A DNA stretch of 63,591 nt, the filler included, from Malassezia furfur (Eukaryota): the NCBI GenBank assembly GCA_052055015.1. It is 3 parts of 3 records of this genome, joined end to end, with 100 filler letters (N's around TTAATTAATTAA, not from the genome) between each part and the next. Parts side by side here need not be neighbours in the genome. Positions count along the whole stretch, not along the records: positions 42,610 to 63,591 come from JBQJIT010000170.1; 2 more parts are not named here. One strand, written 5' to 3'. Made by a program: the position numbers and the translations under genes. Of this stretch, positions 1 through 63,591 are shown piece after piece (the first letter of the stretch is position 1; the number at the start of each line of letters is the position of its first letter). The notes below the pieces were generated by a model that saw only the letters and a list, made by a program, of their open reading frames with translations, ran no database searches and was not told the origin of the DNA.

Positions 1-1243
1 GCGCGTGCAGGTCGTCCAAGAGCTGCTGCGCATTCGCCGACGGCTTGTACGACGAGGCGCCCGAAGAGGCGCCCGCCGCCGTGGACGCCGCGGCGGGTTT
101 CGGCGAGCGCACCGCTGGGGCGGCGGAGGCGTCGTCCGCCTTGGCCTCCACCTCCTCCCTGCGCGCCTTGTCCTTTTTGGGCGTCGGCCGCGGCGAGTCG
201 GCGGCGCGCAGCTTGGCGCTTGGCTTGGCGGGCGTCGCAGGCTTGGCCTTGGGCGAGTCCTTGTGCGCTGCGAGCCCTGGGAACGCGGGCACGTCGCGTG
301 GCTCGACGTGGGTCATCGGCTTGCCCGACGCCCACAGTGCAGTGCGAGGCAACGCGCTCCCTTCGCCATTCTCCACGGCATGCGCCGCAGCCGCGGCTGC
401 GGCCGCCGTCTCGGCCTGCACCTTTTTGGTGATGGGGTTGAGATGCATCGAGGCCGGTTTGATCTTGTGCTCGGTGTCCTTGGCGGCATGGCGCAGCGTC
501 GCCAGGTCCTCTTTCGTGAAACTGTCGGCCTCTTCCCCGGGTTCGTGCAGGTAGGTACATCCGGGGTTCGAGCACGGCAGGTTGCGCAGGTACGCCGTGC
601 AGTACTTGGTCGTCCCGTAGCTGGCACGGATGATGCGGCCGCCCGGCTCCTTGCTGCCATCGATCGCGACGATGGCACGCGCCGCATCCTCTTTGTTCTG
701 GTAGGTGACATACACGCCAATCGACGGCTCGTGCCCGCTACCGAACTTGTGCGAGGAGGTGCGCTTGCTGATCAGGATCTTGGCCACCCGGCCGTACTGT
801 CCAAAGTAGTCGGCGCTCTTCAGCGTTGGGATAAACTCTTCGCGCGCAAACTTGGGCGAGAGGCCGACGACGTACACGAGGTTCTTTTGCACCACACGCA
901 TGTTCGATAGGTGCTTGCGGTTCGTCGCCTCCATCTCCTTCTTCTCGCGCTCGCGGTTCTTTTTCGCATTGGTCAGCAGCAGGATCTCTTCCGTTGACAT
1001 CGCCTTGAATTCGATCGCCTGGTCAGAGTACTTGCGCCGGCATGCCGGGCACCGGCCATTCAAGTTTTGCTTGATGTGGTGCCAGCAAAAGCGGCAGATT
1101 TGGTAGCCACAGGGACACGGCTTGAAGTTGGCGTCTGAAATGTCGATTTCTTCCAGACACAGCGGACACTCGTTTTCGTCTCCATCATCGGACCAGTAGG
1201 TATCTTGCCCATGCTTGCCTGATCCATGAGATACACGCGACAT
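1..1243 (-). CDS. NOT4: CCR4-NOT E3 ubiquitin ligase Not4/Mot2 (RING + RRM + CCCH), 3' end runs off the window
   Basis: Manual translation from ATG at 1243: ...ECPLCLEEIDISDANFKPCPCGYQICRFCWHHIKQNLNGRCPACRR (C4C4 RING), MRVVQKNLVYVVGL (RRM), YGTTKYCTAYLRNLPCSNPGCTYLHE. Absent from the ORF track because no stop lies in the window. Confidence 0.95.
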   Translation of the reverse strand, partial: MSRVSHGSGKHGQDTYWSDDGDENECPLCLEEIDISDANFKPCPCGYQICRFCWHHIKQNLNGRCPACRRKYSDQAIEFKAMSTEEILLLTNAKKNREREKKEMEATNRKHLSNMRVVQKNLVYVVGLSPKFAREEFIPTLKSADYFGQYGRVAKILISKRTSSHKFGSGHEPSIGVYVTYQNKEDAARAIVAIDGSKEPGGRIIRASYGTTKYCTAYLRNLPCSNPGCTYLHEPGEEADSFTKEDLATLRHAAKDTEHKIKPASMHLNPITKKVQAETAAAAAAAAHAVENGEGSALPRTALWASGKPMTHVEPRDVPAFPGLAAHKDSPKAKPATPAKPSAKLRAADSPRPTPKKDKARREEVEAKADDASAAPAVRSPKPAAASTAAGASSGASSYKPSANAQQLLDDLHA

Positions 1244-1385
1244 ACCATGATCACTCGCTACAGGGGGCGGTGGCGCGTGACCGCCCGTCGTCCCTGTCCG
1301 TCGAACCATCGTGCGGTGGACGAATGTGGGTGTGCGACAGCGCGCGACGTAAACATCGGCCGAAGAGCCACGTGCTGCAACGACC

Positions 1386-1900
1386 ATGGCCGCCGGCGGG
1401 ATCCACAGTGAGTGGGGGGCCCGGCGACGCGTACTCACCCAGCGGTGATATTCCTCTCGTTTGTGCTCGCACTCGGGTTCTTGCTGGTAATTCTATCATG
1501 CTCGCTATGGGCAAACTGGGTGCCGTTCTGGTCAAGTACGTCGCACGCACTTACGCAGCCGTCGCCTTCGTGTTGGCCCCTGCACCCAACGCCCTCTTTG
1601 GCGGTCTCGCGGGCGCCGACAGCTTCTCCGACTTTAACAAGTGCGTAACGCGATGGAAAGGAACTTACGCAGCGCATACATCGATTTTGGCAACTTTTTG
1701 ACAGGCGCGCTCGTCACGACCGGCATTGCGGTGCCCGTGCTGCTGGCGCACACGGGCATTATTACGACGGCCGCGGCCGGCATGTCGCTCGCCGGTGGCT
1801 TGCTCATCTACGGCACCAGTGCGTACAGCCTTGCGTGCAGCTTACTCCAGTGATCACTTATGCGGCCTTTTTCCATACCCCCGATGACGACGATTTCTAA
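1386..1900 (+). CDS. VPS55: Vacuolar protein sorting protein Vps55 (5 exons)
   Basis: Introns 1408-1442, 1536-1558, 1641-1672 and 1819-1850 join MAAGGIHTVIFLSFVLALGFLLVILSCSLWANWVPFWSTVAFVLAPAPNAL...IDFGNFLTGALVTTGIAVPVLLAH...DDDDF*, the Vps55 four-TM pattern. Confidence 0.9.
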
Positions 1901-3274
1901 CTACGTAGCTGCCGACGCTGCCGCCCCGCTCCCGGTCAGTGCTTGCCACACAGCCAGGGGCGTGGGGATATACTCGTGGCTCACGAGTGCCATACCCACC
2001 TCAAACGCGATCAGGTAGATGATGATCAGCTCCATGCGGTGGCTCGACTCCTCGGTCAGTAGCGCACGCAGTACGCCCAGCAAGTTCTCACAGTGGTTCA
2101 GCTTCTCGTTGAGCGCCTCAAAGCGCGGCTGAATGTCGAGCGCTGTGCAAGTACTCCGATACAGCGCCTCCATCCGGCTGTTCTCCCAGTACAGCTCGGG
2201 GTCGTCGATGAAGTTGTCGCGATCCAAGTTCACACGCTGCCGCATGCTCAACAGCGTGCCAAGCTTGCGGATCACCTCGCGCCGTCCGAGCGGCACTTGC
2301 CCATCGGCCTCGAGTTGCGATGGGATGGGCGAAACGGATGCCAGGTAGGCGGACAACACCGCCTCTTGGACCGACAGACGCGCCGACGCCGCGACGCCCT
2401 GCGAAAACGCCAGGCGTGATTGCAGCGTAAAGGAGGCACTGCCGCGTGGTGTATCCTGGTCGGGCGACAGCAGCGGTAGGCTGCTGAACGAGCCGCCGTT
2501 CGGTGGTTGCCCAACAACAATCAGGTCACCGACGACGCGGGTGGTCTCGTTGGGGAGATGCACATACTCCATCGCCTCGTCACCGGGCACGTCGTACCGT
2601 CCATTCTCGATGGACACAGGGCCACCCTGGATCACGTCATGATAAAATGCCGAGTGCATCTCGCTCGACATGCCCCACGTCACGTAGCACCCCGAGCTGA
2701 AGATGAACACGCTGCCACTTCCAGGTTGCCCTGCGCGCCAGCTTGGGATGTAGATCACTTCTCGGTCTTCCAACCACCGCCAGGTGTCGGGCAGGCGCCC
2801 GCTCGTGAGCAGTACGTCAAAGTTATACGACTGTGCAGTGGCCAGTGCTGCGACCTCGGGGAGGTCTGACGATGTGAGATGGGATGCAGAGAGGGGGAGC
2901 GCCGACGCAAGTTCGCTGTCGTCCCAGGTCGCCGCCTCTGGCGCGGGCGACGGCGGCGTTACCGCATCCGTGCCGCTCTCCTGTGCGACCTGCTCACGCA
3001 GTGCCTTGCTTGCATTGGCAAGGGCCTTGGCCTTTGACACAGGCAGACGCGCGCGGCGCAGTGCATGCGCGGATGCGTTGGCGACCGTGCGTGGGGGCTC
3101 AGGAATGGAGCTAATGAACCCTCTATCTTCCAAGAACCGCCGGAAGTCGGGGTTCGCCTTGACATTGCGCAGGGATTTGGCAGTACGCTTGCGATCCGAG
3201 TAGGCACGCAAGCCCCATCCCGGCGGCGCACGCACCGCCGCCCGAAGACCTGCTCGGACGATCGGTGGCAGCAT
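1901..3274 (-). CDS. DUF155 / RMD1-RMND1 family protein, probably mitochondrial (Mrx10-like)
   Basis: First ATG at 3274 gives an Arg-rich presequence (MLPPIVRAGLRAAVR). Motifs ALATAQSYNF, VFIFSSGCYVTWGM, LAFSQG, DPELYWE, LDIQPRFEALNEKL and SSHRMELIIIYLIAFEV. Confidence 0.85.
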   Translation of the reverse strand: MLPPIVRAGLRAAVRAPPGWGLRAYSDRKRTAKSLRNVKANPDFRRFLEDRGFISSIPEPPRTVANASAHALRRARLPVSKAKALANASKALREQVAQESGTDAVTPPSPAPEAATWDDSELASALPLSASHLTSSDLPEVAALATAQSYNFDVLLTSGRLPDTWRWLEDREVIYIPSWRAGQPGSGSVFIFSSGCYVTWGMSSEMHSAFYHDVIQGGPVSIENGRYDVPGDEAMEYVHLPNETTRVVGDLIVVGQPPNGGSFSSLPLLSPDQDTPRGSASFTLQSRLAFSQGVAASARLSVQEAVLSAYLASVSPIPSQLEADGQVPLGRREVIRKLGTLLSMRQRVNLDRDNFIDDPELYWENSRMEALYRSTCTALDIQPRFEALNEKLNHCENLLGVLRALLTEESSHRMELIIIYLIAFEVGMALVSHEYIPTPLAVWQALTGSGAAASAAT

Positions 3275-3293
3275 CAAGAACGACTCGCAACGC

Positions 3294-4175
3294 TTAGTCA
3301 GCGGAGCTTGGGCCACGTCGTTGCGCCTCGTGTGCCGCATGGACCAGCGCGTCGTACGGCCAGATCCGCAGCCATCCGTGTTTGGCCGCATCCTCGGCGC
3401 CGGAAATAGTACGAAGTGGCTCTCTAGAACCGTCCATAGCAATCACCACCTGCGAGGGCGCGGAACCCTCGCGTGCGGGCGGCAGGCGCACTTGGGTCCA
3501 TTGGATCGCCTCGACCTGCTTGCCGTGCGACCAGACCTCAATCGGCTCCTTCCAGAATGCCACTTCGACTTGCCGGAAGTCATAGCCAAGACCTACGCCG
3601 ATGCTTTTGGTATAGGCTTCCTTGTACGTCCATACATCGAGCAGACGCTGTAGGGTCCGCTGCTCATTGTCGTCCACCAGGACATGTGCGCGCTCTTTCG
3701 GGGTCATGGACTGCTCCATCGTTTGACAGAACGAGGCGCTGCTCTCCTCAAATGATGGAAGGGCCACCTCCATGACATCGACGCCCATGCGCACGTCGGG
3801 CGTCTTGGTCACACCCATGACTACCCAATCCCCGTCGTGCGACAGATTGAAGTCGATGTACCGATCGTCCAGTACCAGGTAGGGACGCCCGCCCGGGGCT
3901 GTCTGCACCTGAACATCCTCCCAGCGAAGCCCTTCGTGCACACAGTACAGTCGAGGAAGGACACGGGCCACGAACGAGCGAACGCGATCCACGACACGAA
4001 GATAACGCAGCACTTTGTCTGCGCCTATCGCATCATAGGGTCGCACAAGCACGTCCAGATCGCGACCAAACTGCGTACAAGCATCGTCGGAGGGTGCCAC
4101 GTCGCGCGACTGAACGCGGCTATACGAATCCGTGTTCCATTGCGCAATGTTCACGGCCCATACAGTTGGTGCCAT
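3294..4175 (-). CDS. LYS5: Sfp-type 4'-phosphopantetheinyl transferase (Lys5-like)
   Basis: Motifs GRP, FNLSHDGDWVV, MGVDVM and WTYKEAYTKSIGVGL. Start taken at MAPTVWAVN (4175). Confidence 0.88.
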   Translation of the reverse strand: MAPTVWAVNIAQWNTDSYSRVQSRDVAPSDDACTQFGRDLDVLVRPYDAIGADKVLRYLRVVDRVRSFVARVLPRLYCVHEGLRWEDVQVQTAPGGRPYLVLDDRYIDFNLSHDGDWVVMGVTKTPDVRMGVDVMEVALPSFEESSASFCQTMEQSMTPKERAHVLVDDNEQRTLQRLLDVWTYKEAYTKSIGVGLGYDFRQVEVAFWKEPIEVWSHGKQVEAIQWTQVRLPPAREGSAPSQVVIAMDGSREPLRTISGAEDAAKHGWLRIWPYDALVHAAHEAQRRGPSSAD

Positions 4176-4191
4176 GAGCACAACCTCCACA

Positions 4192-5052
4192 CTATGAATC
4201 GCTCGCATCGCTGCCGAGGAGCTTGGCCAGCAGCTCCTCTTCCATCGCTTGACTGCGCTTGGCGCGCGACGAGGCAGGTGGAGATGTGTCGCGCGGCTCC
4301 TGGGGCTCCTTGCGCTTGAGCACGTTGAGACCACCGACCAGCAGCGCGCGCTTGTCCACAATTTGGTTCTCTTCGTTGAGCTCCACGTGCTTCCCTTGCG
4401 CCTCGGCCTGCGCGGCGCGCTCCTGGTCGGTGATCTCCTTCGATGGCGCCTCCTCCTGAGGAATCTCGCCGCGTTCGAGCGCCTCGAGCGCTTTTTGTCT
4501 CCGCTCGCTCTCTTCCTTGAGCATGCGCTGGTGGAAAGAGGCAACGCCGCGGCTTTTTTGCCGCTCACGCGCCTCGGCAATTCGCTCTTCTTCTTCCGCG
4601 CGCCGTAGCTCTTCTTGTTGCTCCTTATATGCGCTCGTAACGAATGCCTCCTTGCCCGCGTACGCATCGCCTTCGGCCGCGCGCTCGCGCTGGATCATTT
4701 TGGACTCGGCACGCAGTCGATCACGCTCGCGAACCTCGGCGGCCTGCATAAACTTGTCCATGTACTTAGACTTGCGGTCCTTGTCAGCCTCCTTGGATGC
4801 CGCTTTCATCTGGCGCTCGACCGCTTTCATTTTGTCGTAGACGCCGTCATAGTCAAATGCGCTCGGGTCCAATTTCTCCGCCTCCTCGTGCTGTTTCCGC
4901 GCCGCCTTGGACATAGGCGGCGCCGTGCTAGGCGCTAGCCCCGGCACTTCAGGCTCATCGTCGTCGGCAAATGCGCGTGGCGCAGCTTTCGGCTGCGCCG
5001 GGGCCGGCGCCCGCTTTCCCAGCGAGAAGGCCACCTTGCCCCGCTCCACCAT
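4192..5052 (-). CDS. Coiled-coil protein DUF2040 / NSRP1 (CCDC55)-like
   Basis: Motifs DPSAFDYDGVYDKMK, RKSKYM, KEAFVTSAYK and NEENQIVDKRALLVGGLN. Confidence 0.82.
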   Translation of the reverse strand: MVERGKVAFSLGKRAPAPAQPKAAPRAFADDDEPEVPGLAPSTAPPMSKAARKQHEEAEKLDPSAFDYDGVYDKMKAVERQMKAASKEADKDRKSKYMDKFMQAAEVRERDRLRAESKMIQRERAAEGDAYAGKEAFVTSAYKEQQEELRRAEEEERIAEARERQKSRGVASFHQRMLKEESERRQKALEALERGEIPQEEAPSKEITDQERAAQAEAQGKHVELNEENQIVDKRALLVGGLNVLKRKEPQEPRDTSPPASSRAKRSQAMEEELLAKLLGSDASDS

Positions 5053-5114
5053 CGTGTTGGCTTGGGGAATTAAGCTCGCACTGATAGGCACGCCTCGGCT
5101 TCGCCGTAACGATC

Positions 5115-7457
5115 ATGACGGGTCCGCAAGAAACCGAGCCGCTTCTTGACACGGAGCGCGGTACCGTGAATCGCGATGTGGTGCAGGGCCGCCTGCGCCG
5201 CATTTCGCGCAAAGTACACGACACGGTCCTGAAGCCGTTGGGCCGTCCGAGCGTGTACCGTCCGGTGTTTCTCGCACTGGTCATCCTGAATGCGGTCGCG
5301 CTGCTGCGTTTCTTCTTCGGCCCAAAGCCGCCGCCGAAGCCGCATGTGCTGGACCGCGTGTGCACGACACCGGACTGCGTACAGGTGTCGTACGAACTGC
5401 TCCACTCGGTCAATCGCTCCGTGGATCCGTGCGACGACTTTTACGAGTTCGCGACGGGCGGCTGGCGCGCGAACCACCCCATCCCCAGCGACCAGGGCCT
5501 TTTTGGCATTGGTCAATTTGTGCTTGCAAACAACAACAAGATCCTGGAGAATATCCTGACCGGCGACGTGCAGCCATCGAACCGTGCGGACAATGCGAGC
5601 CTGCACAAGCTGCGCACCTTCTATGGTGCATGCATGGACACCAAGCACCAGGACAAGGCCGGGGCACGTCCTCTGCTTGACCTGGTGTACGAACTGCATG
5701 AGCAGCTGCGTCCGGCGACGCCCAAGGCGCTCACGTCGTCGCTCATTTGGCTGCACAAGCAGGGTATTCCGGCGCTGTTTGAAGCTGCCGTCGAGGGCGA
5801 CCCGGGCCATGCTCCGTTGGCCGCGACGCCACTGTTATCGCCGGGTGGTCTGGGCCTGCCTGATACGACGTACTATGAGGACAAGAGCGTGCTGAAGCAG
5901 TACCACAGTATGATCTCCTCGGCGGTTGTGGAGCTGGTCAAGGCGGCACGCAAGGAGAAACGTGCCGACAACATGTTCCACACTGCGGACGCGGACAAGA
6001 TAGCCGATGCCGTGCTTGAGCTCGAGCAGACCTTGGCTAAAATCTCGCCGGACGTGGTCGAACTGAGCGACCCGATCGCGACCTACAACCCCCTGTCGCG
6101 CACGGACCTCGCCAGGCTGGCGCCCGCGCTCGACTGGGAAGCTTATTTGGGCGCGATGAGTACGTCGGGCGTGTCGCCGCACAAGGTGGTGGTCGCGAGC
6201 AAGTCGTACATGGAGCGTCTTAGCAAGGTGCTGAAGGAGACGCCGCAAAAGACGGTGCATGCCTACCTCTACTGGGCGCTGGTGCGTGAACAGGGCAAGT
6301 ACCTTGGCCCAAAGGTGCCGCTTGGCGAGCCAGCGCGCCGCCTGAACCGCTTCGCGAACGGCATCGATGACGATGCCGTGGAAAACCGTGACTCGACTTG
6401 CCTGGATGCGGTGTCCACCGCGCTGGGCTACATGTCGGGCCGCTTCTACGCCGAAGCCACCTTTGGCCCCGAGAGCAAGTCGCAGGTGGAGGACATGATG
6501 GATGCGATTCGCGTCGCGTTCTACGAGAAACTGCAAAAGCTGCCGTGGCTGGACGCATCGACGCGGGCCACTGCGCGCCAAAAGGCCGAGGACATCACGA
6601 TCAAGGTCGGCTACCCTACGACGCCCAACACGGAGAGTGCCTCGGCGATCTGGGACTACTATGCGCCGCTCGACGTTGGCCGCTCTTACTTTGCCAACCA
6701 GGTCTCGGCGCATAAGTTTGCGGTCAAGACGGCTTGGTCGCGGATTGGCGGCTCGCTGAACACGGGCCTAATTGGAGACCTGATGCCCAGCGAAGTAAAC
6801 GCTGAGTACAATGCGCCGCAAAACGAGATTGTGTTCCCTGCAGGCCTGCTGCAGGTGCCCTACTTTGACCCGCGCTGGCCCATGTACCTACAGTACGGTG
6901 CATTCGGTACGACTGCGGGCCACGAACTGTCGCACGCCTTTGACCCGTCGGGACGTCTGTTTGACAAGGACGGCTTCCTGGACGACTGGTGGACGCCTGA
7001 GACGAGCGAGGCGTTCCAGGAACGCCAGCGCTGCGTCGAGGAGCAGTACGGCAACCGCACTGTGGTCGGTCCTGATGGCACTGTGTACAACCTGCAGAGC
7101 AAGTTTACCATCGGCGAGGATGTGGCCGACTTTGGCGGACTCGCACAGAGCTACAATGCGTGGAAGGCCAAGGTCCGACACGGCGATTTGGAGGTGCACC
7201 GGCGCAACAAGCGCCTGCCGGGCCTGACGGAGTACTCGCAGGAACAGCTCTTCTTCATTGCCTACGGTGCGGCATGGGCGCGCAACATCCGTCCGGCTGA
7301 GACCGTGAAGCGTCTCAAGACTGACCCGCACTCGCCCACCAAGTACCGTGTGAATGTGCCGCTTGCCAACTTCCCGCCGTTCGCCAAGGCGTTCGGGTGC
7401 AAGGCCGGCAAGCACGCGATGGCGCTCCGCGAGGAGGACCGCTGCGAAATCTGGTAA
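5115..7457 (+). CDS. M13 family zinc metallopeptidase (neprilysin/ECE-like), type II membrane protein
   Basis: N-terminal TM, VCTTPDC, DPCDDFYEFATGGW, VNAEY, HELSH zinc motif, GEDVAD, DPHSP and C-terminal CEIW. Confidence 0.93.
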   Translation: MTGPQETEPLLDTERGTVNRDVVQGRLRRISRKVHDTVLKPLGRPSVYRPVFLALVILNAVALLRFFFGPKPPPKPHVLDRVCTTPDCVQVSYELLHSVNRSVDPCDDFYEFATGGWRANHPIPSDQGLFGIGQFVLANNNKILENILTGDVQPSNRADNASLHKLRTFYGACMDTKHQDKAGARPLLDLVYELHEQLRPATPKALTSSLIWLHKQGIPALFEAAVEGDPGHAPLAATPLLSPGGLGLPDTTYYEDKSVLKQYHSMISSAVVELVKAARKEKRADNMFHTADADKIADAVLELEQTLAKISPDVVELSDPIATYNPLSRTDLARLAPALDWEAYLGAMSTSGVSPHKVVVASKSYMERLSKVLKETPQKTVHAYLYWALVREQGKYLGPKVPLGEPARRLNRFANGIDDDAVENRDSTCLDAVSTALGYMSGRFYAEATFGPESKSQVEDMMDAIRVAFYEKLQKLPWLDASTRATARQKAEDITIKVGYPTTPNTESASAIWDYYAPLDVGRSYFANQVSAHKFAVKTAWSRIGGSLNTGLIGDLMPSEVNAEYNAPQNEIVFPAGLLQVPYFDPRWPMYLQYGAFGTTAGHELSHAFDPSGRLFDKDGFLDDWWTPETSEAFQERQRCVEEQYGNRTVVGPDGTVYNLQSKFTIGEDVADFGGLAQSYNAWKAKVRHGDLEVHRRNKRLPGLTEYSQEQLFFIAYGAAWARNIRPAETVKRLKTDPHSPTKYRVNVPLANFPPFAKAFGCKAGKHAMALREEDRCEIW

Positions 7458-7560
7458 GCGTATGTAGCTGGTCCATGGAGTTGTCGACCGTTCTTGCCCA
7501 GCAAGTGCGTAAGGTACATAGACGGCCCTTGTACCAGGTGTCGTATCTGCATCTAGCGAC

Positions 7561-9009
7561 CTAAATGTGCTCAGCGCCAATGCCTGAGCCTTGGTATATA
7601 CTCACACGGCAATCCTCGCCGCCAGCCACAATGCTGTTCCCGTCGCTCGTCCAGTCCAGGCCAAGCACCTTGGCCTTCTCCTTAGTTGCGTCGCCCGACG
7701 CATCACGCGGTTGCGACAGCGTAAAAAGTGCATGTTTGGACGACCGCACGTCCCACACACGAATGCGTCCATCGTAAGCGCCGGACACAAACAGGTACGG
7801 CGACGTGGGATGCGTACGGATGGCACCCACCGGCGCCGCATGCGCATTCGCAATCGCCATCGCCGTATGCCGCGTGGTGTCGCGGAAGTCGTACAGACCG
7901 ATGCTGTGATCCATGTGACCGGTCACGGCCTGCGCCCGCGTCGCCTGCCCATGCAGCACGTCGAGACACAGATGCACCTTGTCCGAAGTCTTTTCGCCCG
8001 TCATTATGCCTTGCGACAGATCGTACAGCTTCACCGAGCCGTCCCATGCGGCACCAAACACCTGGTCACCCTGTAACCGCGCAGTGGTGCGCGCATTGTT
8101 GCCAGGTGCGGGCGTCGTGCCAAGCGCCTTGGCCGCCGACGCACCGAGGGAAGCGGGCACCTGTGCTAGGACCACGGTAGGCTCTAGCGGCGCCACCGTC
8201 TCGCTTGTGGCCGCCGCCTTTTTGTTGCCGCTCTGCGTACGTCGCTTCTTCACAGGCTCATCGCCCGATGCGGCGGTAGTCGGGAATTCAGCATCGCGGG
8301 GCACGTCCCAAATTGCAATTGAGCCGTCCCATCCGGCGCTCAGCACCGTCGCAGGACTGCCCTCGGGGGCGACGTCGATATTGGTGATGGGCCCCGAGTG
8401 GTGGAGTAGCTCGGCGGCGCGCATCACTTGGTATGTCTGCGCATCGGCTCCCGGACGGCGCCAAACAGCGACCGTACCGTCCATCGCGCCGGTCACTACC
8501 GACTCGCCCGGCGTGAGCCATTGGGCAGAAGTGAGGGACGTCGGGCGCTGCGCATACGACGGTGCATACGTTGCCGGTGATACACTCAGATTATGCGCGT
8601 CCAAGACCCGCACGTTTCCGTCGTACGATGCCTCTAACACCAGCGACGGATGCCGTGCGTCGATCGACGCGATCCAGTCATCTTGCTTGGCAGCGTCGCG
8701 GAACGATGGGGGAAGCGTGGTGCGGATGTACTCCAGTTCAATTCCCTCTTCAGTCGAGCGCGCGTGCTGAGCGAGGTACTCGTCCAGCGAGGTGCGCAGC
8801 AGTTCGCCGTCGACGATAAAGTCGAATGGCACCGTTTCGCGCTGTTGGTCTGCGGTCTGGAGCACCTTGTTCACAAGCGTCGAGAGCTGCGACCGGCGCC
8901 AGTTGACTGGCACCATATACGGCACATATGGGATGGAGCACCCCGGGATCGAGGTGCGCAGCCGGATGGGCACGGTGGCCGCCGCGTCGCCGGTGCCTTC
9001 TTCCTGCAT
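7561..9009 (-). CDS. YTM1: Ribosome biogenesis protein Ytm1/WDR12
   Basis: NLE domain (PYMVPVNWRRSQLSTLVN...PFDFIVDGELLRTSL...ELEY), DDWIASI, then WD40 repeats. Start at MQEEG. Confidence 0.93.
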   Translation of the reverse strand: MQEEGTGDAAATVPIRLRTSIPGCSIPYVPYMVPVNWRRSQLSTLVNKVLQTADQQRETVPFDFIVDGELLRTSLDEYLAQHARSTEEGIELEYIRTTLPPSFRDAAKQDDWIASIDARHPSLVLEASYDGNVRVLDAHNLSVSPATYAPSYAQRPTSLTSAQWLTPGESVVTGAMDGTVAVWRRPGADAQTYQVMRAAELLHHSGPITNIDVAPEGSPATVLSAGWDGSIAIWDVPRDAEFPTTAASGDEPVKKRRTQSGNKKAAATSETVAPLEPTVVLAQVPASLGASAAKALGTTPAPGNNARTTARLQGDQVFGAAWDGSVKLYDLSQGIMTGEKTSDKVHLCLDVLHGQATRAQAVTGHMDHSIGLYDFRDTTRHTAMAIANAHAAPVGAIRTHPTSPYLFVSGAYDGRIRVWDVRSSKHALFTLSQPRDASGDATKEKAKVLGLDWTSDGNSIVAGGEDCRVSIYQGSGIGAEHI

Positions 9010-9130
9010 CGCAGTGGAGGAGAAAAAAGTTGGACGGTGCGGCACGTGCCCTGGCTGTGACGACCCGAGGCCAGTGCGAGTGCCACGTGCGTAAGCTTCG
9101 CGGTCCGGCGCACAGTGACTTTCGGCGACC

Positions 9131-11112
9131 ATGGCAAGCAAGATGCGAAATGTGTCTGCTGTAGGCCTGGCGGCTGCAGGGTTGCAGCGGCAGTTGCTGC
9201 CCCGGGTGGCACTTGCCGTATCTGCCCGGCGTATGCCGCGTGGTGCGGTGCCGCGGGTCCCCGGACGGGCGGTGCACACCTCGCCGGTGGTTCGGGAGAA
9301 GAAATCCGAGTCGAAGAACGAGGTGGTGGACAGCGAGGAACCGAAGCCGTCCATGCCTGTGCGCATTTGGAACAAGGTGAAAGAAGAGGCGCAACACTAC
9401 TGGCACGGCACCAAGCTGCTCGCCAAGGAGGTGTCGATCTCCACGCGTCTCCTGCGCCGGCTGATTCTAGGCTATCCGCTGACGCGCCGTGAGCACCGTC
9501 AGCTGCGCCGCACGATGGGTGATCTGCTGCGTTTGATCCCGTTCATCCCGTTCGTGATTATTCCCGCGGCCGAGCTGCTGCTGCCGATCGCGGTCAAGAT
9601 CTTCCCCAACATGCTCCCGAGCACGTTCGAGAGCAAGTTTGCGGTGGAGGAGAAGCGTCGGCGCCTGCTCAAGCTGCGGCTGGACATGGCCAAGTTTTTG
9701 CAGGAGTCCATCAAAGAGGGTGGTCTGCAGGTGTCTGATGAGGTGAAGGACTCAGAGGCGTTCAAAGAGTTTTTCCGCAAGCTGCGCACCACGGGCGAGG
9801 AGCCGACCAAGGAGGATGTGATCAAAGTGGCCAAACTGTTTGACGAAGAGATGACGCTCGACAACCTGACGCGGCCGCAGCTCGTGTCGATCTGCCGCTA
9901 TATGCAGGTGAACGCGTTCGGCACGGACAACTACATGCGCTTCCAAATTCGGCACGCCATGAACCGCATCCGCCGCGACGATCTGGTGATCAGCATGGAG
10001 GGCACCGACTCTATGTCGCACCATGAGCTGCTTTCGGCGTGCCAGAGCCGCGGCATTCTGACGCAAAACATGACTGAGTACCAGTTGCGTGAGTCGCTGA
10101 ACGCATGGATCAACCTACACTTCCGCAACAAGATCAGCGGCACGTTGCTCATTCTGAGCCGTGCGTTCTACTTTGTGGGCAACACCTCGGAAAAGAACAT
10201 GTCGTACGCCGACATGCAGATCAAGGGGCTCGAGATGACTATGAGCAGCCTGCCCGAGTCGCTGCTCAACGAGGCCGAGCTGCACTTTAGCAAGGAGGCG
10301 GCGACGAACAAGCAGCGTCTTGAGGTGCTCGAGGAGCAGGAGCACCTCATCGAGGACGAGGCTGAGCAGGAGCAGGAGCACCAGGCGCAACGCGATGCGG
10401 ACCGCAAGCGCAAGGATGCCGAGAAGCGCCGCGTGTCGAGCGAGAGCGCCGAGGCGTCACGCCTGCTGCCCAAGAGTGCCCCCGCGGGTGCAGGTGGTGC
10501 TGGCGAGGGTGCAGAGGGTGCCAAGGCAAGCGACGACGTGCGCATGACGCAGGAGCAACTCACCGAGCTGGGCGAGGCCCTGAGCATTCTGAGCCAAAAG
10601 TCGTCGGTGTTGCGCGAGCGACAGGAGCTGTCCGAGCTGATGAGCTCGCTGCCGCGTGATGACTCGGCGCAAGATGCCGAGACTGGCGAGGCGCCCGTGG
10701 CGAGCGGCAAGGCCAAGGCGCTGTACAAGCGGATCCGCGCGATGCTGCACAAGATTGACCAGCAGCTGGAAGACTTTGACAAGGATGTGGGCGGCCGCAT
10801 GCACCTGATCCAGACGTCGTCCACTGGCAAGATTAGTGCGGATGACTTGGAGCAGGCGCTGCGCCTGATTAAGCACCGCCCGAGCGAGGACCAGCTGCAG
10901 AAGCTGGTGGACAGTACGTATTGTGCGCGACTCACACAGAACTCGACGTCGACCTGGACGGTCTGGTGCCGTTGGACCACGTCTTGGAGATTGCACGGGA
11001 CGAGGGCATGGAATACAACGACGCCGAAGAGTTCCGCGATATTCAGAAAGAAGGACAGCGCATCCTCGGCGAGAAGAAACTGCGCAAGAGCGACATTGTC
11101 GGGGAACAGTAG
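9131..11112 (+). CDS. MDM38: Mitochondrial LETM1/Mdm38 protein
   Basis: HYWHGTKLL, LTRREHRQL, PFIPFVIIPAAELLLP, FPNMLPSTF and FGTDNYMRFQ. A 26-nt intron at 10914-10939 restores the EF-hand-like DKLDVDLDGLV tail. Confidence 0.92.
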
Positions 11113-11124
11113 TGTCTATACCGG

Positions 11125-14100
11125 TTATGTACGGCCTCGGCCCGTGATCTTGAGCTTCTGCGCCTGCTTGGCGTTCTTCTTTCCGGCCACGGATGAGAGC
11201 GGCACATAGGCGTACGGGCTCATGCCGTTCTTTTGCACGTCGCCCGCTGCACGCTTCGCGCGGAAGGTCTCGCCGATCGCCTGCTTCTTGGGCCGCGGGC
11301 GCTTGGCGGCGCGCGCGCCGCCTTCCGGTGCGGGGGTCTCGTCGTCCTCATCGTCGAGGCGCTCATTCGCGCGCGTGCGCTTCGTGTTCTTGTTGAACTT
11401 GACCGCTCCGCCGCGCGTGTGCGTGAAGCCGTCGACGCCCATCTCCTTTTCGAGGTAGGCGCGGCCGGCCATCTGGTCGTCGACCGACGGCTTCGGCGCC
11501 GCCTCAGCCGCCTCGTCGTCCGACTCGACGATGCGCAGGCGGCCGGACGCGTCGACAGGCAGTTTCTTGGCCTCGTCGCCCGGACGGCGCTCCTTGTGCC
11601 CGGCGCGCTTGGCGCGCACGGTCGTTGCGCCACGGTCCAGCAGGTCGAGCGGCACCTCGTCGTCCTCGACGAGGTACGCCTCGTCCTCGCGCGCGCGGCG
11701 GCCCGGCTTGGGCTTGGCGGCACCGCGGCGGCCGCTCGGCGCGTCCTCCTCGTCGGACTCGGATTCGGACGCCGAGCCATACAGTGCCTCTTCGAATGCG
11801 TCCATGCTGCCGGCCCCCGGCGCGCGCTGGAAGGCGTTCGGTGCGTCGTCGTCGTCCTTGTCCGTGGCTGCGGCGCTCTTCTTCCGGCGCGCGCGCTCCT
11901 TGCGCTTGCGGATGTTGGTGATGAGCCGCTTGTTGTCCTCGTCGACATACCGCTCGACGGCCGGCACGCCAAAGCGGCGGATGAGGCGCTCGATGATGTG
12001 GCGCACACGTCCCTTGAAGTGGTTCTTGTGCGCGACCTGCACGCCAATCAGCGCGGGCACGAGCTCACCGAGGTGCGCCTCGACGCGTGGCGTGTCCAGG
12101 ACGACGATCGCGACCTTGGTGAGACCGAGTGCGCTCTTGATGATCTCGCGGTTGGTGCTTTCGAGGTACACCACCATCGTGCTCAGTAGCTCGTCGAGCG
12201 TCTCGACGGGGAGGCGCGCGTGGAACTCGTACAGGAGGCGCGCCAGCGCCGTGATCGACGCGCTAATCATGCGCGGCGTCGCGCCCGCCAGGCCCGCGGC
12301 CACCATCAAGATGTACTCGTTGGCCGACGCAGCGACCTCGGCGTCGGGGCGGCGCAGCACCCCGCCGCGGTCCATGCGCTCGCCGATCGCAACGAGCAGG
12401 GCGTAGGCGGCCTCGCGCGCGCCTTGGTTCGCCTCCTTGGTGCCAAGCACGGCCTCGGGCACCATGGCGCCGAGGATGTGCAGCTCCGCATCGCCCACGA
12501 GCGGCGCCAGCGCACCGAGCAGCAGCAGCCGGTCGCGCACCGCGCCGGCCTGCACGTCGTCGGTGTGCACACCGAGGCGCGCAAGCAGCTCCGCGCACCC
12601 GCGCTCCGCCGAGCCGGCACGCGCAAACAGCGCCGTTGCCTCGCGGCCGCTCAGCAGGCGCGCGAGGATGCGGTACACCTTCTTCTGGATGCCGCCGTCC
12701 TCGATGGCGAGGAGCGCGTCACTGCTCGCGACGTCGTACAGCGACGCGGCGTTGGCGCCGTGCACAAACGGCACAAGCGCCACGAGCAGGTCGAGCATCG
12801 TGTGCGGCAGCGGCGGCACGTACCGCGGCGAGTTGGGTTCCGGCCCGCCCGTGTGCGCCGTGGGGGTGTAGGTGGCGAGCGACTGCTCGAGCATCTGCGC
12901 GACCTTGGTGTAGGTCTGCGTGATGCTCTCGGCGTCGAGGATGCCAAGATAGGTGCCGATGCACTCCATCACGTAGCCGCGCGCCTGCGACGGCAGCTCG
13001 GCGAGCAGGTTGAACAGCGCGGTGAACAGCACGCCGGACAGCGCACGGAGGTGCGCCACGAAGCGCTTCCCTGCCGCCTGGTCCACGCCAAACTGGCGCA
13101 CGAGCTGCGCGGAGGGCGCCTGCGACGCAGCGAGCGCCTCGCTGCGCTGCACGAGCAGCTCAAGGCCCTTGAGCACGCTGGGGCGCAGCGCGCTCTGCGA
13201 GCGCAGCACGTTGATCAGCAGCTCGAGGAACTGCGGCGTGATGGCCGTATCGACGTCGCGCGCCAGCTCGCAGTACGCGGGGAAGCACGCCCAAATCTGC
13301 TCGATAAGCGCTTCAAACACCTTGGCCTCGACGGGCTTCGCGCCGCCCGACTCCGCGGCGATGCGCAGCTCAAACAGCGCCTCGGAGAGCGGCACCAGCG
13401 CGTCGACAAAGTGCTGCAGCTCCGTGTTGGTGATGTGCTCGCGCAGCAGGGGCAACAGCCACGCACGGCCCGTGCCCTGCGTGTTCGGCCGGCGCTGTGC
13501 GTCGAGCAGCTGCAGCGGCAGGCGCTGCAGGAACGCCGCAGGACCGCACGCCTCGATCGCCGCGCCCAGCACGAGGTCCGCCTCGGGGCGCGCGTCAAAG
13601 CCCTTTTGCGTGCGCAGCGTCGCGACGTCCTCCACAACGTCCATCACGAGCGCCTCGGCCGCCGGACGCGCACCGGGGGCCGGTGCGTATCGCAGGCGCG
13701 CAATCAGGCCTGCGAGCACCGCGAGAACATCGGCGCGGGCGTGGGCATAGCGAATCGCATGCCGGCCAAGCGCGTCGCGCAGCGACGCAATGATCTTAGC
13801 GAGCGGCGCCTTGTCGCTTTGGCACGCCTCGCGCACCGCCGCGTCGGGCACCGCGTAGCGCAGCAGCGCCAGCAACGCGTGCCGGCCGGCGGTGCGCACC
13901 TCGGGTGCGTGCCGACTCGCGTCCGACTTGGCCGACAGCGCAAGCTCCATGATGTCCGCCCATACTTGCGGCACAAGCGCCCACGCCTCGCTGCCGTCGC
14001 CGAGCCGCGAGTAGGCCACCATGCACGCCTCGAGCAGCGCGAGGTACGACGGCAGCGTCTGCACGTCGGTGTGTGCAGGCACAATGTCGGGGTTGCGCAG

Positions 14101-15129
14101 CGCCGCAAGCGTCTCACGGAGCATCGTGGCGTCGGGCGCCGCGGCGGGCACCGCACCGGCGGGCACCGTACCGAGCGCCGCAACGTGTGCGCGCGCCGAG
14201 TCGCTTTCCGCGGAGTGCGTCGCAAACAGCGCGGCGAACACGTCAAACACCGCCACGGTCAAGTAGGTGTTCTGCAGCGAAGGCAAATGGAGGAGCTCCT
14301 TCACGAGCGGCTCCACCGTCGCGGGGGGCAGATGCGGCGCGATCATTTTGAGCAGCGCACACACCCAAATGCCCGTGCTTGCGGCACCTTCCGACGCGGC
14401 CTGCTGCCGTGCGACGGCCGCACTCATCGCGTGCTTCGCCTTGCCGCGGCGCTTGTCAAACTCGGGCGCCGACTTGGCGGGCTTGGTGTGGCTCAACCCG
14501 CGCGCGGCCGCGACGCTGTTGAGCACATGAGCTGCCCACTGCACCGTGCGCGGCGCATAGGGGTGGGCATTCTTCCATGCGGGCAGCGCCAACACGTGCG
14601 CCACAAGCTCATGCGCGCGACGGCGCACCTTGGGGCGCGAGTCGACACACAGGTTCAGCGTCAGGTCCCACACAGTGCGCCACGTCTTGTCGTGCTCGAG
14701 TAGCGCACGGTCCGATGTCGGAATCAGTTCGAGAAACACCTCGATGCACCCCAGCGCGGCACGCAGGCGCGCATTGGCATTTTCGCCGCTGTGCGGCTCG
14801 CCGAGCGGCTGAGCGACGGCGGCCAGGAGCGCCTGGCACTTGGCGCGCACGACACCGGGCGCGACAAACGGCAGTACCACCGACAAAAGGTACACCGACG
14901 AGGTGTACACCGACGACTGCGGGTCGTCGTTCGCGGCGAGCAGGCTTTCGAGCGCGAGGAAGTAGTGCGTCGGCCCCGGCTCGTCTCCGCGCTCCGCGAG
15001 TGTCGCCTCGGTCGCAGCAAGCAGCTGCGCCGGGGCGCGCTGGTTCTCCAGCTTGGAATCCTGGTGGTGGCGTACGCGCCCGAGGGCCTCGGCGAGCCCT
15101 GCGCGGCGCTCCACGTCCTCCTCCTGCAT
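11125..15129 (-). CDS. RRP12: Ribosomal RNA processing protein Rrp12 (HEAT repeats, NUC173)
   Basis: DSRPKVRRRA, GRAWLLPLLREHITNTELQHF, QIWACFPAYC, PEAVLGTKEAN and AGDVQKNGMSPYAYVPL. Confidence 0.93.
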   Translation of the reverse strand: MQEEDVERRAGLAEALGRVRHHQDSKLENQRAPAQLLAATEATLAERGDEPGPTHYFLALESLLAANDDPQSSVYTSSVYLLSVVLPFVAPGVVRAKCQALLAAVAQPLGEPHSGENANARLRAALGCIEVFLELIPTSDRALLEHDKTWRTVWDLTLNLCVDSRPKVRRRAHELVAHVLALPAWKNAHPYAPRTVQWAAHVLNSVAAARGLSHTKPAKSAPEFDKRRGKAKHAMSAAVARQQAASEGAASTGIWVCALLKMIAPHLPPATVEPLVKELLHLPSLQNTYLTVAVFDVFAALFATHSAESDSARAHVAALGTVPAGAVPAAAPDATMLRETLAALRNPDIVPAHTDVQTLPSYLALLEACMVAYSRLGDGSEAWALVPQVWADIMELALSAKSDASRHAPEVRTAGRHALLALLRYAVPDAAVREACQSDKAPLAKIIASLRDALGRHAIRYAHARADVLAVLAGLIARLRYAPAPGARPAAEALVMDVVEDVATLRTQKGFDARPEADLVLGAAIEACGPAAFLQRLPLQLLDAQRRPNTQGTGRAWLLPLLREHITNTELQHFVDALVPLSEALFELRIAAESGGAKPVEAKVFEALIEQIWACFPAYCELARDVDTAITPQFLELLINVLRSQSALRPSVLKGLELLVQRSEALAASQAPSAQLVRQFGVDQAAGKRFVAHLRALSGVLFTALFNLLAELPSQARGYVMECIGTYLGILDAESITQTYTKVAQMLEQSLATYTPTAHTGGPEPNSPRYVPPLPHTMLDLLVALVPFVHGANAASLYDVASSDALLAIEDGGIQKKVYRILARLLSGREATALFARAGSAERGCAELLARLGVHTDDVQAGAVRDRLLLLGALAPLVGDAELHILGAMVPEAVLGTKEANQGAREAAYALLVAIGERMDRGGVLRRPDAEVAASANEYILMVAAGLAGATPRMISASITALARLLYEFHARLPVETLDELLSTMVVYLESTNREIIKSALGLTKVAIVVLDTPRVEAHLGELVPALIGVQVAHKNHFKGRVRHIIERLIRRFGVPAVERYVDEDNKRLITNIRKRKERARRKKSAAATDKDDDDAPNAFQRAPGAGSMDAFEEALYGSASESESDEEDAPSGRRGAAKPKPGRRAREDEAYLVEDDEVPLDLLDRGATTVRAKRAGHKERRPGDEAKKLPVDASGRLRIVESDDEAAEAAPKPSVDDQMAGRAYLEKEMGVDGFTHTRGGAVKFNKNTKRTRANERLDDEDDETPAPEGGARAAKRPRPKKQAIGETFRAKRAAGDVQKNGMSPYAYVPLSSVAGKKNAKQAQKLKITGRGRT

Positions 15130-15240
15130 CGTGGATGCCAGGGAGGACCAAAAAAGTTTCTGCACGTGACCGCATCGAATCTCGGCATCGGGCGCACCGC
15201 ATACCGAGGTTCACGTGGTGGTAAGCACCACGACGCTTCG

Positions 15241-18200
15241 ATGGCGAGTGCGGCGCAAGCGACGGTGCGCCCGCCGAGCAACACCGGCTTGGTGGGCCAG
15301 GGGATGACGTACCTTGGCGCCCACGAGCTGAGCAAGCCGTCGGAGCGCTACGTGTACATTTTCTGGATCCTCCTGGCATGCATGGGTCTGGCGCTCGGCA
15401 TCGAGCACCTCGTCGGACTCACGGACCGCACGTTTTTCGGCGCGGTGTGGTGCAAGTGGTCGACGTCAAACCACGTTGCACGGCTGCTGCGTGCACCTCG
15501 CCCCTCTGCGCAGGGCGCGGCGCTGCCGCACACGCGCTCCTTCTTTCGGCGCGCAGTGTCCTTCCTGCAACGCCATGCGTTCCTCTCGTTCAACCTCGGG
15601 CGGCTCACGGCCATCGTCGTCATACTGCTCCCCGTGCTATGCCTGACGTTTATTGGGTACGACTACATCGACCCACGCCGCGGCGTGTTTGAGATGGACA
15701 CGTCGACCAAGACGACGCTGACGAAGCGCAGCGTGGCCTGGGGCATTGGCGACCACACACCCATCTCCTTCCAGAAGCCGAATGGCACGCTGCCCTACCA
15801 TACGTGGTGGACGATCGGGAGCCGCACGGGCGACATGTCGAACGCCCTGACGCCGCTGGTGGTGCTGTTTGCGCTGAAGCAGGTGCCGTTCGCGCTGCTG
15901 GCGCTGCCCATCTTTGGCGGCTTCTCGCTCGACTCGCTCGGCTTCCTGCACAAGTGGGCGGGGTGCCTGCTGTGGGTGTACGCGACCGTGCACACCGTCA
16001 CGTGGCTCATCCAGGTCGCCAAGGACGCGCACCGCATCCCAAACCTCTGGAATATCCTGCTGCATGTACCGCGCTTCCGGTGGGCTGTGTGCGCGTACAT
16101 TTTCTTGACGCTGCTCGTGATCTTTTCCGTGACGCCGTTCCGGCGCGCGCACTACGAGATCTTCTACGTGACGCACATCGTGTGTGTGTTGGGCTTCATG
16201 ATCGCGACGTGGGCGCACCACCCCCAGCTGGGCTGGTGGATGCTGGCGGCGCTGCTGCTGTGGATGCTTGAGCGGCTCACGCGCATCGTGCGCGTGATGT
16301 GGATCAACTACAGTGAGAAGCCCTCGCTGCTGCGCGAGGCGAAGCACACGCCGCTTGCGACCGCGCCGGAGCACGAGCTGTCGACGTACCCCAGCGTGTA
16401 CAGCACCGACGCGCTGAACGCGTCGCGCGCGGATGTCTCAGCGCCGTCGGGCATTGTCACGCCCCTGTTCCCGTACGGCGCAAAGAATGCCTCCATCTCA
16501 GCCGTGGACCTCGGCGCGGAGCCGCTGCCCAAGCTGCCGGTGTCGCACAGTGCGTACAGTCTGCAAGACATCAGCGCGTCGCTGCCCCCGAGCGGCACGA
16601 GCGACGCGCTCGACGCGCCGCCGCACCCCCTTGCGCCCGCGCCGCACGCGTACCCCCCGTCGCCCGACACGCGCAATGCGTGGCGCACCTCGGCAACGCT
16701 GTCGCCGGTGCTCTCCGCCGGTACGCACGCGACCGATGGCGAAGGACGCGAAGGACGGGCGATTCCGGCGTCGGAGCGCGGCGTCACGATGGCGCTCGCT
16801 GCGCCCTTCCGCCCGGTGATCTCGCAGGACCTGCGCATGCAGCTGTTTCCCGGCTACGCGTTTATCCAGCCGCTTGCGGGGCACATGATGCGCCTCGTGC
16901 TGCGCACCGCCTCGCCGCTCCGGTGGCGCCCCGGGCAGTGGCTGTACTTGCAGCTGCCCCGCCTCTCGTGGTTCCAGAGCCACCCGTTCACGATCGCGAG
17001 CTCGTTCACGAAACGCAAGCGCGGGCTTGGCCCGGGCGACGTTGCGGCCGAGGACGACTACGAGCAGCTCGTTTTGCTGCTCATCCGCGTGCGCGGCGGC
17101 CTCACCCGCCGCCTGTGGGAGTATGTGCAGCGCGAGTGCCAGGCGCCGCAGGTTGCCGCGTCATCGCTGTCGCACTCCGCAGCGTTCCCCGTACTGGGCC
17201 GCGAAAAGGTCCCGTCGCAGGTGCGTGGTGTGTACATGCGTGCGATCATCGATGGGCCGTTTGGAAGCAGCGGGCGGATCGACTGGGGCGCGTACCAGAG
17301 TGCGGTGATCGTGTGCGGCGGCTCGGGAGTGTCGTATGGCATGTCGGTGCTCGACCACCTGTGCCGCGAAATTGCGCGTGTGCTGCGTGGCGAAGACGTG
17401 CGGGGCCTGTACGGCCGCCCTTTCCTTCTGCGCCGCGTGTGCTTTGTGTGGGTCATGCGCGAGTTTGCGCATCTGCAGTGGGCTGCGAGTGCGCTGCGGT
17501 TGTGCCTCGAGATGCTTCCGCCGGAGCACTTGCAAGTGCAGATGTATGTCACGCACGTCAACCAGAAGCAGGTTGTGGAGCACCACTCGCCAACGCTCTC
17601 GTCCACCGGCTCGCCGTCGATGCCGACGCATCCGAACGCCGACGCCACGGGCACTGCTGCCGTCTCGTTCTCCGTGCCCGGCACCGGGCAGGACAACGTC
17701 GCGCCCCAGGTGGTGCAGGGCGACGACCTCGACCACATCGCGCTCGGCGGCGACGACCTCACGCAATTCGACCAAGAGGAAGACGAGCCGCTGACGGCAA
17801 TGGACCGCCTCATGAACGAGCACATCATGCGCGAGGGCAAGCTGCGTCGCGCCAAGTCGCGCAAGCGTTCGATCCGCCGCCGGCAGCGTACACGTGCGCC
17901 GTCGCCGCCGCCCGCACCGTCCGCGGGCTATGCGCGGCAGCACGCCGACTGGCAGGCGCGCAACGAGCTGCAAAACGCGCGCAACGCCCCACGAGACGCG
18001 CACGTCGAGCGGCCCATCACCACGCCAGGCTCGCTCATGGCGTTCACCGAGCAAGCGTTTGCCTCGCCGAACGCCACCCCCGGATTTGCCGCGCTGGTGC
18101 CCCCGACGCCGCTCGAGGCGCCCGGCCACGAGGCAAGCTCCGCGGAAACACCCGGTGCGGTACGGGCCATGAGCCCCGCTCCGCTCGTGGCCGGCGGCGC

Positions 18201-18624
18201 GCCGCTGTCGCCGACGATGGGCGTGCAGGACACATCGGGAGAGCCACAAGACTACTTTTCCATCGCGCCGCATGCTGGGGCACCGCCGACGGTCGGCGTG
18301 ACGCCCTTGCCGCGCCATGCGGCCAACGACCACGCGTCGGTGCCGATGCCTCCACCCGAGATGACGGCAAACCTTGATGCGAGTGAGATCAGCGACTTTG
18401 ACGTCGTCGCCGAGCTCACGCGCGCCGGCTACCCCAAGCTCGACGAGATCATTGGGCGCGAGATGGAGCGCGCTGACGGGCGCACAATGACTGCGTGCTG
18501 TGGCCCCGCGGGTCTGCTCGCCGTCGTGCGCGCGATTGTTGCCAAGCACATCAACGTCCATCAGGTATGGCGCGGCGACCTCCGCGGCCACGCCAACCTG
18601 TACGGCGAATCTTATGACACTTAA
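15241..18624 (+). CDS. Long (1127 aa) ferric reductase-like transmembrane flavocytochrome (FRE family)
   Basis: Heme histidines (LHKWAG..TVHT; THIV..WAHHP), RPGQW, HPFT (FAD), DGPFG and CGGSG (NADPH), C-terminal CCGP. Contains long low-complexity inserts. Confidence 0.88.
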   Translation: MASAAQATVRPPSNTGLVGQGMTYLGAHELSKPSERYVYIFWILLACMGLALGIEHLVGLTDRTFFGAVWCKWSTSNHVARLLRAPRPSAQGAALPHTRSFFRRAVSFLQRHAFLSFNLGRLTAIVVILLPVLCLTFIGYDYIDPRRGVFEMDTSTKTTLTKRSVAWGIGDHTPISFQKPNGTLPYHTWWTIGSRTGDMSNALTPLVVLFALKQVPFALLALPIFGGFSLDSLGFLHKWAGCLLWVYATVHTVTWLIQVAKDAHRIPNLWNILLHVPRFRWAVCAYIFLTLLVIFSVTPFRRAHYEIFYVTHIVCVLGFMIATWAHHPQLGWWMLAALLLWMLERLTRIVRVMWINYSEKPSLLREAKHTPLATAPEHELSTYPSVYSTDALNASRADVSAPSGIVTPLFPYGAKNASISAVDLGAEPLPKLPVSHSAYSLQDISASLPPSGTSDALDAPPHPLAPAPHAYPPSPDTRNAWRTSATLSPVLSAGTHATDGEGREGRAIPASERGVTMALAAPFRPVISQDLRMQLFPGYAFIQPLAGHMMRLVLRTASPLRWRPGQWLYLQLPRLSWFQSHPFTIASSFTKRKRGLGPGDVAAEDDYEQLVLLLIRVRGGLTRRLWEYVQRECQAPQVAASSLSHSAAFPVLGREKVPSQVRGVYMRAIIDGPFGSSGRIDWGAYQSAVIVCGGSGVSYGMSVLDHLCREIARVLRGEDVRGLYGRPFLLRRVCFVWVMREFAHLQWAASALRLCLEMLPPEHLQVQMYVTHVNQKQVVEHHSPTLSSTGSPSMPTHPNADATGTAAVSFSVPGTGQDNVAPQVVQGDDLDHIALGGDDLTQFDQEEDEPLTAMDRLMNEHIMREGKLRRAKSRKRSIRRRQRTRAPSPPPAPSAGYARQHADWQARNELQNARNAPRDAHVERPITTPGSLMAFTEQAFASPNATPGFAALVPPTPLEAPGHEASSAETPGAVRAMSPAPLVAGGAPLSPTMGVQDTSGEPQDYFSIAPHAGAPPTVGVTPLPRHAANDHASVPMPPPEMTANLDASEISDFDVVAELTRAGYPKLDEIIGREMERADGRTMTACCGPAGLLAVVRAIVAKHINVHQVWRGDLRGHANLYGESYDT

Positions 18625-18654
18625 TGTACCCCTCCAAGACAATGCTTGTAATGA

Positions 18655-20286
18655 CTACACCACTACATCATGGAACCGACGCACCATGGCGTTGAGCAGG
18701 CTCCCGAAGAAGAGCGCAACGTACGTCGAATAGAACAGAATGATGTTGTACGGCATAGAAAAGTCGGGCACCGCGATGTCCAACAGACTCGGCGGAGCGT
18801 AGAGCCGCTCGGCCTGCACCGCGTGCACGGGGCGGTGGCGGTGCGCGTACGCCCATGCGCGCGTCGGCTGTCCCGTCGCGAGCGGCACAAACACCGCCGG
18901 AGGCAGGTCGATGCCGCGGTGGGGGTCCGGGACATGCTCGTCGTAGTGCAGCACGCGCTTGAGCAGCGTGTAGGTGACGGTCAGCGTGCTTTGTGCCGGT
19001 ACGCGCAGCACCAGTTCCACGGCGCCCGTCTTGCCACGGAGCACTGCGGGGCGGTACGTCGACGCAGTGACGAACGGCGCGTCGTAGTCGTCGCGGTACG
19101 ACACGGCGTCCTCCGGCAAGTCCGCGGGATCGAACGCAAGGGTGGTGCGCAGCGTATGCATGAGTGGCAGCACTTTCCAGGGGATCTGGTCGTAGTACAC
19201 CACTTGCACCGTCTCGGTGGGCAGCGCATTATGCAGCGTCAAGCGCACCAAATTGCGCTCCTGGCCAAACCCGAGCACCTGGCGCGTCGCCTGCAGCGGC
19301 GGCGGCTGCACAAAGGGGCCGCGCAGGGGCGCAGCGATCGACAGCGCCAATGTGCCGTTGTACGGCGCAAGCGACGTTGTATCGTATACCCGCGTCTGCA
19401 TCCGCCTTACCCACGGGCTCGGCACCCAGTCGTCGTCGTCGTCATCATCGTCGTCGTTCGACGCGACGCGCTCGTTCGGCTCCACAACCCACACCTCGCT
19501 CGTGTCCGCCACGGGACACGTCGTCGTCAGGTTGCGCGAGAAAATGTCCGACAGCGTCCAGACGTGCGACTCGTCCGGGAGCGTGGGGGGGCGCATCACG
19601 GTCGTCACGCCCAGTACCACCGTATAGCCCTCGGCCGCGCGGCGCACCTGCACCGACACGCTATGAAACTCGGACGCGAGGATCGTGTGCATCTGGACTA
19701 AGCTCGCAAGCCCCGCGCCACCCTTGCACGGAAGCAGCTTGAGCAACGGCGTGAGGTTTTCCGTGCACACCGACTCGGACGGGAGGTAGGCATGCAGGGC
19801 GGTGGTGTTTTCGGGCGCGTCCGACCAGACATAGCGCGCGGGTATCGTGACCGAAGTCGTTTCTTCAATGGCGTCCAGGGAGGCGCAAAAAGTTCCTGCC
19901 AGTGCCGAGGTAAGCCGCCGCCAGCGCGTCGCGAGTGGCAGCGCAGCGCTTTGATGCGCGTCGCCGAAACTCGCCCAGACCTCGGCGCCGTTCGCGACCG
20001 ATTGGCTGCCGGACGGCGCACCCCACGACGCATACTGCCAGCGGCCTGCGGTGAGTGTTAGCTGGAACGCGTCGACGTCCAGCGATGCGACCGGCTGCAG
20101 CAGCGCGCGGGGCAAGATCCGGAAATGCCGCAGCGACTCGTCGTCGGAATGCATCGCGAACGAGAACGCGGCGTGCACGCGCCCGCCGGGCAGCGTGTGC
20201 AGGTCGAGCGTCTCGTTGAACGACTCGACCGCGGCGGCGCCCAGCGCGGTCGCGCACGCCCACACGGCTGCGACGCCGACGCGCAT
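18655..20286 (-). CDS. GPI16: GPI transamidase component Gpi16/PIG-T
   Basis: Signal peptide, GRWQYASWG, GAEVWA, LAGTFCASL, ESVCTENLTPLLKLLPC and PDFSMPYNII plus TM. Confidence 0.93.
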   Translation of the reverse strand: MRVGVAAVWACATALGAAAVESFNETLDLHTLPGGRVHAAFSFAMHSDDESLRHFRILPRALLQPVASLDVDAFQLTLTAGRWQYASWGAPSGSQSVANGAEVWASFGDAHQSAALPLATRWRRLTSALAGTFCASLDAIEETTSVTIPARYVWSDAPENTTALHAYLPSESVCTENLTPLLKLLPCKGGAGLASLVQMHTILASEFHSVSVQVRRAAEGYTVVLGVTTVMRPPTLPDESHVWTLSDIFSRNLTTTCPVADTSEVWVVEPNERVASNDDDDDDDDDWVPSPWVRRMQTRVYDTTSLAPYNGTLALSIAAPLRGPFVQPPPLQATRQVLGFGQERNLVRLTLHNALPTETVQVVYYDQIPWKVLPLMHTLRTTLAFDPADLPEDAVSYRDDYDAPFVTASTYRPAVLRGKTGAVELVLRVPAQSTLTVTYTLLKRVLHYDEHVPDPHRGIDLPPAVFVPLATGQPTRAWAYAHRHRPVHAVQAERLYAPPSLLDIAVPDFSMPYNIILFYSTYVALFFGSLLNAMVRRFHDVVV

Positions 20287-20328
20287 GGATGGTCGAGGGT
20301 ATCGATGGCACGTGGCCTATGGAGCTAC

Positions 20329-21010
20329 TTAGGAGTCCACGCCAATAACCTGGGTAAGTGCACAGCTTACGTACGTTCATGTGCAGCGGCATGGTGGGGT
20401 ACATGGCCGCAGGGCGATACTTGAGGTACATGGAGGGTTTCATCGAGCCATCAAAGTCGTACAGTTGCAGTTTGTACGTCGGCTGGTTGTAGTGAAGATA
20501 CGTGGTGATCTCGTAACGTTGCATGAATTCCTCCCTGGGTCAGCTGGTACGACGCACTGGTAATAGTAGCCCGTGTAGTCCGTTGAGCTATCGCACGGCT
20601 TCGACACCTGCTGGCGGCCATCCGGCCCAAAGGGCGTCATGGTAATCGAGTTGTTTTGGTGGATGGTGTAGTTGCCATGCTGCCACAGCAGCACCGCAAT
20701 GTAACATCCCGGGTCCGGAACTGTGGGTCAGCACCACGGCACGCAACGTACCACTTGTGTTGAATTTGTAAATGAGCTCCTCATAGTACCCCGTCGAGGA
20801 GGTACGAGGCTGGAAGCTGTAGGCCTGGCCTGTCAGCGGCGGAACAGTGAAGGTGTCGTTGACGATATTGAAGTATTTTTGCCCCGTTTCGACGGCACCT
20901 GACCCAGTGGACCATGTCCCCTCAAGACCGGTATCCGCCACCAATTGAGCAGATACGCCCATACGCAGCAGTGCGGTAAATGCGAGTAACACCCCCCCCA
21001 AGATCTGCAT
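20329..21010 (-). CDS. ROT1: ER chaperone Rot1 family protein (4 exons)
   Basis: Signal peptide, LEGTWSTGSGAVETG, P..TGQAYSF, GYYEE, WQHGNY, PDGRQQVSKPC and YLKYRPAAMYPT. Introns at 20721-20751, 20535-20557 and 20350-20374. Confidence 0.87.
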
Positions 21011-21322
21011 CACTGGCTAGGAACCAACAGGTGGGCGCGACAGAAGGACAAGTAAACAACGCGGGGGGTGGGTGCTATTTTTTTAATATTCATCCCCGAT
21101 TTGGGTCACGGAACTCCGCAACGCCGTCCAACACCACATCACACTCGAACCACACGTGACGCTCTTGGCGCGGCTGGACCGAGCGCAGGCCGCCGTGCAG
21201 GACAACGTGTGCTTGCGGTGCCAAGCGTTTTGTGCGGGGAGCAAAATGGGCAGGAGTGCGACGGCACTGTATTGCCAAGTCAGAGAGCTGCATACGCGAC
21301 GTGCGAGGGGCGGGCCGGGACG

Positions 21323-21422
21323 NNNNNNNNNNNNNNNNNNNNNNNNNNNNNNNNNNNNNNNNNNNNTTAATTAATTAANNNNNNNNNNNNNNNNNNNNNN
21401 NNNNNNNNNNNNNNNNNNNNNN
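21323..21422. other. Scaffold gap (100 nt) with artificial TTAATTAATTAA linker
   Basis: N-run with ttaattaattaa at 21367-21378, which gives stops in all six frames. Confidence 0.95.
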
Positions 21423-21449
21423 ACCTATGCGTATGCGTATAGGAATCAA

Positions 21450-22936
21450 CTAAAGCAGGGTGCCAAAGACATCCCCGTACGACGTGCTGTTCTGCGGTGT
21501 AACGCCCTGCTCCCATTCTTGGGTCCAGTTGGCCACAATCTGTGTGAGTTGTAAAACATACCGCCTGCACAATCGGGTTACCCACGGTGAACAGGTTCGC
21601 CACCGAAGGATCAACCAGGTCGGTCGAGTTGTTGTTGAACTCAATGTTCATGTAGTCGTTGGCCAGGTCGGGCGCACGGTCAAAGTCGCTGCCCGAGCGG
21701 TACAGAATGGCGCGACCGTAGTCCGCAAAGCCAGCCTTGTGCGCACGCACCAGCACCTCCAGGACGGCGTTGTCCTCTTGGGCGGTCATGGCGTAGCTGC
21801 CCGTTCCGTTAGTGAGGACCAGAGTAAGGTTCGAAGCCAGGTCGCCGCTGGGTCAGTTTCGCAATACGCACAAGAGCGCGCCGGTGAAGTAGAGGTCGCT
21901 CGTCGTCACGTCGCCCTTGAACACAGTCGGAGGCTGGTTTGCAGGGGCGTACGTAAAGTTGGCACGGTTGGCCTTCGCGACTTCGTTGTCGCTCAGCGTC
22001 ACGTTCTGCACAAGGTCGTACACCTTGTCGCGCAGGTTCGTGTTCACCTCAAAGATCTCGGTACCATAGAAGAAGGCGGGGTACTGGCCAGGGGTCTCCG
22101 TGCCGTAGTTCCAGAAGCTGTAGTTCCAGCCCTGCGGCACTTCGCGACCATCCAGGCCGTACTGCAGACCAACCTGAATGGCAAAGCGCGTCATACTCAC
22201 ACTGCCGACAGTACCGGCGTGGGGGTTGACACCCGCAATGCCATTCACAATAAAGTACGTCTTCCGCAGGTCAAACTGCGAGCTGAACAGGAAGGAGGTA
22301 AACGTAGCCGCAGCGTTAATCTCGCCCTCACCCGTGGTGATCAGGCAGACGTCGGCGTTCTGGTCACAGGTCACGTAGGGGAACAGGGGGCTGGCACCCG
22401 GCAGCGAGATGTTCTGCGTGAACTGCAGGCTGTTCACCCACACGTCGCGCTCCAGCTCAAACAGCGTAACGATAACCACCTTGGGCGCGATCGCACTCGA
22501 GTTGCCGTTGCCCGTCATGTTGTAAATCGGCGTCGCGGTGCTGTTCCCACCATCCATCGCCGCGACACCGCCGGCAGAGGTCGCATTGCCCGCCGACGTG
22601 ATGTTGCCAGTCGACGTGGTGTTGCCGGTCGACGTGGTGTTGCCGGTCGACGTGGTGTTGCCGGTCGACGTNNNNNNNNNNNNNNNNNNNNNNNNNNNNN
22701 NNNNNNNNNNNNNNNNNNNNNNNNNNNGTCGACGTGGTGTTGCCGGTCGACGTGGTGTTGCCGGTCGACGTGGTGTTGCCGGTCGACGTCGTGTTGCCCA
22801 CCGACGTCGTGTTGCTGGGGACCGTCGTGTTGCTGGGGATCGTCGAGTTACTAGCCACAGTGGTGTTGTCTGCGGCAGAAACAAGCGTCGCAACGCATGC
22901 GAGGAGCGCCAAGGCAGGCGCCCAGGAAAACTTCAT
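21450..22936 (-). CDS. Purine nucleoside permease (NUP) family protein with signal peptide and N-terminal Thr/Ser repeat
   Basis: MKFSWAPALALLACVATLVSA signal; PKVVIVTLF, TTGEGEINAA, FDLRKTYFIVNGIAGVNP, MTAQED, RSGSDFDR and GDVFGTL. Introns at 21848-21871 and 21540-21561. N-gap 22672-22727 lies inside the repeat. Confidence 0.88.
22586..22850. repeat. 18-bp coding tandem repeat (gtcgacgtggtgttgccg; encodes GNTTST on the minus strand)
   Basis: At least 6 near-perfect units flank a 56-N gap, with degenerate units at both edges. Confidence 0.92.
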
Positions 22937-23025
22937 GATACGAAGAAAAGCAAAGGAACACAGGGCAGATAGCGGACTTCGCGTTCGCGTAGCCACGCGC
23001 GCGCGCCCAATGCGGATTTCCAGAT

Positions 23026-24642
23026 TTACATGCTCGCTTTGCCACGTGGCTCTAACGGAAGGAAGAAGGACAACACTCCCGCAAACAGAAAGAGTGCGCC
23101 GCTTGCGTACACGGGGTTGGACGTAGTGAGATCGGCAAACATGGCAATGATGGGGGCAATGATGCCAAATGTCCGGTTTGCACACGCGGTCAATGCATTG
23201 CCAGTGCCGCGGTACTTGGTCGGGAAGATCTCGGGGGTGTAGGTGTAAAGCGCCGCATACATCAGGCTCGACGTAAAGTTGTACGCGCACTGCCAGCCCA
23301 GAAGCTGCGTCGAGTTGTTCGCCGTCGTCGAGCAGAACAAAAAGACGCCCGTGAGCACCGTCGAGACACCCAGGGTGCCGCGGCGCCCGATGCCTTTGAC
23401 CTCCACCAGGAAGGCGCCGATCAGACACGCAGGGACACCGAGCACGCCAATGATCACCAGGTTGCGGTAGGTGGTGTATGTCGACGACGACTGGTCGCCG
23501 ACTTTTTCTGCAATGAGCGTAGGAATGAAGGCATTGTAAAGTGGGAAAGCCAGGCCAATCACAGCCCAAATCAAAATCACCATACTTGTGGTGAGCGCCA
23601 TTTCGCGCGTGCGGAAAAGCGCACGAACGGACTCGAAGCTGAAGCCTTGCGAGTTGAACTTGGCACGTTCCAGGACTGTCATGTGTTTCTCCGCAGGCTC
23701 GCCACCCTCATCGAACCTGCTCAGGTCTTCGACGACGAGTGTCGTCGTTTTTCGGTTGATTTCTGCAAGGCGGTGAACGGTGCGCACTGCATCTTCTTCG
23801 CGGCCCTTGCCCATAAGATACTTGGGCGACTCAAGCACCGGGAAGAAGAAGCGCACGAGGAACAGCACCATCCACAGCCCACCGAGGGTAATGACAAAGT
23901 AGCGCCATCCCATGTTGTCGCCTTTGGTGCATCCCTCGGCCGTGGCACACGTATAGTTGCCCACCAAGCCCCAGGCAATCAGGTCGGCAAATACCTGCGC
24001 AACCGCCCAGTAGGTCGAAAGCACTGTGAGCAAATACTGGTGCGTCGCAGGGAGGAACTCGAGAAAGATGGCCGAGTCGACCGGAAGGTTGCCGCCCACG
24101 CCAAACGACCAAAACGCGTCAAAGATGCCCACGGACGCAAAATTGGGCGAGCCCGCAGCAATCAGACCAAAAACGGACGTGAAGCCGAGCGTCAAGCTAA
24201 ATGCCCACTTGCGCCCGAAAATGTCGCACCCAAAGCCCCAGAATAGGGCACCGGCAAAAAGGCCGATGTTTTGCGCCAGCGTAATGAGCGGCGTGCGGTT
24301 CGAGCTGCGCCCAAACTCGCGGCCAACGGGGGGCAAGATGACCGAGGTGACGATCGGCCACAGGTTGTCGCTTGCCCACCCAAAACCGATGACGAGGAAT
24401 AGCATGATTTGGTAGCGACCGAATCCAATGTCTTGCACAGCTTGGTTGAGCACCGCGGCCTTCGCCGTGTAAGCGCGGCCCACCGTGCCTTCTGGCGTGA
24501 CGAGCTCAAAATCGGTCTCCACAACCATTGCATCGCCCTTCTTGCCATCCAGATCACCACTGGCGATGGGGTCAACTACGCTGTCGGTCTCGCCATGCCT
24601 TGCGAGCTCCTCCTCCCCGCCCTGTACGGCCGTAGAAGTCAT
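23026..24642 (-). CDS. MFS transporter (SV2-like/sugar-porter-related)
   Basis: IGFGRYQ, GCDIFGRK, GVGGNLPVD, ESPKYL and YTPEIFPTKYRGTG; about 12 hydrophobic segments. Confidence 0.88.
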   Translation of the reverse strand: MTSTAVQGGEEELARHGETDSVVDPIASGDLDGKKGDAMVVETDFELVTPEGTVGRAYTAKAAVLNQAVQDIGFGRYQIMLFLVIGFGWASDNLWPIVTSVILPPVGREFGRSSNRTPLITLAQNIGLFAGALFWGFGCDIFGRKWAFSLTLGFTSVFGLIAAGSPNFASVGIFDAFWSFGVGGNLPVDSAIFLEFLPATHQYLLTVLSTYWAVAQVFADLIAWGLVGNYTCATAEGCTKGDNMGWRYFVITLGGLWMVLFLVRFFFPVLESPKYLMGKGREEDAVRTVHRLAEINRKTTTLVVEDLSRFDEGGEPAEKHMTVLERAKFNSQGFSFESVRALFRTREMALTTSMVILIWAVIGLAFPLYNAFIPTLIAEKVGDQSSSTYTTYRNLVIIGVLGVPACLIGAFLVEVKGIGRRGTLGVSTVLTGVFLFCSTTANNSTQLLGWQCAYNFTSSLMYAALYTYTPEIFPTKYRGTGNALTACANRTFGIIAPIIAMFADLTTSNPVYASGALFLFAGVLSFFLPLEPRGKASM

Positions 24643-24904
24643 GGTGGGAGGTGAGCACTTCTTTCTGCGTGCATTGTTAGCCCGTCTCGCGTCCGTGTGC
24701 CGTTGTCTTGATTGGTGGACCCTGTCTAAATATCTGGCGCCCACGCACTCAAACCCTCCCCCACGTGTAACAAGGCTGCGCGCAGGTCTGGGGTTGGCGA
24801 GGATCGGGCGAGCACCCTGAATCGGGGCGAATGAGCACGCGTGCGCCTAGCGCGCTTATACGCAGGCTAAATTGTCAGCAGGTGTCCGAAACGCGTATTC
24901 GAGC

Positions 24905-26490
24905 ATGACTTCGACATGCAGCCCAGACGTCCGCGTAGCCGTCGTCGGCTCCGGGCTTGCAGGGCTAGCGACCGCGTATTACCTTGCCCAGACACCTCCA
25001 GACAAGGGGCGGTGCATCCACGTCGACTTGTTCGAGCGACAGCCAAAGCTTGGCATGGATGCCGACAGCATCTCGGTAGAGCGTGGTGGTCAGGAGGTTC
25101 GCGTGGACGTGCCCATGCGCTCGTTCTCTGAAGGTTGGTTGCGAAGTCTCATCCAGGCTATTACCCTGAGCTCCTCGCACTGTACCGCTCGTTGGGCATC
25201 AAGTTTCGCACGTCGCGCTTCACCTTTGCCTTTTCTTCGTGCACTGACCAAGCAGAGACGATGAAGCGACAGCACGGGCCGGACCCGCTTCTTCTGTACG
25301 ACGGGCGACGGCAGAAGCGCAAGGTTCATCTATACCCCCCGCCGGCCGGTCTGGTGGACCGTGTACACGCCTGGTTCTCCTTCCTTCGCATTGCCGTCTC
25401 GTATGTGCTGCTCAACATGCTGGCCATGTACCATTCCTACTTTCAGCACACCACAAATCCGCATCACGCACTTGCGAAACTCACATTTCACGCATGGTGC
25501 CAGCGGACGTGCCTCAGTCGGCGATTTACCAACGACCTGCTGTTTCCTCTGTTTGCGTCGATCATGACCACCGACTTGGAGGCCGTCGAGCAGCTGCCGG
25601 CGGCCGAAATGCTCGAGTACATTGCACGCACCTTCCTCTCCTTACACTATACCGTCGATGGCGGCGTCCAGCTCGTGGTGCAGGCACTTGCGAAGCCCAT
25701 GCCTGCCGACCACATCTACCTCGGCACGACCATTGTGGATTTGGTGCCGCATGCCAGTGAGGATGGCGTACGGCGTGTCGTTGTCCGTGCTAAAACGCAG
25801 GACGGAGCGATGCTGGACCTCGCACCGTACGACCACCTCGTCTTTGCGACGCAGTGCACACAGACGGCGCAGCTGCTAAGCCTCTATGAGAGGCATTTGG
25901 TCCCCCAGCACGATGCAGACCTGGCGCGCTGCCAGCGGGTCAAGGAGGCGCTCGTGCAAATGCGGTACGAACAGAGCACCGTGGTGTGTCATACCGATAC
26001 CACCCTTCTTCCGGCCGACCGTGCGCTGTGGCGCGATCTGAACCTCGTGAGTGCCGACCCCAATACCCCCCCGCCTCGGTACACCATGGCGACGCACATT
26101 GTGTGGCGTGGCGACGCTGCATCGCAGACCGTGATGCAGACGACGAACCCCCTCGCATGGCTGTATCCCGATCCTGACTGCATCATTCGCACGAGCACGT
26201 TTGAGCGGTTCGTGCTGACGCTTGCCGGGCGCGACGCGCGCCGTGCCTTTTTCCGACATGCCAGCGGCCGGCGCGACGCTGACGCCTACCAAAACGCACG
26301 CAGACAGTTGCGCCTCGGCCCGCTGCAAGGGCGACCCGCTGCCAAGGCCGACACGCAGCCGCTCCCGGGTATCTGGCTAACGGGCAGCTGGAGCTTCGGC
26401 GTGCCTCTGCTCGAAGGATGCGTCTCGAGCGCCCGTCTCGTCGCGACCAGCCTGCTGGAGGACGCGGGGTACACAACCGCCCATGTGTAG
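24905..26490 (+). CDS. FAD/NAD(P)-binding oxidoreductase (amine-oxidase-like fold), substrate unknown
   Basis: VAVVGSGLAGLATA Rossmann motif; VDVPMRSFSE|GYY across a 23-nt intron at 25134-25156; QTTNP; GSWSFGVPLLEGCVSSA. Confidence 0.8.
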
Positions 26491-26531
26491 TTTCCGTTGC
26501 TTGTTCTCCTATGTATGCTACATATAATACA

Positions 26532-27437
26532 CTATCCACGCCGCCGGCGCTTGTTCTTTGCCAGGCAGTCGCTACACAGCCAAGTCTGCGGCAGCGGCTT
26601 CGAGACGCCGACACACCCAATGTGGAACCACTCGTACTTGCAATCGTCCGAGTCGCACCCGATCATCTCGCCGAACGAGCCGCGCTGGCAGAAGCAGTAC
26701 AGGTTCTCGTCGCGCTCCTCCTCGCCGTCGAAGAGGGCAGCCGAGCGGTCTTTGCTCTCCCCGTCGTCGTCGCCCAGCGGCGTCTGCCGGCTGGAATGCG
26801 ACTGCGACGCGGCGCGATCGTGCCGTCCGTACACCGCCGGAGACTGTCGGCTGGTGCCATTCGCGTGAACGGAGGACACGGCGCGCTTGCGCTTGCCCTT
26901 GGCCTCCGCAGCGTCCTCCGACTCGCCGACCCCCGCATCGGCTAGCGCCATGGCCAGCGCGCTGGGCGGCACAACTTCGGGCGCCTTGGGTACGGTGGAT
27001 GCGACGCTTGCGACGACGTCGGGGTGGATCTGCTTGATGTCGTGCAGGACCCGGTCGTAGTGTCCATGGACCTTGCGCCACAGGCCGTGGGCCAAGGTGC
27101 GTTTCTGGCTCGACCACTCCTCGACCCGCACGTAGTCGGCGGCGATCCGCGACGCAAGCTTCTCGAGCTTGGCCTTGTTGGTCTCGGCGACGCTTGACGA
27201 GGTGCCCGCGTTCTCGGTTGCCGTGTATAGCTCGCGCATCTGCGCCTGCTTCGAGGCGATCCGAGCGAGGGTGTCTGGGTAAGCAGGGCACGTACCTTGC
27301 ACCTTTCCGTCCTTAATTTCGATTTCTCGGAGGATATGGCTCACCTCGAGTGGGAGGTTGTCGAGCGCTGCGTTAGTGCGTCACGTACACGACACAAACT
27401 CCGACGTCAGCACCGCGATCTCTGCCGGATCCTCCAT
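26532..27437 (-). CDS. ING-family PHD finger chromatin protein (Yng2/Pho23-like)
   Basis: MEDPAEIAVLTSEFVS|SLDNLPLEVSHILREI (ING N-terminus) and LYCFCQRGSFGEMIGCDSDDCKYEWFHIGCV..WLC (PHD). Two 21-nt introns at 27368-27388 and 27275-27295. Confidence 0.9.
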
Positions 27438-27486
27438 GTCGACGTCGCAAACAGTCTCACGTGACGACTCCACGCCTTCCTGTCTG

Positions 27487-29112
27487 ATGCTGTGGGCGCT
27501 GCGAAGGCCGCGCCTTCGCGCGCTGCCGCCCGCGCGACGCGCCGCGGTTCCGCTGCGTGCGGTACAGGCAGTCGCGCAGCGCACTACAGAACCACCTAGA
27601 GGCACCAGTCTGCCGGTGCAACGCGGCACGGCCGTCCCCATCGCGCCCCTTCCCCACAGTCGCGCTGCGCCGGCGATCCGCGATCGCCGCGACGAGCAGA
27701 CACGACTCGTGCGCGCACTGCGCACCAAAATCCGCACCGAGCCGTCTTTGTGTGCATCGAAGCTGATGGACTGGTACGTCGAGCGCGTCAAGGAGTCGCG
27801 CACGCGCCTCGCCTACGGCAGCGCCGACAGCGCCAAAGCACTGCTCCTCCTCATGCAGTACGCCCGGCGCCGGCGTGACGTGTATACCCTGCGGCGCTTG
27901 CGCACCTCGGTGGCCGCCTGGACGCAGCAGCACCGCGAGCAGGCATCGCTCCGATCGGACGACGTATCGACGCACGAGCCGCCGCTCTTGACGCGGCTTG
28001 ACAACACGCTGTTTGGCCTCGCGGCCGAGCAGGACAACTGGTCGGTGATGTACCGACTCGTATCGTCTCGCACAGAAGAGCATTGGACGCCTTTCATGTG
28101 CCGCGCGATGCTCCGCACCAAGGGCGCGTTGCAGATGGTCACCGGCGAGCCGCCCAGCACCGACACCGCGCACACGCTCGACGACGAGGAACAGCATGCA
28201 CGCAGCGCACTCTGGGCACGTTTCCTCGATGAGTTTGGCGTGCAAATCCGGCACGCACAGGCGGTCCTTCCCAAGGACACGGCGCGCGTCTTTACGCCGC
28301 TGCCTACGTGGATCGTCGCAGCTCTGCTGGACCTCTATGCCCGCTCGCGGCGCGCACATCAGGCGCTCGCACTCGCGAACGTGTACCTTACATCGCTGCC
28401 TATCGAGTCGGAGCAGACGCCCTGCGTGCTCCGAGACGGACCGTCGCACCTGCTTACCGACCCCCATGCGCCGATCCCCGGGCCGACGCTGCTCAATACC
28501 CTCATGTCGGCCTTCCTGCGTGCCGGCGAGCCACACCATGCCGCGCAGATCTTTGAGAAGATGACACGCGTGCCATTACCGGTCCCGGTGCCGCAGCCGG
28601 CGCCTTTGCTGCCCCTCGATACCCGGTTCGTGCTCGAACCTGACGTGCGGTCGGTGCTGCTAGCCATGGACACCGTCGCGGCAACGGCCCCCAGCGGTCG
28701 CGGCGAAGCTATGCTGGCGCTCCTGCAGACAGTCGAGCGGACATGGGGCGTGCTGTCGCCCGACGCTGCGCGCCGCGCGCCGCTCCTGGTCGACGCACGG
28801 CCTTTTACGAAGCTCCTCCACTTCGCCCGGCATGCGCGCGACGCCCGGCTTGTCCGGCGCGTGCTGCGCTTTCAGCACGGCGCGTTGCGGCGCGAGCAGC
28901 GCTGGCGCACGCAGCACGGCACACATGCCGCGGCGCGTTCCGCCCACATACCCAATGAATATGCGCTGCTCAAGCGCTGGGAGGCCGAGCTCGGCAAGCT
29001 CCGTGCGCACAACTATCTTGGTGCCGCGCATGCACAGGCGCTCGTGTCGCTCGCCTCGTTCGTTACCGCACAGCGCCGCGCATCGTCAAGCCGCGCCGCC
29101 TCGCCCACCTAG
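27487..29112 (+). CDS. Hypothetical alpha-helical protein, possibly mitochondrial with degenerate PPR-like repeats
   Basis: 541-aa ORF from MLWALRRPRL (Arg-rich presequence). LLNTLMSAFLRAGEPHHAAQIFEKM resembles a PPR motif. Confidence 0.6.
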   Translation: MLWALRRPRLRALPPARRAAVPLRAVQAVAQRTTEPPRGTSLPVQRGTAVPIAPLPHSRAAPAIRDRRDEQTRLVRALRTKIRTEPSLCASKLMDWYVERVKESRTRLAYGSADSAKALLLLMQYARRRRDVYTLRRLRTSVAAWTQQHREQASLRSDDVSTHEPPLLTRLDNTLFGLAAEQDNWSVMYRLVSSRTEEHWTPFMCRAMLRTKGALQMVTGEPPSTDTAHTLDDEEQHARSALWARFLDEFGVQIRHAQAVLPKDTARVFTPLPTWIVAALLDLYARSRRAHQALALANVYLTSLPIESEQTPCVLRDGPSHLLTDPHAPIPGPTLLNTLMSAFLRAGEPHHAAQIFEKMTRVPLPVPVPQPAPLLPLDTRFVLEPDVRSVLLAMDTVAATAPSGRGEAMLALLQTVERTWGVLSPDAARRAPLLVDARPFTKLLHFARHARDARLVRRVLRFQHGALRREQRWRTQHGTHAAARSAHIPNEYALLKRWEAELGKLRAHNYLGAAHAQALVSLASFVTAQRRASSSRAASPT

Positions 29113-29169
29113 TGTGCATACCCATAAAATCTCGTCGAGCGACGAGCGCATTACTACTATAGAGAGTGG

Positions 29170-31079
29170 TTACCATGCAAAGCTCTCCACATCCAAGTAC
29201 ACGTCGCGCAGCGACCCCAGGCGCCCGCGCGCAAGGTCCCAATTGGCGCGTGCCATGTGATTTGCCACGTCGCGCGACAGCGACACGGGGCCACACACGT
29301 ACACGGCGAGCGACGTCGACTGCATCTTGCCCGCCACGTCGAGCTCTTCGCGGAGAATGGCACTCGTATCGATGCGGACACCGTACGAGGTAATGAGCGT
29401 CTGCACAAACGTCTTGTGCTCTGCGCCAGACTCTTCGCCAGTGACGCACACGTCCAGCACAAACTCGACCGGCGACACGGCTTGCAGCTGTACCAGTGCC
29501 GCCAGCTCCGAGGCGAGCCAGTCGACCAGCCCCGTGGCATGAGTCGTCCAGACGAGGCGAATGCGCCGCGTAACGACGCGCGCATCGCTTGCGACACACC
29601 GCTGGAGCAGCCGGTAGGCGAGGGGGAAAATGTGCGAAATGCCAGTCCCGCCGGCAAACAACACAACGTGGGCATAGCTCGCAGGGTCCGTCGTGTAGCC
29701 ATACGGGCCGTCCAGGTAGGCCACCACACTTGCCGACCGGATGTGCGAGTGCTGCACGGCCGGTGCCGTCTCGAGGCGCGGCGACACCGACACGCCTTTT
29801 TCCTCGTCGCCCCCGAGCTCGGCGCCAGGCGCTTCACCACGGTTCACCTCGTGCGAGAACACATGCTCCGACATGGCGTGTCCTTGCACATACTCAAAAA
29901 TTTTCCGCGTCGTGCCGCCATGCACCTTGGCCAGCAGTACGAGCTGCGAGTCCAGACGGCTCCGGTTGGGGAGCGACATGATTGAAAAGGGGTGCGCTTG
30001 GGCCACCGCAAATCCGGGGAACCGCACGTAAATGTGCTGCCCCGGGCGCCAGCGGATCGGCGCCGAGAGCGAAATACGCACAGTTTCGGTGCTGCGGACC
30101 GAGTCATCGTCGTTGCCAAGCGGCGAACTCGTCACCGTTTGAATGTCGACACGCGCACGCTTCGACGCAAAAAAGTCGGACGAAATCAGCACCATGGAGC
30201 CGCGCACAGCAATCGAAAAAATCCACATCGCCACGGCTACCCAGAGAAACAGGTGGCTCCGTAGCATCTTCATGACGTGCGCAAAGAGAAAACCAAGTAG
30301 CGCGGCAACGCTCACAATGTGCTGCACAACGAAAAAGCGGTACGAAAAGTTGCGGAAAACACCCAGGCTCGAGCACATAATCCATCCCACGAGCGCAATC
30401 GACACCGTTCCGGTCCAGTACATCGAGTCTTCCGCATATTGTTTGCGCAAGTTGGCATAGCCAAAGTCGTGCGAGTGCTGCCATAAGAATGGAATAGCAT
30501 GCACCCAGCCAAAGAAGAACATAGTAAAGGCCAGACTCTGGTGATATATTTGCAGGCGAGCATGCGAAATACCCGTGAGCATAGAGATGGGGTTAATTTT
30601 GAGGGCACAGGCAAAGATAAACGGAAAGAGCGAAACGGCAACCAGACCAGAACGAATGGCGAGCGGGGGAGAGCCGGCTTCGGCATTTTCTCGGTAGTAG
30701 GGTCGAATGGAAAAGATCCATGCCACCATCGACACAAAAAACGACACAATAATGATACACGCATTTAGCGATGGCAGACGAAGAGGCCCATAGGCCGGGA
30801 GGTGGACATACGATATGGCTCGAACCATGCCCACAGCACGCGGTACACCACGGAGACCATACAGACGAACCCCGGTGCTAGGAAAGACTTGCCGAATCAG
30901 CTGGAGTGCATGGCAAACCGTAGCAACAAACGCAAATGCACACAAAATATAGGTCGTGCCTAGCAAAGGTAAGCGCACATTCAACGAGAATGGTACGTAC
31001 GGTATGCATACTTGTACTGGTGATCCCACGGCTCGCGCGTGTCCTTTGTCGCGGCATGCAAAACCGTGACGTTTTCCAT
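29170..31079 (-). CDS. Ferric/cupric reductase (FRE family), tandem copy A
   Basis: Exon 1 is MENVTVLH...PWDHQYKYAY, followed by a 41-nt intron at 30960-31000. Motifs LQIYHQ..WVHA, QHIV..FAH, RPGQH, HPFS, DGPYG, AGGTG, CGP and ESFAW. Confidence 0.9.
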
Positions 31080-31410
31080 GCCAAGAGATGCGAAGGAATA
31101 GGCGTACCAGCTCGCTTCGTGTCGCAACGCTTCTTATAGGAAGAACGCCCCATAACCAGGTGCGCCGAATACTCTCCGCACGTTTTCATAAAGTCTCCGA
31201 AAACACACCGCGGAGGATTACGTACGACACTCAGGGATCCGGGGTGCCCCCTTCCGTTACCCCGGTTAGGACAGATCTCCACAGAGCGCGATTTCTTTTG
31301 GCACCCAGCCAGGATCCTGGTGTGTTTCCAACATGGTGGTATAGAAAAACAATGCGAAACTTCATTGAACTAAATAACCCCTATAAAAACAAATGAGAGA
31401 CGAAATCGGT

Positions 31411-33347
31411 TTACCAATTGAAACTTTCGACATCAAGGTAGATGTCGTGAAGCGAGCCCATGTTTCCTTTCGCGAGCTCCCAATTTGCAGCAGCGACACT
31501 GTTGCTCATATCGTGAGCAAGACCGGTAGGGCCACAGACATAGACGGCCATAGACTTAGACTCCATTTTCATGGCTCGGTGGATCTCCTCCTCAAGAATG
31601 GAATGAACGTTTGCACGAATACCATAGGCTGTCACGAGCGTCTGGACAAAGGTCTGGTGCGCAGATCCCATGGCTTCTCCCGTCACGTAAATGTCAAGAT
31701 CCACTTGAAGAGATAGTTTCTCTTTCAGTGCCAAAAGCGTTTTCAAATCGGCCTCAATCCAGTCCAGAAGACCAGTAGAATGCGTCGACCACACCAGACG
31801 AAGACGCTTGGTGATAACGTTTGGTTTGCCTTCTGCACAACGGCGAAGTAGGTGATGCGCAATAGGGAATACATGCGCAATGCCTGTTCCGCCTGCACAC
31901 AGTAAGACATGGTCATAGCTTGCCGGATCCGTTGTGAAGCCGTAAGGACCGTCCAAGAACGCCACCACCTGTGCGGATTGAATCATGGATTGTTGAATAG
32001 CAGGGTCCACTTCCAGCTGCGGTGAAATGGAACGACAATGTTCTTTAACAAATCCAGGTTCCTGCTGTTCAAGATCAACGACGTTGGTCACGTCAGAGTC
32101 TGCTTTTGTGTTTACTTCGTCAGAGAAAGTGCGTTCCTTCGAGTGGTGGGCTTTCACATAGTTAAACACTTTGCAAGTGGTTCCGCGGTGCACCTTGGCG
32201 AGAAGAACCAACTGAGAATTGGTCCGACTCTGATTGGGGAGGGACATGATCGAGAAAGGATGCGCCTGCGCGACAGCAAACCCGGGGAACCTCACATAGA
32301 TATGTTGACCAGGGCGCCATCGTAGAGGTGTCGAGAAAGAGAGCCGAATCGTTTCGCCGCCCGGCGTAGAAGCTTTCTCGTCATCCAGTGGATAATTGGT
32401 GACCGTTTGAATATCAACTTGTGCACGACGAGAAGCAAAGAATTCAGAGGAATAAAGAACCAAGCAGCTGCGAACCACGATGGAGAACAACCACATCGCA
32501 ACCGCAGCCCATAAGTAATAATGGCTCATAAGCAGACTTTCGACATGCTTGAACAGGAAACCAAGTAGTGTTGCGACGGAAATGATGTGCTGGACCACGA
32601 AAAACCGGTAAGAAAAGTTCCGGAAAACGCCAATGCTGGAGCACAGAATCCAAAAAACCAGGCAAATGCAAACTGTCCCCGTCCAGAAAAATGGACTCTT
32701 ATCGTATGCCATTTTCAAATACGCGAATCCTTTTTCATGCGAATATTGCCAAAGTATAGGGATGGTGTGCACCATACCGAAAAAGAACATCCCAAATGCA
32801 AAGCTTTGATGGTAAATTTGCAGCCTTGCGTGAGAGATGCCGGTTAACATCGAGATCGGATTCACTTTCAGAGCACAGGCAAACATAAATGGGAAAAACG
32901 ACACAGCAAGAAGACCGGAGCGAATCGACAGAGGTGGATCGCCATCATCTACCGAGGGGCGGTAATGCGGTTTGATGGAGAAGATCCAAGCCACCAGAGC
33001 AATGAAGAAAGATCCAATAATAATACAAGTCTTCATTGGCGGCAGCTGGAAAATTTTCCATCCCCGAATGTGAATGTAGGAAATGCTTCGAACCAAGGCA
33101 ATGAAGCGAGAAATTGCTTTGGTTTTATAGATAAAAAAACCAGTATTGGGCCGAACTTGACGAAGGAGCTGCAATGCATGACAGACAATGACAAGAAAAA
33201 TAAAAGAGCAAAAAAGATAGGTGCTTCCTTCACGTTGTGTCAGTAAATGAAGCCAGTGGGAGACATACGGTACTCGTACTTGAACTCTTTCGTCCAGGGC
33301 TCAGGGTCGGAATCCCCCCATCGTCGCACTAACGTCGAGTTCCTCAT
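31411..33347 (-). CDS. Ferric/cupric reductase (FRE family), tandem copy B
   Basis: Exon 1 is MRNSTLV...PWTKEFKYEY, followed by a 41-nt intron at 33228-33268. Same motif set as copy A and a close paralog of it; ends ESFNW. Confidence 0.9.
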
Positions 33348-33731
33348 TTAGGAGAGTTATAAAAAACTATAATACTTAGAACATGGCTTGCTGATTTTAT
33401 ATGCCATGCATGGCACACGACGTTCGCACATGTGCTGATCAAGATCAGCATGCAAAACCTAATGATAGAATCGCAGAGTGTCAGCATTTAACCCCGGCCA
33501 ATTAATAGGGAGAAATATACAATTAACGTAGATCGGGATCTCCCTCGCTCAAATGCTGCGCAATTCTAAAAGCATTAGACCCTTGAATACAGCGAGGCCT
33601 GAAAACCATTTAGAGCCACTCTCTTACAAATACACTGCAATTGTCTGGGCTGCGCAGAATGAATGCTAAAATCAAGATACCATTACAATACGGATGTTAA
33701 ATCCCTAGACCCAATTATGACCAATGTACCA

Positions 33732-35681
33732 TTACCATCCGAAGGTTTCGCTTTCCAGTGCAATCTCGCAGAGCGAGCCCATGCGACCGCGTAGAATGTC
33801 GTAATTCGCCTTGGCAACTGCGTTGCTGACATCACGACCCAGTGATTCTGGACCACAGGTATAGACGCAGGAGCTGGTCAGGTTGGCGTTCTTGGCAGCC
33901 GCAAACTCGTCTGCCAGAATCTGCTTGGCATCGGGGCGGCTGCCGTGCACCACCGTGACATCATGACCAAGGAAGTCGGAGTGAACCTCCGCCTCATTAG
34001 ATGCATAAATTGTAATGTCAAACTTAAGATCGAGGGTCGAGCGGATCGCAAGGATTTCATCAAGCGCCGGTTTCATCCAGCCGATCATCACCCTCGACCG
34101 ACTGGTCCAAACAAGACGAGTGCTCTTGACCAAAATTTGACTCGGGTTACGAGCCATCCGGCGCATGAGGTCCAGCAGCACGGGGAAAACAAAGGTGGCA
34201 CCTGTACCACCTGCAATGAAAATGGGGTGCTCAAACATGGCCGGGTCCATCGAATATCCATAGGGACCATCAACCCAGGCAATCAGCTTGCTCGACTTGA
34301 AGTGCATGTTGGGGATTTCGCTGTCCACAGCCTTGATCGTCTCTTTCGCCTCCTGCTTTGCCTGAGCAGTAGCCTGAGCAGGCGTTTCGGCTTCAATAAT
34401 CTTAGCAGCTTCCGCTTCCGCTTCTTGGGTATCAGAAGACGACGTGGTCGCAGACTTCATCTCCTTGCTCTCCATCTCCTGGTCCTTTTCGTTCTCCAGA
34501 GAGTTGAAAATCGTGCGAGTGATACCGTTGTGCACACGAACAATCAAAACAAGTTCCGAGTTGGAGAATCGAGCTTCGTTCGGCAGAGACATAATGGTGA
34601 ACGGATGCGCCTGGATGGGATTGACACCAGGGAAACGCACGTAGACGTGTTGACCCGGTGCCCAGCGCAGAGGAGTCTGGAACGAAAGGCGGAAAGCCTC
34701 AACACCCGCCTCGCCCTGAGGAGACTTCTCGTCATGAGCTGCGTGGATCTCGGTCTGCACCTCCACGCGAGCCTTGGGCCCGGTGAAGAAGCGAGACGAA
34801 TAGACCACAAGCAAGGACCGCACAACGATGGAGAAAATCCAGAAAGCCATAGCACACCAAAGCCAAAGGTGAGCGTTGAACGTCTTGTGAACGTGAATGA
34901 AAAGCATGACAGTCACGACAATGATAGAGATAATGTGCTGAATGACGAAGAACTCGTAGGAGAGGTTCCTCAGCGCAGATGTGCTCGAAACACACATCCA
35001 AAAGATGAAGACGAGCGCACACGTTCCAGACCAGTAGCGGTCACCAGTGTTCCAGTACGCCTTCAGATTTTGGTAGCCAGCGTCGTCGAGCATCTGCTTG
35101 ATAAATGGCGTAGCATGAATGATACCAAACAGGAGGAAGAGCCTCGCAAAGTTTTGGTGGTACACCTGTAGGCGGGCATGAGAAATACCCGTCAGCATCG
35201 AGATAGGATTGATCTTCAACGCAGTGGACCAGATAAACGGAACCAGAGCAATTGCCAAACCTCCCGCACGCATAGCAAGCGGGGGCTTGCCCCACTCGAA
35301 GCTCTGGCGGTAGTATGGATGCAACGCAAGGCACCAAGTGAACGTAGCAATGGCAAAAGAAAAGCAAATGATAAATGCATGCATAGGGGGGAACACAAAA
35401 GGACCAATTGGCCTGATCCGAATGCAGGTGACGCTCCGAATGAGTGCCAGCGTGAAGGCCAATCCAGGGATCTTCATCATGGTCTTGCCAGTCATCGGCC
35501 GGTATTGACGAATGAGACGAAGTGCATGGTTAAGCACAGCGACACCGATAATGGCAGCAATGAGATAGGTCATCCGAAGCGGGAAAAGGTAGAGCTGCGA
35601 GTCAGGCTGATCATGAGGTCCTTGGGCTGCCTTGATCTGTTTCTTGGTCGGCGCGTCGGGTGAATTGGGACCGTGGATCAT
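33732..35681 (-). CDS. Ferric/cupric reductase (FRE family), tandem copy C, intronless and more diverged
   Basis: LKINPISMLTGISHARLQVYHQ, PGQHVYVRFPG, HPFT, DGPYG, AGGTG, CGP and ETFGW. Confidence 0.9.
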   Translation of the reverse strand: MIHGPNSPDAPTKKQIKAAQGPHDQPDSQLYLFPLRMTYLIAAIIGVAVLNHALRLIRQYRPMTGKTMMKIPGLAFTLALIRSVTCIRIRPIGPFVFPPMHAFIICFSFAIATFTWCLALHPYYRQSFEWGKPPLAMRAGGLAIALVPFIWSTALKINPISMLTGISHARLQVYHQNFARLFLLFGIIHATPFIKQMLDDAGYQNLKAYWNTGDRYWSGTCALVFIFWMCVSSTSALRNLSYEFFVIQHIISIIVVTVMLFIHVHKTFNAHLWLWCAMAFWIFSIVVRSLLVVYSSRFFTGPKARVEVQTEIHAAHDEKSPQGEAGVEAFRLSFQTPLRWAPGQHVYVRFPGVNPIQAHPFTIMSLPNEARFSNSELVLIVRVHNGITRTIFNSLENEKDQEMESKEMKSATTSSSDTQEAEAEAAKIIEAETPAQATAQAKQEAKETIKAVDSEIPNMHFKSSKLIAWVDGPYGYSMDPAMFEHPIFIAGGTGATFVFPVLLDLMRRMARNPSQILVKSTRLVWTSRSRVMIGWMKPALDEILAIRSTLDLKFDITIYASNEAEVHSDFLGHDVTVVHGSRPDAKQILADEFAAAKNANLTSSCVYTCGPESLGRDVSNAVAKANYDILRGRMGSLCEIALESETFGW

Positions 35682-36045
35682 CCTGCTGAAGCTCGACCGT
35701 GGTCACAAAAACGCGTAATGAAGTGCAGCACTTGTATATATAGATAAACTATGTTATCTGTCCCAGCACAACAGCTATTCTACCGGGAAGGGGTTTCTGC
35801 CAACAGTCCAGGAAGAAATGACATTTACAATCAGCATGATAGGTTTCAGTAGTTAGGGTGGCCTGCACAACAAAATTTTCTCTACAGGGAGCAACTCTAT
35901 TCGTCAGAATCTTAATTTGGCGCAGAAATGTTGCTAGGCATGCACCAGAAAAAACTTAAAACTAATCTGATCCGATCGATTAAAGCGTAAGGAGCTCATG
36001 ATTATCTGGTAGAATCATTACCCTAAATCCCTGTGCAAGGATTGG

Positions 36046-37424
36046 TCATTTCATACGAAGAACGTTGGATGACAATGCGTACTTCCGCCCCAATGCCGGG
36101 CCGTTAACTCGATTGCTTTCGTTGTAGTTTGTAAGCGTCATCCTGGAGCCTCGCTGCTGCGGCATCGTATTGTAGGGTGCAGCCGGCTGCAGACCAATAT
36201 ACGAAGCGAGACTGGCACGTCGACGGACAGAAGGCGCTGTAGTGGTCAACTCCATGACCTGGTTGTGAGTGCGGTCGGTCGGTATGCATAAGAACAGCCG
36301 TGGTTCTTGTTCCTGAACAGGAGAGCGCACGCCATGCCGTACTCGCTTCTCGATTCTGCGCTCGTGCTGGACTTCGGCCGTGAATTTACCTTGCCATGCG
36401 TAGTAGAGCGTAGAAAGCAGCAAACCTGACCGTTAAAAAAGGGCACATACCGAGTGTGAACACGCTAAACAGAAAGCCGACTGTTACGCAGACAGGCGTT
36501 TTCAGCGAGGGGCTCTCCGCGGCATCACTAGGGACGCTGTCGTGCCCGTTATCCTGCCGTGCAGTGCGGTGAGCTGTGTTAGCCAGGCGGCGATGCGTAC
36601 CCAAGAGCAGGGCAACCACGTAGCGAGGCACTGGGCCTAGACACCAGCTCCACCAGCGGTCCAGGAGGCCATGCGCGATGATGGGATCGGTCCTTGCGAC
36701 GGTCCACAGACGTTGGGTATGTGACCATGCCGTAGGAAACAAGGGCCACTCAGCATAGGTGATGAGGACAGGAACCAAGAGCAGGAACAACAGGAAAGGA
36801 CCTATAGAGTCCGGGACGGTCAAGCAATTGTTAAACTGGGTTAAAAAATCACGTACCCATACGCAATGATGATCCAGCAGGAGCCGGCATTGCCCACACG
36901 CGCCGCAATGGTGCATTCGTGGTGTTCTCCAATGCCCTTTGCAGCGGTCTCGCCAGCACTGTACAGGCTTGCCCGATTCGTCGGCTAGGAAAACAAACGG
37001 CTCTTTTGCATCGGCACCGGACCATTCGGGAGGCGGCGTGGGCAGAATGAGAGTTGCCGGGCTGCAGGCATGGCGGAGCATCGACACCCAGCCCTGGGAC
37101 CGTTGGGCGTAGCGCGAGAGGTACGCAGCGGGGTCGACGACGACGGAGCGCGCGCAATAGATTCGAAAGTAGAGGATGCACACCTCGGTGAGCAAAACAT
37201 GAGTCACAACCGCGTACACCACCGAGGCGCCGTCAGGAAAAGTGGCTCGCGCGCGGTAAGGAGCCCAGATACGTCCCCCTGCATTAGCGGAACACGTACA
37301 TAGATGCTCGTAGATCGTGACATAATAGGCGAATCTTGGGTAAGTTGATCGCCACGTACACTATGTAGGCGGCAATCGCGACCGGTGCCGACGCGCGCAT
37401 CCAGCGACGCGACGCATGGCGCAT
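36046..37424 (-). CDS. DHHC palmitoyltransferase
   Basis: CWRDRC..RTPRMHHCGACGQCRLLLDHHCVW|FNNC. Introns at 37335-37359, 37279-37299, 36836-36856 and 36426-36450 give a continuous TM-containing frame. Exact termini are less certain. Confidence 0.82.
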
Positions 37425-37441
37425 GGGCCGGATTCCTCCAC

Positions 37442-39696
37442 CTACGAAGGATCTACGTCCCAGGCCACGCGCAGCTGCAGAATTGCAGCGAGCTCCACAA
37501 GAAATTCGTCCAGGAGCAAAATGTTGTCCAGCACGTGCAGCAAAGGGCGCCGGCACGGCACGACGACCGAGGGTGGTAGGCCCGGCACCACGCACGGTCC
37601 AACGTACATGAGGAGGTGCTCGGCACCGCTCCGGGCAGGCTCGAGGCGTGCGCGAGAGGCAGGCGGCAGCGAAGGCGTGTCGAGCTCCATCTGCAGGTCG
37701 TAGTCAGCCGCTGGCAAGGGAGATTGTGTGTCGAGGGTATCTTGGAGTGCTGTGAGCGCATTTTGGTCCGCGTGCGCCTCGGCGAGCAGGCCGTGGGTAT
37801 CGCTGGCGGCGGCGGAGGATTTGGATAGGTGCCATTGCTGGTTCCGTCGCTGCGCGAGGTAGAAGCCAAAGTCCGGCACACGCTCGGTGCGAAGACGCAC
37901 CTGCTGCGTGAGGCGCACGAGCACGCTCAGGAGCAGCGGTGGCGCCTCAGTGCTGCTCGAGTACAGCACGCCGTCCAGTGAGACGTACGGCGAACGGCAC
38001 AGTGACGCCAGAGCCCTGGTCACCTCGACGTTGAGTGCGAGCGGCAGGACAAAGAGGGAGCATAGTTGCGTCAGCAGGGGTATCAAGAAGTGCTCATGCG
38101 GATCCATGGGCTGCTGGAGGATCGCATGGCACAGCTCGACGCCGTCGGCCGTCGGTACGATGCGGTCGGCAAAGCGGTAGTCGGGGTCCATGCGCATACA
38201 CCGCTCCGTCTCGGCGAGGTGCACGGCCAGTCGATCGCTCAGGGCCGCCGGCGCGCGGGGCGCATGCAGGGTATGAATGAGTGCGGCGAGCACCGGCGTG
38301 GCCGATGGCGGTGTGGGCCGCTGTGCTTCGGCGCCGCGCGTCACGTCCTGAAGCTGGAGGCGCCGCACGTACAGCGCTGCGAGGCGTAGCGCCAGGATGC
38401 GTGCCGCAAGCGGCGCCTCGTCTGCGGCGATGCACTCGGCCACGACGTCGCTGAGAGGCCGCTCGCCCTGCGCGGCGCACGCAACCTGCGACAGAGGCCC
38501 GCGCGGATCGAGCATAGTAAAGAGCAGCGCACTATACAGAAGCACGGCGGGCCCACTGCCCTCGCTCAGGCTGCATCCCGCCACGGACGGGTGCACGACG
38601 CTCTCGAGGAACGTGGATCGGAAGTGTTCGAGGATGTCGGCGCGCAGCTGCTCGAGCTGGTCGATGCACGACGCCTCGGCGCGGGTGTGGCTCGCACAGA
38701 CGTGCATGGACACTTGCGTGAGCCACACGAGGTCCAAGAAGGTACACAGCTCCGGCACGAACGCCACGTCCGCCCACGCCTCGACGACGCTGCGCCACTG
38801 CTGTGCGCGTTCGGCGTCACCAAGGGGCTGTGCAGCGTCCGGCGGAGCGTCGAGGCGCATCGGCAGCAGGCCGTACGTCGCGGCGGTCGCGGTGCTGAGC
38901 GACTCGGCGAGGCGGCTGTGGACCACGAGCGCAAGCAGCGCAGCATCCGCGTCCAGCAGGGCCTGGAGAAATGCGAGCGTCGCGGTGCGGACGCGAAAAC
39001 CGCGTGCGCCGGGGTGGTGTAGGTGCTGCAGGAGGTAGGAAAACACGGGGAACGCGTCGTGCGGCTGTGCCGCCGTATGCACGGTGCCGAGCTCAACGAG
39101 CAAGCGCAGCATGCCTGGCTGCGTGCCGAGGTGCGCGGCGATCTCGCACAACAGGTCGAGCAGCGCGTCGGTGGTGTCGTCTCCTTCGGCCGTAAGGTCG
39201 GTGCGGATGCCGTGGTGCAGGAGCTGCGCCAGCACGCGGAGCACGCCCTGGTGCGTAAGAAATGCGGGGCGCATGCCTGCGACGAGCTTGGTGAACATGG
39301 CAACCATGGCGCGCTTTACGCCGCGCGGCTCGTCGGCGAGGCACAGGCCAAGAAGCCCTTCGAAGACTGCGTCAGGCGTTATGCGTACCGTCCTGCTCGA
39401 CCACAAACTCCATGCATGCGCCGAGCGTCGCATCCGTCGACAGCCGGTCCTCGGTGAGCAGCACATGCACGAGCTGGTCCATGCACGCGGGGATCCCCGT
39501 GTGGTCGACGCCGCCCTGCATCGCGCGGCGGTCGGGCGACGCGAGAAACGACTGGGTGAGCGGTGCAACCTACGCGAATCGTGTCCCACTGCTCGCGCGC
39601 AGATGCGAGCAGCCCCGCATCGCGCGCCGCCGCGGCGTCGGACGCGCTCGGCGCCGGTGCGGCGCGTGCGCTCAGCAGGCTGCCCCAGTAGCTCAT
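37442..39696 (-). CDS. FHIP/FAM160 (RAI16-like) family protein
   Basis: GACMEF, DEPRGV, FPVFSYLL, NVEVT..LASL..PYVSLDG and LDNILLLDEFLVELAAILQLR. Two 22-nt introns at 39552-39573 and 39367-39388. Confidence 0.8.
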
Positions 39697-39722
39697 CGTG
39701 TGGAGGCGTGCGCGACTACGGC

Positions 39723-41414
39723 CTACGAGCGGAATTTGCGGAGCGGGTCGTTTTTCTTCTTGGCGCCCGCGGCGCGCCCCGCGGGCTTGCCGTGCGGCTT
39801 GCCCGCCTTGGCGCGGCCCTTGGCGTGCTTGTGCTTCGGCACGTAGCCCACGGGCCGAGCGTCCTGCGCCGTGCCGGGGATCGCTGCGATGCGGGGGCGC
39901 AGGTACGCCGGGATGTGCCGCATGTGCTGCTGCACACGCGCGGGGTGCACCGCGCGGTCGTGGCGCAGGTACTCGAGGTCCTTGGGGTTCTCCTCGAAGT
40001 GCGCCTTGAGCGCCTTGCTGTTGAGGATCTCGTTCTTGATTTCCTGGATCCGCGCCTCCTTGATCGCGACCTTGGTGACGCTGCGCAGTGCGTCCTGCAT
40101 GCGGTAGCGGAACGCGTCGACCTGCTTTTGGTCGTAGCGCCAGACGGGGATCCCCTCGGGGCCCACAAGGCCCGCCTTTTGCTGGCTGCGCACAATCTTG
40201 GCCCAGACGGCCTCGTCGTCGCGGCACGTCGGGCAGCTGATCGCCTTCTTCTTGCCGAACTCGTCCGCGGGCACGACGAAGCTCAGCGCCGTGCCGGTGT
40301 TGCCCGCGCGGGCCGTGCGCCCGACGCGGTGGGTATATGCGCTGGTCGACGTCGGCAGGTCAAAGTTGATGACACACGCCACAGCGACAAAGTCGATGCC
40401 GCGCGAGACGCCGTACTCGGTCGTCTTGCCCGTGGTCGCGTTGGCGTCGGTCGCGATGATGTAGTCGTACTTGCCCTTGTTGAACTCCTCGACGATGTGG
40501 AAGCGGCTGTTCACCGGCAGCTCCTCGTTCAAGACGCACGTGCGCAGCCCAAACTGCTCGAGGAAGAGCTTCAGGCGGAAGCACCGGTCGATGTCGTTCA
40601 CGAACAAGAGGCACTTGCCACGGATCAGGCGCAGCTTGAGGATCACATAGGTGAGCAGGAACTTGTCCTCCTCGGACGTGTACACGTGGTACTGCAGCAG
40701 CTGCTGCGCCAGCGACGTGTCGTTCTCCAGCTTCAGCACCACCGGCTCCTTGAGCACGAGGCCCTGCAGCGTCTCGATGTCGTCGCTCAGCGTCGCGCTC
40801 ATCAAAAAGGTCTGGTACTTGCGGGGGAGGTAGCCGTCGCGCAGGATCGCCTTGACCTCCTCGTCGTGCCCGTAGGAAAAGATGAGGTCCGCCTCGTCGA
40901 TCACCAGCGTCTCGAGCGTCGACGAAAGCACAAGGTCGCCCGACTTAAGGCTCGCGAGCGCACGCGAGGGCGTCGCGATCACCAAGTCAGGCTTCTCGGA
41001 GAGCAGCAGCTTCTGCACCGCATTGCTCACGGAGCGCGCGAGGTTCGCGACTTGCACCTCGTCGTGGCAGTACGTCAGGACGTCGCGCAGCTGGCGGTGC
41101 GCCTGCTCGGCGAGCTCACGCGTCGGCACGAGCACCAGCGCACGCGTCCCGGCGTAGTTCTCCGACGCCTTGCTTGTCGCGCGCTTCGCCGCCAGAATCT
41201 TCTGCAGGAGCGGCAGCGCATACGCCAGCGTCTTGCCGCTGCCGGTGCGGGCGCGCGCAAGGATATCGCGTGCGTGGCCGCCAAGAGCATGCTCGATCGA
41301 CTCACGCTGCACGGGCGTGGGGGTGCCGTAGCCCAACTTGGCGAGCGCGCGCAGCAGGCGCGCGTCCAGCAGGTGCGCAAACGCCTCGAATCCCTCCGCG
41401 GCGGCCGGCGGCAT
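39723..41414 (-). CDS. DBP9: DEAD-box RNA helicase Dbp9/DDX56
   Basis: PTPVQ, ARTGSGKT, PTREL, DEADLIFSYG, SAT, EYGVSRGIDF, HRVGRTAR, FRYRMQDALR and HFEENPKDL. Confidence 0.94.
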   Translation of the reverse strand: MPPAAAEGFEAFAHLLDARLLRALAKLGYGTPTPVQRESIEHALGGHARDILARARTGSGKTLAYALPLLQKILAAKRATSKASENYAGTRALVLVPTRELAEQAHRQLRDVLTYCHDEVQVANLARSVSNAVQKLLLSEKPDLVIATPSRALASLKSGDLVLSSTLETLVIDEADLIFSYGHDEEVKAILRDGYLPRKYQTFLMSATLSDDIETLQGLVLKEPVVLKLENDTSLAQQLLQYHVYTSEEDKFLLTYVILKLRLIRGKCLLFVNDIDRCFRLKLFLEQFGLRTCVLNEELPVNSRFHIVEEFNKGKYDYIIATDANATTGKTTEYGVSRGIDFVAVACVINFDLPTSTSAYTHRVGRTARAGNTGTALSFVVPADEFGKKKAISCPTCRDDEAVWAKIVRSQQKAGLVGPEGIPVWRYDQKQVDAFRYRMQDALRSVTKVAIKEARIQEIKNEILNSKALKAHFEENPKDLEYLRHDRAVHPARVQQHMRHIPAYLRPRIAAIPGTAQDARPVGYVPKHKHAKGRAKAGKPHGKPAGRAAGAKKKNDPLRKFRS

Positions 41415-41521
41415 GGTCGACAGGGCGGATTGGGTGGAGGTGCGTGCAAAAAAAAAAAAAAGCGGCGTATTTTGTCGGCCTGGCCGTGCGCGGGGTGGAG
41501 CGAGTCTTCGTACCCCACACC

Positions 41522-42509
41522 ATGGCCTCGGCCCCGCTCGCTGCGTTCCTGCGCACCCGCAAGGGGCTCGCTGCACGCGGCGCAACACACTGGGTGCTCG
41601 GCAACGAGGCCGGCGACCTCGATAGCCTCGCATGTGCGATCGGCTTTGCGTTCCTGTCGCAGTACGCCGAGCCGAGCGGCCCCCAGTGGGTGCCGGTGGT
41701 GCAGACGCCGCGCGCGGACCTCGTGCTGCGCCCCGAGAACCTGGCGATGCTGCACAAGTGCCGCGTCGACCCGGAGGCACTCGTGTGTGTGGACGAGGTG
41801 CCGGCGCTCGGTGCCGACGCCGTGCTGGCCCTCGTCGACCACAACCGCGTGAGCGATGCGTTCCGCGCGGCGCAGGTCGCGGCGATCATCGACCACCATG
41901 TGGACGAGGGCGTGCACACGAGCGCTGCTGCGCGCGTCGTGGTGCCGCCGGAGCGTGCCGGCTCGTGCGCGAGTGTGCTGACGACGTACTTTGCGCCGCG
42001 GCTGCCGCCCGTGCCGCCGCTCCCCCCCGCGATGGCCGATCTGCTGTTGAGCGCCATACTGATCGACACGTACAACTTTTCGCGCGACGCGGGCAAGGCG
42101 CAGGCCGCCGACGAGGCGGCGCGCACGTTCCTCGCGCGGCAGTCGTCCTACGCCACGGCCGAGGCGCAGGCCGCGCTGTTTGACGAGCTGGTGCGCGCCA
42201 AGTCGGACGTGTCGGGCCTGAGCGTCCCCCAGAAGCTCCGGCGCGACTACAAGCTGCTCGAGTGCGACGCGCGCGGCGGCGGCGTGTGGCGCGTCGGCAC
42301 GTCGAGCACCGTCGAGCCGCTCGCGGCGCTCGTGCGCGACGGCAGCGACGCGCTCTTCGACGCGCTGCGCACCTTTGCGACGGAGCGCACGCTCGACGTC
42401 GTCGTGGTGCTGGCCGGCTTCCAGGACGACGCGGGGCGCACGCACCGCGAGCTGCTCGTGTACGCGCCGGACGCGCGCTCGCCGTTCGGCGCCGCGCTCG
42501 CGGCGCCCC
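41522..42509 (+). CDS. PPX1: Exopolyphosphatase Ppx1/PRUNE (DHH family), 3' end lost in gap
   Basis: GNEAGDLDS, LVDHN, IIDHH, GSCAS, ILIDT and LRRDYK. Confidence 0.9.
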
Positions 42510-42609
42510 NNNNNNNNNNNNNNNNNNNNNNNNNNNNNNNNNNNNNNNNNNNNTTAATTAATTAANNNNNNNNNNNNNNNNNNNNNNNNNNNNNNNNNNN
42601 NNNNNNNNN
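42510..42609. other. Scaffold gap (100 nt) with artificial TTAATTAATTAA linker
   Basis: Same structure as the gap at 21323-21422; linker at 42554-42565. Confidence 0.95.
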
Positions 42610-42611
42610 GA

Positions 42612-42839
42612 GAAGATCACAAGAATAAGACGCATTATGCTTTTGGATTGGGAAGGCGTAATTGCCCGGGGCAGTTTGTTGCGCAGAAGCAGCTGTCATT
42701 GCTAGTGGCAGCGATTGTCCACCACTATGAATTGTCGGAAGATGAACCGAGCCAACCGCTGGATCCATTGACGAATGTGACGGATCCTTGGGCGTTGGCA
42801 AGTACGCCAAGGCGAGTAAAGGTGCGTTTTGAAGAGTAA
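42612..42839 (+). CDS. Cytochrome P450, C-terminal fragment (rest lies in or before the gap)
   Basis: EDHKNKTHYAFGLGRRNCPGQFVAQKQL contains the FxxGxRxCxG heme motif; stop at 42837-42839. Confidence 0.85.
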   Translation, partial: EDHKNKTHYAFGLGRRNCPGQFVAQKQLSLLVAAIVHHYELSEDEPSQPLDPLTNVTDPWALASTPRRVKVRFEE

Positions 42840-43350
42840 TTGACCTTAAGATTCACATGGTCCCTAGGGTTTGATGATGAAATGAAATACTACGTAGAAT
42901 GATTTGTATATGGGCTTTACCACTCAACGTTTTCTTGTCAAGTCTAGTGCATTGTATGATTCATGCGTACCCCGAACCCCTCGAGCCACCAATAGGGGTC
43001 CAATGCAATGCATCTCTCCTGAGCGAGGTACTGTTCCCCCTTTCGAGTGCATGCCAAGAAGCGATTTTGTTATCCAAAGCTGCTCTCTGTGACTTCCACA
43101 AACACGGATTAACTCGGGTTCGGTCTACCTTCCAATCGCACAGGTGATGTTCCTTTTTTTACCCTGCCCGTGCGCACACGTCCCTTGTCTTAATTTTTCT
43201 GACAAATGAGAGCGCTTCCTATGAATTATTAAAAACCGGGCAAGGCGATGCCAAGACGCACCGACCTGTGCACGATCATTGCGTAGCTATCTGAAGTGGA
43301 CAGCCACACAATGCAATAAATGAGGAGACTGCAGGGAATATAGACCACCC

Positions 43351-44974
43351 ATGAGCCACACAAAGCAGGATATAAAAACAGTCTCATCCGACGAAAAATG
43401 TACATACAGTCCACATGCCGAAGGTCTCTCTTCCGAGAGCTCGCACTGGTATTCCGACCTTGAAAACCAGAGTGAAAGCGAAATCGATGGCAAGTTCTAT
43501 ATCAGTCGCGAAAAGGACAACGCAGCATACCTGGTCACCTGGACGCATGAAAACCAGTGTGAGAATCCGAGGAACTGGTCAAGGCGATATCGAATGTTTC
43601 TGGTATTCTTGGTCTCATGTTACACGGTTTTGAGCCCCATATCAAGTACTTCCAATGTACCGGCCCTTGACATACTTTCGGAACAGTTTCAAGTAAAATC
43701 CTACGTTATTGGAAACATGATGATGTCTGCACCGATGCTTGCCTTTGTCATTGCTCCCACATTTTATGCTCCACTCAGTGAACAATTTGGGCGCAAACAT
43801 ATACTTATTTGGTCCAATTTTGTGTATGTTTTTACGTACTTACCAAAGCTTTCTCCTGTTTAATGTATTCTGCGGGCTTGCTCGGGATAAAACACAGATG
43901 ATTGTTTTGCGCTTTTTTTCAGGGATGGCTGGTGTGGCCCCGGTCGCCATTGGACCTGGAATTGTTGCAGACTTGTTTGAGCCCGAAGAGCGTGGGAGTG
44001 CTATGGCTATATACACTTTGTCCCCCATCTTGGGACCGTGTATTGGACCTATTTACGCGGGATGGATTATTCAAGCCTATGGAGAGGACAAATGGCCGTG
44101 GATCTTTTATGTTTCGACCATGTTTGGCGCTCTTGTGGCTGTACTGGGACTCATCTTTCTGCGAGAGACCTACATTCCTGTCATATTGGAAAGGGAGGCA
44201 AGTAAAGTGCGGAAAGAGAGGGGCGAAGATGAATGGCATACCGTGTTCACCAATAAAGAACCACTTCGAACTCGAATCATCCAAGGGCTTTTCCGACCTT
44301 TTATTTTCCTTGCAACACAGCCAGTTGTCCTTGTGACCTGCATATATCAAGGGCTAATGTTTGGATGCCAGTATCTTCTCCTGGCTTCTTTTTCACGACT
44401 CTTCAAGGACAACTATGGTCAGCCTCCTGGGTTGGCTGGTCTACACTATTTCTCAATGGTTATTGGTTTCCTAATCAGCGGCATTATTGGTGGCAAATGG
44501 GTCGACTGGAAGTACCGGCGCTTGAAGGAGCGCAATGGAGGTATTGGGAAACCTGAATTCAAACTTCCCTTTTTGGTTGTCACAGGGATCGCAATGCCTG
44601 TGGGTTTGCTCCTGTATGGATGGACCGCAGAGTATCATCTGCACTGGATGGCCCCAGACGCTGGAATTTTCATTCTCTCTTGGGGTCTATGTGCTACTAT
44701 GTTTATTTGCCCGTTATATCTTGCTGATGCAGTGACAATATATGCTGCTTCTGCATCCAGCGCTGGGATTATCACAAGAGGGCTATTCGCCTTTACGTTT
44801 CCTCTTTTTGCTCCGAACATGTATGAGGAGTTGGGCCAAGGCTGGGGAAACTCGCTCCTGGCCTTGGCTACACTACTTATTGGGATTCCAGCGCCCATTC
44901 TTCTATACCGGTTTGGTGAGACCTTAAGAAACCATTCGTCCTATTCTAAACATGCCATGTCTTTGATTTCGTAG
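43351..44974 (+). CDS. MFS DHA1 drug:H+ antiporter, copy 1
   Basis: ENPRNWS, PLSEQFGRK, LRFFSG, GPCIGPI, ETY, KPEFKL and LGQGWGNSLL. 25-nt intron at 43824-43848. Confidence 0.9.
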
Positions 44975-45165
44975 ATCCCCACATGTATATACACGTCGTG
45001 ACTTATGGACAATTTACATCAACCAATCAAGCAAGTCCATTGAACCTGATCGTTGTGCCTGGCAGCAAGTCTACTTACCCGGTTCGTCCCGAAATTGACG
45101 CATTGCCTCATTGATCTTACATTTGTCAGGGGCGGCGTAAGCTTCCTCCACTTGAACCCAATGTC

Positions 45166-46759
45166 ATGAAAGTCGACAGCCTTCGCGAAGATGTGTCGAC
45201 AGAAGAGCATGCCCACAAAAGCAGCTTTCCGATAGTCGATGAAGAGAAAGATGTCCCGAATCTCGTTCCCAATGCTAATGAAGTGCAAGAGGATGAGGGG
45301 AAAGAGCACAAACCGTATCTTGTAACATGGGATGAAAACGACGCGCATGAATGTCCTCGCAACTGGTCTCGAAGATACCGAATGTTTATGGTATTTGTTG
45401 TGTCTCTGTATACACTCCTGATGCCTATATGCAGTACGATGAATGCGCCTGCTTTAGACACACTGAAAGAAGAGTTTCATGTGAGGTCTGCGCCTTTGAC
45501 GAACATGATGATGTCAACTACAGTGCTGGCATTTACGGTGGCCCCCATGATCTACTGGCCTATGAGTGAGCGAGTTGGACGCAAGTATATCCTCCAAGTT
45601 TCGAATATCATGTATGTGCGATTGCTCACGCAGATTTCTCCTGTTCAATGTTGGGAGTGGACTCTCTCAAAATGTGCAGCAGATGATCATCTTACGCTTC
45701 TTTGTTGGGTATGCGGGGTGTGCACCTGTTGCCATTGGTGCAGGGATCATTGCAGACCTGTTTGTCCCTGAAGACCGAGGCCATGCGATGGCAATGTATA
45801 CCCTTGCGCCGGTTCTTGGGCCATGTATTGGGCCTATCTTTTCAGGATGGATTATTCAAGGCTACGGAGAGAATAAGTGGCGCTGGATCTTCTGGACATC
45901 AACCATGTTTGGTGTGGCTGTGACCGTACTAGGCTTACTTGTTCTTCGCGAGACCTATGAGCCAATTTTGCTCGAACGGAAAGCCCGACGCCTTCGAAAA
46001 CAGACGGGGATCAAGGAGTGGCACACAAAGTATACTGTCAAAGAGACATTTATGACAAAGCTAGTTCATGGAATGATGCGTCCGTGCATCTTCTTTGCTA
46101 CTCAGCCCGTCGTGACGGTCTCATGCATCTATCAGTCCCTGCTTTTCGGCTGCCAGTATCTGCTCCTCGCATCATTCTCACGGGTGTTTAAAGAGCAGTA
46201 CGGACAGCCGGTCGGCATTGCATCGCTGCACTACATTGCTATGGCAATTGGATATGTCCTCAGTGGACAGATTGGCGGGCGTTTTGTGGATTGGAACTAC
46301 CGGCGTTTGAAAGCCAAAAATGGAGGCGTCGGAGTTCCCGAATTCAAATTACCGACCCTGATCGTCACCGGCGTGCTTATGCCAATCGGATTGCTTTTGT
46401 ACGGCTGGACGCTAGAGTACCGTGTACATTGGATTGTACCCGACATTGGGATTTTCATCATCGCGTGTGGTGTACGTATGGCGATGTTTGTGTGTCCACT
46501 GTATCTGGCAGACGCCATCACGCTGTATACGGCCTCGGCGACGAGCGCCCTCGTTATGACACGGGGCATGTTCTCCTTCACTTTTCCCCTATTTGCTCCG
46601 GATATGTACGAAACATTGGGTCAAGGTTGGGGCAACAGTGTCCTTGCGTTGTGCACGGCCCTCATTGGTCTTCCTGCCCCCTTCATCCTGTACCGGTACG
46701 GTGCGGCTCTCCGTGCACGATCTGCCTACTCGAAACGCGCCATGGAGCTGATGTCCTAA
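45166..46759 (+). CDS. MFS DHA1 drug:H+ antiporter, tandem copy 2
   Basis: Paralog of 43351-44974 with the same intron position (22 nt, 45612-45633). Confidence 0.9.
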
Positions 46760-46869
46760 CGCGCAAATACAAGGCCATGGTTGGGAAAAGCACCCTCATT
46801 GTATGCTTGTGGCCGCGTTATCTTCATGATGATACCATAACTGATTCTGTACAATACAACGTATATCTA

Positions 46870-48500
46870 TCATTGCGCTTCTGTTTTGGATGCCTCGTTT
46901 GCAATTTTGCGCTCTCGCACCGCATTCCAATGCGGCCCCCTTCGAATGACAAATTCCAATAGTGGCGCAGAAAGCACCAGGCTGCCTAGACCAAAGACGG
47001 TAAAGGTCCAGCCATTTCCAATGTCGTCAATGACATACTGAACAGCTGCAACAAAACCTGCTCCAACGAGACATCTCCCGATGTTTAGCGCCGCAGTTAC
47101 AGAGGCTGCCCGCCCTGGCGACAAGTCAACGAGGATAGTTTGGCTGCGTCAGCTGGGAATACACACATCGCGTTGAAGTAAAGAATACTCGCAAAGCTCA
47201 GCACAAACTGCAACACCATGGGTGCTGCAATATGCACTGGCTTGGACAAGACTTTGTAGTCAATGCACCACCCATTCGCAAGGGTGGTCACTGTGAACAA
47301 GACATTGAAGAGTAAAGCATGTCGGAGCCGAGCATGGTGAAGATTCATGTTATCGCCGTGCTTACGGCTCGCTTTCGCATACTCATAATCGAGCAGTTTT
47401 CCGGATACAACGCTCCCAATCGCGCTGCCTGCACCCAAAGGAATAAAGCAAAGGCCCGAGATAATAGAGTCGTATTCGTAGGCGGTTCTCAAGGTCGGCG
47501 ACAACGACGAAGACACCATCGTATACACTCCAAATGGGATCGAGAAACTGGTGATCATCAATGCCAAGTCTGCATGGCCAAACATGCGCCAAGGCTTATC
47601 GAACCCCATTGTACGGAGGTTCAAAGGTGGTGGCTTGTGCATCCATTCCCCCTTCTCTGTATCGCGCTTGTCCTGTTCAACAGTGTCGTCCGTCATTGAA
47701 ATGGGAATTACCGTACGCCATATGCCATACGGTTTCAAACTCCCATCTCCCACAAGGAAACGGAGAGATTCGGGAAGAATAAGGACCATTAGCAGCAAGT
47801 ATACCCCACCAAAGGCAGAGAGAAAGAAGAAAACGGCGTGCCAATTCCATGTTTGGGAGACGAGGCCACCCACGATAGGTCCCACAGCAGGGCCAAGCAA
47901 TGTGCCTGTTTGGAAAAAGCCCATATACGTTCCGCGCTCTTTACGGCGAGATACATCACTAATGCATCCTGCTCCAATAGAAATGGCGCTGCTTGCACCA
48001 CATGCCTGTAGCATCCTCAACACGAGAAGAAGCCAGTAAACGCGGGTAAAGGACAAGCCGAGATTAGCAATTAAGAAAACAACAAAGGTAAGAATTAGGA
48101 TGGGCCGTCGTCCGTACGTGTCAGAGAGGGGGGCCCATATCGATGGGGATATCCCTTGAAAAATCATATAGGTCGTCACGGAAAGCAACGTTTGACTGCT
48201 GTCAATGTCGAGGTCATGAGAAATGTCAGGCACGGCCGGCATATAAATATTCACGGAGAAAGGGCTCATGAACGCAGACGTAGAAGCCAGGACAACGATG
48301 AACACCTTTGCTCCTCTTTTGAACGCAGAATAATACTCTTCTTCGTCGTCGATATTGTCTTTTGTGTCATGCGGCGGAACTGGAACCTCAAGTGGCCCCA
48401 GTGATTCGAGATGCACGGAGCTCGCTTCGGAATGGTCCATACTCTTTGAATCACATTTGGACGGGGTGCTTAAACTGCTTCGTAGCCATTTCATAAGCAT
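46870..48500 (-). CDS. MFS DHA1 transporter (Qdr-like), left copy
   Basis: YSAF, NIYMPA, SDTYGRRP, LRMLQA, ERGTYMG..GPAVGPIVGG and LPESLR. 23-nt intron at 47144-47166. Start could be 48500, 48494 or 48440. Confidence 0.88.
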
Positions 48501-48691
48501 GTGAGGAATGTTTGGCAAAGAATGACTTCCCAATGCTCATATGGCCCGCTTTCGGATGTTACTGCTGGTCTGGACGATTCAATTTTTTTTCCACGGCGAC
48601 TGCCCTGACCACCACGTGGATAGTTACGCACGGACCTACTTTGTACCATGAAATTGGAAAGGTGGATTTAGCTATCGCTAGAGTATGCACA

Positions 48692-49801
48692 TTAAGCCGC
48701 ACCTTCGACGCCGACAGAAGCAGCCAGGTTGCATTGCCGGAAAATTCGCACCTCGTTGTCGGCAAATGCACCAACAACAGAATGAAGGACACCACGGTTG
48801 TGGAAGAGGACAAGGTCACCCTCTTCCCAATCATGAGGGTAGACGTATTCCGGTGCGATGGCTGGTCGCTGGAGTTTGTATACAGTATCCCGGACCTTTT
48901 GGAGATCGTCAATCACTGTACCATCGGCCAGGTGGATCTTGCGGATGGCAGAGGGGTGAATCTGCAGCGCAAGCTTCCCGGTGGAAGGGTTCTTCCACAC
49001 CATAGGCAAGATCTGGATCTTGTCCTGCTCAATGGGCGGAAGCTCGTCCTCCGTAAGCTCCTTTCCCTCCGTATAAAGACCCAATCCTGTCGGGAGAGCG
49101 CTACATTTGCTCATCCAGATGTAAGGGTGAGGTGCATATTCGATCTTGCTGCTCTTCACAAACTCCTTGTCCTCGTCGGAAAGAAGCTCGTACATCGTTT
49201 CACCACTGACAAAAGCAGTCGTGCCAAGAGGTACGTCTAGTTTGTCCTCGGTGCCATCATCATAAAGCAAAGTCTGCCGCCGCCCTGCAGGCACTGAGAC
49301 GGCCATAAGAGTTGTGACTTTTGGCGGGCTCCTTCCGTACAGGGCAGCATCAATGTGCCAACGGTAGAATCGGGTGAAGTCCAAGTCCTTCTCTTCCGGG
49401 ATGCGATCACGATGAAAGGTTTTATGATGAGGGTGTCTGAGCTGAATATCCTTCAGACCTTCAAAGTCCTTCACGAACCCGTTCCCAATAACTTGCACCT
49501 GGGGTTGATGCGGAATGGTCTTCAGATCAGGATGCAAGATACTCTTGGCCGAGTTGGGCACGTCTGTTCCATGACCATATGTGTCAGTCTCGGGGTCAAA
49601 GAGCCTTGTCAATTCATACTGGGCCTTGGGCGTAACATGACCTTGGTTCTTAAACAAGATAACATGATGCTTGTATAGTGCATCGTGGATCGTCTTGAAG
49701 TCTTCATCAGAGATATTCTGAAGATCGACACCGTCAATCTGAGCACCAAAGTTGACTTTGCTCCCGGCAGCGGGTGTGAAAGGCTTGACTTGAGCAGGCA
49801 T
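48692..49801 (-). CDS. xanA: Alpha-ketoglutarate/Fe(II)-dependent xanthine dioxygenase (TauD/XanA family)
   Basis: KSILHPDLKTIPHQPQVQVIGNG, TRFYRWHIDAALY (HxD), PPKVTTL, LGTTAFVSG and WEEGDLVLFHNRGVLHSVVGAF match fungal XanA as recalled; purine-cluster context supports it. Confidence 0.88.
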   Translation of the reverse strand: MPAQVKPFTPAAGSKVNFGAQIDGVDLQNISDEDFKTIHDALYKHHVILFKNQGHVTPKAQYELTRLFDPETDTYGHGTDVPNSAKSILHPDLKTIPHQPQVQVIGNGFVKDFEGLKDIQLRHPHHKTFHRDRIPEEKDLDFTRFYRWHIDAALYGRSPPKVTTLMAVSVPAGRRQTLLYDDGTEDKLDVPLGTTAFVSGETMYELLSDEDKEFVKSSKIEYAPHPYIWMSKCSALPTGLGLYTEGKELTEDELPPIEQDKIQILPMVWKNPSTGKLALQIHPSAIRKIHLADGTVIDDLQKVRDTVYKLQRPAIAPEYVYPHDWEEGDLVLFHNRGVLHSVVGAFADNEVRIFRQCNLAASVGVEGAA

Positions 49802-49852
49802 GGTTAACGGAGAGAGATGTATCCCCACACCGATCTAGCTTAAGAGCGGTCC

Positions 49853-49935
49853 CTTATCTGCGGACTCCGCCAAACCACTATTTCTCCCACTTATCAGCGT
49901 ATGAATCAACACTTGCATAATATTTACTGCTTATC
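49853..49935 (-). promoter_or_regulatory. Three GATAAG sites upstream of xanA
   Basis: cttatc at 49853, 49890 and 49930. Confidence 0.55.
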
Positions 49936-50046
49936 AATCGTTTCTGAACGATTCGTGCACATATGTACGACCTTATGACAAAATTCCACCTTAGCACACA
50001 AGTACTCTGTAACTGGTGCTTACAAGGACCTCTCGGTGGAGAGCGC

Positions 50047-51765
50047 CTAGGGTTTGAAATCCTCATTTGTCACAACCGGCTTTTCGGTCGTGTCTGTAGG
50101 ACTTTCCTTGCCACTCTGGTGAACATTGTCATCAAGCATATCCTCGTAGGTTTCGCCTTGCGTGCCATAGTTGTAAGCACCGGCAAACTCGTGCGTAAAG
50201 TCGGACTCGTCGATCTCCTTGAAGTGACGGTTCATGCCCTGAGGAGGAACAGCCAGACAGCAGAGGATATAAACCAAAGCAGAAGAGAAAGTGCCTGTAA
50301 TCCATGCAAGGTCGAAAACATGAATCCAGCCATCCGAAACATGAACGCTGTCATTCACAGTTGCAATAAAACCGGGAGCATTGATGCCAAAGCCAACGAA
50401 ATAGGCAAGGTAGGCCCTCCAGTTGATACCCCATGTGTACCAGTACCAGCCGTGCTTGTCCAGGGTATACAGGTCGGCCACATTGTAGTGCCCACGACGA
50501 ATTAGATAATAGTCAGCGAACATAGGACCGGCGATACAAGAAAGAAGAACGCTGAAAGCGCTCAGGTAGTTGAGGAATTGGTTCGAAGATGTGTAGAGCC
50601 TCCAAGGGTTCATGACAATGGCCACAAGTGCCGAAACGTAACCACCGCGACGAATGTTGATAAACCTGGGGCAAAGTGCGGTCAAATCGCAGCCCGCAGA
50701 AACGGAATTCGCCGCAACGTTCGTAAGAAGCTGCACATAGACGAAACCAGCCGAAATAAACCACAGCCCAACACGAGTTCCGGTGGTCGGGTTCTGGTCG
50801 CCATCGAGCATACGGTTCATGATGGTGACAATATCCCAAAGATCCTCGTTGAACATGACTTGCGCAGCCTTTCCAATAGCGATACCAATGAACGAGGTGA
50901 CAACGAAGACGGCAGGAACAGTAATGAGCTGAGGCCACAGTGCAGCACTGCGCGATTTAGCAGGCGAAGCAAAGTCAGGCGCATTGACGATCAGGGGGAA
51001 CATGTTGTTGAATGCGACAGCAATGCCTCGAATGACTTGCCATGTCAGAGCGGACCCTTCCAAGTTAGCCGAACCGTTAAAGTTATTGAAAACATTAGAC
51101 CGGCCGGCCCGCGAGATGGTCCAACCGAACAAGGAAAAACCGACGATCGGTCCGATAAGCGCTTTAGCGGTGAAAAGGTGGCGAAGCTTGTGAAGCGGCA
51201 CCCAGATCGTTGGAAGCATGAGCAGCCAATAAATCACATAACACAGAATAAAAGACGATTGCGTCTGGGACTCGGGCGACATGATGTTGGGGATGTCCTG
51301 ATCGATGGTGTGCCACATTGTTCGAAGCCATACATGAACACATTCGCCGCCAAGCCATGACTGCACACCGGCCCAGATGCAGGCCATACCGGCGCGATTG
51401 ATGATGGGCCAATAGGACCCAAAAATACCGAATGATGTCCGACAAACTGCCGGGAACTTGATGTGGTATACCGCACCGGGACGCGCATTGAAAACCACGT
51501 ATACACCAACAAGCGAATAACCGATGGCCAGAGCCACAATTGCTTGCCATACGTTCAGGCCTTGGACGACCAAAGCCGAAGACATTGTGAAAGTGTTCAG
51601 GTTGAAGCCATCCGCAATCCAGAAGTTCATGAAGTTGATCCAGTCCCAAGTACGTTTTTCGGGAGGAACAGGCATGAGATCTTCATTGGCGACTTGAAGT
51701 TCGGCGCCAGACATGCCTTCCGGCCGCCGTGTCTCGATTTTCTCGACCAATTTCTTGAACTTCAT
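50047..51765 (-). CDS. NCS1 nucleobase:cation symporter (Fur4/Dal4-like uracil/allantoin/urate permease)
   Basis: NEDLMPVPPEKRTW..FWIAD, GAVYHIKFPAVCRTSFG, NAPDF, NVAANSVSAGCDLTALCPRFINIRRG, PW and GINWRA. Confidence 0.92.
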   Translation of the reverse strand: MKFKKLVEKIETRRPEGMSGAELQVANEDLMPVPPEKRTWDWINFMNFWIADGFNLNTFTMSSALVVQGLNVWQAIVALAIGYSLVGVYVVFNARPGAVYHIKFPAVCRTSFGIFGSYWPIINRAGMACIWAGVQSWLGGECVHVWLRTMWHTIDQDIPNIMSPESQTQSSFILCYVIYWLLMLPTIWVPLHKLRHLFTAKALIGPIVGFSLFGWTISRAGRSNVFNNFNGSANLEGSALTWQVIRGIAVAFNNMFPLIVNAPDFASPAKSRSAALWPQLITVPAVFVVTSFIGIAIGKAAQVMFNEDLWDIVTIMNRMLDGDQNPTTGTRVGLWFISAGFVYVQLLTNVAANSVSAGCDLTALCPRFINIRRGGYVSALVAIVMNPWRLYTSSNQFLNYLSAFSVLLSCIAGPMFADYYLIRRGHYNVADLYTLDKHGWYWYTWGINWRAYLAYFVGFGINAPGFIATVNDSVHVSDGWIHVFDLAWITGTFSSALVYILCCLAVPPQGMNRHFKEIDESDFTHEFAGAYNYGTQGETYEDMLDDNVHQSGKESPTDTTEKPVVTNEDFKP

Positions 51766-51794
51766 GATGTGCGCGAAGGAATGAATGATGAAGC

Positions 51795-51935
51795 GATAAG
51801 CGCATTTTAAGTATGAGTCTAGAGCTCTCGTACCTTGGCATTACTAGACCCTCTTTTCAAAAAAAGATAAATGCTATCTCTAATCAGGGCTGAGTCAGAT
51901 AATGCTTATCAAGTTGGATGGCCACGCATCTTATC
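51795..51935. promoter_or_regulatory. Divergent NCS1/hpyO promoter with a GATA cluster and a TGAGTCA site
   Basis: GATAA or TTATC at 51795, 51866, 51898, 51905 and 51930; TGAGTCA at 51891-51897. Confidence 0.6.
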
Positions 51936-52006
51936 AGGGCACATATGCATGTGCTACGAGATGACACATATAGGACATGTCGGAACCATTTCTACTCTGA
52001 AAGACC

Positions 52007-53587
52007 ATGTCTCAAATCACACTACCTTGGAACGATGCCGCTAAAGTTGCGGGGATGCCTATACCTGAGTGTGACAACCTTCTCCCAGATGCCAAGGAGA
52101 GGCTGACTGCACTTGTGGATCGAATCAAACAAGATATTACCACGACCAACCACCATGCTGACTGGATCCCCCGTGTCAATGACGATGCATCATCTCCTGT
52201 GCAGGATGTTGTCATCATTGGTGCAGGTCAAGCTGGTATGGGTGTTGCTTTCGCACTCAAGCGGGAGCGCATCGATCGTGTGCTCGTTTTGGACGCAGGC
52301 GACGACCCATCCCGCGTAGGACCTTGGAATAGGTATGCGCGGATGCACACGCTTCGCAGCCCCAAGCGCATGAAAGGGATCGAGCTTGATGTGCCTAGTC
52401 TCCACATTCAGCGTTGGTTTGAGGCATGCTACGGAGAGAGGGCTTGGGCCGAAACGGACCTAGTTCCTCGTCTCGATTGGAACGACTACCTCGTGTTTTA
52501 CCGATGGGTGACGGGGATCGACGTTCGCCATCATTCCAAAGTTACTGCTGTCCATCGTCCTGAGACCGAGGATGGACCCTTTGCCGTCGAGGTGGTCGAA
52601 GCTGGCAATCCCGAATCTGTGACGAAGGTTATTCATGCGCGTCGCATTGTCTTTTCTTTGGGATTGATTGGTGGCGGTGGCATCAATGTTCCGGACATGA
52701 TTAGCAGTCTGCCTCGCTCGCGCTGGTATCACACCGAAGAAGAGTTCGACATGAGTTCCATGGATGGCAAGCGTGTGGCTGTCTTGGGTGGAGGTGCTTC
52801 TGGTTTCGATAATGCCGGCACAATCTTGGAGGCTGGAGCTTCCAAGGCCATTGTGTTTATGCGCCGGAATGAGGTGCCCAACAGCAACCCACTGCGCTGG
52901 ATGGAATTCCCTGGTATGCAAGAGCATTTCTTCGACCTTACCGATGAACAAAAGCTAGAATTCACACTGTACAACGGTGGCCTTCCTCAACCTCCAACGC
53001 AACATACCATCTGGCGCTGCTTTGCTCAGCCCAACTTTGAGCTTCGTATGGCAGAGAAGTTTACAAGCATCGAGGATACCGGCAAAGAACTCGTCATCCA
53101 CTCGGTGAACGAGAAGGGTGAGACGTTTGTGTACCATGTTGACCTGGTCATTGCTGCGACAGGCTACAAAGTTAATCTTGCATTGCGCCCAGAAATGAGC
53201 GAGTTTGTCTCCGAGATCCAGACATGGTCTGAGGCGTACCCCCCGTCGACGGAGACGTGGGTCGGCCCGAGCCCTTACTTGGGCACCGGTTTCGAATTTA
53301 CCCCTCGCGACTCCTCTGCTCCCTGGATCCGCCGGCTGCACCACTTTTCGACTGGAGCACGGGCATCCATGGGCGTTACAGGCAACCAATTGTCTGGTAT
53401 TTATGGCGGTCTGAAACGCATGGCCTGGTCCATCGCTACGTCAATTACGAGGGAGAGCTGGCCAACGCTTATGAGTGACTTCCGCCGCTTCGAGCACATT
53501 GAAGTTACAAACGTTGGCAAGCATGAACCAGGAAACAGACCCTATGCCAGTGGACCTCGCTTTTTGGGTGAGCGCACGGTAGTATAA
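52007..53587 (+). CDS. hpyO: FAD/NAD(P)H-dependent monooxygenase, HpyO-type urate hydroxylase-like (bacterial family)
   Basis: Two Rossmann motifs (DVVIIGAGQAG; VAVLGGGASGFD). GPW..ARM.TLRSPK...WFEA.YG..AW....PRL.W.DYL..YR, ATGY and PYLG.GFEF match bacterial HpyO as recalled. Lies next to an HIU hydrolase. Confidence 0.78.
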   Translation: MSQITLPWNDAAKVAGMPIPECDNLLPDAKERLTALVDRIKQDITTTNHHADWIPRVNDDASSPVQDVVIIGAGQAGMGVAFALKRERIDRVLVLDAGDDPSRVGPWNRYARMHTLRSPKRMKGIELDVPSLHIQRWFEACYGERAWAETDLVPRLDWNDYLVFYRWVTGIDVRHHSKVTAVHRPETEDGPFAVEVVEAGNPESVTKVIHARRIVFSLGLIGGGGINVPDMISSLPRSRWYHTEEEFDMSSMDGKRVAVLGGGASGFDNAGTILEAGASKAIVFMRRNEVPNSNPLRWMEFPGMQEHFFDLTDEQKLEFTLYNGGLPQPPTQHTIWRCFAQPNFELRMAEKFTSIEDTGKELVIHSVNEKGETFVYHVDLVIAATGYKVNLALRPEMSEFVSEIQTWSEAYPPSTETWVGPSPYLGTGFEFTPRDSSAPWIRRLHHFSTGARASMGVTGNQLSGIYGGLKRMAWSIATSITRESWPTLMSDFRRFEHIEVTNVGKHEPGNRPYASGPRFLGERTVV

Positions 53588-53604
53588 CCATTCTTTTCTT
53601 TCAT

Positions 53605-53931
53605 TTACGATCCGCGATAGGTACTAAATCCAAAAGGTGACAAAATCAAAGGAACATGATAGTGTGAACTCGCGTCAGCAACGTTGAAAAAAATTTCAAC
53701 TTTTGGATAGAAGTACGCCTTGATATTTTGTGCTTCAAAGTAGGACGCAGTGTCGAAAACCATCCGATAGGTTCCAGTCTCAAGTTGGACACCTGAGAGA
53801 TCACTGGTCCTGCCGTCCGAATTCGTTGTGCCAGACCCAATCAGGGCATCATCCGATTTAAATAGCTTGAATGGCACACCCTCAGCAGGCTTCCCGAGAC
53901 TTGTGTCCAGAACGTGGGTGGAAATGGTCAT
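53605..53931 (-). CDS. uraH: 5-hydroxyisourate hydrolase (transthyretin-like)
   Basis: MTISTHVLDTSLGKPA, TNSDGR and HYHVPLILSPFGFSTYRGS with the diagnostic C-terminal YRGS. Confidence 0.95.
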   Translation of the reverse strand: MTISTHVLDTSLGKPAEGVPFKLFKSDDALIGSGTTNSDGRTSDLSGVQLETGTYRMVFDTASYFEAQNIKAYFYPKVEIFFNVADASSHYHVPLILSPFGFSTYRGS

Positions 53932-54575
53932 CGTTGATGTGGGTGTCGAAGAAGGTAAGCTTTCCCAACGATGATAAGGGTGTATCACGTGTCTCGCACG
54001 GACCAGTTGGGAAAGGATCAGCCTGAGCGTGTTACTGTATCTTCAGCGGAACACAAGTGGCCGAACTTGTTTGTAATAAGCCCTGCCAAGGTGGATAAAG
54101 CGATAATCTCTTTGTATTTTGCATTATACACCTGGATGTTACCCCGGCTACAGGGACCGACTTTTGACAGATTGGGAAACAGCCTTAGATTAGAGGCTCG
54201 ATTAGGGCATTCATCTTCCTATGGAAATTTCTGAACTCAAATTTGATGTCAGGGTAACCAAGTACACCGTTTTGGCTACGTTTTAAAAAAGCGACTTGGA
54301 TAGGGTATCCTATCCCATCTCCACGAATGGGTGAATTCGGAAACACTTCTTTTGCGAAAATATGAACGCGAACTATCGTCTTAACCCTGCACCATATCCG
54401 GCTTAGTTCTTTGCAGTCCCTGCTGGCACCCCTCCCACAATGCATGTTCGAAATATATGTGAAAGCGTTGTATTGGGTCCAGCAGGATCGCCGGTCCGAC
54501 TTGGCAGGTGGGGTACAGTCATAATGTGGAGAATGTCAGGTGCATACCAATCATTAGGGTTCTTTATCTAACACC

Positions 54576-55736
54576 ATGACGTTCCAGCCGATCTCAGAAG
54601 AAGAATTGGGCCGCACGCTCGCCATCACCTCGGTAGAAGTGTCGTCCTCTGCGCTGGGTGGTAAAGTGCTTGGATGCTCGGACGAATGGTTCGCAGCGGC
54701 CACGAACCTGATCAAGCCTGGACCTGCCCAGTCCCTCAAGGGGCAGTTTGGTCCGAACGGCGCTCTCTATGACGGTTGGGAGTCGCGCCGGCACAATCCT
54801 ACGTATGATTGGGCCATTATCCGTCTTGGTCCTTCTGGTGGTGGTCGTATTACTGGCTTTGACGTTGATACTACCACCTTTAATGGCAACGAAGGCCCGG
54901 CGGCGGCGGTGTACGGCGCCTACCTCCCGGAGGGCGAGCAAGACCCCGGCGCGGACGACAGCGTGTGGGAGCTCGTCCTTCCCGAGATTCCCTGTGGCCC
55001 TCTTGCCCACCACATCTACTCGTACTCGGACCCCGAAGGGACGCCCAAAGCCTACACGCACGTCAAACTCCATATGATCCCCGACGGTGGAATTTCGCGG
55101 TTCCGTGTGTACGGTGTAGTGCAAGTCCCGCCGGTGGGTAGTGGTGTGAGTGAGCAGGTCATTCCGGACCACTCCGAGCTGAATACGCTGGATCTTGCGC
55201 ATGTGCTCAACGGCGGCCGCGTCGTGTTTACCAACGACCAGCACTTTGGCATTGGTCCTAACCTTCTTTTGCCAGGGCGTGGCAAGGATATGGGCGACGG
55301 GTGGGAAACGAAGCGTTCGCGCCAGCCCAACCACTTTGACTGGGTAGTGGTCCGTCTTGGTGAGCCGGGCGTGTTGAGCTACATCGAGGTGGACACGATC
55401 CATTTCCTTGGCAATTTCCCCGAGAGCTTTGTTCTCGACGGCTGCAACTTCCAAGGTCCGGGTGACATTCCGCCTGAGCACCATGATCTGAAATCCGCGC
55501 AATGGACTCCCCTGGTGTCGCGTACGAAGCTAGGCCCAGGCAAGCAGCACTATTTCGAGATCGAGAAGTCGAGTCGCGACAAGGTCTTTACGCATGTTCG
55601 TTTGACCATCTTCCCCGATGGCGGCATCAAGCGCTTGCGCATCATTGGCCGTCGTGCCAAGGCATTGGAGGCAGCGGGGATCACAAGCGATGCGCAGCGT
55701 GCGGACCTGCCCACTGTGCCCCTTCCTAGCGCATAA
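54576..55736 (+). CDS. DAL2: Allantoicase
   Basis: Two allantoicase repeats: SDEWFAAA.NL..DGWESRRH..PDGGISRFRVYG and DQHFG..NLLLPGRGKDMGDGWETKRSR..PDGGIKRLRIIG. Confidence 0.94.
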   Translation: MTFQPISEEELGRTLAITSVEVSSSALGGKVLGCSDEWFAAATNLIKPGPAQSLKGQFGPNGALYDGWESRRHNPTYDWAIIRLGPSGGGRITGFDVDTTTFNGNEGPAAAVYGAYLPEGEQDPGADDSVWELVLPEIPCGPLAHHIYSYSDPEGTPKAYTHVKLHMIPDGGISRFRVYGVVQVPPVGSGVSEQVIPDHSELNTLDLAHVLNGGRVVFTNDQHFGIGPNLLLPGRGKDMGDGWETKRSRQPNHFDWVVVRLGEPGVLSYIEVDTIHFLGNFPESFVLDGCNFQGPGDIPPEHHDLKSAQWTPLVSRTKLGPGKQHYFEIEKSSRDKVFTHVRLTIFPDGGIKRLRIIGRRAKALEAAGITSDAQRADLPTVPLPSA

Positions 55737-55859
55737 AAAAAAAAAAAAAAAAATGGCGCCGTGCGGCATGCCAGTGCGCTTATTTTCGTAGCAATGATAC
55801 GAAAATGAAAAAATGATTGTAACAAAGTACGTCGGCAAGCGCTATTGTGTGACAAAGTT

Positions 55860-56843
55860 TTACTTCTCCACGGGATGCACTTTGCGCCAGTGCTCGGCGA
55901 TTTCGCCGCGCGTAGTGACCCAGATACCGCCACCGGTCTTTTTCATCTCGGCGTCCTTTTCCTTGATGTAGTCAAAGAATTTGCGGAGCGCTCCAATGCG
56001 GCCCGGACGGCCCACAACACGGCAGTGCAGACCGACCGTCATCATGCGGGGAGCCTCGTCACCCTCGCGGATGAGCGTGTCTAGGGCGTCCCGCATGTAC
56101 TGGTAGAACGAGTCCGCGTTGAAGAAGCCCGGCGTAATGCCAAACTTCATGTCGTTCACATCCAGCGTGTACGGGACGACAAGCAGGTGCTCGTTCGGCG
56201 TACCGTCCGGAGCAGGCACGTAGTACGGCACATCCTCGTCGTAGGCGTCGCAGTCGTACAGCTTGTGGTGCAGTCCACGGCGCTTGTACTCCTCGTACAC
56301 AAGGCGGCGCGTGTTGGCCGACTGGCGTCCCGTGTACCAGCCGAGAGGGTAGCTGTTCGACGGGCTTGCGTCGTGGATGATGTCGATCGACTTGGCAATG
56401 TGCTCGCGCTCTTCTTCCTCAGGCACCTCGACGTGGTTGATCCAGCGGTAGGAGTGGCTTCCCACCTCGCCCTTAGCCGCCTCCATAGCACCGACCACCT
56501 GCGGGTTGAGCTCGACCGCGCGTGCGACCGCCCAGGACGTAAAGGGGAAGTCGTACTCCTGGAAGAGTTCCAGCAGGCGCCAGATACCGCGGCGTGCGCC
56601 GTATGCATACGAGCTTTCCACGGAGAGGTTGCGCAGGCCGGGCTTGGAGGGCGCGTTGGGCGCGCCGTACTCGCTCAGGTAGTTCTCGGCCGCGGGGTCG
56701 CCGTTCACCAGCGTGTTCTCGCCGCCCTCTTCGTAGTTAATCACGAACGACACACAGACGCGCGCATTGTTCGGCCACTGCGCCTGAGGGATCTTGGGGC
56801 CGTAGCCCTGCATGTCGCGTTCAGCATGGGGATCGTAAGGCAT
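55860..56843 (-). CDS. puuE: PuuE-type metal-independent allantoinase (polysaccharide deacetylase fold), copy 1
   Basis: RDMQGYG..WP..ARVCVSFVINYEEGGE, ES.YAYG.R.G.WR, HSYRW, GWYTGR, PYTLDVNDMKF and GLHCRVVGRPGR. Confidence 0.85.
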   Translation of the reverse strand: MPYDPHAERDMQGYGPKIPQAQWPNNARVCVSFVINYEEGGENTLVNGDPAAENYLSEYGAPNAPSKPGLRNLSVESSYAYGARRGIWRLLELFQEYDFPFTSWAVARAVELNPQVVGAMEAAKGEVGSHSYRWINHVEVPEEEEREHIAKSIDIIHDASPSNSYPLGWYTGRQSANTRRLVYEEYKRRGLHHKLYDCDAYDEDVPYYVPAPDGTPNEHLLVVPYTLDVNDMKFGITPGFFNADSFYQYMRDALDTLIREGDEAPRMMTVGLHCRVVGRPGRIGALRKFFDYIKEKDAEMKKTGGGIWVTTRGEIAEHWRKVHPVEK

Positions 56844-57287
56844 GGTGATGGTGCTGGTTATACCCGGAAGAAAGCCGTAGATGCAGCTGTCATCTTGGCA
56901 TGGACTAATCAGGGGGCGGTTTGATAAGCCGATAGCCGAGGATCAGCGAGATGAATCATCGTGGGGTAAAATATGCAGCCGGTAATCTCAACTCCGCGCA
57001 TTCGCGGAGGTGTTTGGAAGGACGACGGTCCCGCCCGGACCGTGCCGCTGATCGTACCAGGGGTACGCATTTAAGCGAGGCATGCTGCCGTGCGAAAGGT
57101 GCGCACGAGGACCTTCGCACGGACCACCATGAAATAGGGCCGTGGGGAAATGCCCTCGAGCGACACACCTATGCTGTTGTGAATCATATTTTTCCATCGC
57201 ATTTGTACGGAAGCGTCTATAATGTGTAGCACATAGTTGATGCTTGATGGGGACGACGACGTGCGATCATGCGCAGAATGCCCCTAT

Positions 57288-58280
57288 TTATTCCACCGGA
57301 TGCACCTTGCGCCAGTGCTCCGCAATCTCGCCGCGCGTCGCGACCCAGATGCCGCCGCCACCGGCCTTTTTCATTTCGGCATCTTTCTCCTGAATGTAGG
57401 CAAAGAACTTGCGCAGGGCGCCGACGCGGCCAGGACGACCGACGACGCGGCAGTGCAGGCCGACCGTCATCATCCGAGGCGCCTCTTCACTCTCGAGAAT
57501 GAGTGTGTCCAGGGCGTCCACGAGATACTGGTAGAACGACTCGCCGTTGAAGAAGCCGGGCGTAATGGCGAACCGCATGTCGTTGGCATCGAGCGTGTAC
57601 GGAATCACCAGCAAATGTTCATTCGGCGTGCCGTCCGGTGCAGGCACATAGTATGGCACATCGTCGTTGTACGCGTCCGAGTCGTACAGTTGCTTGTGCA
57701 TGCCACGCCGCTTGTACTCTTCGTACACCAAGCGGCGCGTGTTGAGCGACTGGCGGCCAGTGTACCAGCCCATAGGGTAGCTGCCTGACGGGCTGGCATC
57801 GTGGATCACATCGATGGCCTTGGCGATGTGTTCGCGCTCGACATCCTCAGGAACTTCGACGTAGTTGATCCAGCGGTACGAGTGGCTGCAGACTTCGCCG
57901 CCGGCCTCCTCCATGGCGGCAACTGCGCCCGGGTTGAGCTCGACTGCACGGCCGACGGCCCAGGAGGTAAAAGGGAAGCGGTACTTGCGGAAGAGGTCGA
58001 GCAAGCGCCAGAGCCCACGGCGCGACCCGTACTCGTATGCGCTCTCGACGGATAAATTGCGAAGGCCCGGCGGCGCGGGGCCTGTGGGTGCGCCGTACTC
58101 GGTCAGATAAGCTTCGGCGCCTGCATCGCCGTTCAGGAGCGTATTTTCACCGCCCTCTTCGTAGTTGATCACAAACGAGATGCATACCTGCGCCTTCCCC
58201 GGCCATTGCGGCTGGGGCACGTTGGCACCGTAGCCGATGAGGTCGCGTTCCGCGTGCGGGTCGTACGCAGACGAGGTCAT
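57288..58280 (-). CDS. puuE: PuuE-type allantoinase, tandem copy 2
   Basis: Colinear close paralog of 55860-56843 with the same motifs. Confidence 0.85.
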   Translation of the reverse strand: MTSSAYDPHAERDLIGYGANVPQPQWPGKAQVCISFVINYEEGGENTLLNGDAGAEAYLTEYGAPTGPAPPGLRNLSVESAYEYGSRRGLWRLLDLFRKYRFPFTSWAVGRAVELNPGAVAAMEEAGGEVCSHSYRWINYVEVPEDVEREHIAKAIDVIHDASPSGSYPMGWYTGRQSLNTRRLVYEEYKRRGMHKQLYDSDAYNDDVPYYVPAPDGTPNEHLLVIPYTLDANDMRFAITPGFFNGESFYQYLVDALDTLILESEEAPRMMTVGLHCRVVGRPGRVGALRKFFAYIQEKDAEMKKAGGGGIWVATRGEIAEHWRKVHPVE

Positions 58281-58468
58281 TCTGGGACGGGTGGAGGAGG
58301 AGAAATGTTCCAGCGAAATTGGGCGAATTTCCGGCGCACGGCCTGGGATGGATCGGCGGCCTTCCGGTCGGTCCCCTCGTCTACTCGCGCGGCTTATCCA
58401 AGTGTCTTGCTCACTATCCCGTTTCTACGTATGCAGTTGTTTTTCATTATGTATCATATTCCGTCCCG

Positions 58469-60066
58469 TTACTGAAGTCCCAATTTTGCTAGTCGTTCTT
58501 CTCGTGCCCTGCTCCACTGCGGGCCATAGTGCATGACGATCCACACCAGCGGCGTCGAGATTGCAAAGCTCGACAACGAGAATATGACAAAGGTCCAGCC
58601 GCTGCCGATCGCGTCGACCGCGTATTGGACCGCCGCGACAAAGCCGGCGCCCACGAGGCACCGTCCGATGTTGAGTGCAGCAGTCACGGACGCCGCGCGC
58701 CCGGGCGAGAGATCGACGAGGATGGTTTGGCTGTGTGAGTGGGTGTAGCGTACATCGAGTTGAAAAACATGATGCAAGTCAGCGTCATGAGGAAGAGCAG
58801 CACCATGGGCACGGCGATGTGCACGGGCTGGTCAAACTCTTTGACGTCCATGCACCATTCGCTCGCGAGGACGAATGCGGTAAAGATGAAGTTGAACAAG
58901 AAGGCGTGCTTCAAGCGCGTGTGGTACAAATTGAGGTTTTTCCCGTGTTTCTGGAACGCGCGGCGGTACTCAAAGTCGAGTAGTTTGCCCGCGAGGATGC
59001 TGCCCAGCGCGCTGCCGATGCCCAGCGGCATGTAGCAAAGGCCGACCTCGATGCTGTTGTAATGGTATACGTTGGTGAGCGCGGGCGACAAGGACGAGGT
59101 CACCATGGTGTAGACGCCAAAGGGGATCGCAAAGCTCAGGATCATGAGTGCGAGGTCGGGCTGGAGGAAGGCGCGCCATGGGCGGTCGAAGCCCATGGAC
59201 TGCAGGTTGAGTTTGGGCGGTGGGTTCATCCTGTGCGTGTGCTGTTTTTCCGCGTCGGTGCCCTCGAGGGAATCGTCGACCATGTGCAATGGGATGAGGG
59301 TGCGCCAGATGCCATAGGGTCTCAAGCTGCCGTCGCCCACGAGCGCGCGGAGCGACTCGGGCAGCATAAGCACCATAAATACGAGGTAGCCGCCTCCCAG
59401 GGCCGATAAGAAGAAGAAGACGGCGTGCCAGTCCCAGCGGTGCGCGACGAGTCCACCGACGATGGGCCCAATCGCCGGTCCGAGGAGGGTGCCCATCTGG
59501 AAGAAGCCCATGTATGTCCCCCGCTCCTTGCGGCGCGACACGTCGCTGATGCACCCTGCGCCGATCGAGATGGCGCTGCTGGCGCCCGATGCCTGGAGCA
59601 TGCGCAGGACGAGGAGGAGCCAGTACGCCTGCGTGAACGAAAGGCCGAGGTTGGCGATGAGAAACACGACAAACGCCATGATGAGGATCGGGCGGCGGCC
59701 GTACGAATCCGAAAGCGGCGCCCAGAACGAGGGCGTGAGGCCCTGGAAGATCATGTACGTCGTGATGGACAGGAGGGTCTGGCTGTCGGTGATGTGCAGG
59801 TCCTTGGTGATCTCCGGCACGGCGGGCATGTAAATGTTGATGGCAAACGGACTCATCACGCCGGAAACCGACGCGAAGACCACGACAAAAATCCGCGCGT
59901 TTTTGGTGAACGCCGAGTAGTGTTCCTCGTCGTCGACGTGAGGACGCGGCTGGTCCTCTGGGGGCACGGGCACCTCGATGGCACCCACCGACTCGAGCTG
60001 GGGCGAGGGTGGTGCCGCCGCATCTGGCGGCTCTGGCTCTTGTGCGTTGCTTGCACTTGATCGCAT
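58469..60066 (-). CDS. MFS DHA1 transporter (Qdr-like), right copy
   Basis: Paralog of 46870-48500 with a 23-nt intron at the same position (58731-58753). Shares LSPGRAASVTAALNIGRCLVGAGFVAAVQY. Confidence 0.88.
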
Positions 60067-60178
60067 AATCCCATGCAACGACGTGCTGACCTCCGCGGAT
60101 GAGTCAATTTCTTTAGATAGCGCTACTTTTTTCTTCGCGAGGATTTAAGCCACGTGGCGCGCACGGACCGCTGCCACC

Positions 60179-60931
60179 CTAGAGTTTCGCGTAGTCGTAC
60201 GGCCCGCCCTTTTCGTAGGCGCGGCGGTACGCCGGGCGCGCGTGCACCCACTCGACCCAGTTCTTGATGGAGGTGGGTACCGCTTCGGCGGGCATGCGTC
60301 CGCTCGTCAGCGCCTCGAACGGGAAGAGCATCTGGTAGTCGGCGGCGGTCGGCCCGTTGGTCTTATCGCCGCCAGCAATCCACGCGCGGCCGTCGTGCGA
60401 GCGCTTCTCGAGCTCGGCGGCGACAAACTTGACCTTGCGACGCAGGTCCGGGTCGACGAAGCGCTGCTGCACCTGCGATGCGATGATGTTGACGACCGGG
60501 CGCACAAAGAAAGGCGCCTGCGTCGGCACGATCATAAACACAAACTTCATCACGAGCGTCGGCATGAAGCTGGCCTCGGCAAACTGCTTCCAGAAGTTAT
60601 CGGCGTCCTCGTCGTCGGTGCTGGGCTTGCCGCGTCCCTTGCCGTAGTACTTGATGACATAGTCTGCGTCAGCCGTGTGCGTACGTACCGATAATGGCGC
60701 CGCTCTCTGCGACGACCTCGTTGCGGTCCGTGTCGGTGATGACGGGGCTCTTGCTGAGCGGGTGGACTTCGCGCAGCTCCTTCGGAGCGAGCTGGTCGTG
60801 CCCGCGCTGGTAGTGCTTGATCTCGTACGGGATCTCGAGCTCCTCGAGGAGCCAGAGGATGCGCTGCGAGCGCGAGTTGTTCAGGTGGTGCTGCGTGTGA
60901 GTGGAGTGCGATGACGCACGACGATGATCAT
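60179..60931 (-). CDS. GTT1: Glutathione S-transferase, Gtt1-like, ending in -AKL
   Basis: MIIV|HHLNNSRSQRILWLLEEL, HPLSKSPVI and AESGAII|DY. Introns at 60891-60919 and 60664-60688. Confidence 0.88.
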
Positions 60932-61092
60932 GGTTGTGTGAAAAAGCGAGCGATCGGCGCGGGGCAAGTGCGCACGGGTCACACCCGGGCCAGGTGACCG
61001 CCTCCACGTGGCACGGCGGGGCGGGCGGGCGAGCGGACGCGCGAGGAAGCGGGCGCCGCGGGCGGATGGACGTGGCGGCTATGTTTGGTTGG

Positions 61093-63568
61093 CTACGGGG
61101 CGCGCTCGGCGTCGGTGTGGCCCAGACCCCAGCGGCCGATGGTCTGCATGGCGTGCGCGTCGCCGGAGGCGATCTGGTCGTCGCGCAGGAGGGTGGAAAG
61201 CATTGTCCATGGGTTCTTGCCGCCGCCGTGCTGCAAGACTTCCTTTTTGAACATCTCGCCGGCCTCGCGCGAGAGAGGCGCGTGCGCAAACACCTTGCGC
61301 CACACGCGCGCGGCGATCGCGCGGTCGAAGAGGTAGCTGTAGTACGTCGCGCCGTAGCCGAACAGGTGGCCGAACTGTCCCTGCCACGTGGCGTCCTCGA
61401 CGGGGGGGAAGAGGCCCATGGTCGCCTGGACGCGCTGGAGCTCGGCGGTGGAGCTGAACGACGGGTCGCCCGCGCGCTCCGCGTGGTACTGCTGGTCGAG
61501 CTGCGCGAGGACGATCTGGTGCTGTGTGTCGAGCGCGTCGAGCTCGTGCTGCGTGCGCAGGTGCGCCGCGAGCTGGTCGTACGGGAGCGGCGCCCCCGTG
61601 CGGTGGTGGTGTGCGGTGAGCTGCACCACCTCCGGGTTCACGAGGAAGTGCTCCATGAGGATGGACGGGAGCTCGACAAAGTCGGTGGCGCAGCGTGTGC
61701 CGGACACGTTGTGGAACTCGGTGCGGCCGATCATCGCTGCGTGAGTGTGGCGCGGACGTACAGTGGATGGCATGGCCCATTTCGTGGAAGAGCGTCTCGA
61801 CCTCCTGCCAGCGGAGGAGGCTGACGCCGCCCTGTGCGCGCGAGGGCCACTGGAAGTCGGTCATGAGCACCACGACGGGCAGCTGGAAGCGCCCCGGGCG
61901 CCCTGGCGACGTGGCGCCCTCGACGTCGAGCAGGTTCGAGAGGTCGACGTCGCGCGGCAGCTCGGGCGCGTCGCCGAAGCGCACGTCGTTCTCTACGTCG
62001 TCGCCGTCGATGCGGCGCGAGCACCGCACCGTGTAGTGCGCGGCGCTCGGCGGCTTGCCTGCGCGCGCGTACAGGTCGCAGTAGATGGTGCCGATGACGC
62101 CGCCCTCGGTCTCGTCGACGACCTCGAGCTTGAGCACGTCCGGCGACCACACCTCGCCCGGCTGCACGGGCGCGGCGCGGAAGTGGATGCCGTACAGCAG
62201 GTAGAAGAGGCGCGAGAGCCCCGTGAACACGCTGCCGAGCGACAGGTACGGCACGAGCGGCTGCAGGTCCGGCGGGTGGTAGGTCTGCACGTAGACGTCC
62301 GAGAGGTACTCTCGGTCCCACGCGTACACCGGCGCGTCCGGCGGCGTCTTGAGCCGGCGCAGCGCGTCGACCATCGCCTGCGCGCGCGGGCGCTGCGCGT
62401 CGGCGGTGATGTGCAGAAAGTCGCTCACGTTGCTCGGCGTGCCGGCCATCTTGTCGACGAGCGTCATCTCGGCGAAGCTGCGCTTGCCGGTGAGCACCGC
62501 GAGCTCGTGGCGCGCGCGCAGCAGGCGCTCGAGCACGTCGACGGGCCCGTGGCGCCCCGTGTAGGTGATCATGTACGCGAGGCGCCGCGCGCGCTCGTCG
62601 GGCGCAAACTTGCTGATGCAGTGCAGCTCCCACGAGCCCGGCACGACCGGCAGCGTGTTGGAGCGGCGCGAGAAGCCCGTCTGCGCCCGCAGGCTCTTGA
62701 CGAGGCTCGCGTCCATCGTGCGCAGCAGGTCGAGCGGGAAGTCGGTCACCTGGTCGCTCGTGCGCGCCGAGATGTCCTGCAAAAACGCACGGCCGAGCAC
62801 GAGGATCTCGTCGCTGAGCGCGACGAAGCGCTCGCGCTCCTGCGGCGGCAGGTGGATGCCCGACTTCTCAAAGTCGCGCAGGAAGATGGTCGCGACCGCC
62901 TGCGCCTCCTCGGGCATGCTCGCCCAGATGTCGGCGTCGGCCATCGCGCGGCGCAGCGAGTCGTACAGCCCGGTGTGGGTGTTGAGGATGTTCATAAAGT
63001 TGCACAGGTACTCGTACGCGGCGTTCGACGCGTCGGCCCACGCGGGCTCGGGGTGTGCGTGGCGCACGAGCTCCGCCATGTCGATCACGCCGCACAGCAG
63101 GTCGCTCAGCCGGTCGAGGTTCGGCACGACGTGGGCGAGCTCGGAGCGCGGCGCGTCGGGTGCGCCAGCGCGTGCGATGCGGTTCACGAGCAGCTGTGCG
63201 CGCACGAGGGTCTTTTCCGCGAGCGTCAGGAACGCCTCGGGCTCGCGCAGCGCCTCGACCTTGAACAGGCCGGTCGGCAGGCCGGCGGTGTCCTGCGGCG
63301 TGTGCAGGCGCGGGCGGTCGAGCAGGTCGCGCAGGGTCTCGTGGTCGCGCTCGACGCTCTGTGCGACGCCGGCCGCGAGGGCGTGGGCCTCGGCGGCGGG
63401 CGAGCGCGCAAGGTGCATCTGGCGTGGCTCGAAGCGCCAGCGCTTCACCTTGCCGAGCCGCTGTGTGCCGTCGAGTGGCATCGCTGCCTCGTGCGAGGTC
63501 GCGACGGAGCGCGCGGCGCGCGGCGCACGCGGCAGGCGCGCCGGGCGGAGTGCGTGGCGCGCGAGCAT
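61093..63568 (-). CDS. OCT1: Mitochondrial intermediate peptidase (M3 family)
   Basis: Presequence MLARHALRPARL, LDRLSDLLCGVIDMAE, DFEKSGI, FHEMGHAIH|SMIGRT (25-nt intron at 61737-61761), TRCATDFVELPS and FGHLFGYGATYYSYL. Confidence 0.94.
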
Positions 63569-63591
63569 GGGCAACGGGGGCGGGGGTCAAA

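Follow-up and report, generated by a model that had tools for sequence, protein, structure and literature searches.

The window, that is, the whole stretch of 63,591 nucleotides (filler included) of Malassezia furfur DNA analysed here, contains seven intact open reading frames (ORFs) at positions 48692-58280, which were recovered by ORF and profile searches with the boundaries given in the first-pass annotation and match their family models over nearly the full length. As each gene is one uninterrupted ORF and no Pfam match was found among further ORFs of at least 70 aa between or antisense to them, the seven genes are intronless and contiguous, as that annotation had stated. The first two are located on the minus strand and code for an orthologue of XanA, the Fe(II)/alpha-ketoglutarate-dependent dioxygenase that converts xanthine to urate (48692-49801; Pfam TauD, E 7e-40), and for a putative nucleobase/allantoin:cation symporter of the NCS1 (Fur-type) family (50047-51765; PF02133 1-440/440, E 7e-112; TIGR00800 385 bits vs a cut-off of 353). 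They are followed by a plus-strand gene for a FAD/NAD(P)H monooxygenase, below referred to as the flavoprotein (52007-53587; Pfam Pyr_redox_3, Lys_Orn_oxgnase and NAD_binding_9), and by uraH on the minus strand, coding for 5-hydroxyisourate (HIU) hydrolase (53605-53931; TIGR02962 125 bits vs a cut-off of 87.45). An allantoicase with two Allantoicase repeats, which cleaves allantoate to ureidoglycolate and urea, is encoded on the plus strand (54576-55736; TIGR02961 336 bits vs a cut-off of 278), and two PuuE-type metal-independent allantoinases on the minus strand (55860-56843 and 57288-58280). The second puuE gene is a tandem duplicate of the first, the proteins sharing 80% identity, and with TIGR03212 scores of 370 and 378 bits neither copy reaches the equivalog cut-off (424.6). 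Eukaryotic housekeeping genes (RRP12, GPI16, LETM1, DEAD-box) surround the cluster, and the closest relatives of the cluster proteins in sequence searches are Malassezia proteins, the source being a Malassezia near M. brasiliensis. The term operon-like, used in the first-pass annotation, does not fit this eukaryotic cluster with its divergent and convergent promoters.

Family searches bore out the gene content claimed earlier, including the three 'alternative' enzymes, XanA, the HpyO-family flavoprotein and PuuE. The description as a xanthine-to-urea cluster needs qualification, as the window cluster alone does not cover that route: an OHCU decarboxylase and a ureidoglycolate lyase were not found in the window, and no racemase was matched there. 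The HxD motif (RWHIDAA) and a distal histidine (FHNRGVLHS) are visible in the XanA alignment. UraH ends in YRGS and finds its best solved matches among HIU hydrolases and transthyretin-like proteins. The allantoicase is devoid of a ureidoglycolate-lyase domain. Copy 2 of PuuE matches the solved PuuE structure 3cl6 with an E of 3.9e-96. Orthologues are found in at least 14 named Ustilaginomycotina (54-63% identity), which rank directly after Malassezia, and PuuE1 of U. maydis has already been noted in print (PMC8092297). As judged by these orthologues common to other Ustilaginomycotina, PuuE is vertically inherited and not a recent bacterial import; the GC3 of copy 1 is host-like (0.82). No C-terminus of the cluster proteins resembles an SKL-type peroxisomal signal, and the enzymes are predicted to be cytosolic.

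GATAA sites are enriched in three promoter regions, namely upstream of xanA (49802-50046; 3 sites vs 0.61 expected, P 0.022), in the divergent NCS1/flavoprotein promoter (51766-52006; 5 GATAA/TTATC sites in 241 bp vs 0.70 expected, P 0.0006), where this motif is denser than in any other 250-bp bin of the window, and in the divergent uraH/allantoicase promoter (53932-54575; 4 sites vs 1.5 expected, P 0.07). Together they contain 12 sites vs 2.8 expected, and 12 or more were reached in 0 of 20000 shuffles. On an independent Malassezia-like contig, L040, 5 sites vs 0.31 expected fall within the 160 bp of the xanA/NCS1 promoter. CGG-N6-CCG sites are not enriched (43 observed vs 38 expected). The GATAA enrichment suggests nitrogen-catabolite control of the cluster via GATA factors. 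DAL2 (allantoicase), DCG1 and MSYG_3153 are reported to be among the most induced genes of M. sympodialis on nitrite (Ianiri 2020 preprint). The cluster is flanked by two minus-strand MFS transporter genes, one next to xanA, a possible cluster member (47097-48500; MFS_1 E 1.5e-46, GC3 0.55), and one next to the second puuE copy (58684-60066; MFS_1 E 9e-50, GC3 0.83), which are paralogues with 64-66% identity. Cluster membership is uncertain for two tandem plus-strand MFS genes (43351-46759; individually 43351-44974 and 45166-46759), each consisting of two ORF pieces with MFS_1 matches. These are 66% identical to each other, lie inside a low-GC3 block (GC3 0.47-0.57) and are absent from L040.

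Among the best 120 matches of the flavoprotein, Malassezia species are the only named eukaryotes, followed by Dietzia (58-60% identity) and Corynebacterium (48-56%). The 8 Malassezia rows of the tree form a clade (100/99, this and the following support values being starred) that is nested inside a Dietzia/Corynebacterium/Rothia group (98/99), to which Rhodococcus is sister (100/100). The flavoprotein gene was most likely acquired horizontally from Actinobacteria, and its placement agrees with the mixed origins proposed for the cluster in the first-pass annotation. Transfers from bacteria into Malassezia have been reported for flavohemoglobin, catalase and the oxidoreductase MSYG_3153 (Ianiri 2020 preprint, Wu 2015). 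The flavoprotein is probably MSYG_3153, listed there as a transferred "stress" oxidoreductase, because of its name and because it is called as a candidate in most species; in addition, a catalase gene lies five genes from the flavoprotein gene on L040, as MSYG_3147 would from MSYG_3153. The bacterial origin of the flavoprotein is thus probably already in print, with a stress function. We found no published description of this flavoprotein family in fungi, of a urate role or of the cluster. The words 'purine' and 'urate' do not occur in the Ianiri 2020 preprint, and Wu 2015 contains none of the words 'purine', 'uric', 'allantoin' and 'xanthine'.

A different ancestry is indicated for XanA, which is 96% identical to an M. 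brasiliensis protein and 66-74% identical to Pezizomycotina proteins, many of which are named XanA or xan-1 in their source; the GC3 of its gene is 0.57. Every named non-Malassezia protein among its best 120 matches is from Pezizomycotina, with at least 66% identity. In the tree, the Malassezia clade (99/97, again starred as are the next two values) is sister to Aspergillus wentii (95/94), within a clade of Aspergillus and Penicillium (96/91). XanA probably derives by transfer from an Aspergillus-like (Aspergillaceae) donor. The first-pass annotation had not foreseen an Aspergillaceae origin of this protein. It is also conceivable, if unlikely, that the cluster is real with the flavoprotein as its sole foreign component, and that XanA is vertically inherited and highly conserved, its nesting within Aspergillaceae being a tree artefact. 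An AU test leaves monophyletic Pezizomycotina with Malassezia outside unrejected (p 0.116, delta lnL 14), the outgroup representatives have very long branches of 1.4-4.5 changes per site, and basidiomycete XanA orthologues have been reported (PMC5611559). However, non-Malassezia basidiomycetes are missing from the best 120 XanA matches, in contrast to PuuE, and A. wentii XanA is as close to the cluster protein (73.9%) as to that of Penicillium (73.6%), whereas it shares only 66.5% with Colletotrichum. Against vertical inheritance also speak the starred support for the nested position and the second AU test, the one significant result of the two, which rejected a grouping of Malassezia with the next representative P0362 (p 0.018), a grouping chosen after the tree was seen and whose basidiomycete identity is an Atlas lead only (placement with Basidiomycota-dominated clusters). 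Moreover, transfer of XanA into Phytophthora is documented, and an 'anomalous position' has been noted for U. maydis (PMC5611559).

With regard to function, the flavoprotein is a two-dinucleotide-binding protein whose glycine motifs for FAD and NAD(P)H, two of the GxGxxG type, are invariant, and its predicted model (pLDDT 84) is nearest to class-B flavin monooxygenases. The best Pfam matches, Pyr_redox_3 and Lys_Orn_oxgnase (49.5 bits), are generic; NAD_binding_9, the family on which HpyO has been defined (PMC4562309 supplement), scores 31.2 bits vs a cut-off of 21.8. The earlier label 'HpyO-like' therefore applies at the level of this Pfam family and of genomic context only. In 31 of 34 bacterial loci with the flavoprotein, allantoicase, uraH, NCS1 or puuE lies within the fetched flank; the order in C. 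kroppenstedtii is flavoprotein gene, uraD-uraH fusion, xanthine/uracil permease, allantoicase, amidohydrolase, NCS1 and racemase. Five bacterial genomes with the flavoprotein all contain an OHCU decarboxylase (uraD), but none a uricase (PF01014) or PuuD (PF06181), in profile searches in which named control genomes gave matches and which covered Uox and PuuD as urate oxidisers, with HpxO-type hydroxylases outside their scope. Due to this urate-cluster context and the presence of uraD without uricase or PuuD, the flavoprotein is most likely an HpyO-type urate hydroxylase forming 5-hydroxyisourate. One might instead regard it as an N-hydroxylating monooxygenase or a stress or nitrosative-stress oxidoreductase, with urate oxidised by a uricase encoded elsewhere, in line with automatic names such as 'L-ornithine N5-monooxygenase', the Lys_Orn_oxgnase match, four ferric-reductase genes in the window and the grouping of MSYG_3153 with nitrite-induced stress-resistance genes (Ianiri 2020). 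We consider this quite improbable: the N-hydroxylases KtzI, PvdA and SidA, although the nearest solved folds, share merely 14-17% identity with the flavoprotein, and the bacterial evidence above points to urate, as does a 639-aa relative (P0105) bearing an OHCU-decarboxylase domain. Furthermore, uraH, the enzyme of which acts on the product of urate oxidation and has no other known substrate, is convergent with the flavoprotein gene at a distance of 17 bp in the window and 13-17 bp across two Malassezia lineages, and MSYG_3153 is induced in M. sympodialis together with allantoicase and DCG1 (Ianiri 2020 preprint).

The synteny check across Malassezia proposed in the first-pass annotation was run, and L040 carries the cluster genes together and in nearly the same order. 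Identities to the cluster proteins are 75% for XanA, 67% for NCS1, 70% for the flavoprotein, 73% for UraH, 60-62% for pieces of the allantoicase and 67% for a single PuuE. L040 also encodes a DCG1-like racemase, located between uraH and allantoicase, and a Zn2Cys6 regulator, and its allantoicase bears a ureidoglycolate-lyase domain. NCBI locus tags likewise place cluster genes a few genes apart in M. psittaci (_002277, _002281, _002283), M. nana (_003142, _003144) and M. cuniculi (_003454, _003456), and the adjacency of the genes is not due to chance. A joining of bacterial to fungal DNA by assembly or contamination, to which the GC3 of 0.47-0.67 from 42.6 to 55.7 kb vs 0.79-0.88 in housekeeping genes of the same contig might point, is hardly credible given these concordant neighbourhoods, a flavoprotein gene of 54% GC flanked by fungal genes with GATA-rich promoters, and Malassezia flavoprotein copies that form one clade broadly tracking species groupings.

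Purine utilisation in A. nidulans involves xanA, uaZ, uaX, uaW, alX and aaX, and the purine genes of Aspergillus are dispersed, with a cofactor-less uricase, a Dal1-type allantoinase and UaY control. Cryptococcus neoformans possesses a fused DAL2,3-type allantoicase/ureidoglycolate enzyme, like L040, as well as a uricase and Dal1, and its purine genes are not known to be clustered. XanA, the molybdenum cofactor-independent xanthine dioxygenase, is shared between A. nidulans and the Malassezia cluster (PMC5611559, PMC5746545), and C. neoformans is likewise an animal-associated basidiomycete yeast that degrades urate for nitrogen (PMC3646786). The S. cerevisiae DAL cluster, which arose by relocation of native genes and loss of urate oxidation (Wong and Wolfe 2005, via PMC13751858, PMC5611559), is similarly a secondarily assembled, nitrogen-related fungal ureide cluster with an NCS1 permease (DAL4) and an allantoicase (DAL2), and shares a DCG1-type racemase and ureidoglycolate lyase with L040. 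However, DAL starts from allantoin with the metal-dependent Dal1, whereas the Malassezia cluster starts from xanthine/urate, relies on PuuE and includes one or more genes that originate from bacteria. HpyO urate clusters have been described in Xanthomonas (Michiel 2012, via PMC4562309). In the Corynebacterium/Dietzia loci (L001-L033), the NAD_binding_9 flavoprotein adjoins uraH, allantoicase, NCS1 and racemase with uricase absent, and in three (L011, L025, L031) the flavoprotein-uraH pair is adjacent and convergent as in Malassezia; the bacterial loci differ in having uraD fused to uraH, a permease of the NAT family and an amidohydrolase that resembles Dal1. Identities of the accompanying Malassezia proteins to those of the bacterial neighbours amount to only 24-48%, and the cluster was therefore not transferred as a block. 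Known Malassezia transfers also involve actinobacterial donors from the skin niche, but were treated singly and as stress-resistance functions, not as a cluster (Ianiri 2020 preprint, Wu 2015).

Taken together, we think it likely that this is a conserved Malassezia cluster, composed of genes of differing ancestry, that serves to draw nitrogen from xanthine, urate and allantoin. The proposal builds on the observed family assignments, gene order and conservation in a second lineage, on the actinobacterial ancestry of the flavoprotein and on its bacterial urate-cluster context. The NCS1 permease, and perhaps also the flanking MFS transporters, would import the substrates. XanA, which needs Fe(II) and alpha-ketoglutarate but no molybdenum cofactor, would hydroxylate xanthine to urate, and the HpyO-family, bacterial-type FAD/NAD(P)H monooxygenase would convert urate to 5-hydroxyisourate without release of H2O2. 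In the next step, UraH would hydrolyse 5-hydroxyisourate to OHCU, which may yield allantoin spontaneously or via an enzyme encoded elsewhere. The two PuuE copies would then open the allantoin ring to give allantoate, from which the allantoicase would produce urea and ureidoglycolate. We infer a link of the cluster to host purines. A skin yeast thus appears to have assembled a nitrogen-scavenging pathway from borrowed parts, with skin-type bacteria as the apparent donors of the flavoprotein.

The seven uninterrupted open reading frames at 48692-58280 each span their own family model from end to end, and the ORFs and family assignments of the first-pass annotation, which had described seven contiguous intronless genes, could all be confirmed. 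XanA is a TauD-family dioxygenase (PF02668, E 7e-40, model positions 2-266 of 267). The NCS1 permease, a predicted nucleobase:cation symporter for which allantoin, urate or uracil are candidate substrates, scores 385 bits against TIGR00800 (cut-off 353.1), the 526-aa flavoprotein (52007-53587, + strand) matches Pyr_redox_3, Lys_Orn_oxgnase and NAD_binding_9, and allantoicase matches PF03561 in two stretches and TIGR02961 with 335.8 bits (cut-off 277.9). The HIU hydrolase encoded by uraH reaches 125 bits against TIGR02962 (cut-off 87.45), and in the comparison with solved structures, HIU hydrolases and transthyretin-like proteins rank first, above transthyretins. UraH ends in '...STYRGS', and a YRGS C-terminus is the signature of HIU hydrolases. 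The two copies of the PuuE-type allantoinase score 370.3 and 378.4 bits against TIGR03212, below the NCBIfam equivalog-domain cut-off of 424.6; as this model was built for bacteria, we read the shortfall as eukaryotic divergence. No further Pfam-matching ORF of at least 70 aa was found in the cluster region. The housekeeping genes around the cluster are eukaryotic (RRP12, GPI16, LETM1, a DEAD-box helicase and a DHHC palmitoyltransferase), no tRNA genes were found in the window, and the cluster proteins have their closest relatives in Malassezia. The window is fungal DNA.

MFS transporter paralogues that are 64-66% identical to each other lie on both flanks of the cluster. Two further MFS genes are arranged in tandem (43351-44974 and 45166-46759, both on the + strand); they are 66% identical, and in both the N-terminal part is read in an ORF separate from the main one, probably because of one intron per gene. 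Another purine-related transporter gene is found 26 kb from the cluster, a purine nucleoside permease gene (NUP, PF06516) at 21370-22557 (- strand) with an in-frame TGA at 21853-21855. Since this stop sits in a 24-nt stretch with intron-like ends (GTGCGT...CTGAC...CAG), the NUP gene probably contains a tiny intron and is not a pseudogene. At 61079-63568 (- strand), a peptidase M3 gene runs in two overlapping frames, with one ORF covering Pfam positions 5-255 and a second (61093-61773) covering 254-455; the frame change is an intron or a frameshift.

Synteny across Malassezia, the comparison by which the first-pass annotation had proposed to check the cluster, bears it out. The same genes are grouped on L040, an independent Malassezia-like metagenome contig, and NCBI locus tags place the cluster genes a few genes apart in M. 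psittaci, M. nana and M. cuniculi. Consecutive pathway steps are physically linked, and this linkage is kept between species, as seen in the window, on L040 and in the locus tags of the three species. Within 9 kb, L040 encodes XanA (75% identical to the window protein), NCS1 (67%), the flavoprotein (70%), UraH (73%), allantoicase in pieces (60-62%) and a single PuuE (67%). The L040 flavoprotein is 99% identical to the protein cluster P0004 and is the sister of the M. equina protein in our tree. Relative to the window, the orientation of NCS1 is inverted in L040. On this contig, a gene for a DCG1-like Asp/Glu/hydantoin racemase separates uraH from the allantoicase gene, the allantoicase carries a ureidoglycolate-lyase domain, and a Zn2Cys6 transcription factor is encoded next to puuE; L040 also encodes another NCS1, which is Fcy-like, as well as a catalase and an Amidohydro_3 protein. 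A tblastn search of the window with these additional parts gave no match at E <=1e-3. The puuE duplication and the paralogous MFS transporters on both flanks are, versus L040, found in the window only. The L040 allantoicase (L040:13050-14726, + strand) is present as three ORF pieces with the C-terminal ureidoglycolate-lyase domain PF04115; its breaks may be introns or errors, the contig being low-coverage by name. The catalase (L040:275-2392, - strand) is of the large-subunit type and lies five genes away from the flavoprotein gene; catalase has been put forward in published work as a candidate for bacterial transfer in Malassezia. The gene of the Zn2Cys6 factor (L040:16483-18444, + strand), transcribed divergently from puuE, may encode a regulator of the pathway.

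Several observations link the flavoprotein to urate oxidation. It matches NAD_binding_9 (PF13454) with 31.2 bits against a cut-off of 21.8, the Pfam family by which HpyO is defined in the supplement of PMC4562309. Among the bacterial loci carrying flavoprotein homologues, 31 of 34 encode an allantoicase, UraH, NCS1 or PuuE homologue within the flank, the exceptions being L003, L004 and L010. In C. kroppenstedtii (L031), the flavoprotein gene is followed by genes for a UraD-UraH fusion, a xanthine/uracil permease, allantoicase and an amidohydrolase, and the order continues with DUF6986, NCS1 and a racemase. The fused OHCU decarboxylase-HIU hydrolase gene is located at L031:11532-12398 (- strand), and the DUF6986 protein encoded between the amidohydrolase and NCS1 (L031:16751-18235, - strand) is a candidate component of the ureide pathway. 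In searches for uricase (PF01014) and PuuD (PF06181), neither protein was found in any of five of these bacterial genomes (0/5 each), OHCU decarboxylase was found in all five, and the named control genomes were positive. The same reasoning identified alternative urate oxidases in PMC4562309. Furthermore, the listing for P0105, a flavoprotein relative of 639 aa, includes the OHCU-decarboxylase domain PF09349, a natural fusion that ties the flavoprotein family to urate oxidation. Two relatives, from Rothia and Aliidongia, carry the source name 'FAD-dependent urate hydroxylase', which is an automatic annotation. Across 16 sequences, the FAD and NAD(P)H motifs (G72/G74/G77 and G261/G263/S265/D268) show no variation, and the predicted model contains two Rossmann domains (pLDDT 84, pTM 0.86). 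The closest structures are class-B flavin monooxygenases with 14-17% identity; no solved structure of a close relative was found. Based on its sequence, domain content and bacterial gene neighbourhoods, the flavoprotein is most likely an HpyO-type urate hydroxylase. As such, it would probably be the first eukaryotic flavin urate hydroxylase, with a bacterial origin that has probably already been listed without being understood.

Among the best 120 of 313 matches to the flavoprotein, the only named eukaryotes are Malassezia species (M. psittaci, M. nana and M. equina), followed by Dietzia (58-60% identity), Corynebacterium (48-56%), Rothia and Rhodococcus. In a careful maximum-likelihood tree of 31 rows, the eight-row Malassezia clade (support 100/99) falls within a Dietzia/Corynebacterium/Rothia group (98/99), to which Rhodococcus is sister (100/100). 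This placement among Actinobacteria indicates that the flavoprotein gene was transferred from a bacterium to a fungus, and it agrees with the first-pass view that the cluster mixes fungal and bacterial-type parts. The Malassezia clade separates the window and M. psittaci proteins from those of M. nana and M. equina. Due to this two-sided clade, we infer that the transfer is older than the split of these Malassezia lineages.

XanA is 66-74% identical to Pezizomycotina proteins that their sources name XanA or xan-1, in a set that does not include A. nidulans XanA itself, and shares with them a 50%-identity cluster (representative P0238). The Fe(II) triad HxD...H is present, with 'RWHIDAA' and 'FHNRGVLHS' aligning with the TauD motifs. 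By sequence, XanA is the orthologue of the characterised fungal XanA, and it is a predicted xanthine-to-urate dioxygenase. The window protein is 96% identical to that of M. brasiliensis and 81% to that of M. psittaci; all named non-Malassezia relatives among the best 120 matches (66-74%) belong to Pezizomycotina, and no other basidiomycetes are among these 120. By contrast, the ranking for PuuE puts Ustilaginomycotina straight after Malassezia. The next full-length XanA representative, P0362, is 52% identical in the search of 50%-identity representatives and 49.6% identical to the window protein in the pairwise comparison, and is placed by the Atlas with Basidiomycota-dominated clusters, which we treat as a lead only. 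In a careful tree of 53 rows, in which the outgroups are representatives of 50%-identity clusters, Malassezia XanA (99/97) is sister to the Aspergillus wentii protein (95/94) inside an Aspergillus and Penicillium clade (96/91). The pairwise identities agree with a placement near A. wentii: 73.9% between the window and A. wentii, 73.6% between A. wentii and Penicillium and 66.5% between A. wentii and Colletotrichum. AU tests gave a mixed result. A grouping of Malassezia with P0362 is rejected (p 0.018), the group having been named after the tree was inspected. An arrangement that keeps Pezizomycotina together and leaves Malassezia outside is not rejected (p 0.116). In a review by Scazzocchio (PMC5611559), XanA is described as present in basidiomycetes, U. 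maydis is said to take an 'anomalous position', and Phytophthora is named as a recipient of a transferred copy; we therefore regard xanA as a mobile gene. Taken together, Malassezia xanA was probably acquired from Pezizomycotina, and slightly more likely than not from Aspergillaceae in particular.

The remaining genes of the cluster give a different picture. The two PuuE copies of the window are 80% identical to each other and match the solved PuuE structures 3cl6 and 1z7a with E values of 3.9e-96 and 2e-97, respectively. Both contain 'NYEEGGE' and 'SHSYRW' and show the altered metal triad; Ramazzina and colleagues reportedly described this triad in 2008 as Glu-His-Trp instead of Asp-His-His. 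The triad substitutions also mark PuuE in U. maydis according to PMC8092297, which mentions U. maydis PuuE1 without studying it. Orthologues with 54-63% identity are found in Kalmanozyma, Ustilago, Sporisorium, Tilletiaria, Jaminaea and others, and bacterial PuuE proteins come next with 49-55%. As orthologues occur across Ustilaginomycotina, PuuE is the ordinary allantoinase of this subphylum. Most Ustilaginales homologues (P0256-P0267, approximately 520 aa) are fusions with a GFA domain (PF04828) that is missing from the Malassezia PuuE proteins; near-identical PuuE-GFA architectures also occur under the names Planoprotostelium fungivorum and Cichorium endivia, probably through contamination or transfer. 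Compared with the bacterial neighbour genes, identities are 23-26% for NCS1, 34-48% for UraH and 32-37% for allantoicase. For NCS1, the three nearest Atlas clusters are 'commonest Ascomycota', again a lead only. The convergent adjacency of the flavoprotein gene and uraH also occurs in three bacterial loci; there was no sign of a co-transfer of uraH, as bacterial UraH proteins are 34-48% identical with no special affinity to those three loci.

One step of the pathway was not found in the window. OHCU decarboxylase is absent from Pfam scans of 173 window ORFs (72 + 101), which covered uninterrupted genes, with ORFs below 120 aa included only at 42-61.5 kb. A tblastn search with the C. kroppenstedtii UraD-UraH fusion matched the window through the UraH half only, and no uraD relic was found by tblastn upstream of uraH. 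The OHCU step could be spontaneous, or the gene for the enzyme could be located elsewhere. Spontaneous decay of OHCU would yield racemic allantoin, and a racemase is present in L040.

GATAA/TTATC motifs are found three times upstream of xanA, five times in the 241 bp of the divergent NCS1/flavoprotein promoter, which is the densest spot in the window, and four times in the uraH/allantoicase promoter. Together, the three promoters contain 12 motifs against 2.8 expected, a number reached in none of 20000 shuffles, and the xanA/NCS1 promoter of L040 contains five in 160 bp against 0.31 expected. The puuE promoters show no GATAA enrichment. This pattern fits control of the cluster by a GATA nitrogen regulator, which we propose from the promoter sequences. 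A UaY-like motif, CGG-N6-CCG, was also considered and rejected: the window contains 43 against 38.5 expected, 28 of 100 shuffles reach at least 43, and the L040 promoters contain none. An SKL-type signal is absent from all seven C-termini, which would suit a pathway that makes no H2O2.

The cluster also straddles a change in base composition. The third-position GC content (GC3) is 0.79-0.88 in the housekeeping genes of the window and 0.78-0.83 in the two puuE genes and the right-hand MFS gene. In a block at 42600-55700, which includes three MFS genes, xanA, NCS1, the flavoprotein gene and uraH, it is 0.47-0.59 (0.67 in allantoicase), and the intergenic DNA is AT-richer too. Both putatively transferred genes, xanA and the flavoprotein gene, lie inside this block. 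A second low-GC stretch, at 30000-36000, holds ferric-reductase paralogues. Four such FRE/NOX-type paralogues are found within 20 kb (15241-18624, 29170-30828, 31411-33036 and 33732-35681), three of them in tandem on the minus strand. The low-GC stretches may reflect foreign origin, low recombination or low expression. As the transfers are old and GC3 is uniformly 0.48-0.65 in L040, the contrast may reflect regional recombination or expression and not recent arrival.

The flavoprotein gene has probably been noticed before under another heading. According to Ianiri et al., MSYG_3153, an oxidoreductase listed as transferred from bacteria, is among the most nitrite-induced genes of M. sympodialis, together with the allantoicase gene DAL2 and DCG1, and the catalase MSYG_3147 is a further transfer candidate. 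In L040, the DCG1-like racemase and allantoicase genes are located just beyond the flavoprotein gene, and the Dietzia homologues appear at NCBI under the name 'NAD(P)/FAD-dependent oxidoreductase'. Given these names, the nearby DCG1-like and allantoicase genes and the distance of five genes to the L040 catalase, MSYG_3153 is likely the flavoprotein, in which case co-induction has already been recorded for three members of the cluster; the published co-induction counts for the cluster only if MSYG_3153 is the orthologue. Purine, urate and xanthine are not mentioned in the accessible parts of the Ianiri 2020 preprint or of Wu 2015. A 2026 review of the gene organisation of urate catabolism, in its accessible part, covers the puc, hpx and DAL systems only, with no mention of HpyO (PMC13751858), and the HpyO/HpxO-type solution occurs in a limited number of bacteria according to PMC4562309. 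The first-pass annotation knew of no description of the cluster, and none was found among the top-ranked results of our literature searches, which also returned nothing relevant on Moco in Malassezia.

The genes form a genuine fungal catabolic cluster that is conserved and of mosaic ancestry. Among fungi, gene clusters for primary catabolism are uncommon, and the DAL cluster is the textbook example. The Malassezia cluster is comparable to it, but covers earlier steps, from xanthine and urate, and it illustrates that such a catabolic cluster can arise by adding horizontally acquired genes to native genes. We tentatively suggest that a eukaryote has here rebuilt its purine catabolism from foreign parts, a reading that is somewhat less likely than not. 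A peroxisomal, H2O2-producing uricase would have been replaced by an actinobacterial NAD(P)H-dependent urate hydroxylase from skin-type Corynebacteriales. A Moco-free xanthine dioxygenase, perhaps with the adjacent NCS1 permease, would have come from an Aspergillus-like mould, and both acquisitions would have been joined to the allantoicase and PuuE that Malassezia already had. The cluster would then be cytosolic and cofactor-light, combine three ancestries and harvest nitrogen from host urate and xanthine. If so, Malassezia would possess the first flavin urate hydroxylase of any eukaryote, and the 'nitrosative-stress' genes MSYG_3153, DAL2 and DCG1 could be re-read as one purine regulon.

A urate hydroxylase activity of the flavoprotein would extend the HpyO/HpxO-type solution to eukaryotes for the first time and would explain how a lipid-dependent skin yeast could use urate without making H2O2 and without peroxisomal targeting. 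It would also assign a specific role to a Malassezia gene that is known as transferred and has until now been grouped with stress resistance. Simple growth phenotypes are predicted on urate, xanthine and allantoin, nitrogen compounds that are found on animal skin and in bird droppings. The content of the cluster differs between Malassezia lineages and may follow their host range.

Follow-up and report, generated by a model that had tools for sequence, protein, structure and literature searches.

A bacterial-type flavoprotein gene located within a purine-catabolism cluster of Malassezia furfur probably encodes an HpyO-like urate hydroxylase dependent on NAD(P)H and FAD, which would convert urate to 5-hydroxyisourate (HIU), as predicted from its sequence and its neighborhood. 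The gene was analyzed within a 63,591-nucleotide stretch of DNA, filler included (assembly GCA_052055015.1, hereafter the window), and compared with a second contig from another Malassezia species (L025) and with homologous bacterial loci. These comparisons directly support the bacterial descent of the gene, its position in the cluster, its conservation, and its fold class. If the prediction is correct, flavin urate hydroxylases extend to eukaryotes and the gene is an unambiguous example of how foreign DNA can supply the one step missing from a native pathway and its cluster. The prediction also provides a function for a gene that has twice been listed as a bacterial transfer of unrecognized role in a skin yeast of medical relevance, would account for how Malassezia can retain allantoinase, allantoicase, and HIU hydrolase while lacking uricase, and would mark an actinobacterial subfamily, uncharacterized so far, as likely urate hydroxylases.

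The Flavoprotein Gene and Its Product

The gene (52007..53587, plus strand) starts with an ATG and encodes a two-dinucleotide-binding flavoprotein monooxygenase of 526 amino acids. The reading frame is uninterrupted and aligns end to end with bacterial homologs (E-values of 0 to 1e-80); it is a real gene. An earlier reading of the DNA (the sequence-only reading) had described an intronless flavoprotein of this length, which was confirmed, but the intronless state says little since the neighboring genes each consist of one open frame too. Eight Pfam families match the protein (E-values up to 0.001), including Pyr_redox_3, Lys_Orn_oxgnase (E = 4.5e-13), and NAD_binding_9 (31.2 bits, cutoff 21.8), the last being the domain by which HpyO proteins were collected in a previous study (Doniselli 2015, PMC4562309). 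Within the same Pfam search neither Uricase (PF01014) nor, at E-values up to 0.001, FAD_binding_3 matched the protein, and it passed no NCBIfam model. Two dinucleotide-binding motifs (GAGQAG, residues 72–77, and GGGASG, residues 261–266) contain glycines that are invariant in the family alignments. The signature motif GPWNRYARMHTLRSPK occupies residues 105–120, and G105, W107, A111, M113, L116, R117, P119, and K120 are invariant in an alignment of 16 family sequences; the sequence-only reading had recognized this signature but wrote it with two residues between GPW and ARM where the protein has three. The C-terminus, read from the sequence, ends in GERTVV and carries no SKL-type tail. Between the flavoprotein genes of the window and L025, dN is 0.25 and pS is 0.79, which is saturated, and a dN/dS ratio is therefore not computable.

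An AF2 model of the protein (mean pLDDT 86.5) displays an NMO-like fold, and among solved structures it comes closest to the N-hydroxylases of ornithine, lysine, and diamines (13–17% identity, TM 0.59–0.76), with PvdA, KtzI, and SidA among the best structural matches. These matches, the Lys_Orn_oxgnase domain, and the public annotation of the Malassezia proteins as L-ornithine N5-monooxygenase favor an alternative explanation in which the enzyme, still a flavin monooxygenase, acts on something other than urate (as a siderophore-type ornithine, lysine, or diamine N-hydroxylase, or a stress or xenobiotic oxygenase) and its purine neighbors are incidental. We regard this explanation as unlikely: the identity to the N-hydroxylases is only 13–17%, sequence matches in the PDB reach an E-value of 1e-4 at best, and the gene context of the closest bacterial homologs, described below, points elsewhere.

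A Purine-Catabolism Cluster Surrounds the Gene

Upstream of the flavoprotein gene lie two genes on the minus strand. The first (48692..49828) encodes a TauD/TfdA-family 2-oxoglutarate dioxygenase (Pfam TauD, E = 7.9e-40), which we take to be a candidate XanA-type xanthine hydroxylase that converts xanthine to urate; a copy with 75% identity is found at the same place in L025. The second (50047..51765) encodes an NCS1-family nucleobase/allantoin permease (Pfam Transp_cyt_pur, E = 6.6e-112; TIGR00800, 385 bits, cutoff 353) and is divergent from the flavoprotein gene, as the sequence-only reading had it, with 241 bp between the two; its copy in L025 is 67% identical and inverted in orientation. 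Downstream, an HIU hydrolase gene (53605..53988, minus strand; PF00576, Transthyretin/HIUase, E = 5.7e-35; TIGR02962, 124.7 bits, cutoff 87.45) is placed tail-to-tail with the flavoprotein gene across a gap of 17 nt (53588–53604), exactly as had been claimed, and the copy in L025 (73% identical) is likewise tail-to-tail with the flavoprotein ortholog. The true start of the HIU hydrolase is likely the ATG at 53931, resulting in a protein of 108 amino acids, and this form has an exact match, in every letter, in the ESM Atlas; the look-up returned bacterial clusters only, and the Atlas cannot, by its own caveats, decide the origin. The cluster continues with an allantoicase gene (54576..55736, plus strand; Pfam Allantoicase, E = 4.3e-96; TIGR02961, 335.8 bits, cutoff 277.9), a gene for a PuuE-type allantoinase of the polysaccharide-deacetylase fold (55860..56843, minus strand; TIGR03212, E = 5.8e-111, 370 bits, below the cutoff of 424.6), and a tandem paralog of PuuE (57288..58280, minus strand; Pfam Polysacc_deac_1) that is identical to it at 260 of 325 residues.

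The same six-gene cluster is present in L025, and two named cluster genes of M. psittaci are located two locus tags apart on a single contig of ~1 Mb. The window was searched with Pfam in the 150 longest stop-to-stop frames (≥144 amino acids) out of 272 frames of at least 100 amino acids. Within these frames no Uricase domain (PF01014) was identified, in agreement with the sequence-only reading, and no OHCU decarboxylase (PF09349) was found in them or in L025. Four ferric reductase genes are located 16–37 kb from the flavoprotein gene.

The window is a piece of a Malassezia chromosome. Eukaryote-specific genes flank the cluster on both sides (RRP12, Gpi16, Rot1, LETM1, DHHC, and a DEAD helicase to the left; peptidase M3 and GST to the right), and the argument of the sequence-only reading that fungal-type neighbors speak against contamination holds for both flanks and for PuuE, the one neighbor examined for fungal descent. 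The explanation that the gene sits on a contaminant or chimeric contig, or is an ancient vertical fungal gene lost elsewhere, draws on its GC3 of 0.57 compared with 0.74–0.88 in the housekeeping genes of the window. However, the value equals that of the native XanA-like gene (0.57), nearly matches the permease (0.59), and lies well away from the GC content of the donor-type loci (65–72%). Since the neighborhood is also the same in L025 and, by locus tags, on the M. psittaci contig, and since the phylogeny (below) rejects the alternative placement, contamination or vertical descent has very little probability.

The Gene Descends from Actinobacteria

A homolog search was conducted with the 526 amino acid protein. 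Among the best 120 matches listed, the top eight are Malassezia-like proteins (67–100% identity), followed by proteins of Dietzia, Corynebacterium, Rothia, and Rhodococcus (47–60% identity), and no fungus other than Malassezia is named. In a maximum-likelihood tree of 65 rows (IQ-TREE) the Malassezia clade (support 100/100) is nested within a clade with Dietzia and C. variabile (97/96), which in turn belongs to a Corynebacterium/Rothia clade (100/100) that neighbors Rhodococcus (100/100). An alternative topology in which the 39 actinobacterial-type rows group to the exclusion of Malassezia was rejected by an AU test (delta lnL = 63.1, P = 8.3e-5). Homologs, tree, and AU test thus confirm the earlier claim of a bacterial-type gene and support, at the level of sequence, an acquisition by transfer from Actinobacteria of the Dietzia/Corynebacterium type; the proteobacterial donor that had been proposed is not borne out. 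The sister row among the flavoprotein homologs is P0009.

The PuuE gene served as control. Its nearest relatives proceed from Malassezia to the Ustilaginomycotina (48–61% identity), other fungi, and finally bacterial PuuE, an ordinary pattern that, judged from sequence similarity, is one of vertical fungal descent. A co-transfer of the allantoicase with the flavoprotein is unlikely, as the allantoicase shows 34% identity to its bacterial neighbor compared with 51% for the flavoprotein. A scan of contigs with a generic Rossmann pattern returned at least six full-length relatives, all with ≤38% identity among those listed, and a sample of 401 genomes from the order of G001 contained four matches, all with ≤37% identity.

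Gene Context and Relationships of the Bacterial Homologs

The closest bacterial loci connect the family to purine catabolism. In two of them (L027 and L028) the flavoprotein gene directly follows the allantoinase and allantoicase genes, in two others (L030 and L031) it is tail-to-tail with a gene that encodes a fusion of OHCU decarboxylase and HIU hydrolase, and guanine-deaminase-like amidohydrolases and xanthine/uracil permeases are encoded close by. Scanning three of the bacterial loci (L027, L028, and L030) revealed no uricase domain, and the 150 frames examined near the closest bacterial homologs contained no siderophore domain such as NRPS or IucA/IucC. Overall, core urate genes are present in four of the five Corynebacterium-type loci whose flanks extend for 4 kb or more, and the urate pathway context asserted in the sequence-only reading is therefore found in the window, in L025, and in these bacteria. 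Of the bacterial loci that have flanking sequence, the Dietzia-type locus L026 is the closest, and its flanks of 2.4 kb and 1.9 kb contain no urate gene. Two family members (P0105 and P0218) are fused to an OHCU decarboxylase.

These loci bear on both remaining alternatives. A substrate outside purine metabolism is suggested by the more distant family loci, of which only 2 out of 49 contain purine/urate genes, and by the ferric reductase genes in the window. Against it stand the presence of purine/urate genes and the absence of siderophore domains in the frames scanned around the closest homologs, and the close tail-to-tail arrangement with the HIU hydrolase gene, which is conserved in two Malassezia contigs as well as in L030 and L031. 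Alternatively, the enzyme might catalyze another purine step (hydroxylation of xanthine, hypoxanthine, or another oxopurine), with urate being oxidized by an unrecognized enzyme. Gene context points to a pathway and not to an exact step, and further unrelated urate oxidases such as PuuD exist (Doniselli 2015, PMC4562309). However, the cluster already contains a XanA-like dioxygenase for xanthine, the conversion of urate to HIU is the only step that lacks a candidate, and both the OHCU-decarboxylase fusions and the neighboring HIU hydrolase gene link the family to the reactions on either side of HIU, making another purine step quite improbable.

The preferred assignment as a urate hydroxylase does not make the protein an HpyO in the strict sense. 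The 526 amino acid protein shows 35% identity (E = 6e-87) to a protein named HpyO by a source, and the Corynebacterium/Malassezia subclade shares 33–35% identity with the HpyO-annotated proteins, which are from sphingomonads. In the tree the two subclades are separate, and clades whose loci rarely contain urate genes (2 out of 49) lie between them. Xanthomonas HpyO is absent from the best 120 matches listed for the Novosphingobium protein. Given this level of identity and a subclade of its own, the HpyO identity proposed in the sequence-only reading is retained as "HpyO-like", a label that the NAD_binding_9 domain supports. The nesting within bacteria and the lack of other named fungi among the listed matches agree with what was expected of a phylogeny, but the nesting is not within the HpyO-annotated clade.

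The Divergent Promoter Region

The 241 bp between the permease and flavoprotein genes (51766..52006) contain six HGATAR sites of the GATA-factor type, a density of 24.9 per kb compared with 1.23 per kb across the window. No other 241-bp stretch of the window reaches six sites, and none of 5,000 mononucleotide shuffles did. We infer that a GATA factor may regulate the flavoprotein gene, as had been suggested before. The upstream region of the L025 ortholog is not enriched (one site in 129 bp), and GATA enrichment as a conserved feature was rejected; the enrichment that would fit the earlier suggestion is seen in the window and does not extend to L025.

Uricase Absence, Published Transfers, and a Proposed Pathway

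A published Pfam table reports no Uricase domain in 25 out of 26 Malassezia assemblies (Wu 2015), which extends the absence of uricase beyond the window; the sole positive column is read here as M. slooffiae. The same study already reported a transfer from Dietzia into Malassezia under the name "PNDR" (PF13738, MS42132_3641), listed M. slooffiae as lacking this gene (S6 Text), and described its loss from the lineage of M. globosa and M. restricta, for which the allantoicase counts are 0 as well. A bacterial transfer of the M. sympodialis gene MSYG_3153 is likewise in print (Ianiri 2020), together with its induction under nitrite along with the allantoicase DAL2 and DCG1. Based on Pfam family, donor genus, and annotation, MSYG_3153 and MS42132_3641 are very probably the flavoprotein gene. 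The rise of the probable ortholog MSYG_3153 alongside the allantoicase gene counts in favor of the urate assignment; its induction by nitrite would also fit a stress oxygenase, part of the unlikely explanation discussed above.

The transfer is thus already known, and no published source was found for the functional assignment. The main text of Wu 2015 contains no occurrence of "uric", "purine", or "allantoin" and gives neither a function nor a gene cluster for PNDR; the part of the main text of Ianiri 2020 covered here contains no occurrence of "purine" or "uric" and neither a function nor a gene cluster for MSYG_3153. In the portions consulted of the literature on HpyO and urate hydroxylase and on urate and allantoin metabolism in Malassezia, no urate function for the Malassezia gene was found; the literature on HpyO and urate includes none on fungi, and a 2026 review of urate enzymes mentions neither HpyO nor Malassezia.

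According to the proposed scenario, a Malassezia ancestor would have gained the gene from a member of the actinobacterial Dietzia/Corynebacterium group by insertion into a native purine-catabolism cluster. The XanA-like dioxygenase would supply urate, the FAD-containing cytosolic monooxygenase would hydroxylate it to HIU at the expense of NAD(P)H and with water as by-product, and the adjacent HIU hydrolase would convert HIU to OHCU. OHCU would then turn into allantoin on its own or with the help of a decarboxylase whose gene lies elsewhere, and PuuE and allantoicase would release the nitrogen. The flavoenzyme would thereby replace the cofactor-free peroxisomal uricase that is missing from most Malassezia; its substrate, cofactor use, and cytosolic location are those we infer for it. 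A broader reading, held with less assurance than the enzymatic assignment, plausibly follows: this would be the first flavin urate hydroxylase in a eukaryote, a cytosolic, water-forming enzyme that displaced peroxisomal uricase across most Malassezia, yeasts of uric-acid-bearing skin, and was wired into a native nitrogen-regulated purine cluster, with the early-branching M. slooffiae keeping the ancestral uricase. Since the Malassezia catalase is also of bacterial origin (Wu 2015), the displacement of uricase may be linked to a reshaped peroxide handling in these yeasts.

Comparison with Known Systems

Among the published transfers into Malassezia (the flavohemoglobin YHB1, catalase, and PNDR), YHB1 has the same donor phylum as the flavoprotein gene. 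SidA, PvdA, and KtzI share with the 526 amino acid protein the nearest solved fold and a partial PF13434 match, but a close sequence relationship to the N-hydroxylating class (SidA/PvdA/IucD) is not found for the flavoprotein, nor is a siderophore gene context in the 150 frames around its bacterial homologs, and the likeness is one of fold only. Uricase (Uox/UaZ), the usual fungal enzyme, catalyzes the step proposed for the flavoprotein and feeds HIU hydrolase but has no sequence relationship to the flavoprotein; it produces H2O2 and is peroxisomal in eukaryotes (Doniselli 2015, PMC4562309). HpxO of Klebsiella, a class A flavoprotein urate hydroxylase, shares the predicted reaction and cofactors (Doniselli 2015, PMC4562309) but belongs to an unrelated family defined by FAD_binding_3, a domain with no match in the Malassezia protein. 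The experimentally characterized HpyO is that of Xanthomonas, where it hydroxylates urate in an FAD-dependent manner (Michiel et al. 2012, cited by Doniselli 2015, PMC4562309); the comparison made here covers the sphingomonad HpyO-annotated proteins. The Malassezia protein differs from these proteins by ~50 additional residues at the N-terminus, a eukaryotic host, and a separate actinobacterial/Malassezia subclade. It resembles them as a two-Rossmann flavoprotein with NAD_binding_9 and homology over the full length, and its gene shares the urah/urad-type neighbors of HpyO.

Organization of the Purine Gene Cluster

The 526-aa flavoprotein is encoded by an open frame with an ATG start (52007–53587, plus strand) within a cluster of purine genes. 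Upstream of it lie the genes for a XanA-like, TauD-family dioxygenase (48692–49828, minus strand; Pfam TauD, E = 7.9e-40) and an NCS1 permease (50047–51765, minus strand; Transp_cyt_pur, E = 6.6e-112), and downstream those for 5-hydroxyisourate (HIU) hydrolase (53605–53988, minus strand; PF00576, E = 5.7e-35; TIGR02962, 124.7 bits, cutoff 87.45), allantoicase (54576–55736, plus strand; TIGR02961, 335.8 bits, cutoff 277.9) and a PuuE-type allantoinase (55860–56843, minus strand; TIGR03212, E = 5.8e-111, 370 bits and thus below the cutoff of 424.6). The flavoprotein gene is followed, after a gap of 17 nt, by the HIU hydrolase gene on the opposite strand, and 241 bp separate the flavoprotein gene from the divergent permease gene, confirming the frame, the tail-to-tail arrangement and the intergenic region common to the permease that were described in the sequence-only reading.

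The PuuE gene is tandemly duplicated, with the paralogue (57288–58280, minus strand) identical at 260 of 325 residues, and a single PuuE match is found in L025, a 17.6-kb contig of a second Malassezia. The PuuE orthologues of many Ustilaginomycotina carry a fused GFA domain (PF04828) and measure ~520–550 aa (database matches P0254–P0267); the fusion is absent from the Malassezia copies. Four MFS transporter genes flank the cluster (43324–48536 and 58687–60144), two of them apparently split over two frames each, and may include allantoate or urate carriers. A purine nucleoside permease gene (NUP, PF06516; 21370–22932, minus strand) lies 29 kb from the cluster and is likewise split over two frames (profile positions 1–206 in one, 208–300 in the next), which could reflect an intron or a frameshift.

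The 241-bp divergent promoter contains six HGATAR sites (24.9 per kb vs 1.23 per kb window-wide), making it the richest stretch of that length in the window, and six sites were reached in none of 5,000 shuffles. The proposed control of the cluster by a GATA factor is plausible. The enrichment at the flavoprotein gene is not conserved between the window and L025, where one site occurs within the 129 bp that precede the orthologue and three occur within the 151-bp XanA/permease spacer.

Chromosomal Context

Pfam was run on the 150 longest of 272 stop-to-stop frames of at least 100 aa in the window. Eukaryotic housekeeping genes flank the cluster on both sides (RMND1, NSRP1, an NLE/WD40 protein, LETM1, RRP12, Gpi16, Rot1, DHHC, a DEAD helicase and peptidase M3), in line with the fungal-type neighborhood noted earlier. 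The best named matches of the flavoprotein are from Malassezia psittaci (79% identity), M. equina (72%) and M. nana (69%). The window is thus a piece of a Malassezia chromosome, and of the named species M. psittaci is the nearest to its source. Four ferric-reductase-type genes (Ferric_reduct, FAD_binding_8 and NAD_binding_6) were also identified at 14704–18621, 29173–31185, 31414–33300 and 33735–35702, three of them in tandem on the minus strand.

The independent metagenome contig L025, from another Malassezia species, carries the same six genes in the same order, with a flavoprotein (P0004) 70% identical to that of the window. Its permease gene is inverted, and its flavoprotein and HIU hydrolase genes overlap at their 3′ ends. 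In M. psittaci the flavoprotein (MPSI1_002281) and PuuE (MPSI1_002283) genes are two locus tags apart on one contig of 1,018,865 bp, and contigs of 717 and 721 kb bear the gene in M. nana and M. equina, respectively. All these contigs argue against a chimeric assembly.

Phylogenetic Origin of the Flavoprotein Gene

A total of 313 homologous proteins (E ≤ 0.001) were found among 8,000 candidates, and the best 120 of the 313 are described here. The first eight are Malassezia-like (67–100% identity) and the ninth shares 58%. Matches 10–77 belong, where named, to Dietzia, Corynebacterium, Rothia or Rhodococcus (42–60%), followed by relatives from many phyla (35–41%); no named fungus outside Malassezia occurs among these best 120 of 313. 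Trees made with FastTree (143 rows) and IQ-TREE (65 rows, LG+C20+F+G4 PMSF) are concordant. In the latter, the eight Malassezia rows form one clade (support 100/100) with the database protein P0009 as its sister (91/93). Dietzia and the C. variabile group share a wider clade with both (97/96), itself nested in a Corynebacterium/Rothia clade (100/100) beside Rhodococcus (100/100). An AU test rejected the best tree in which 39 actinobacterial-type rows, a group defined after inspection of the tree, are held together to the exclusion of Malassezia (delta lnL 63.1, p-AU = 8.3e-5). The same kind of search with the neighboring PuuE gene served as a control and returned Malassezia (66–99%), named Ustilaginomycotina (48–61%), Schizosaccharomyces and Saitoella (50–51%) and bacterial PuuE (47–52%) in that order, the pattern indicative of vertical fungal descent. 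The nesting within bacteria thus bears out the bacterial origin that had been proposed, but the donor indicated by the phylogeny is actinobacterial and not of the proteobacterial type named in the sequence-only reading.

GC3 is 0.57 in the flavoprotein and XanA-like genes and 0.59 in the permease gene, vs 0.74–0.88 in the housekeeping genes of the window, and donor-type loci have 65–72% GC. This composition is compatible with an old transfer. Two blocks of the window (30000–36000 and 42000–56000) have a lower GC content (0.47–0.54 vs 0.60–0.71 elsewhere), and native genes within them (ferric reductases, MFS transporters, XanA-like and permease) have GC3 values of 0.52–0.63. The transferred gene thus shares the low GC of its region, which is no mark of foreign origin.

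Sequence and Predicted Structure

The flavoprotein matches the Pfam families Pyr_redox_3 (E = 2.8e-15), Lys_Orn_oxgnase (E = 4.5e-13) and NAD_binding_9 (31.2 bits, cutoff 21.8), and no NCBIfam model was matched near its cutoff. The previously noted signature is present at residues 105–120 (GPWNRYARMHTLRSPK). An AF2 model (mean pLDDT 86.5, pTM 0.88) predicts the fold of a class B flavoprotein monooxygenase, with the N-hydroxylases PvdA, KtzI and SidA as best PDB matches (TM 0.59–0.76, 13–17% identity); in the sequence comparison no PDB entry scores better than E = 1e-4. The automatic annotation as "L-ornithine N5-monooxygenase" is accounted for by this likeness in fold. The best-conserved family motif, YARMHTLR (residues 108–116, about 52328–52354), is the least confident stretch of the model (pLDDT <50) and may represent a mobile active-site loop. 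The database protein P0001 (546 aa) matches with 100% identity apart from its first 21 residues and one K-to-R change, and evidently derives from another strain or assembly with a small indel at or just upstream of the start codon.

Distribution of Uricase among Malassezia

Doniselli (2015, PMC4562309) contends that an HIU hydrolase is meaningful only alongside some urate oxidation. The window encodes an HIU hydrolase and, among its 150 longest frames, neither a Uricase nor an OHCU_decarbox domain was found, in agreement with the earlier remark that a uricase gene is missing. In the supplementary Pfam count table of Wu et al. (2015, PMC4634964), with column codes decoded by our own reading, uricase is counted in 15 of 16 other fungi and in none of 25 of the 26 Malassezia assemblies; the remaining one, MSL7956, read as M. 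slooffiae, has two. No allantoicase is counted in four assemblies of M. globosa, two of M. restricta and one of M. obtusa, seven in all. The table counts predicted proteins and misses small genes, and HIU hydrolase is counted in just 6 of the 26 assemblies, though both L025 and the window carry one.

Wu et al. (2015) also report a transferred Malassezia gene, PNDR, of Dietzia origin and Pfam family PF13738. If PNDR is the flavoprotein gene, as a shared best Pfam family and donor genus suggest, the uricase and PNDR patterns are complementary: the sole uricase-bearing species lacks PNDR, and the lineage that lost PNDR also lacks allantoicase. The words uric, purine and allantoin have no occurrences in the main text of that paper, which draws no link between uricase and PNDR. 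MSYG_3153, the probable M. sympodialis orthologue, is reported by Ianiri et al. to be up-regulated by nitrite together with the allantoicase gene DAL2 and with DCG1, which a 2026 review places under allantoin racemization; FungiDB names MSYG_3153 an L-ornithine N5-monooxygenase. A urate function for the Malassezia or any other fungal flavoprotein was not found in the literature searched.

Gene Context and Comparison with HpyO

Pfam was run on 150 of the 158 frames of the four closest bacterial loci with their flanks (the other eight being short L026 frames), and no uricase domain was found in these frames of L026, L027, L028 or L030. L027 contains, in order, an NCS1 permease, PhoX, DUF6986, an allantoinase-type amidohydrolase, allantoicase and the flavoprotein homologue. 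L028 shares the order from DUF6986 to the homologue and also carries a guanine-deaminase-like amidohydrolase, a xanthine/uracil permease, HIU hydrolase and OHCU decarboxylase. In L030 the homologue lies tail-to-tail with an OHCU-decarboxylase/HIU-hydrolase fusion; the presence of EmbC marks this locus as Corynebacteriales. The short flanks of L026 (Dietzia type) contain none of these purine or urate genes. The DUF6986 protein (E = 1e-120; L027:3869–5248, L028:3567–5102), encoded immediately before allantoinase, allantoicase and the homologue, may belong to ureide catabolism.

Among all loci whose flanks total at least 4 kb, tblastn located core urate genes in the one Malassezia-like locus, in four of five Corynebacterium-type loci (45–65% identity) and in 2 of 49 distant loci (<45%). 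From these counts, the urate link is confined to two subclades within a larger family, and one of the two comprises the direct bacterial relatives of the Malassezia genes. Gene context argues for urate as the substrate, and the flavoprotein is probably a flavin-dependent urate hydroxylase of bacterial origin that takes the place of uricase in an otherwise native purine cluster of the fungus. The original observation holds, and its interpretation is supported with corrections: an actinobacterial donor, a protein that is HpyO-like rather than an established member of the characterized HpyO clade, and a transfer that has been in print since 2015. The novelty appears to lie in the functional reading, a proposed urate hydroxylase role in a fungal purine cluster.

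One of the two distant positives, L005, is a Novosphingobium operon of PuuE, OHCU decarboxylase, the homologue and HIU hydrolase. Some sources label relatives of its protein "FAD-dependent urate hydroxylase (HpyO)", and fusions to OHCU decarboxylase occur among these relatives. The flavoprotein of the window shares 35% identity with one of them (E = 6e-87); it also matches NAD_binding_9, the Pfam domain through which Doniselli (2015, PMC4562309) gathered the HpyO set.
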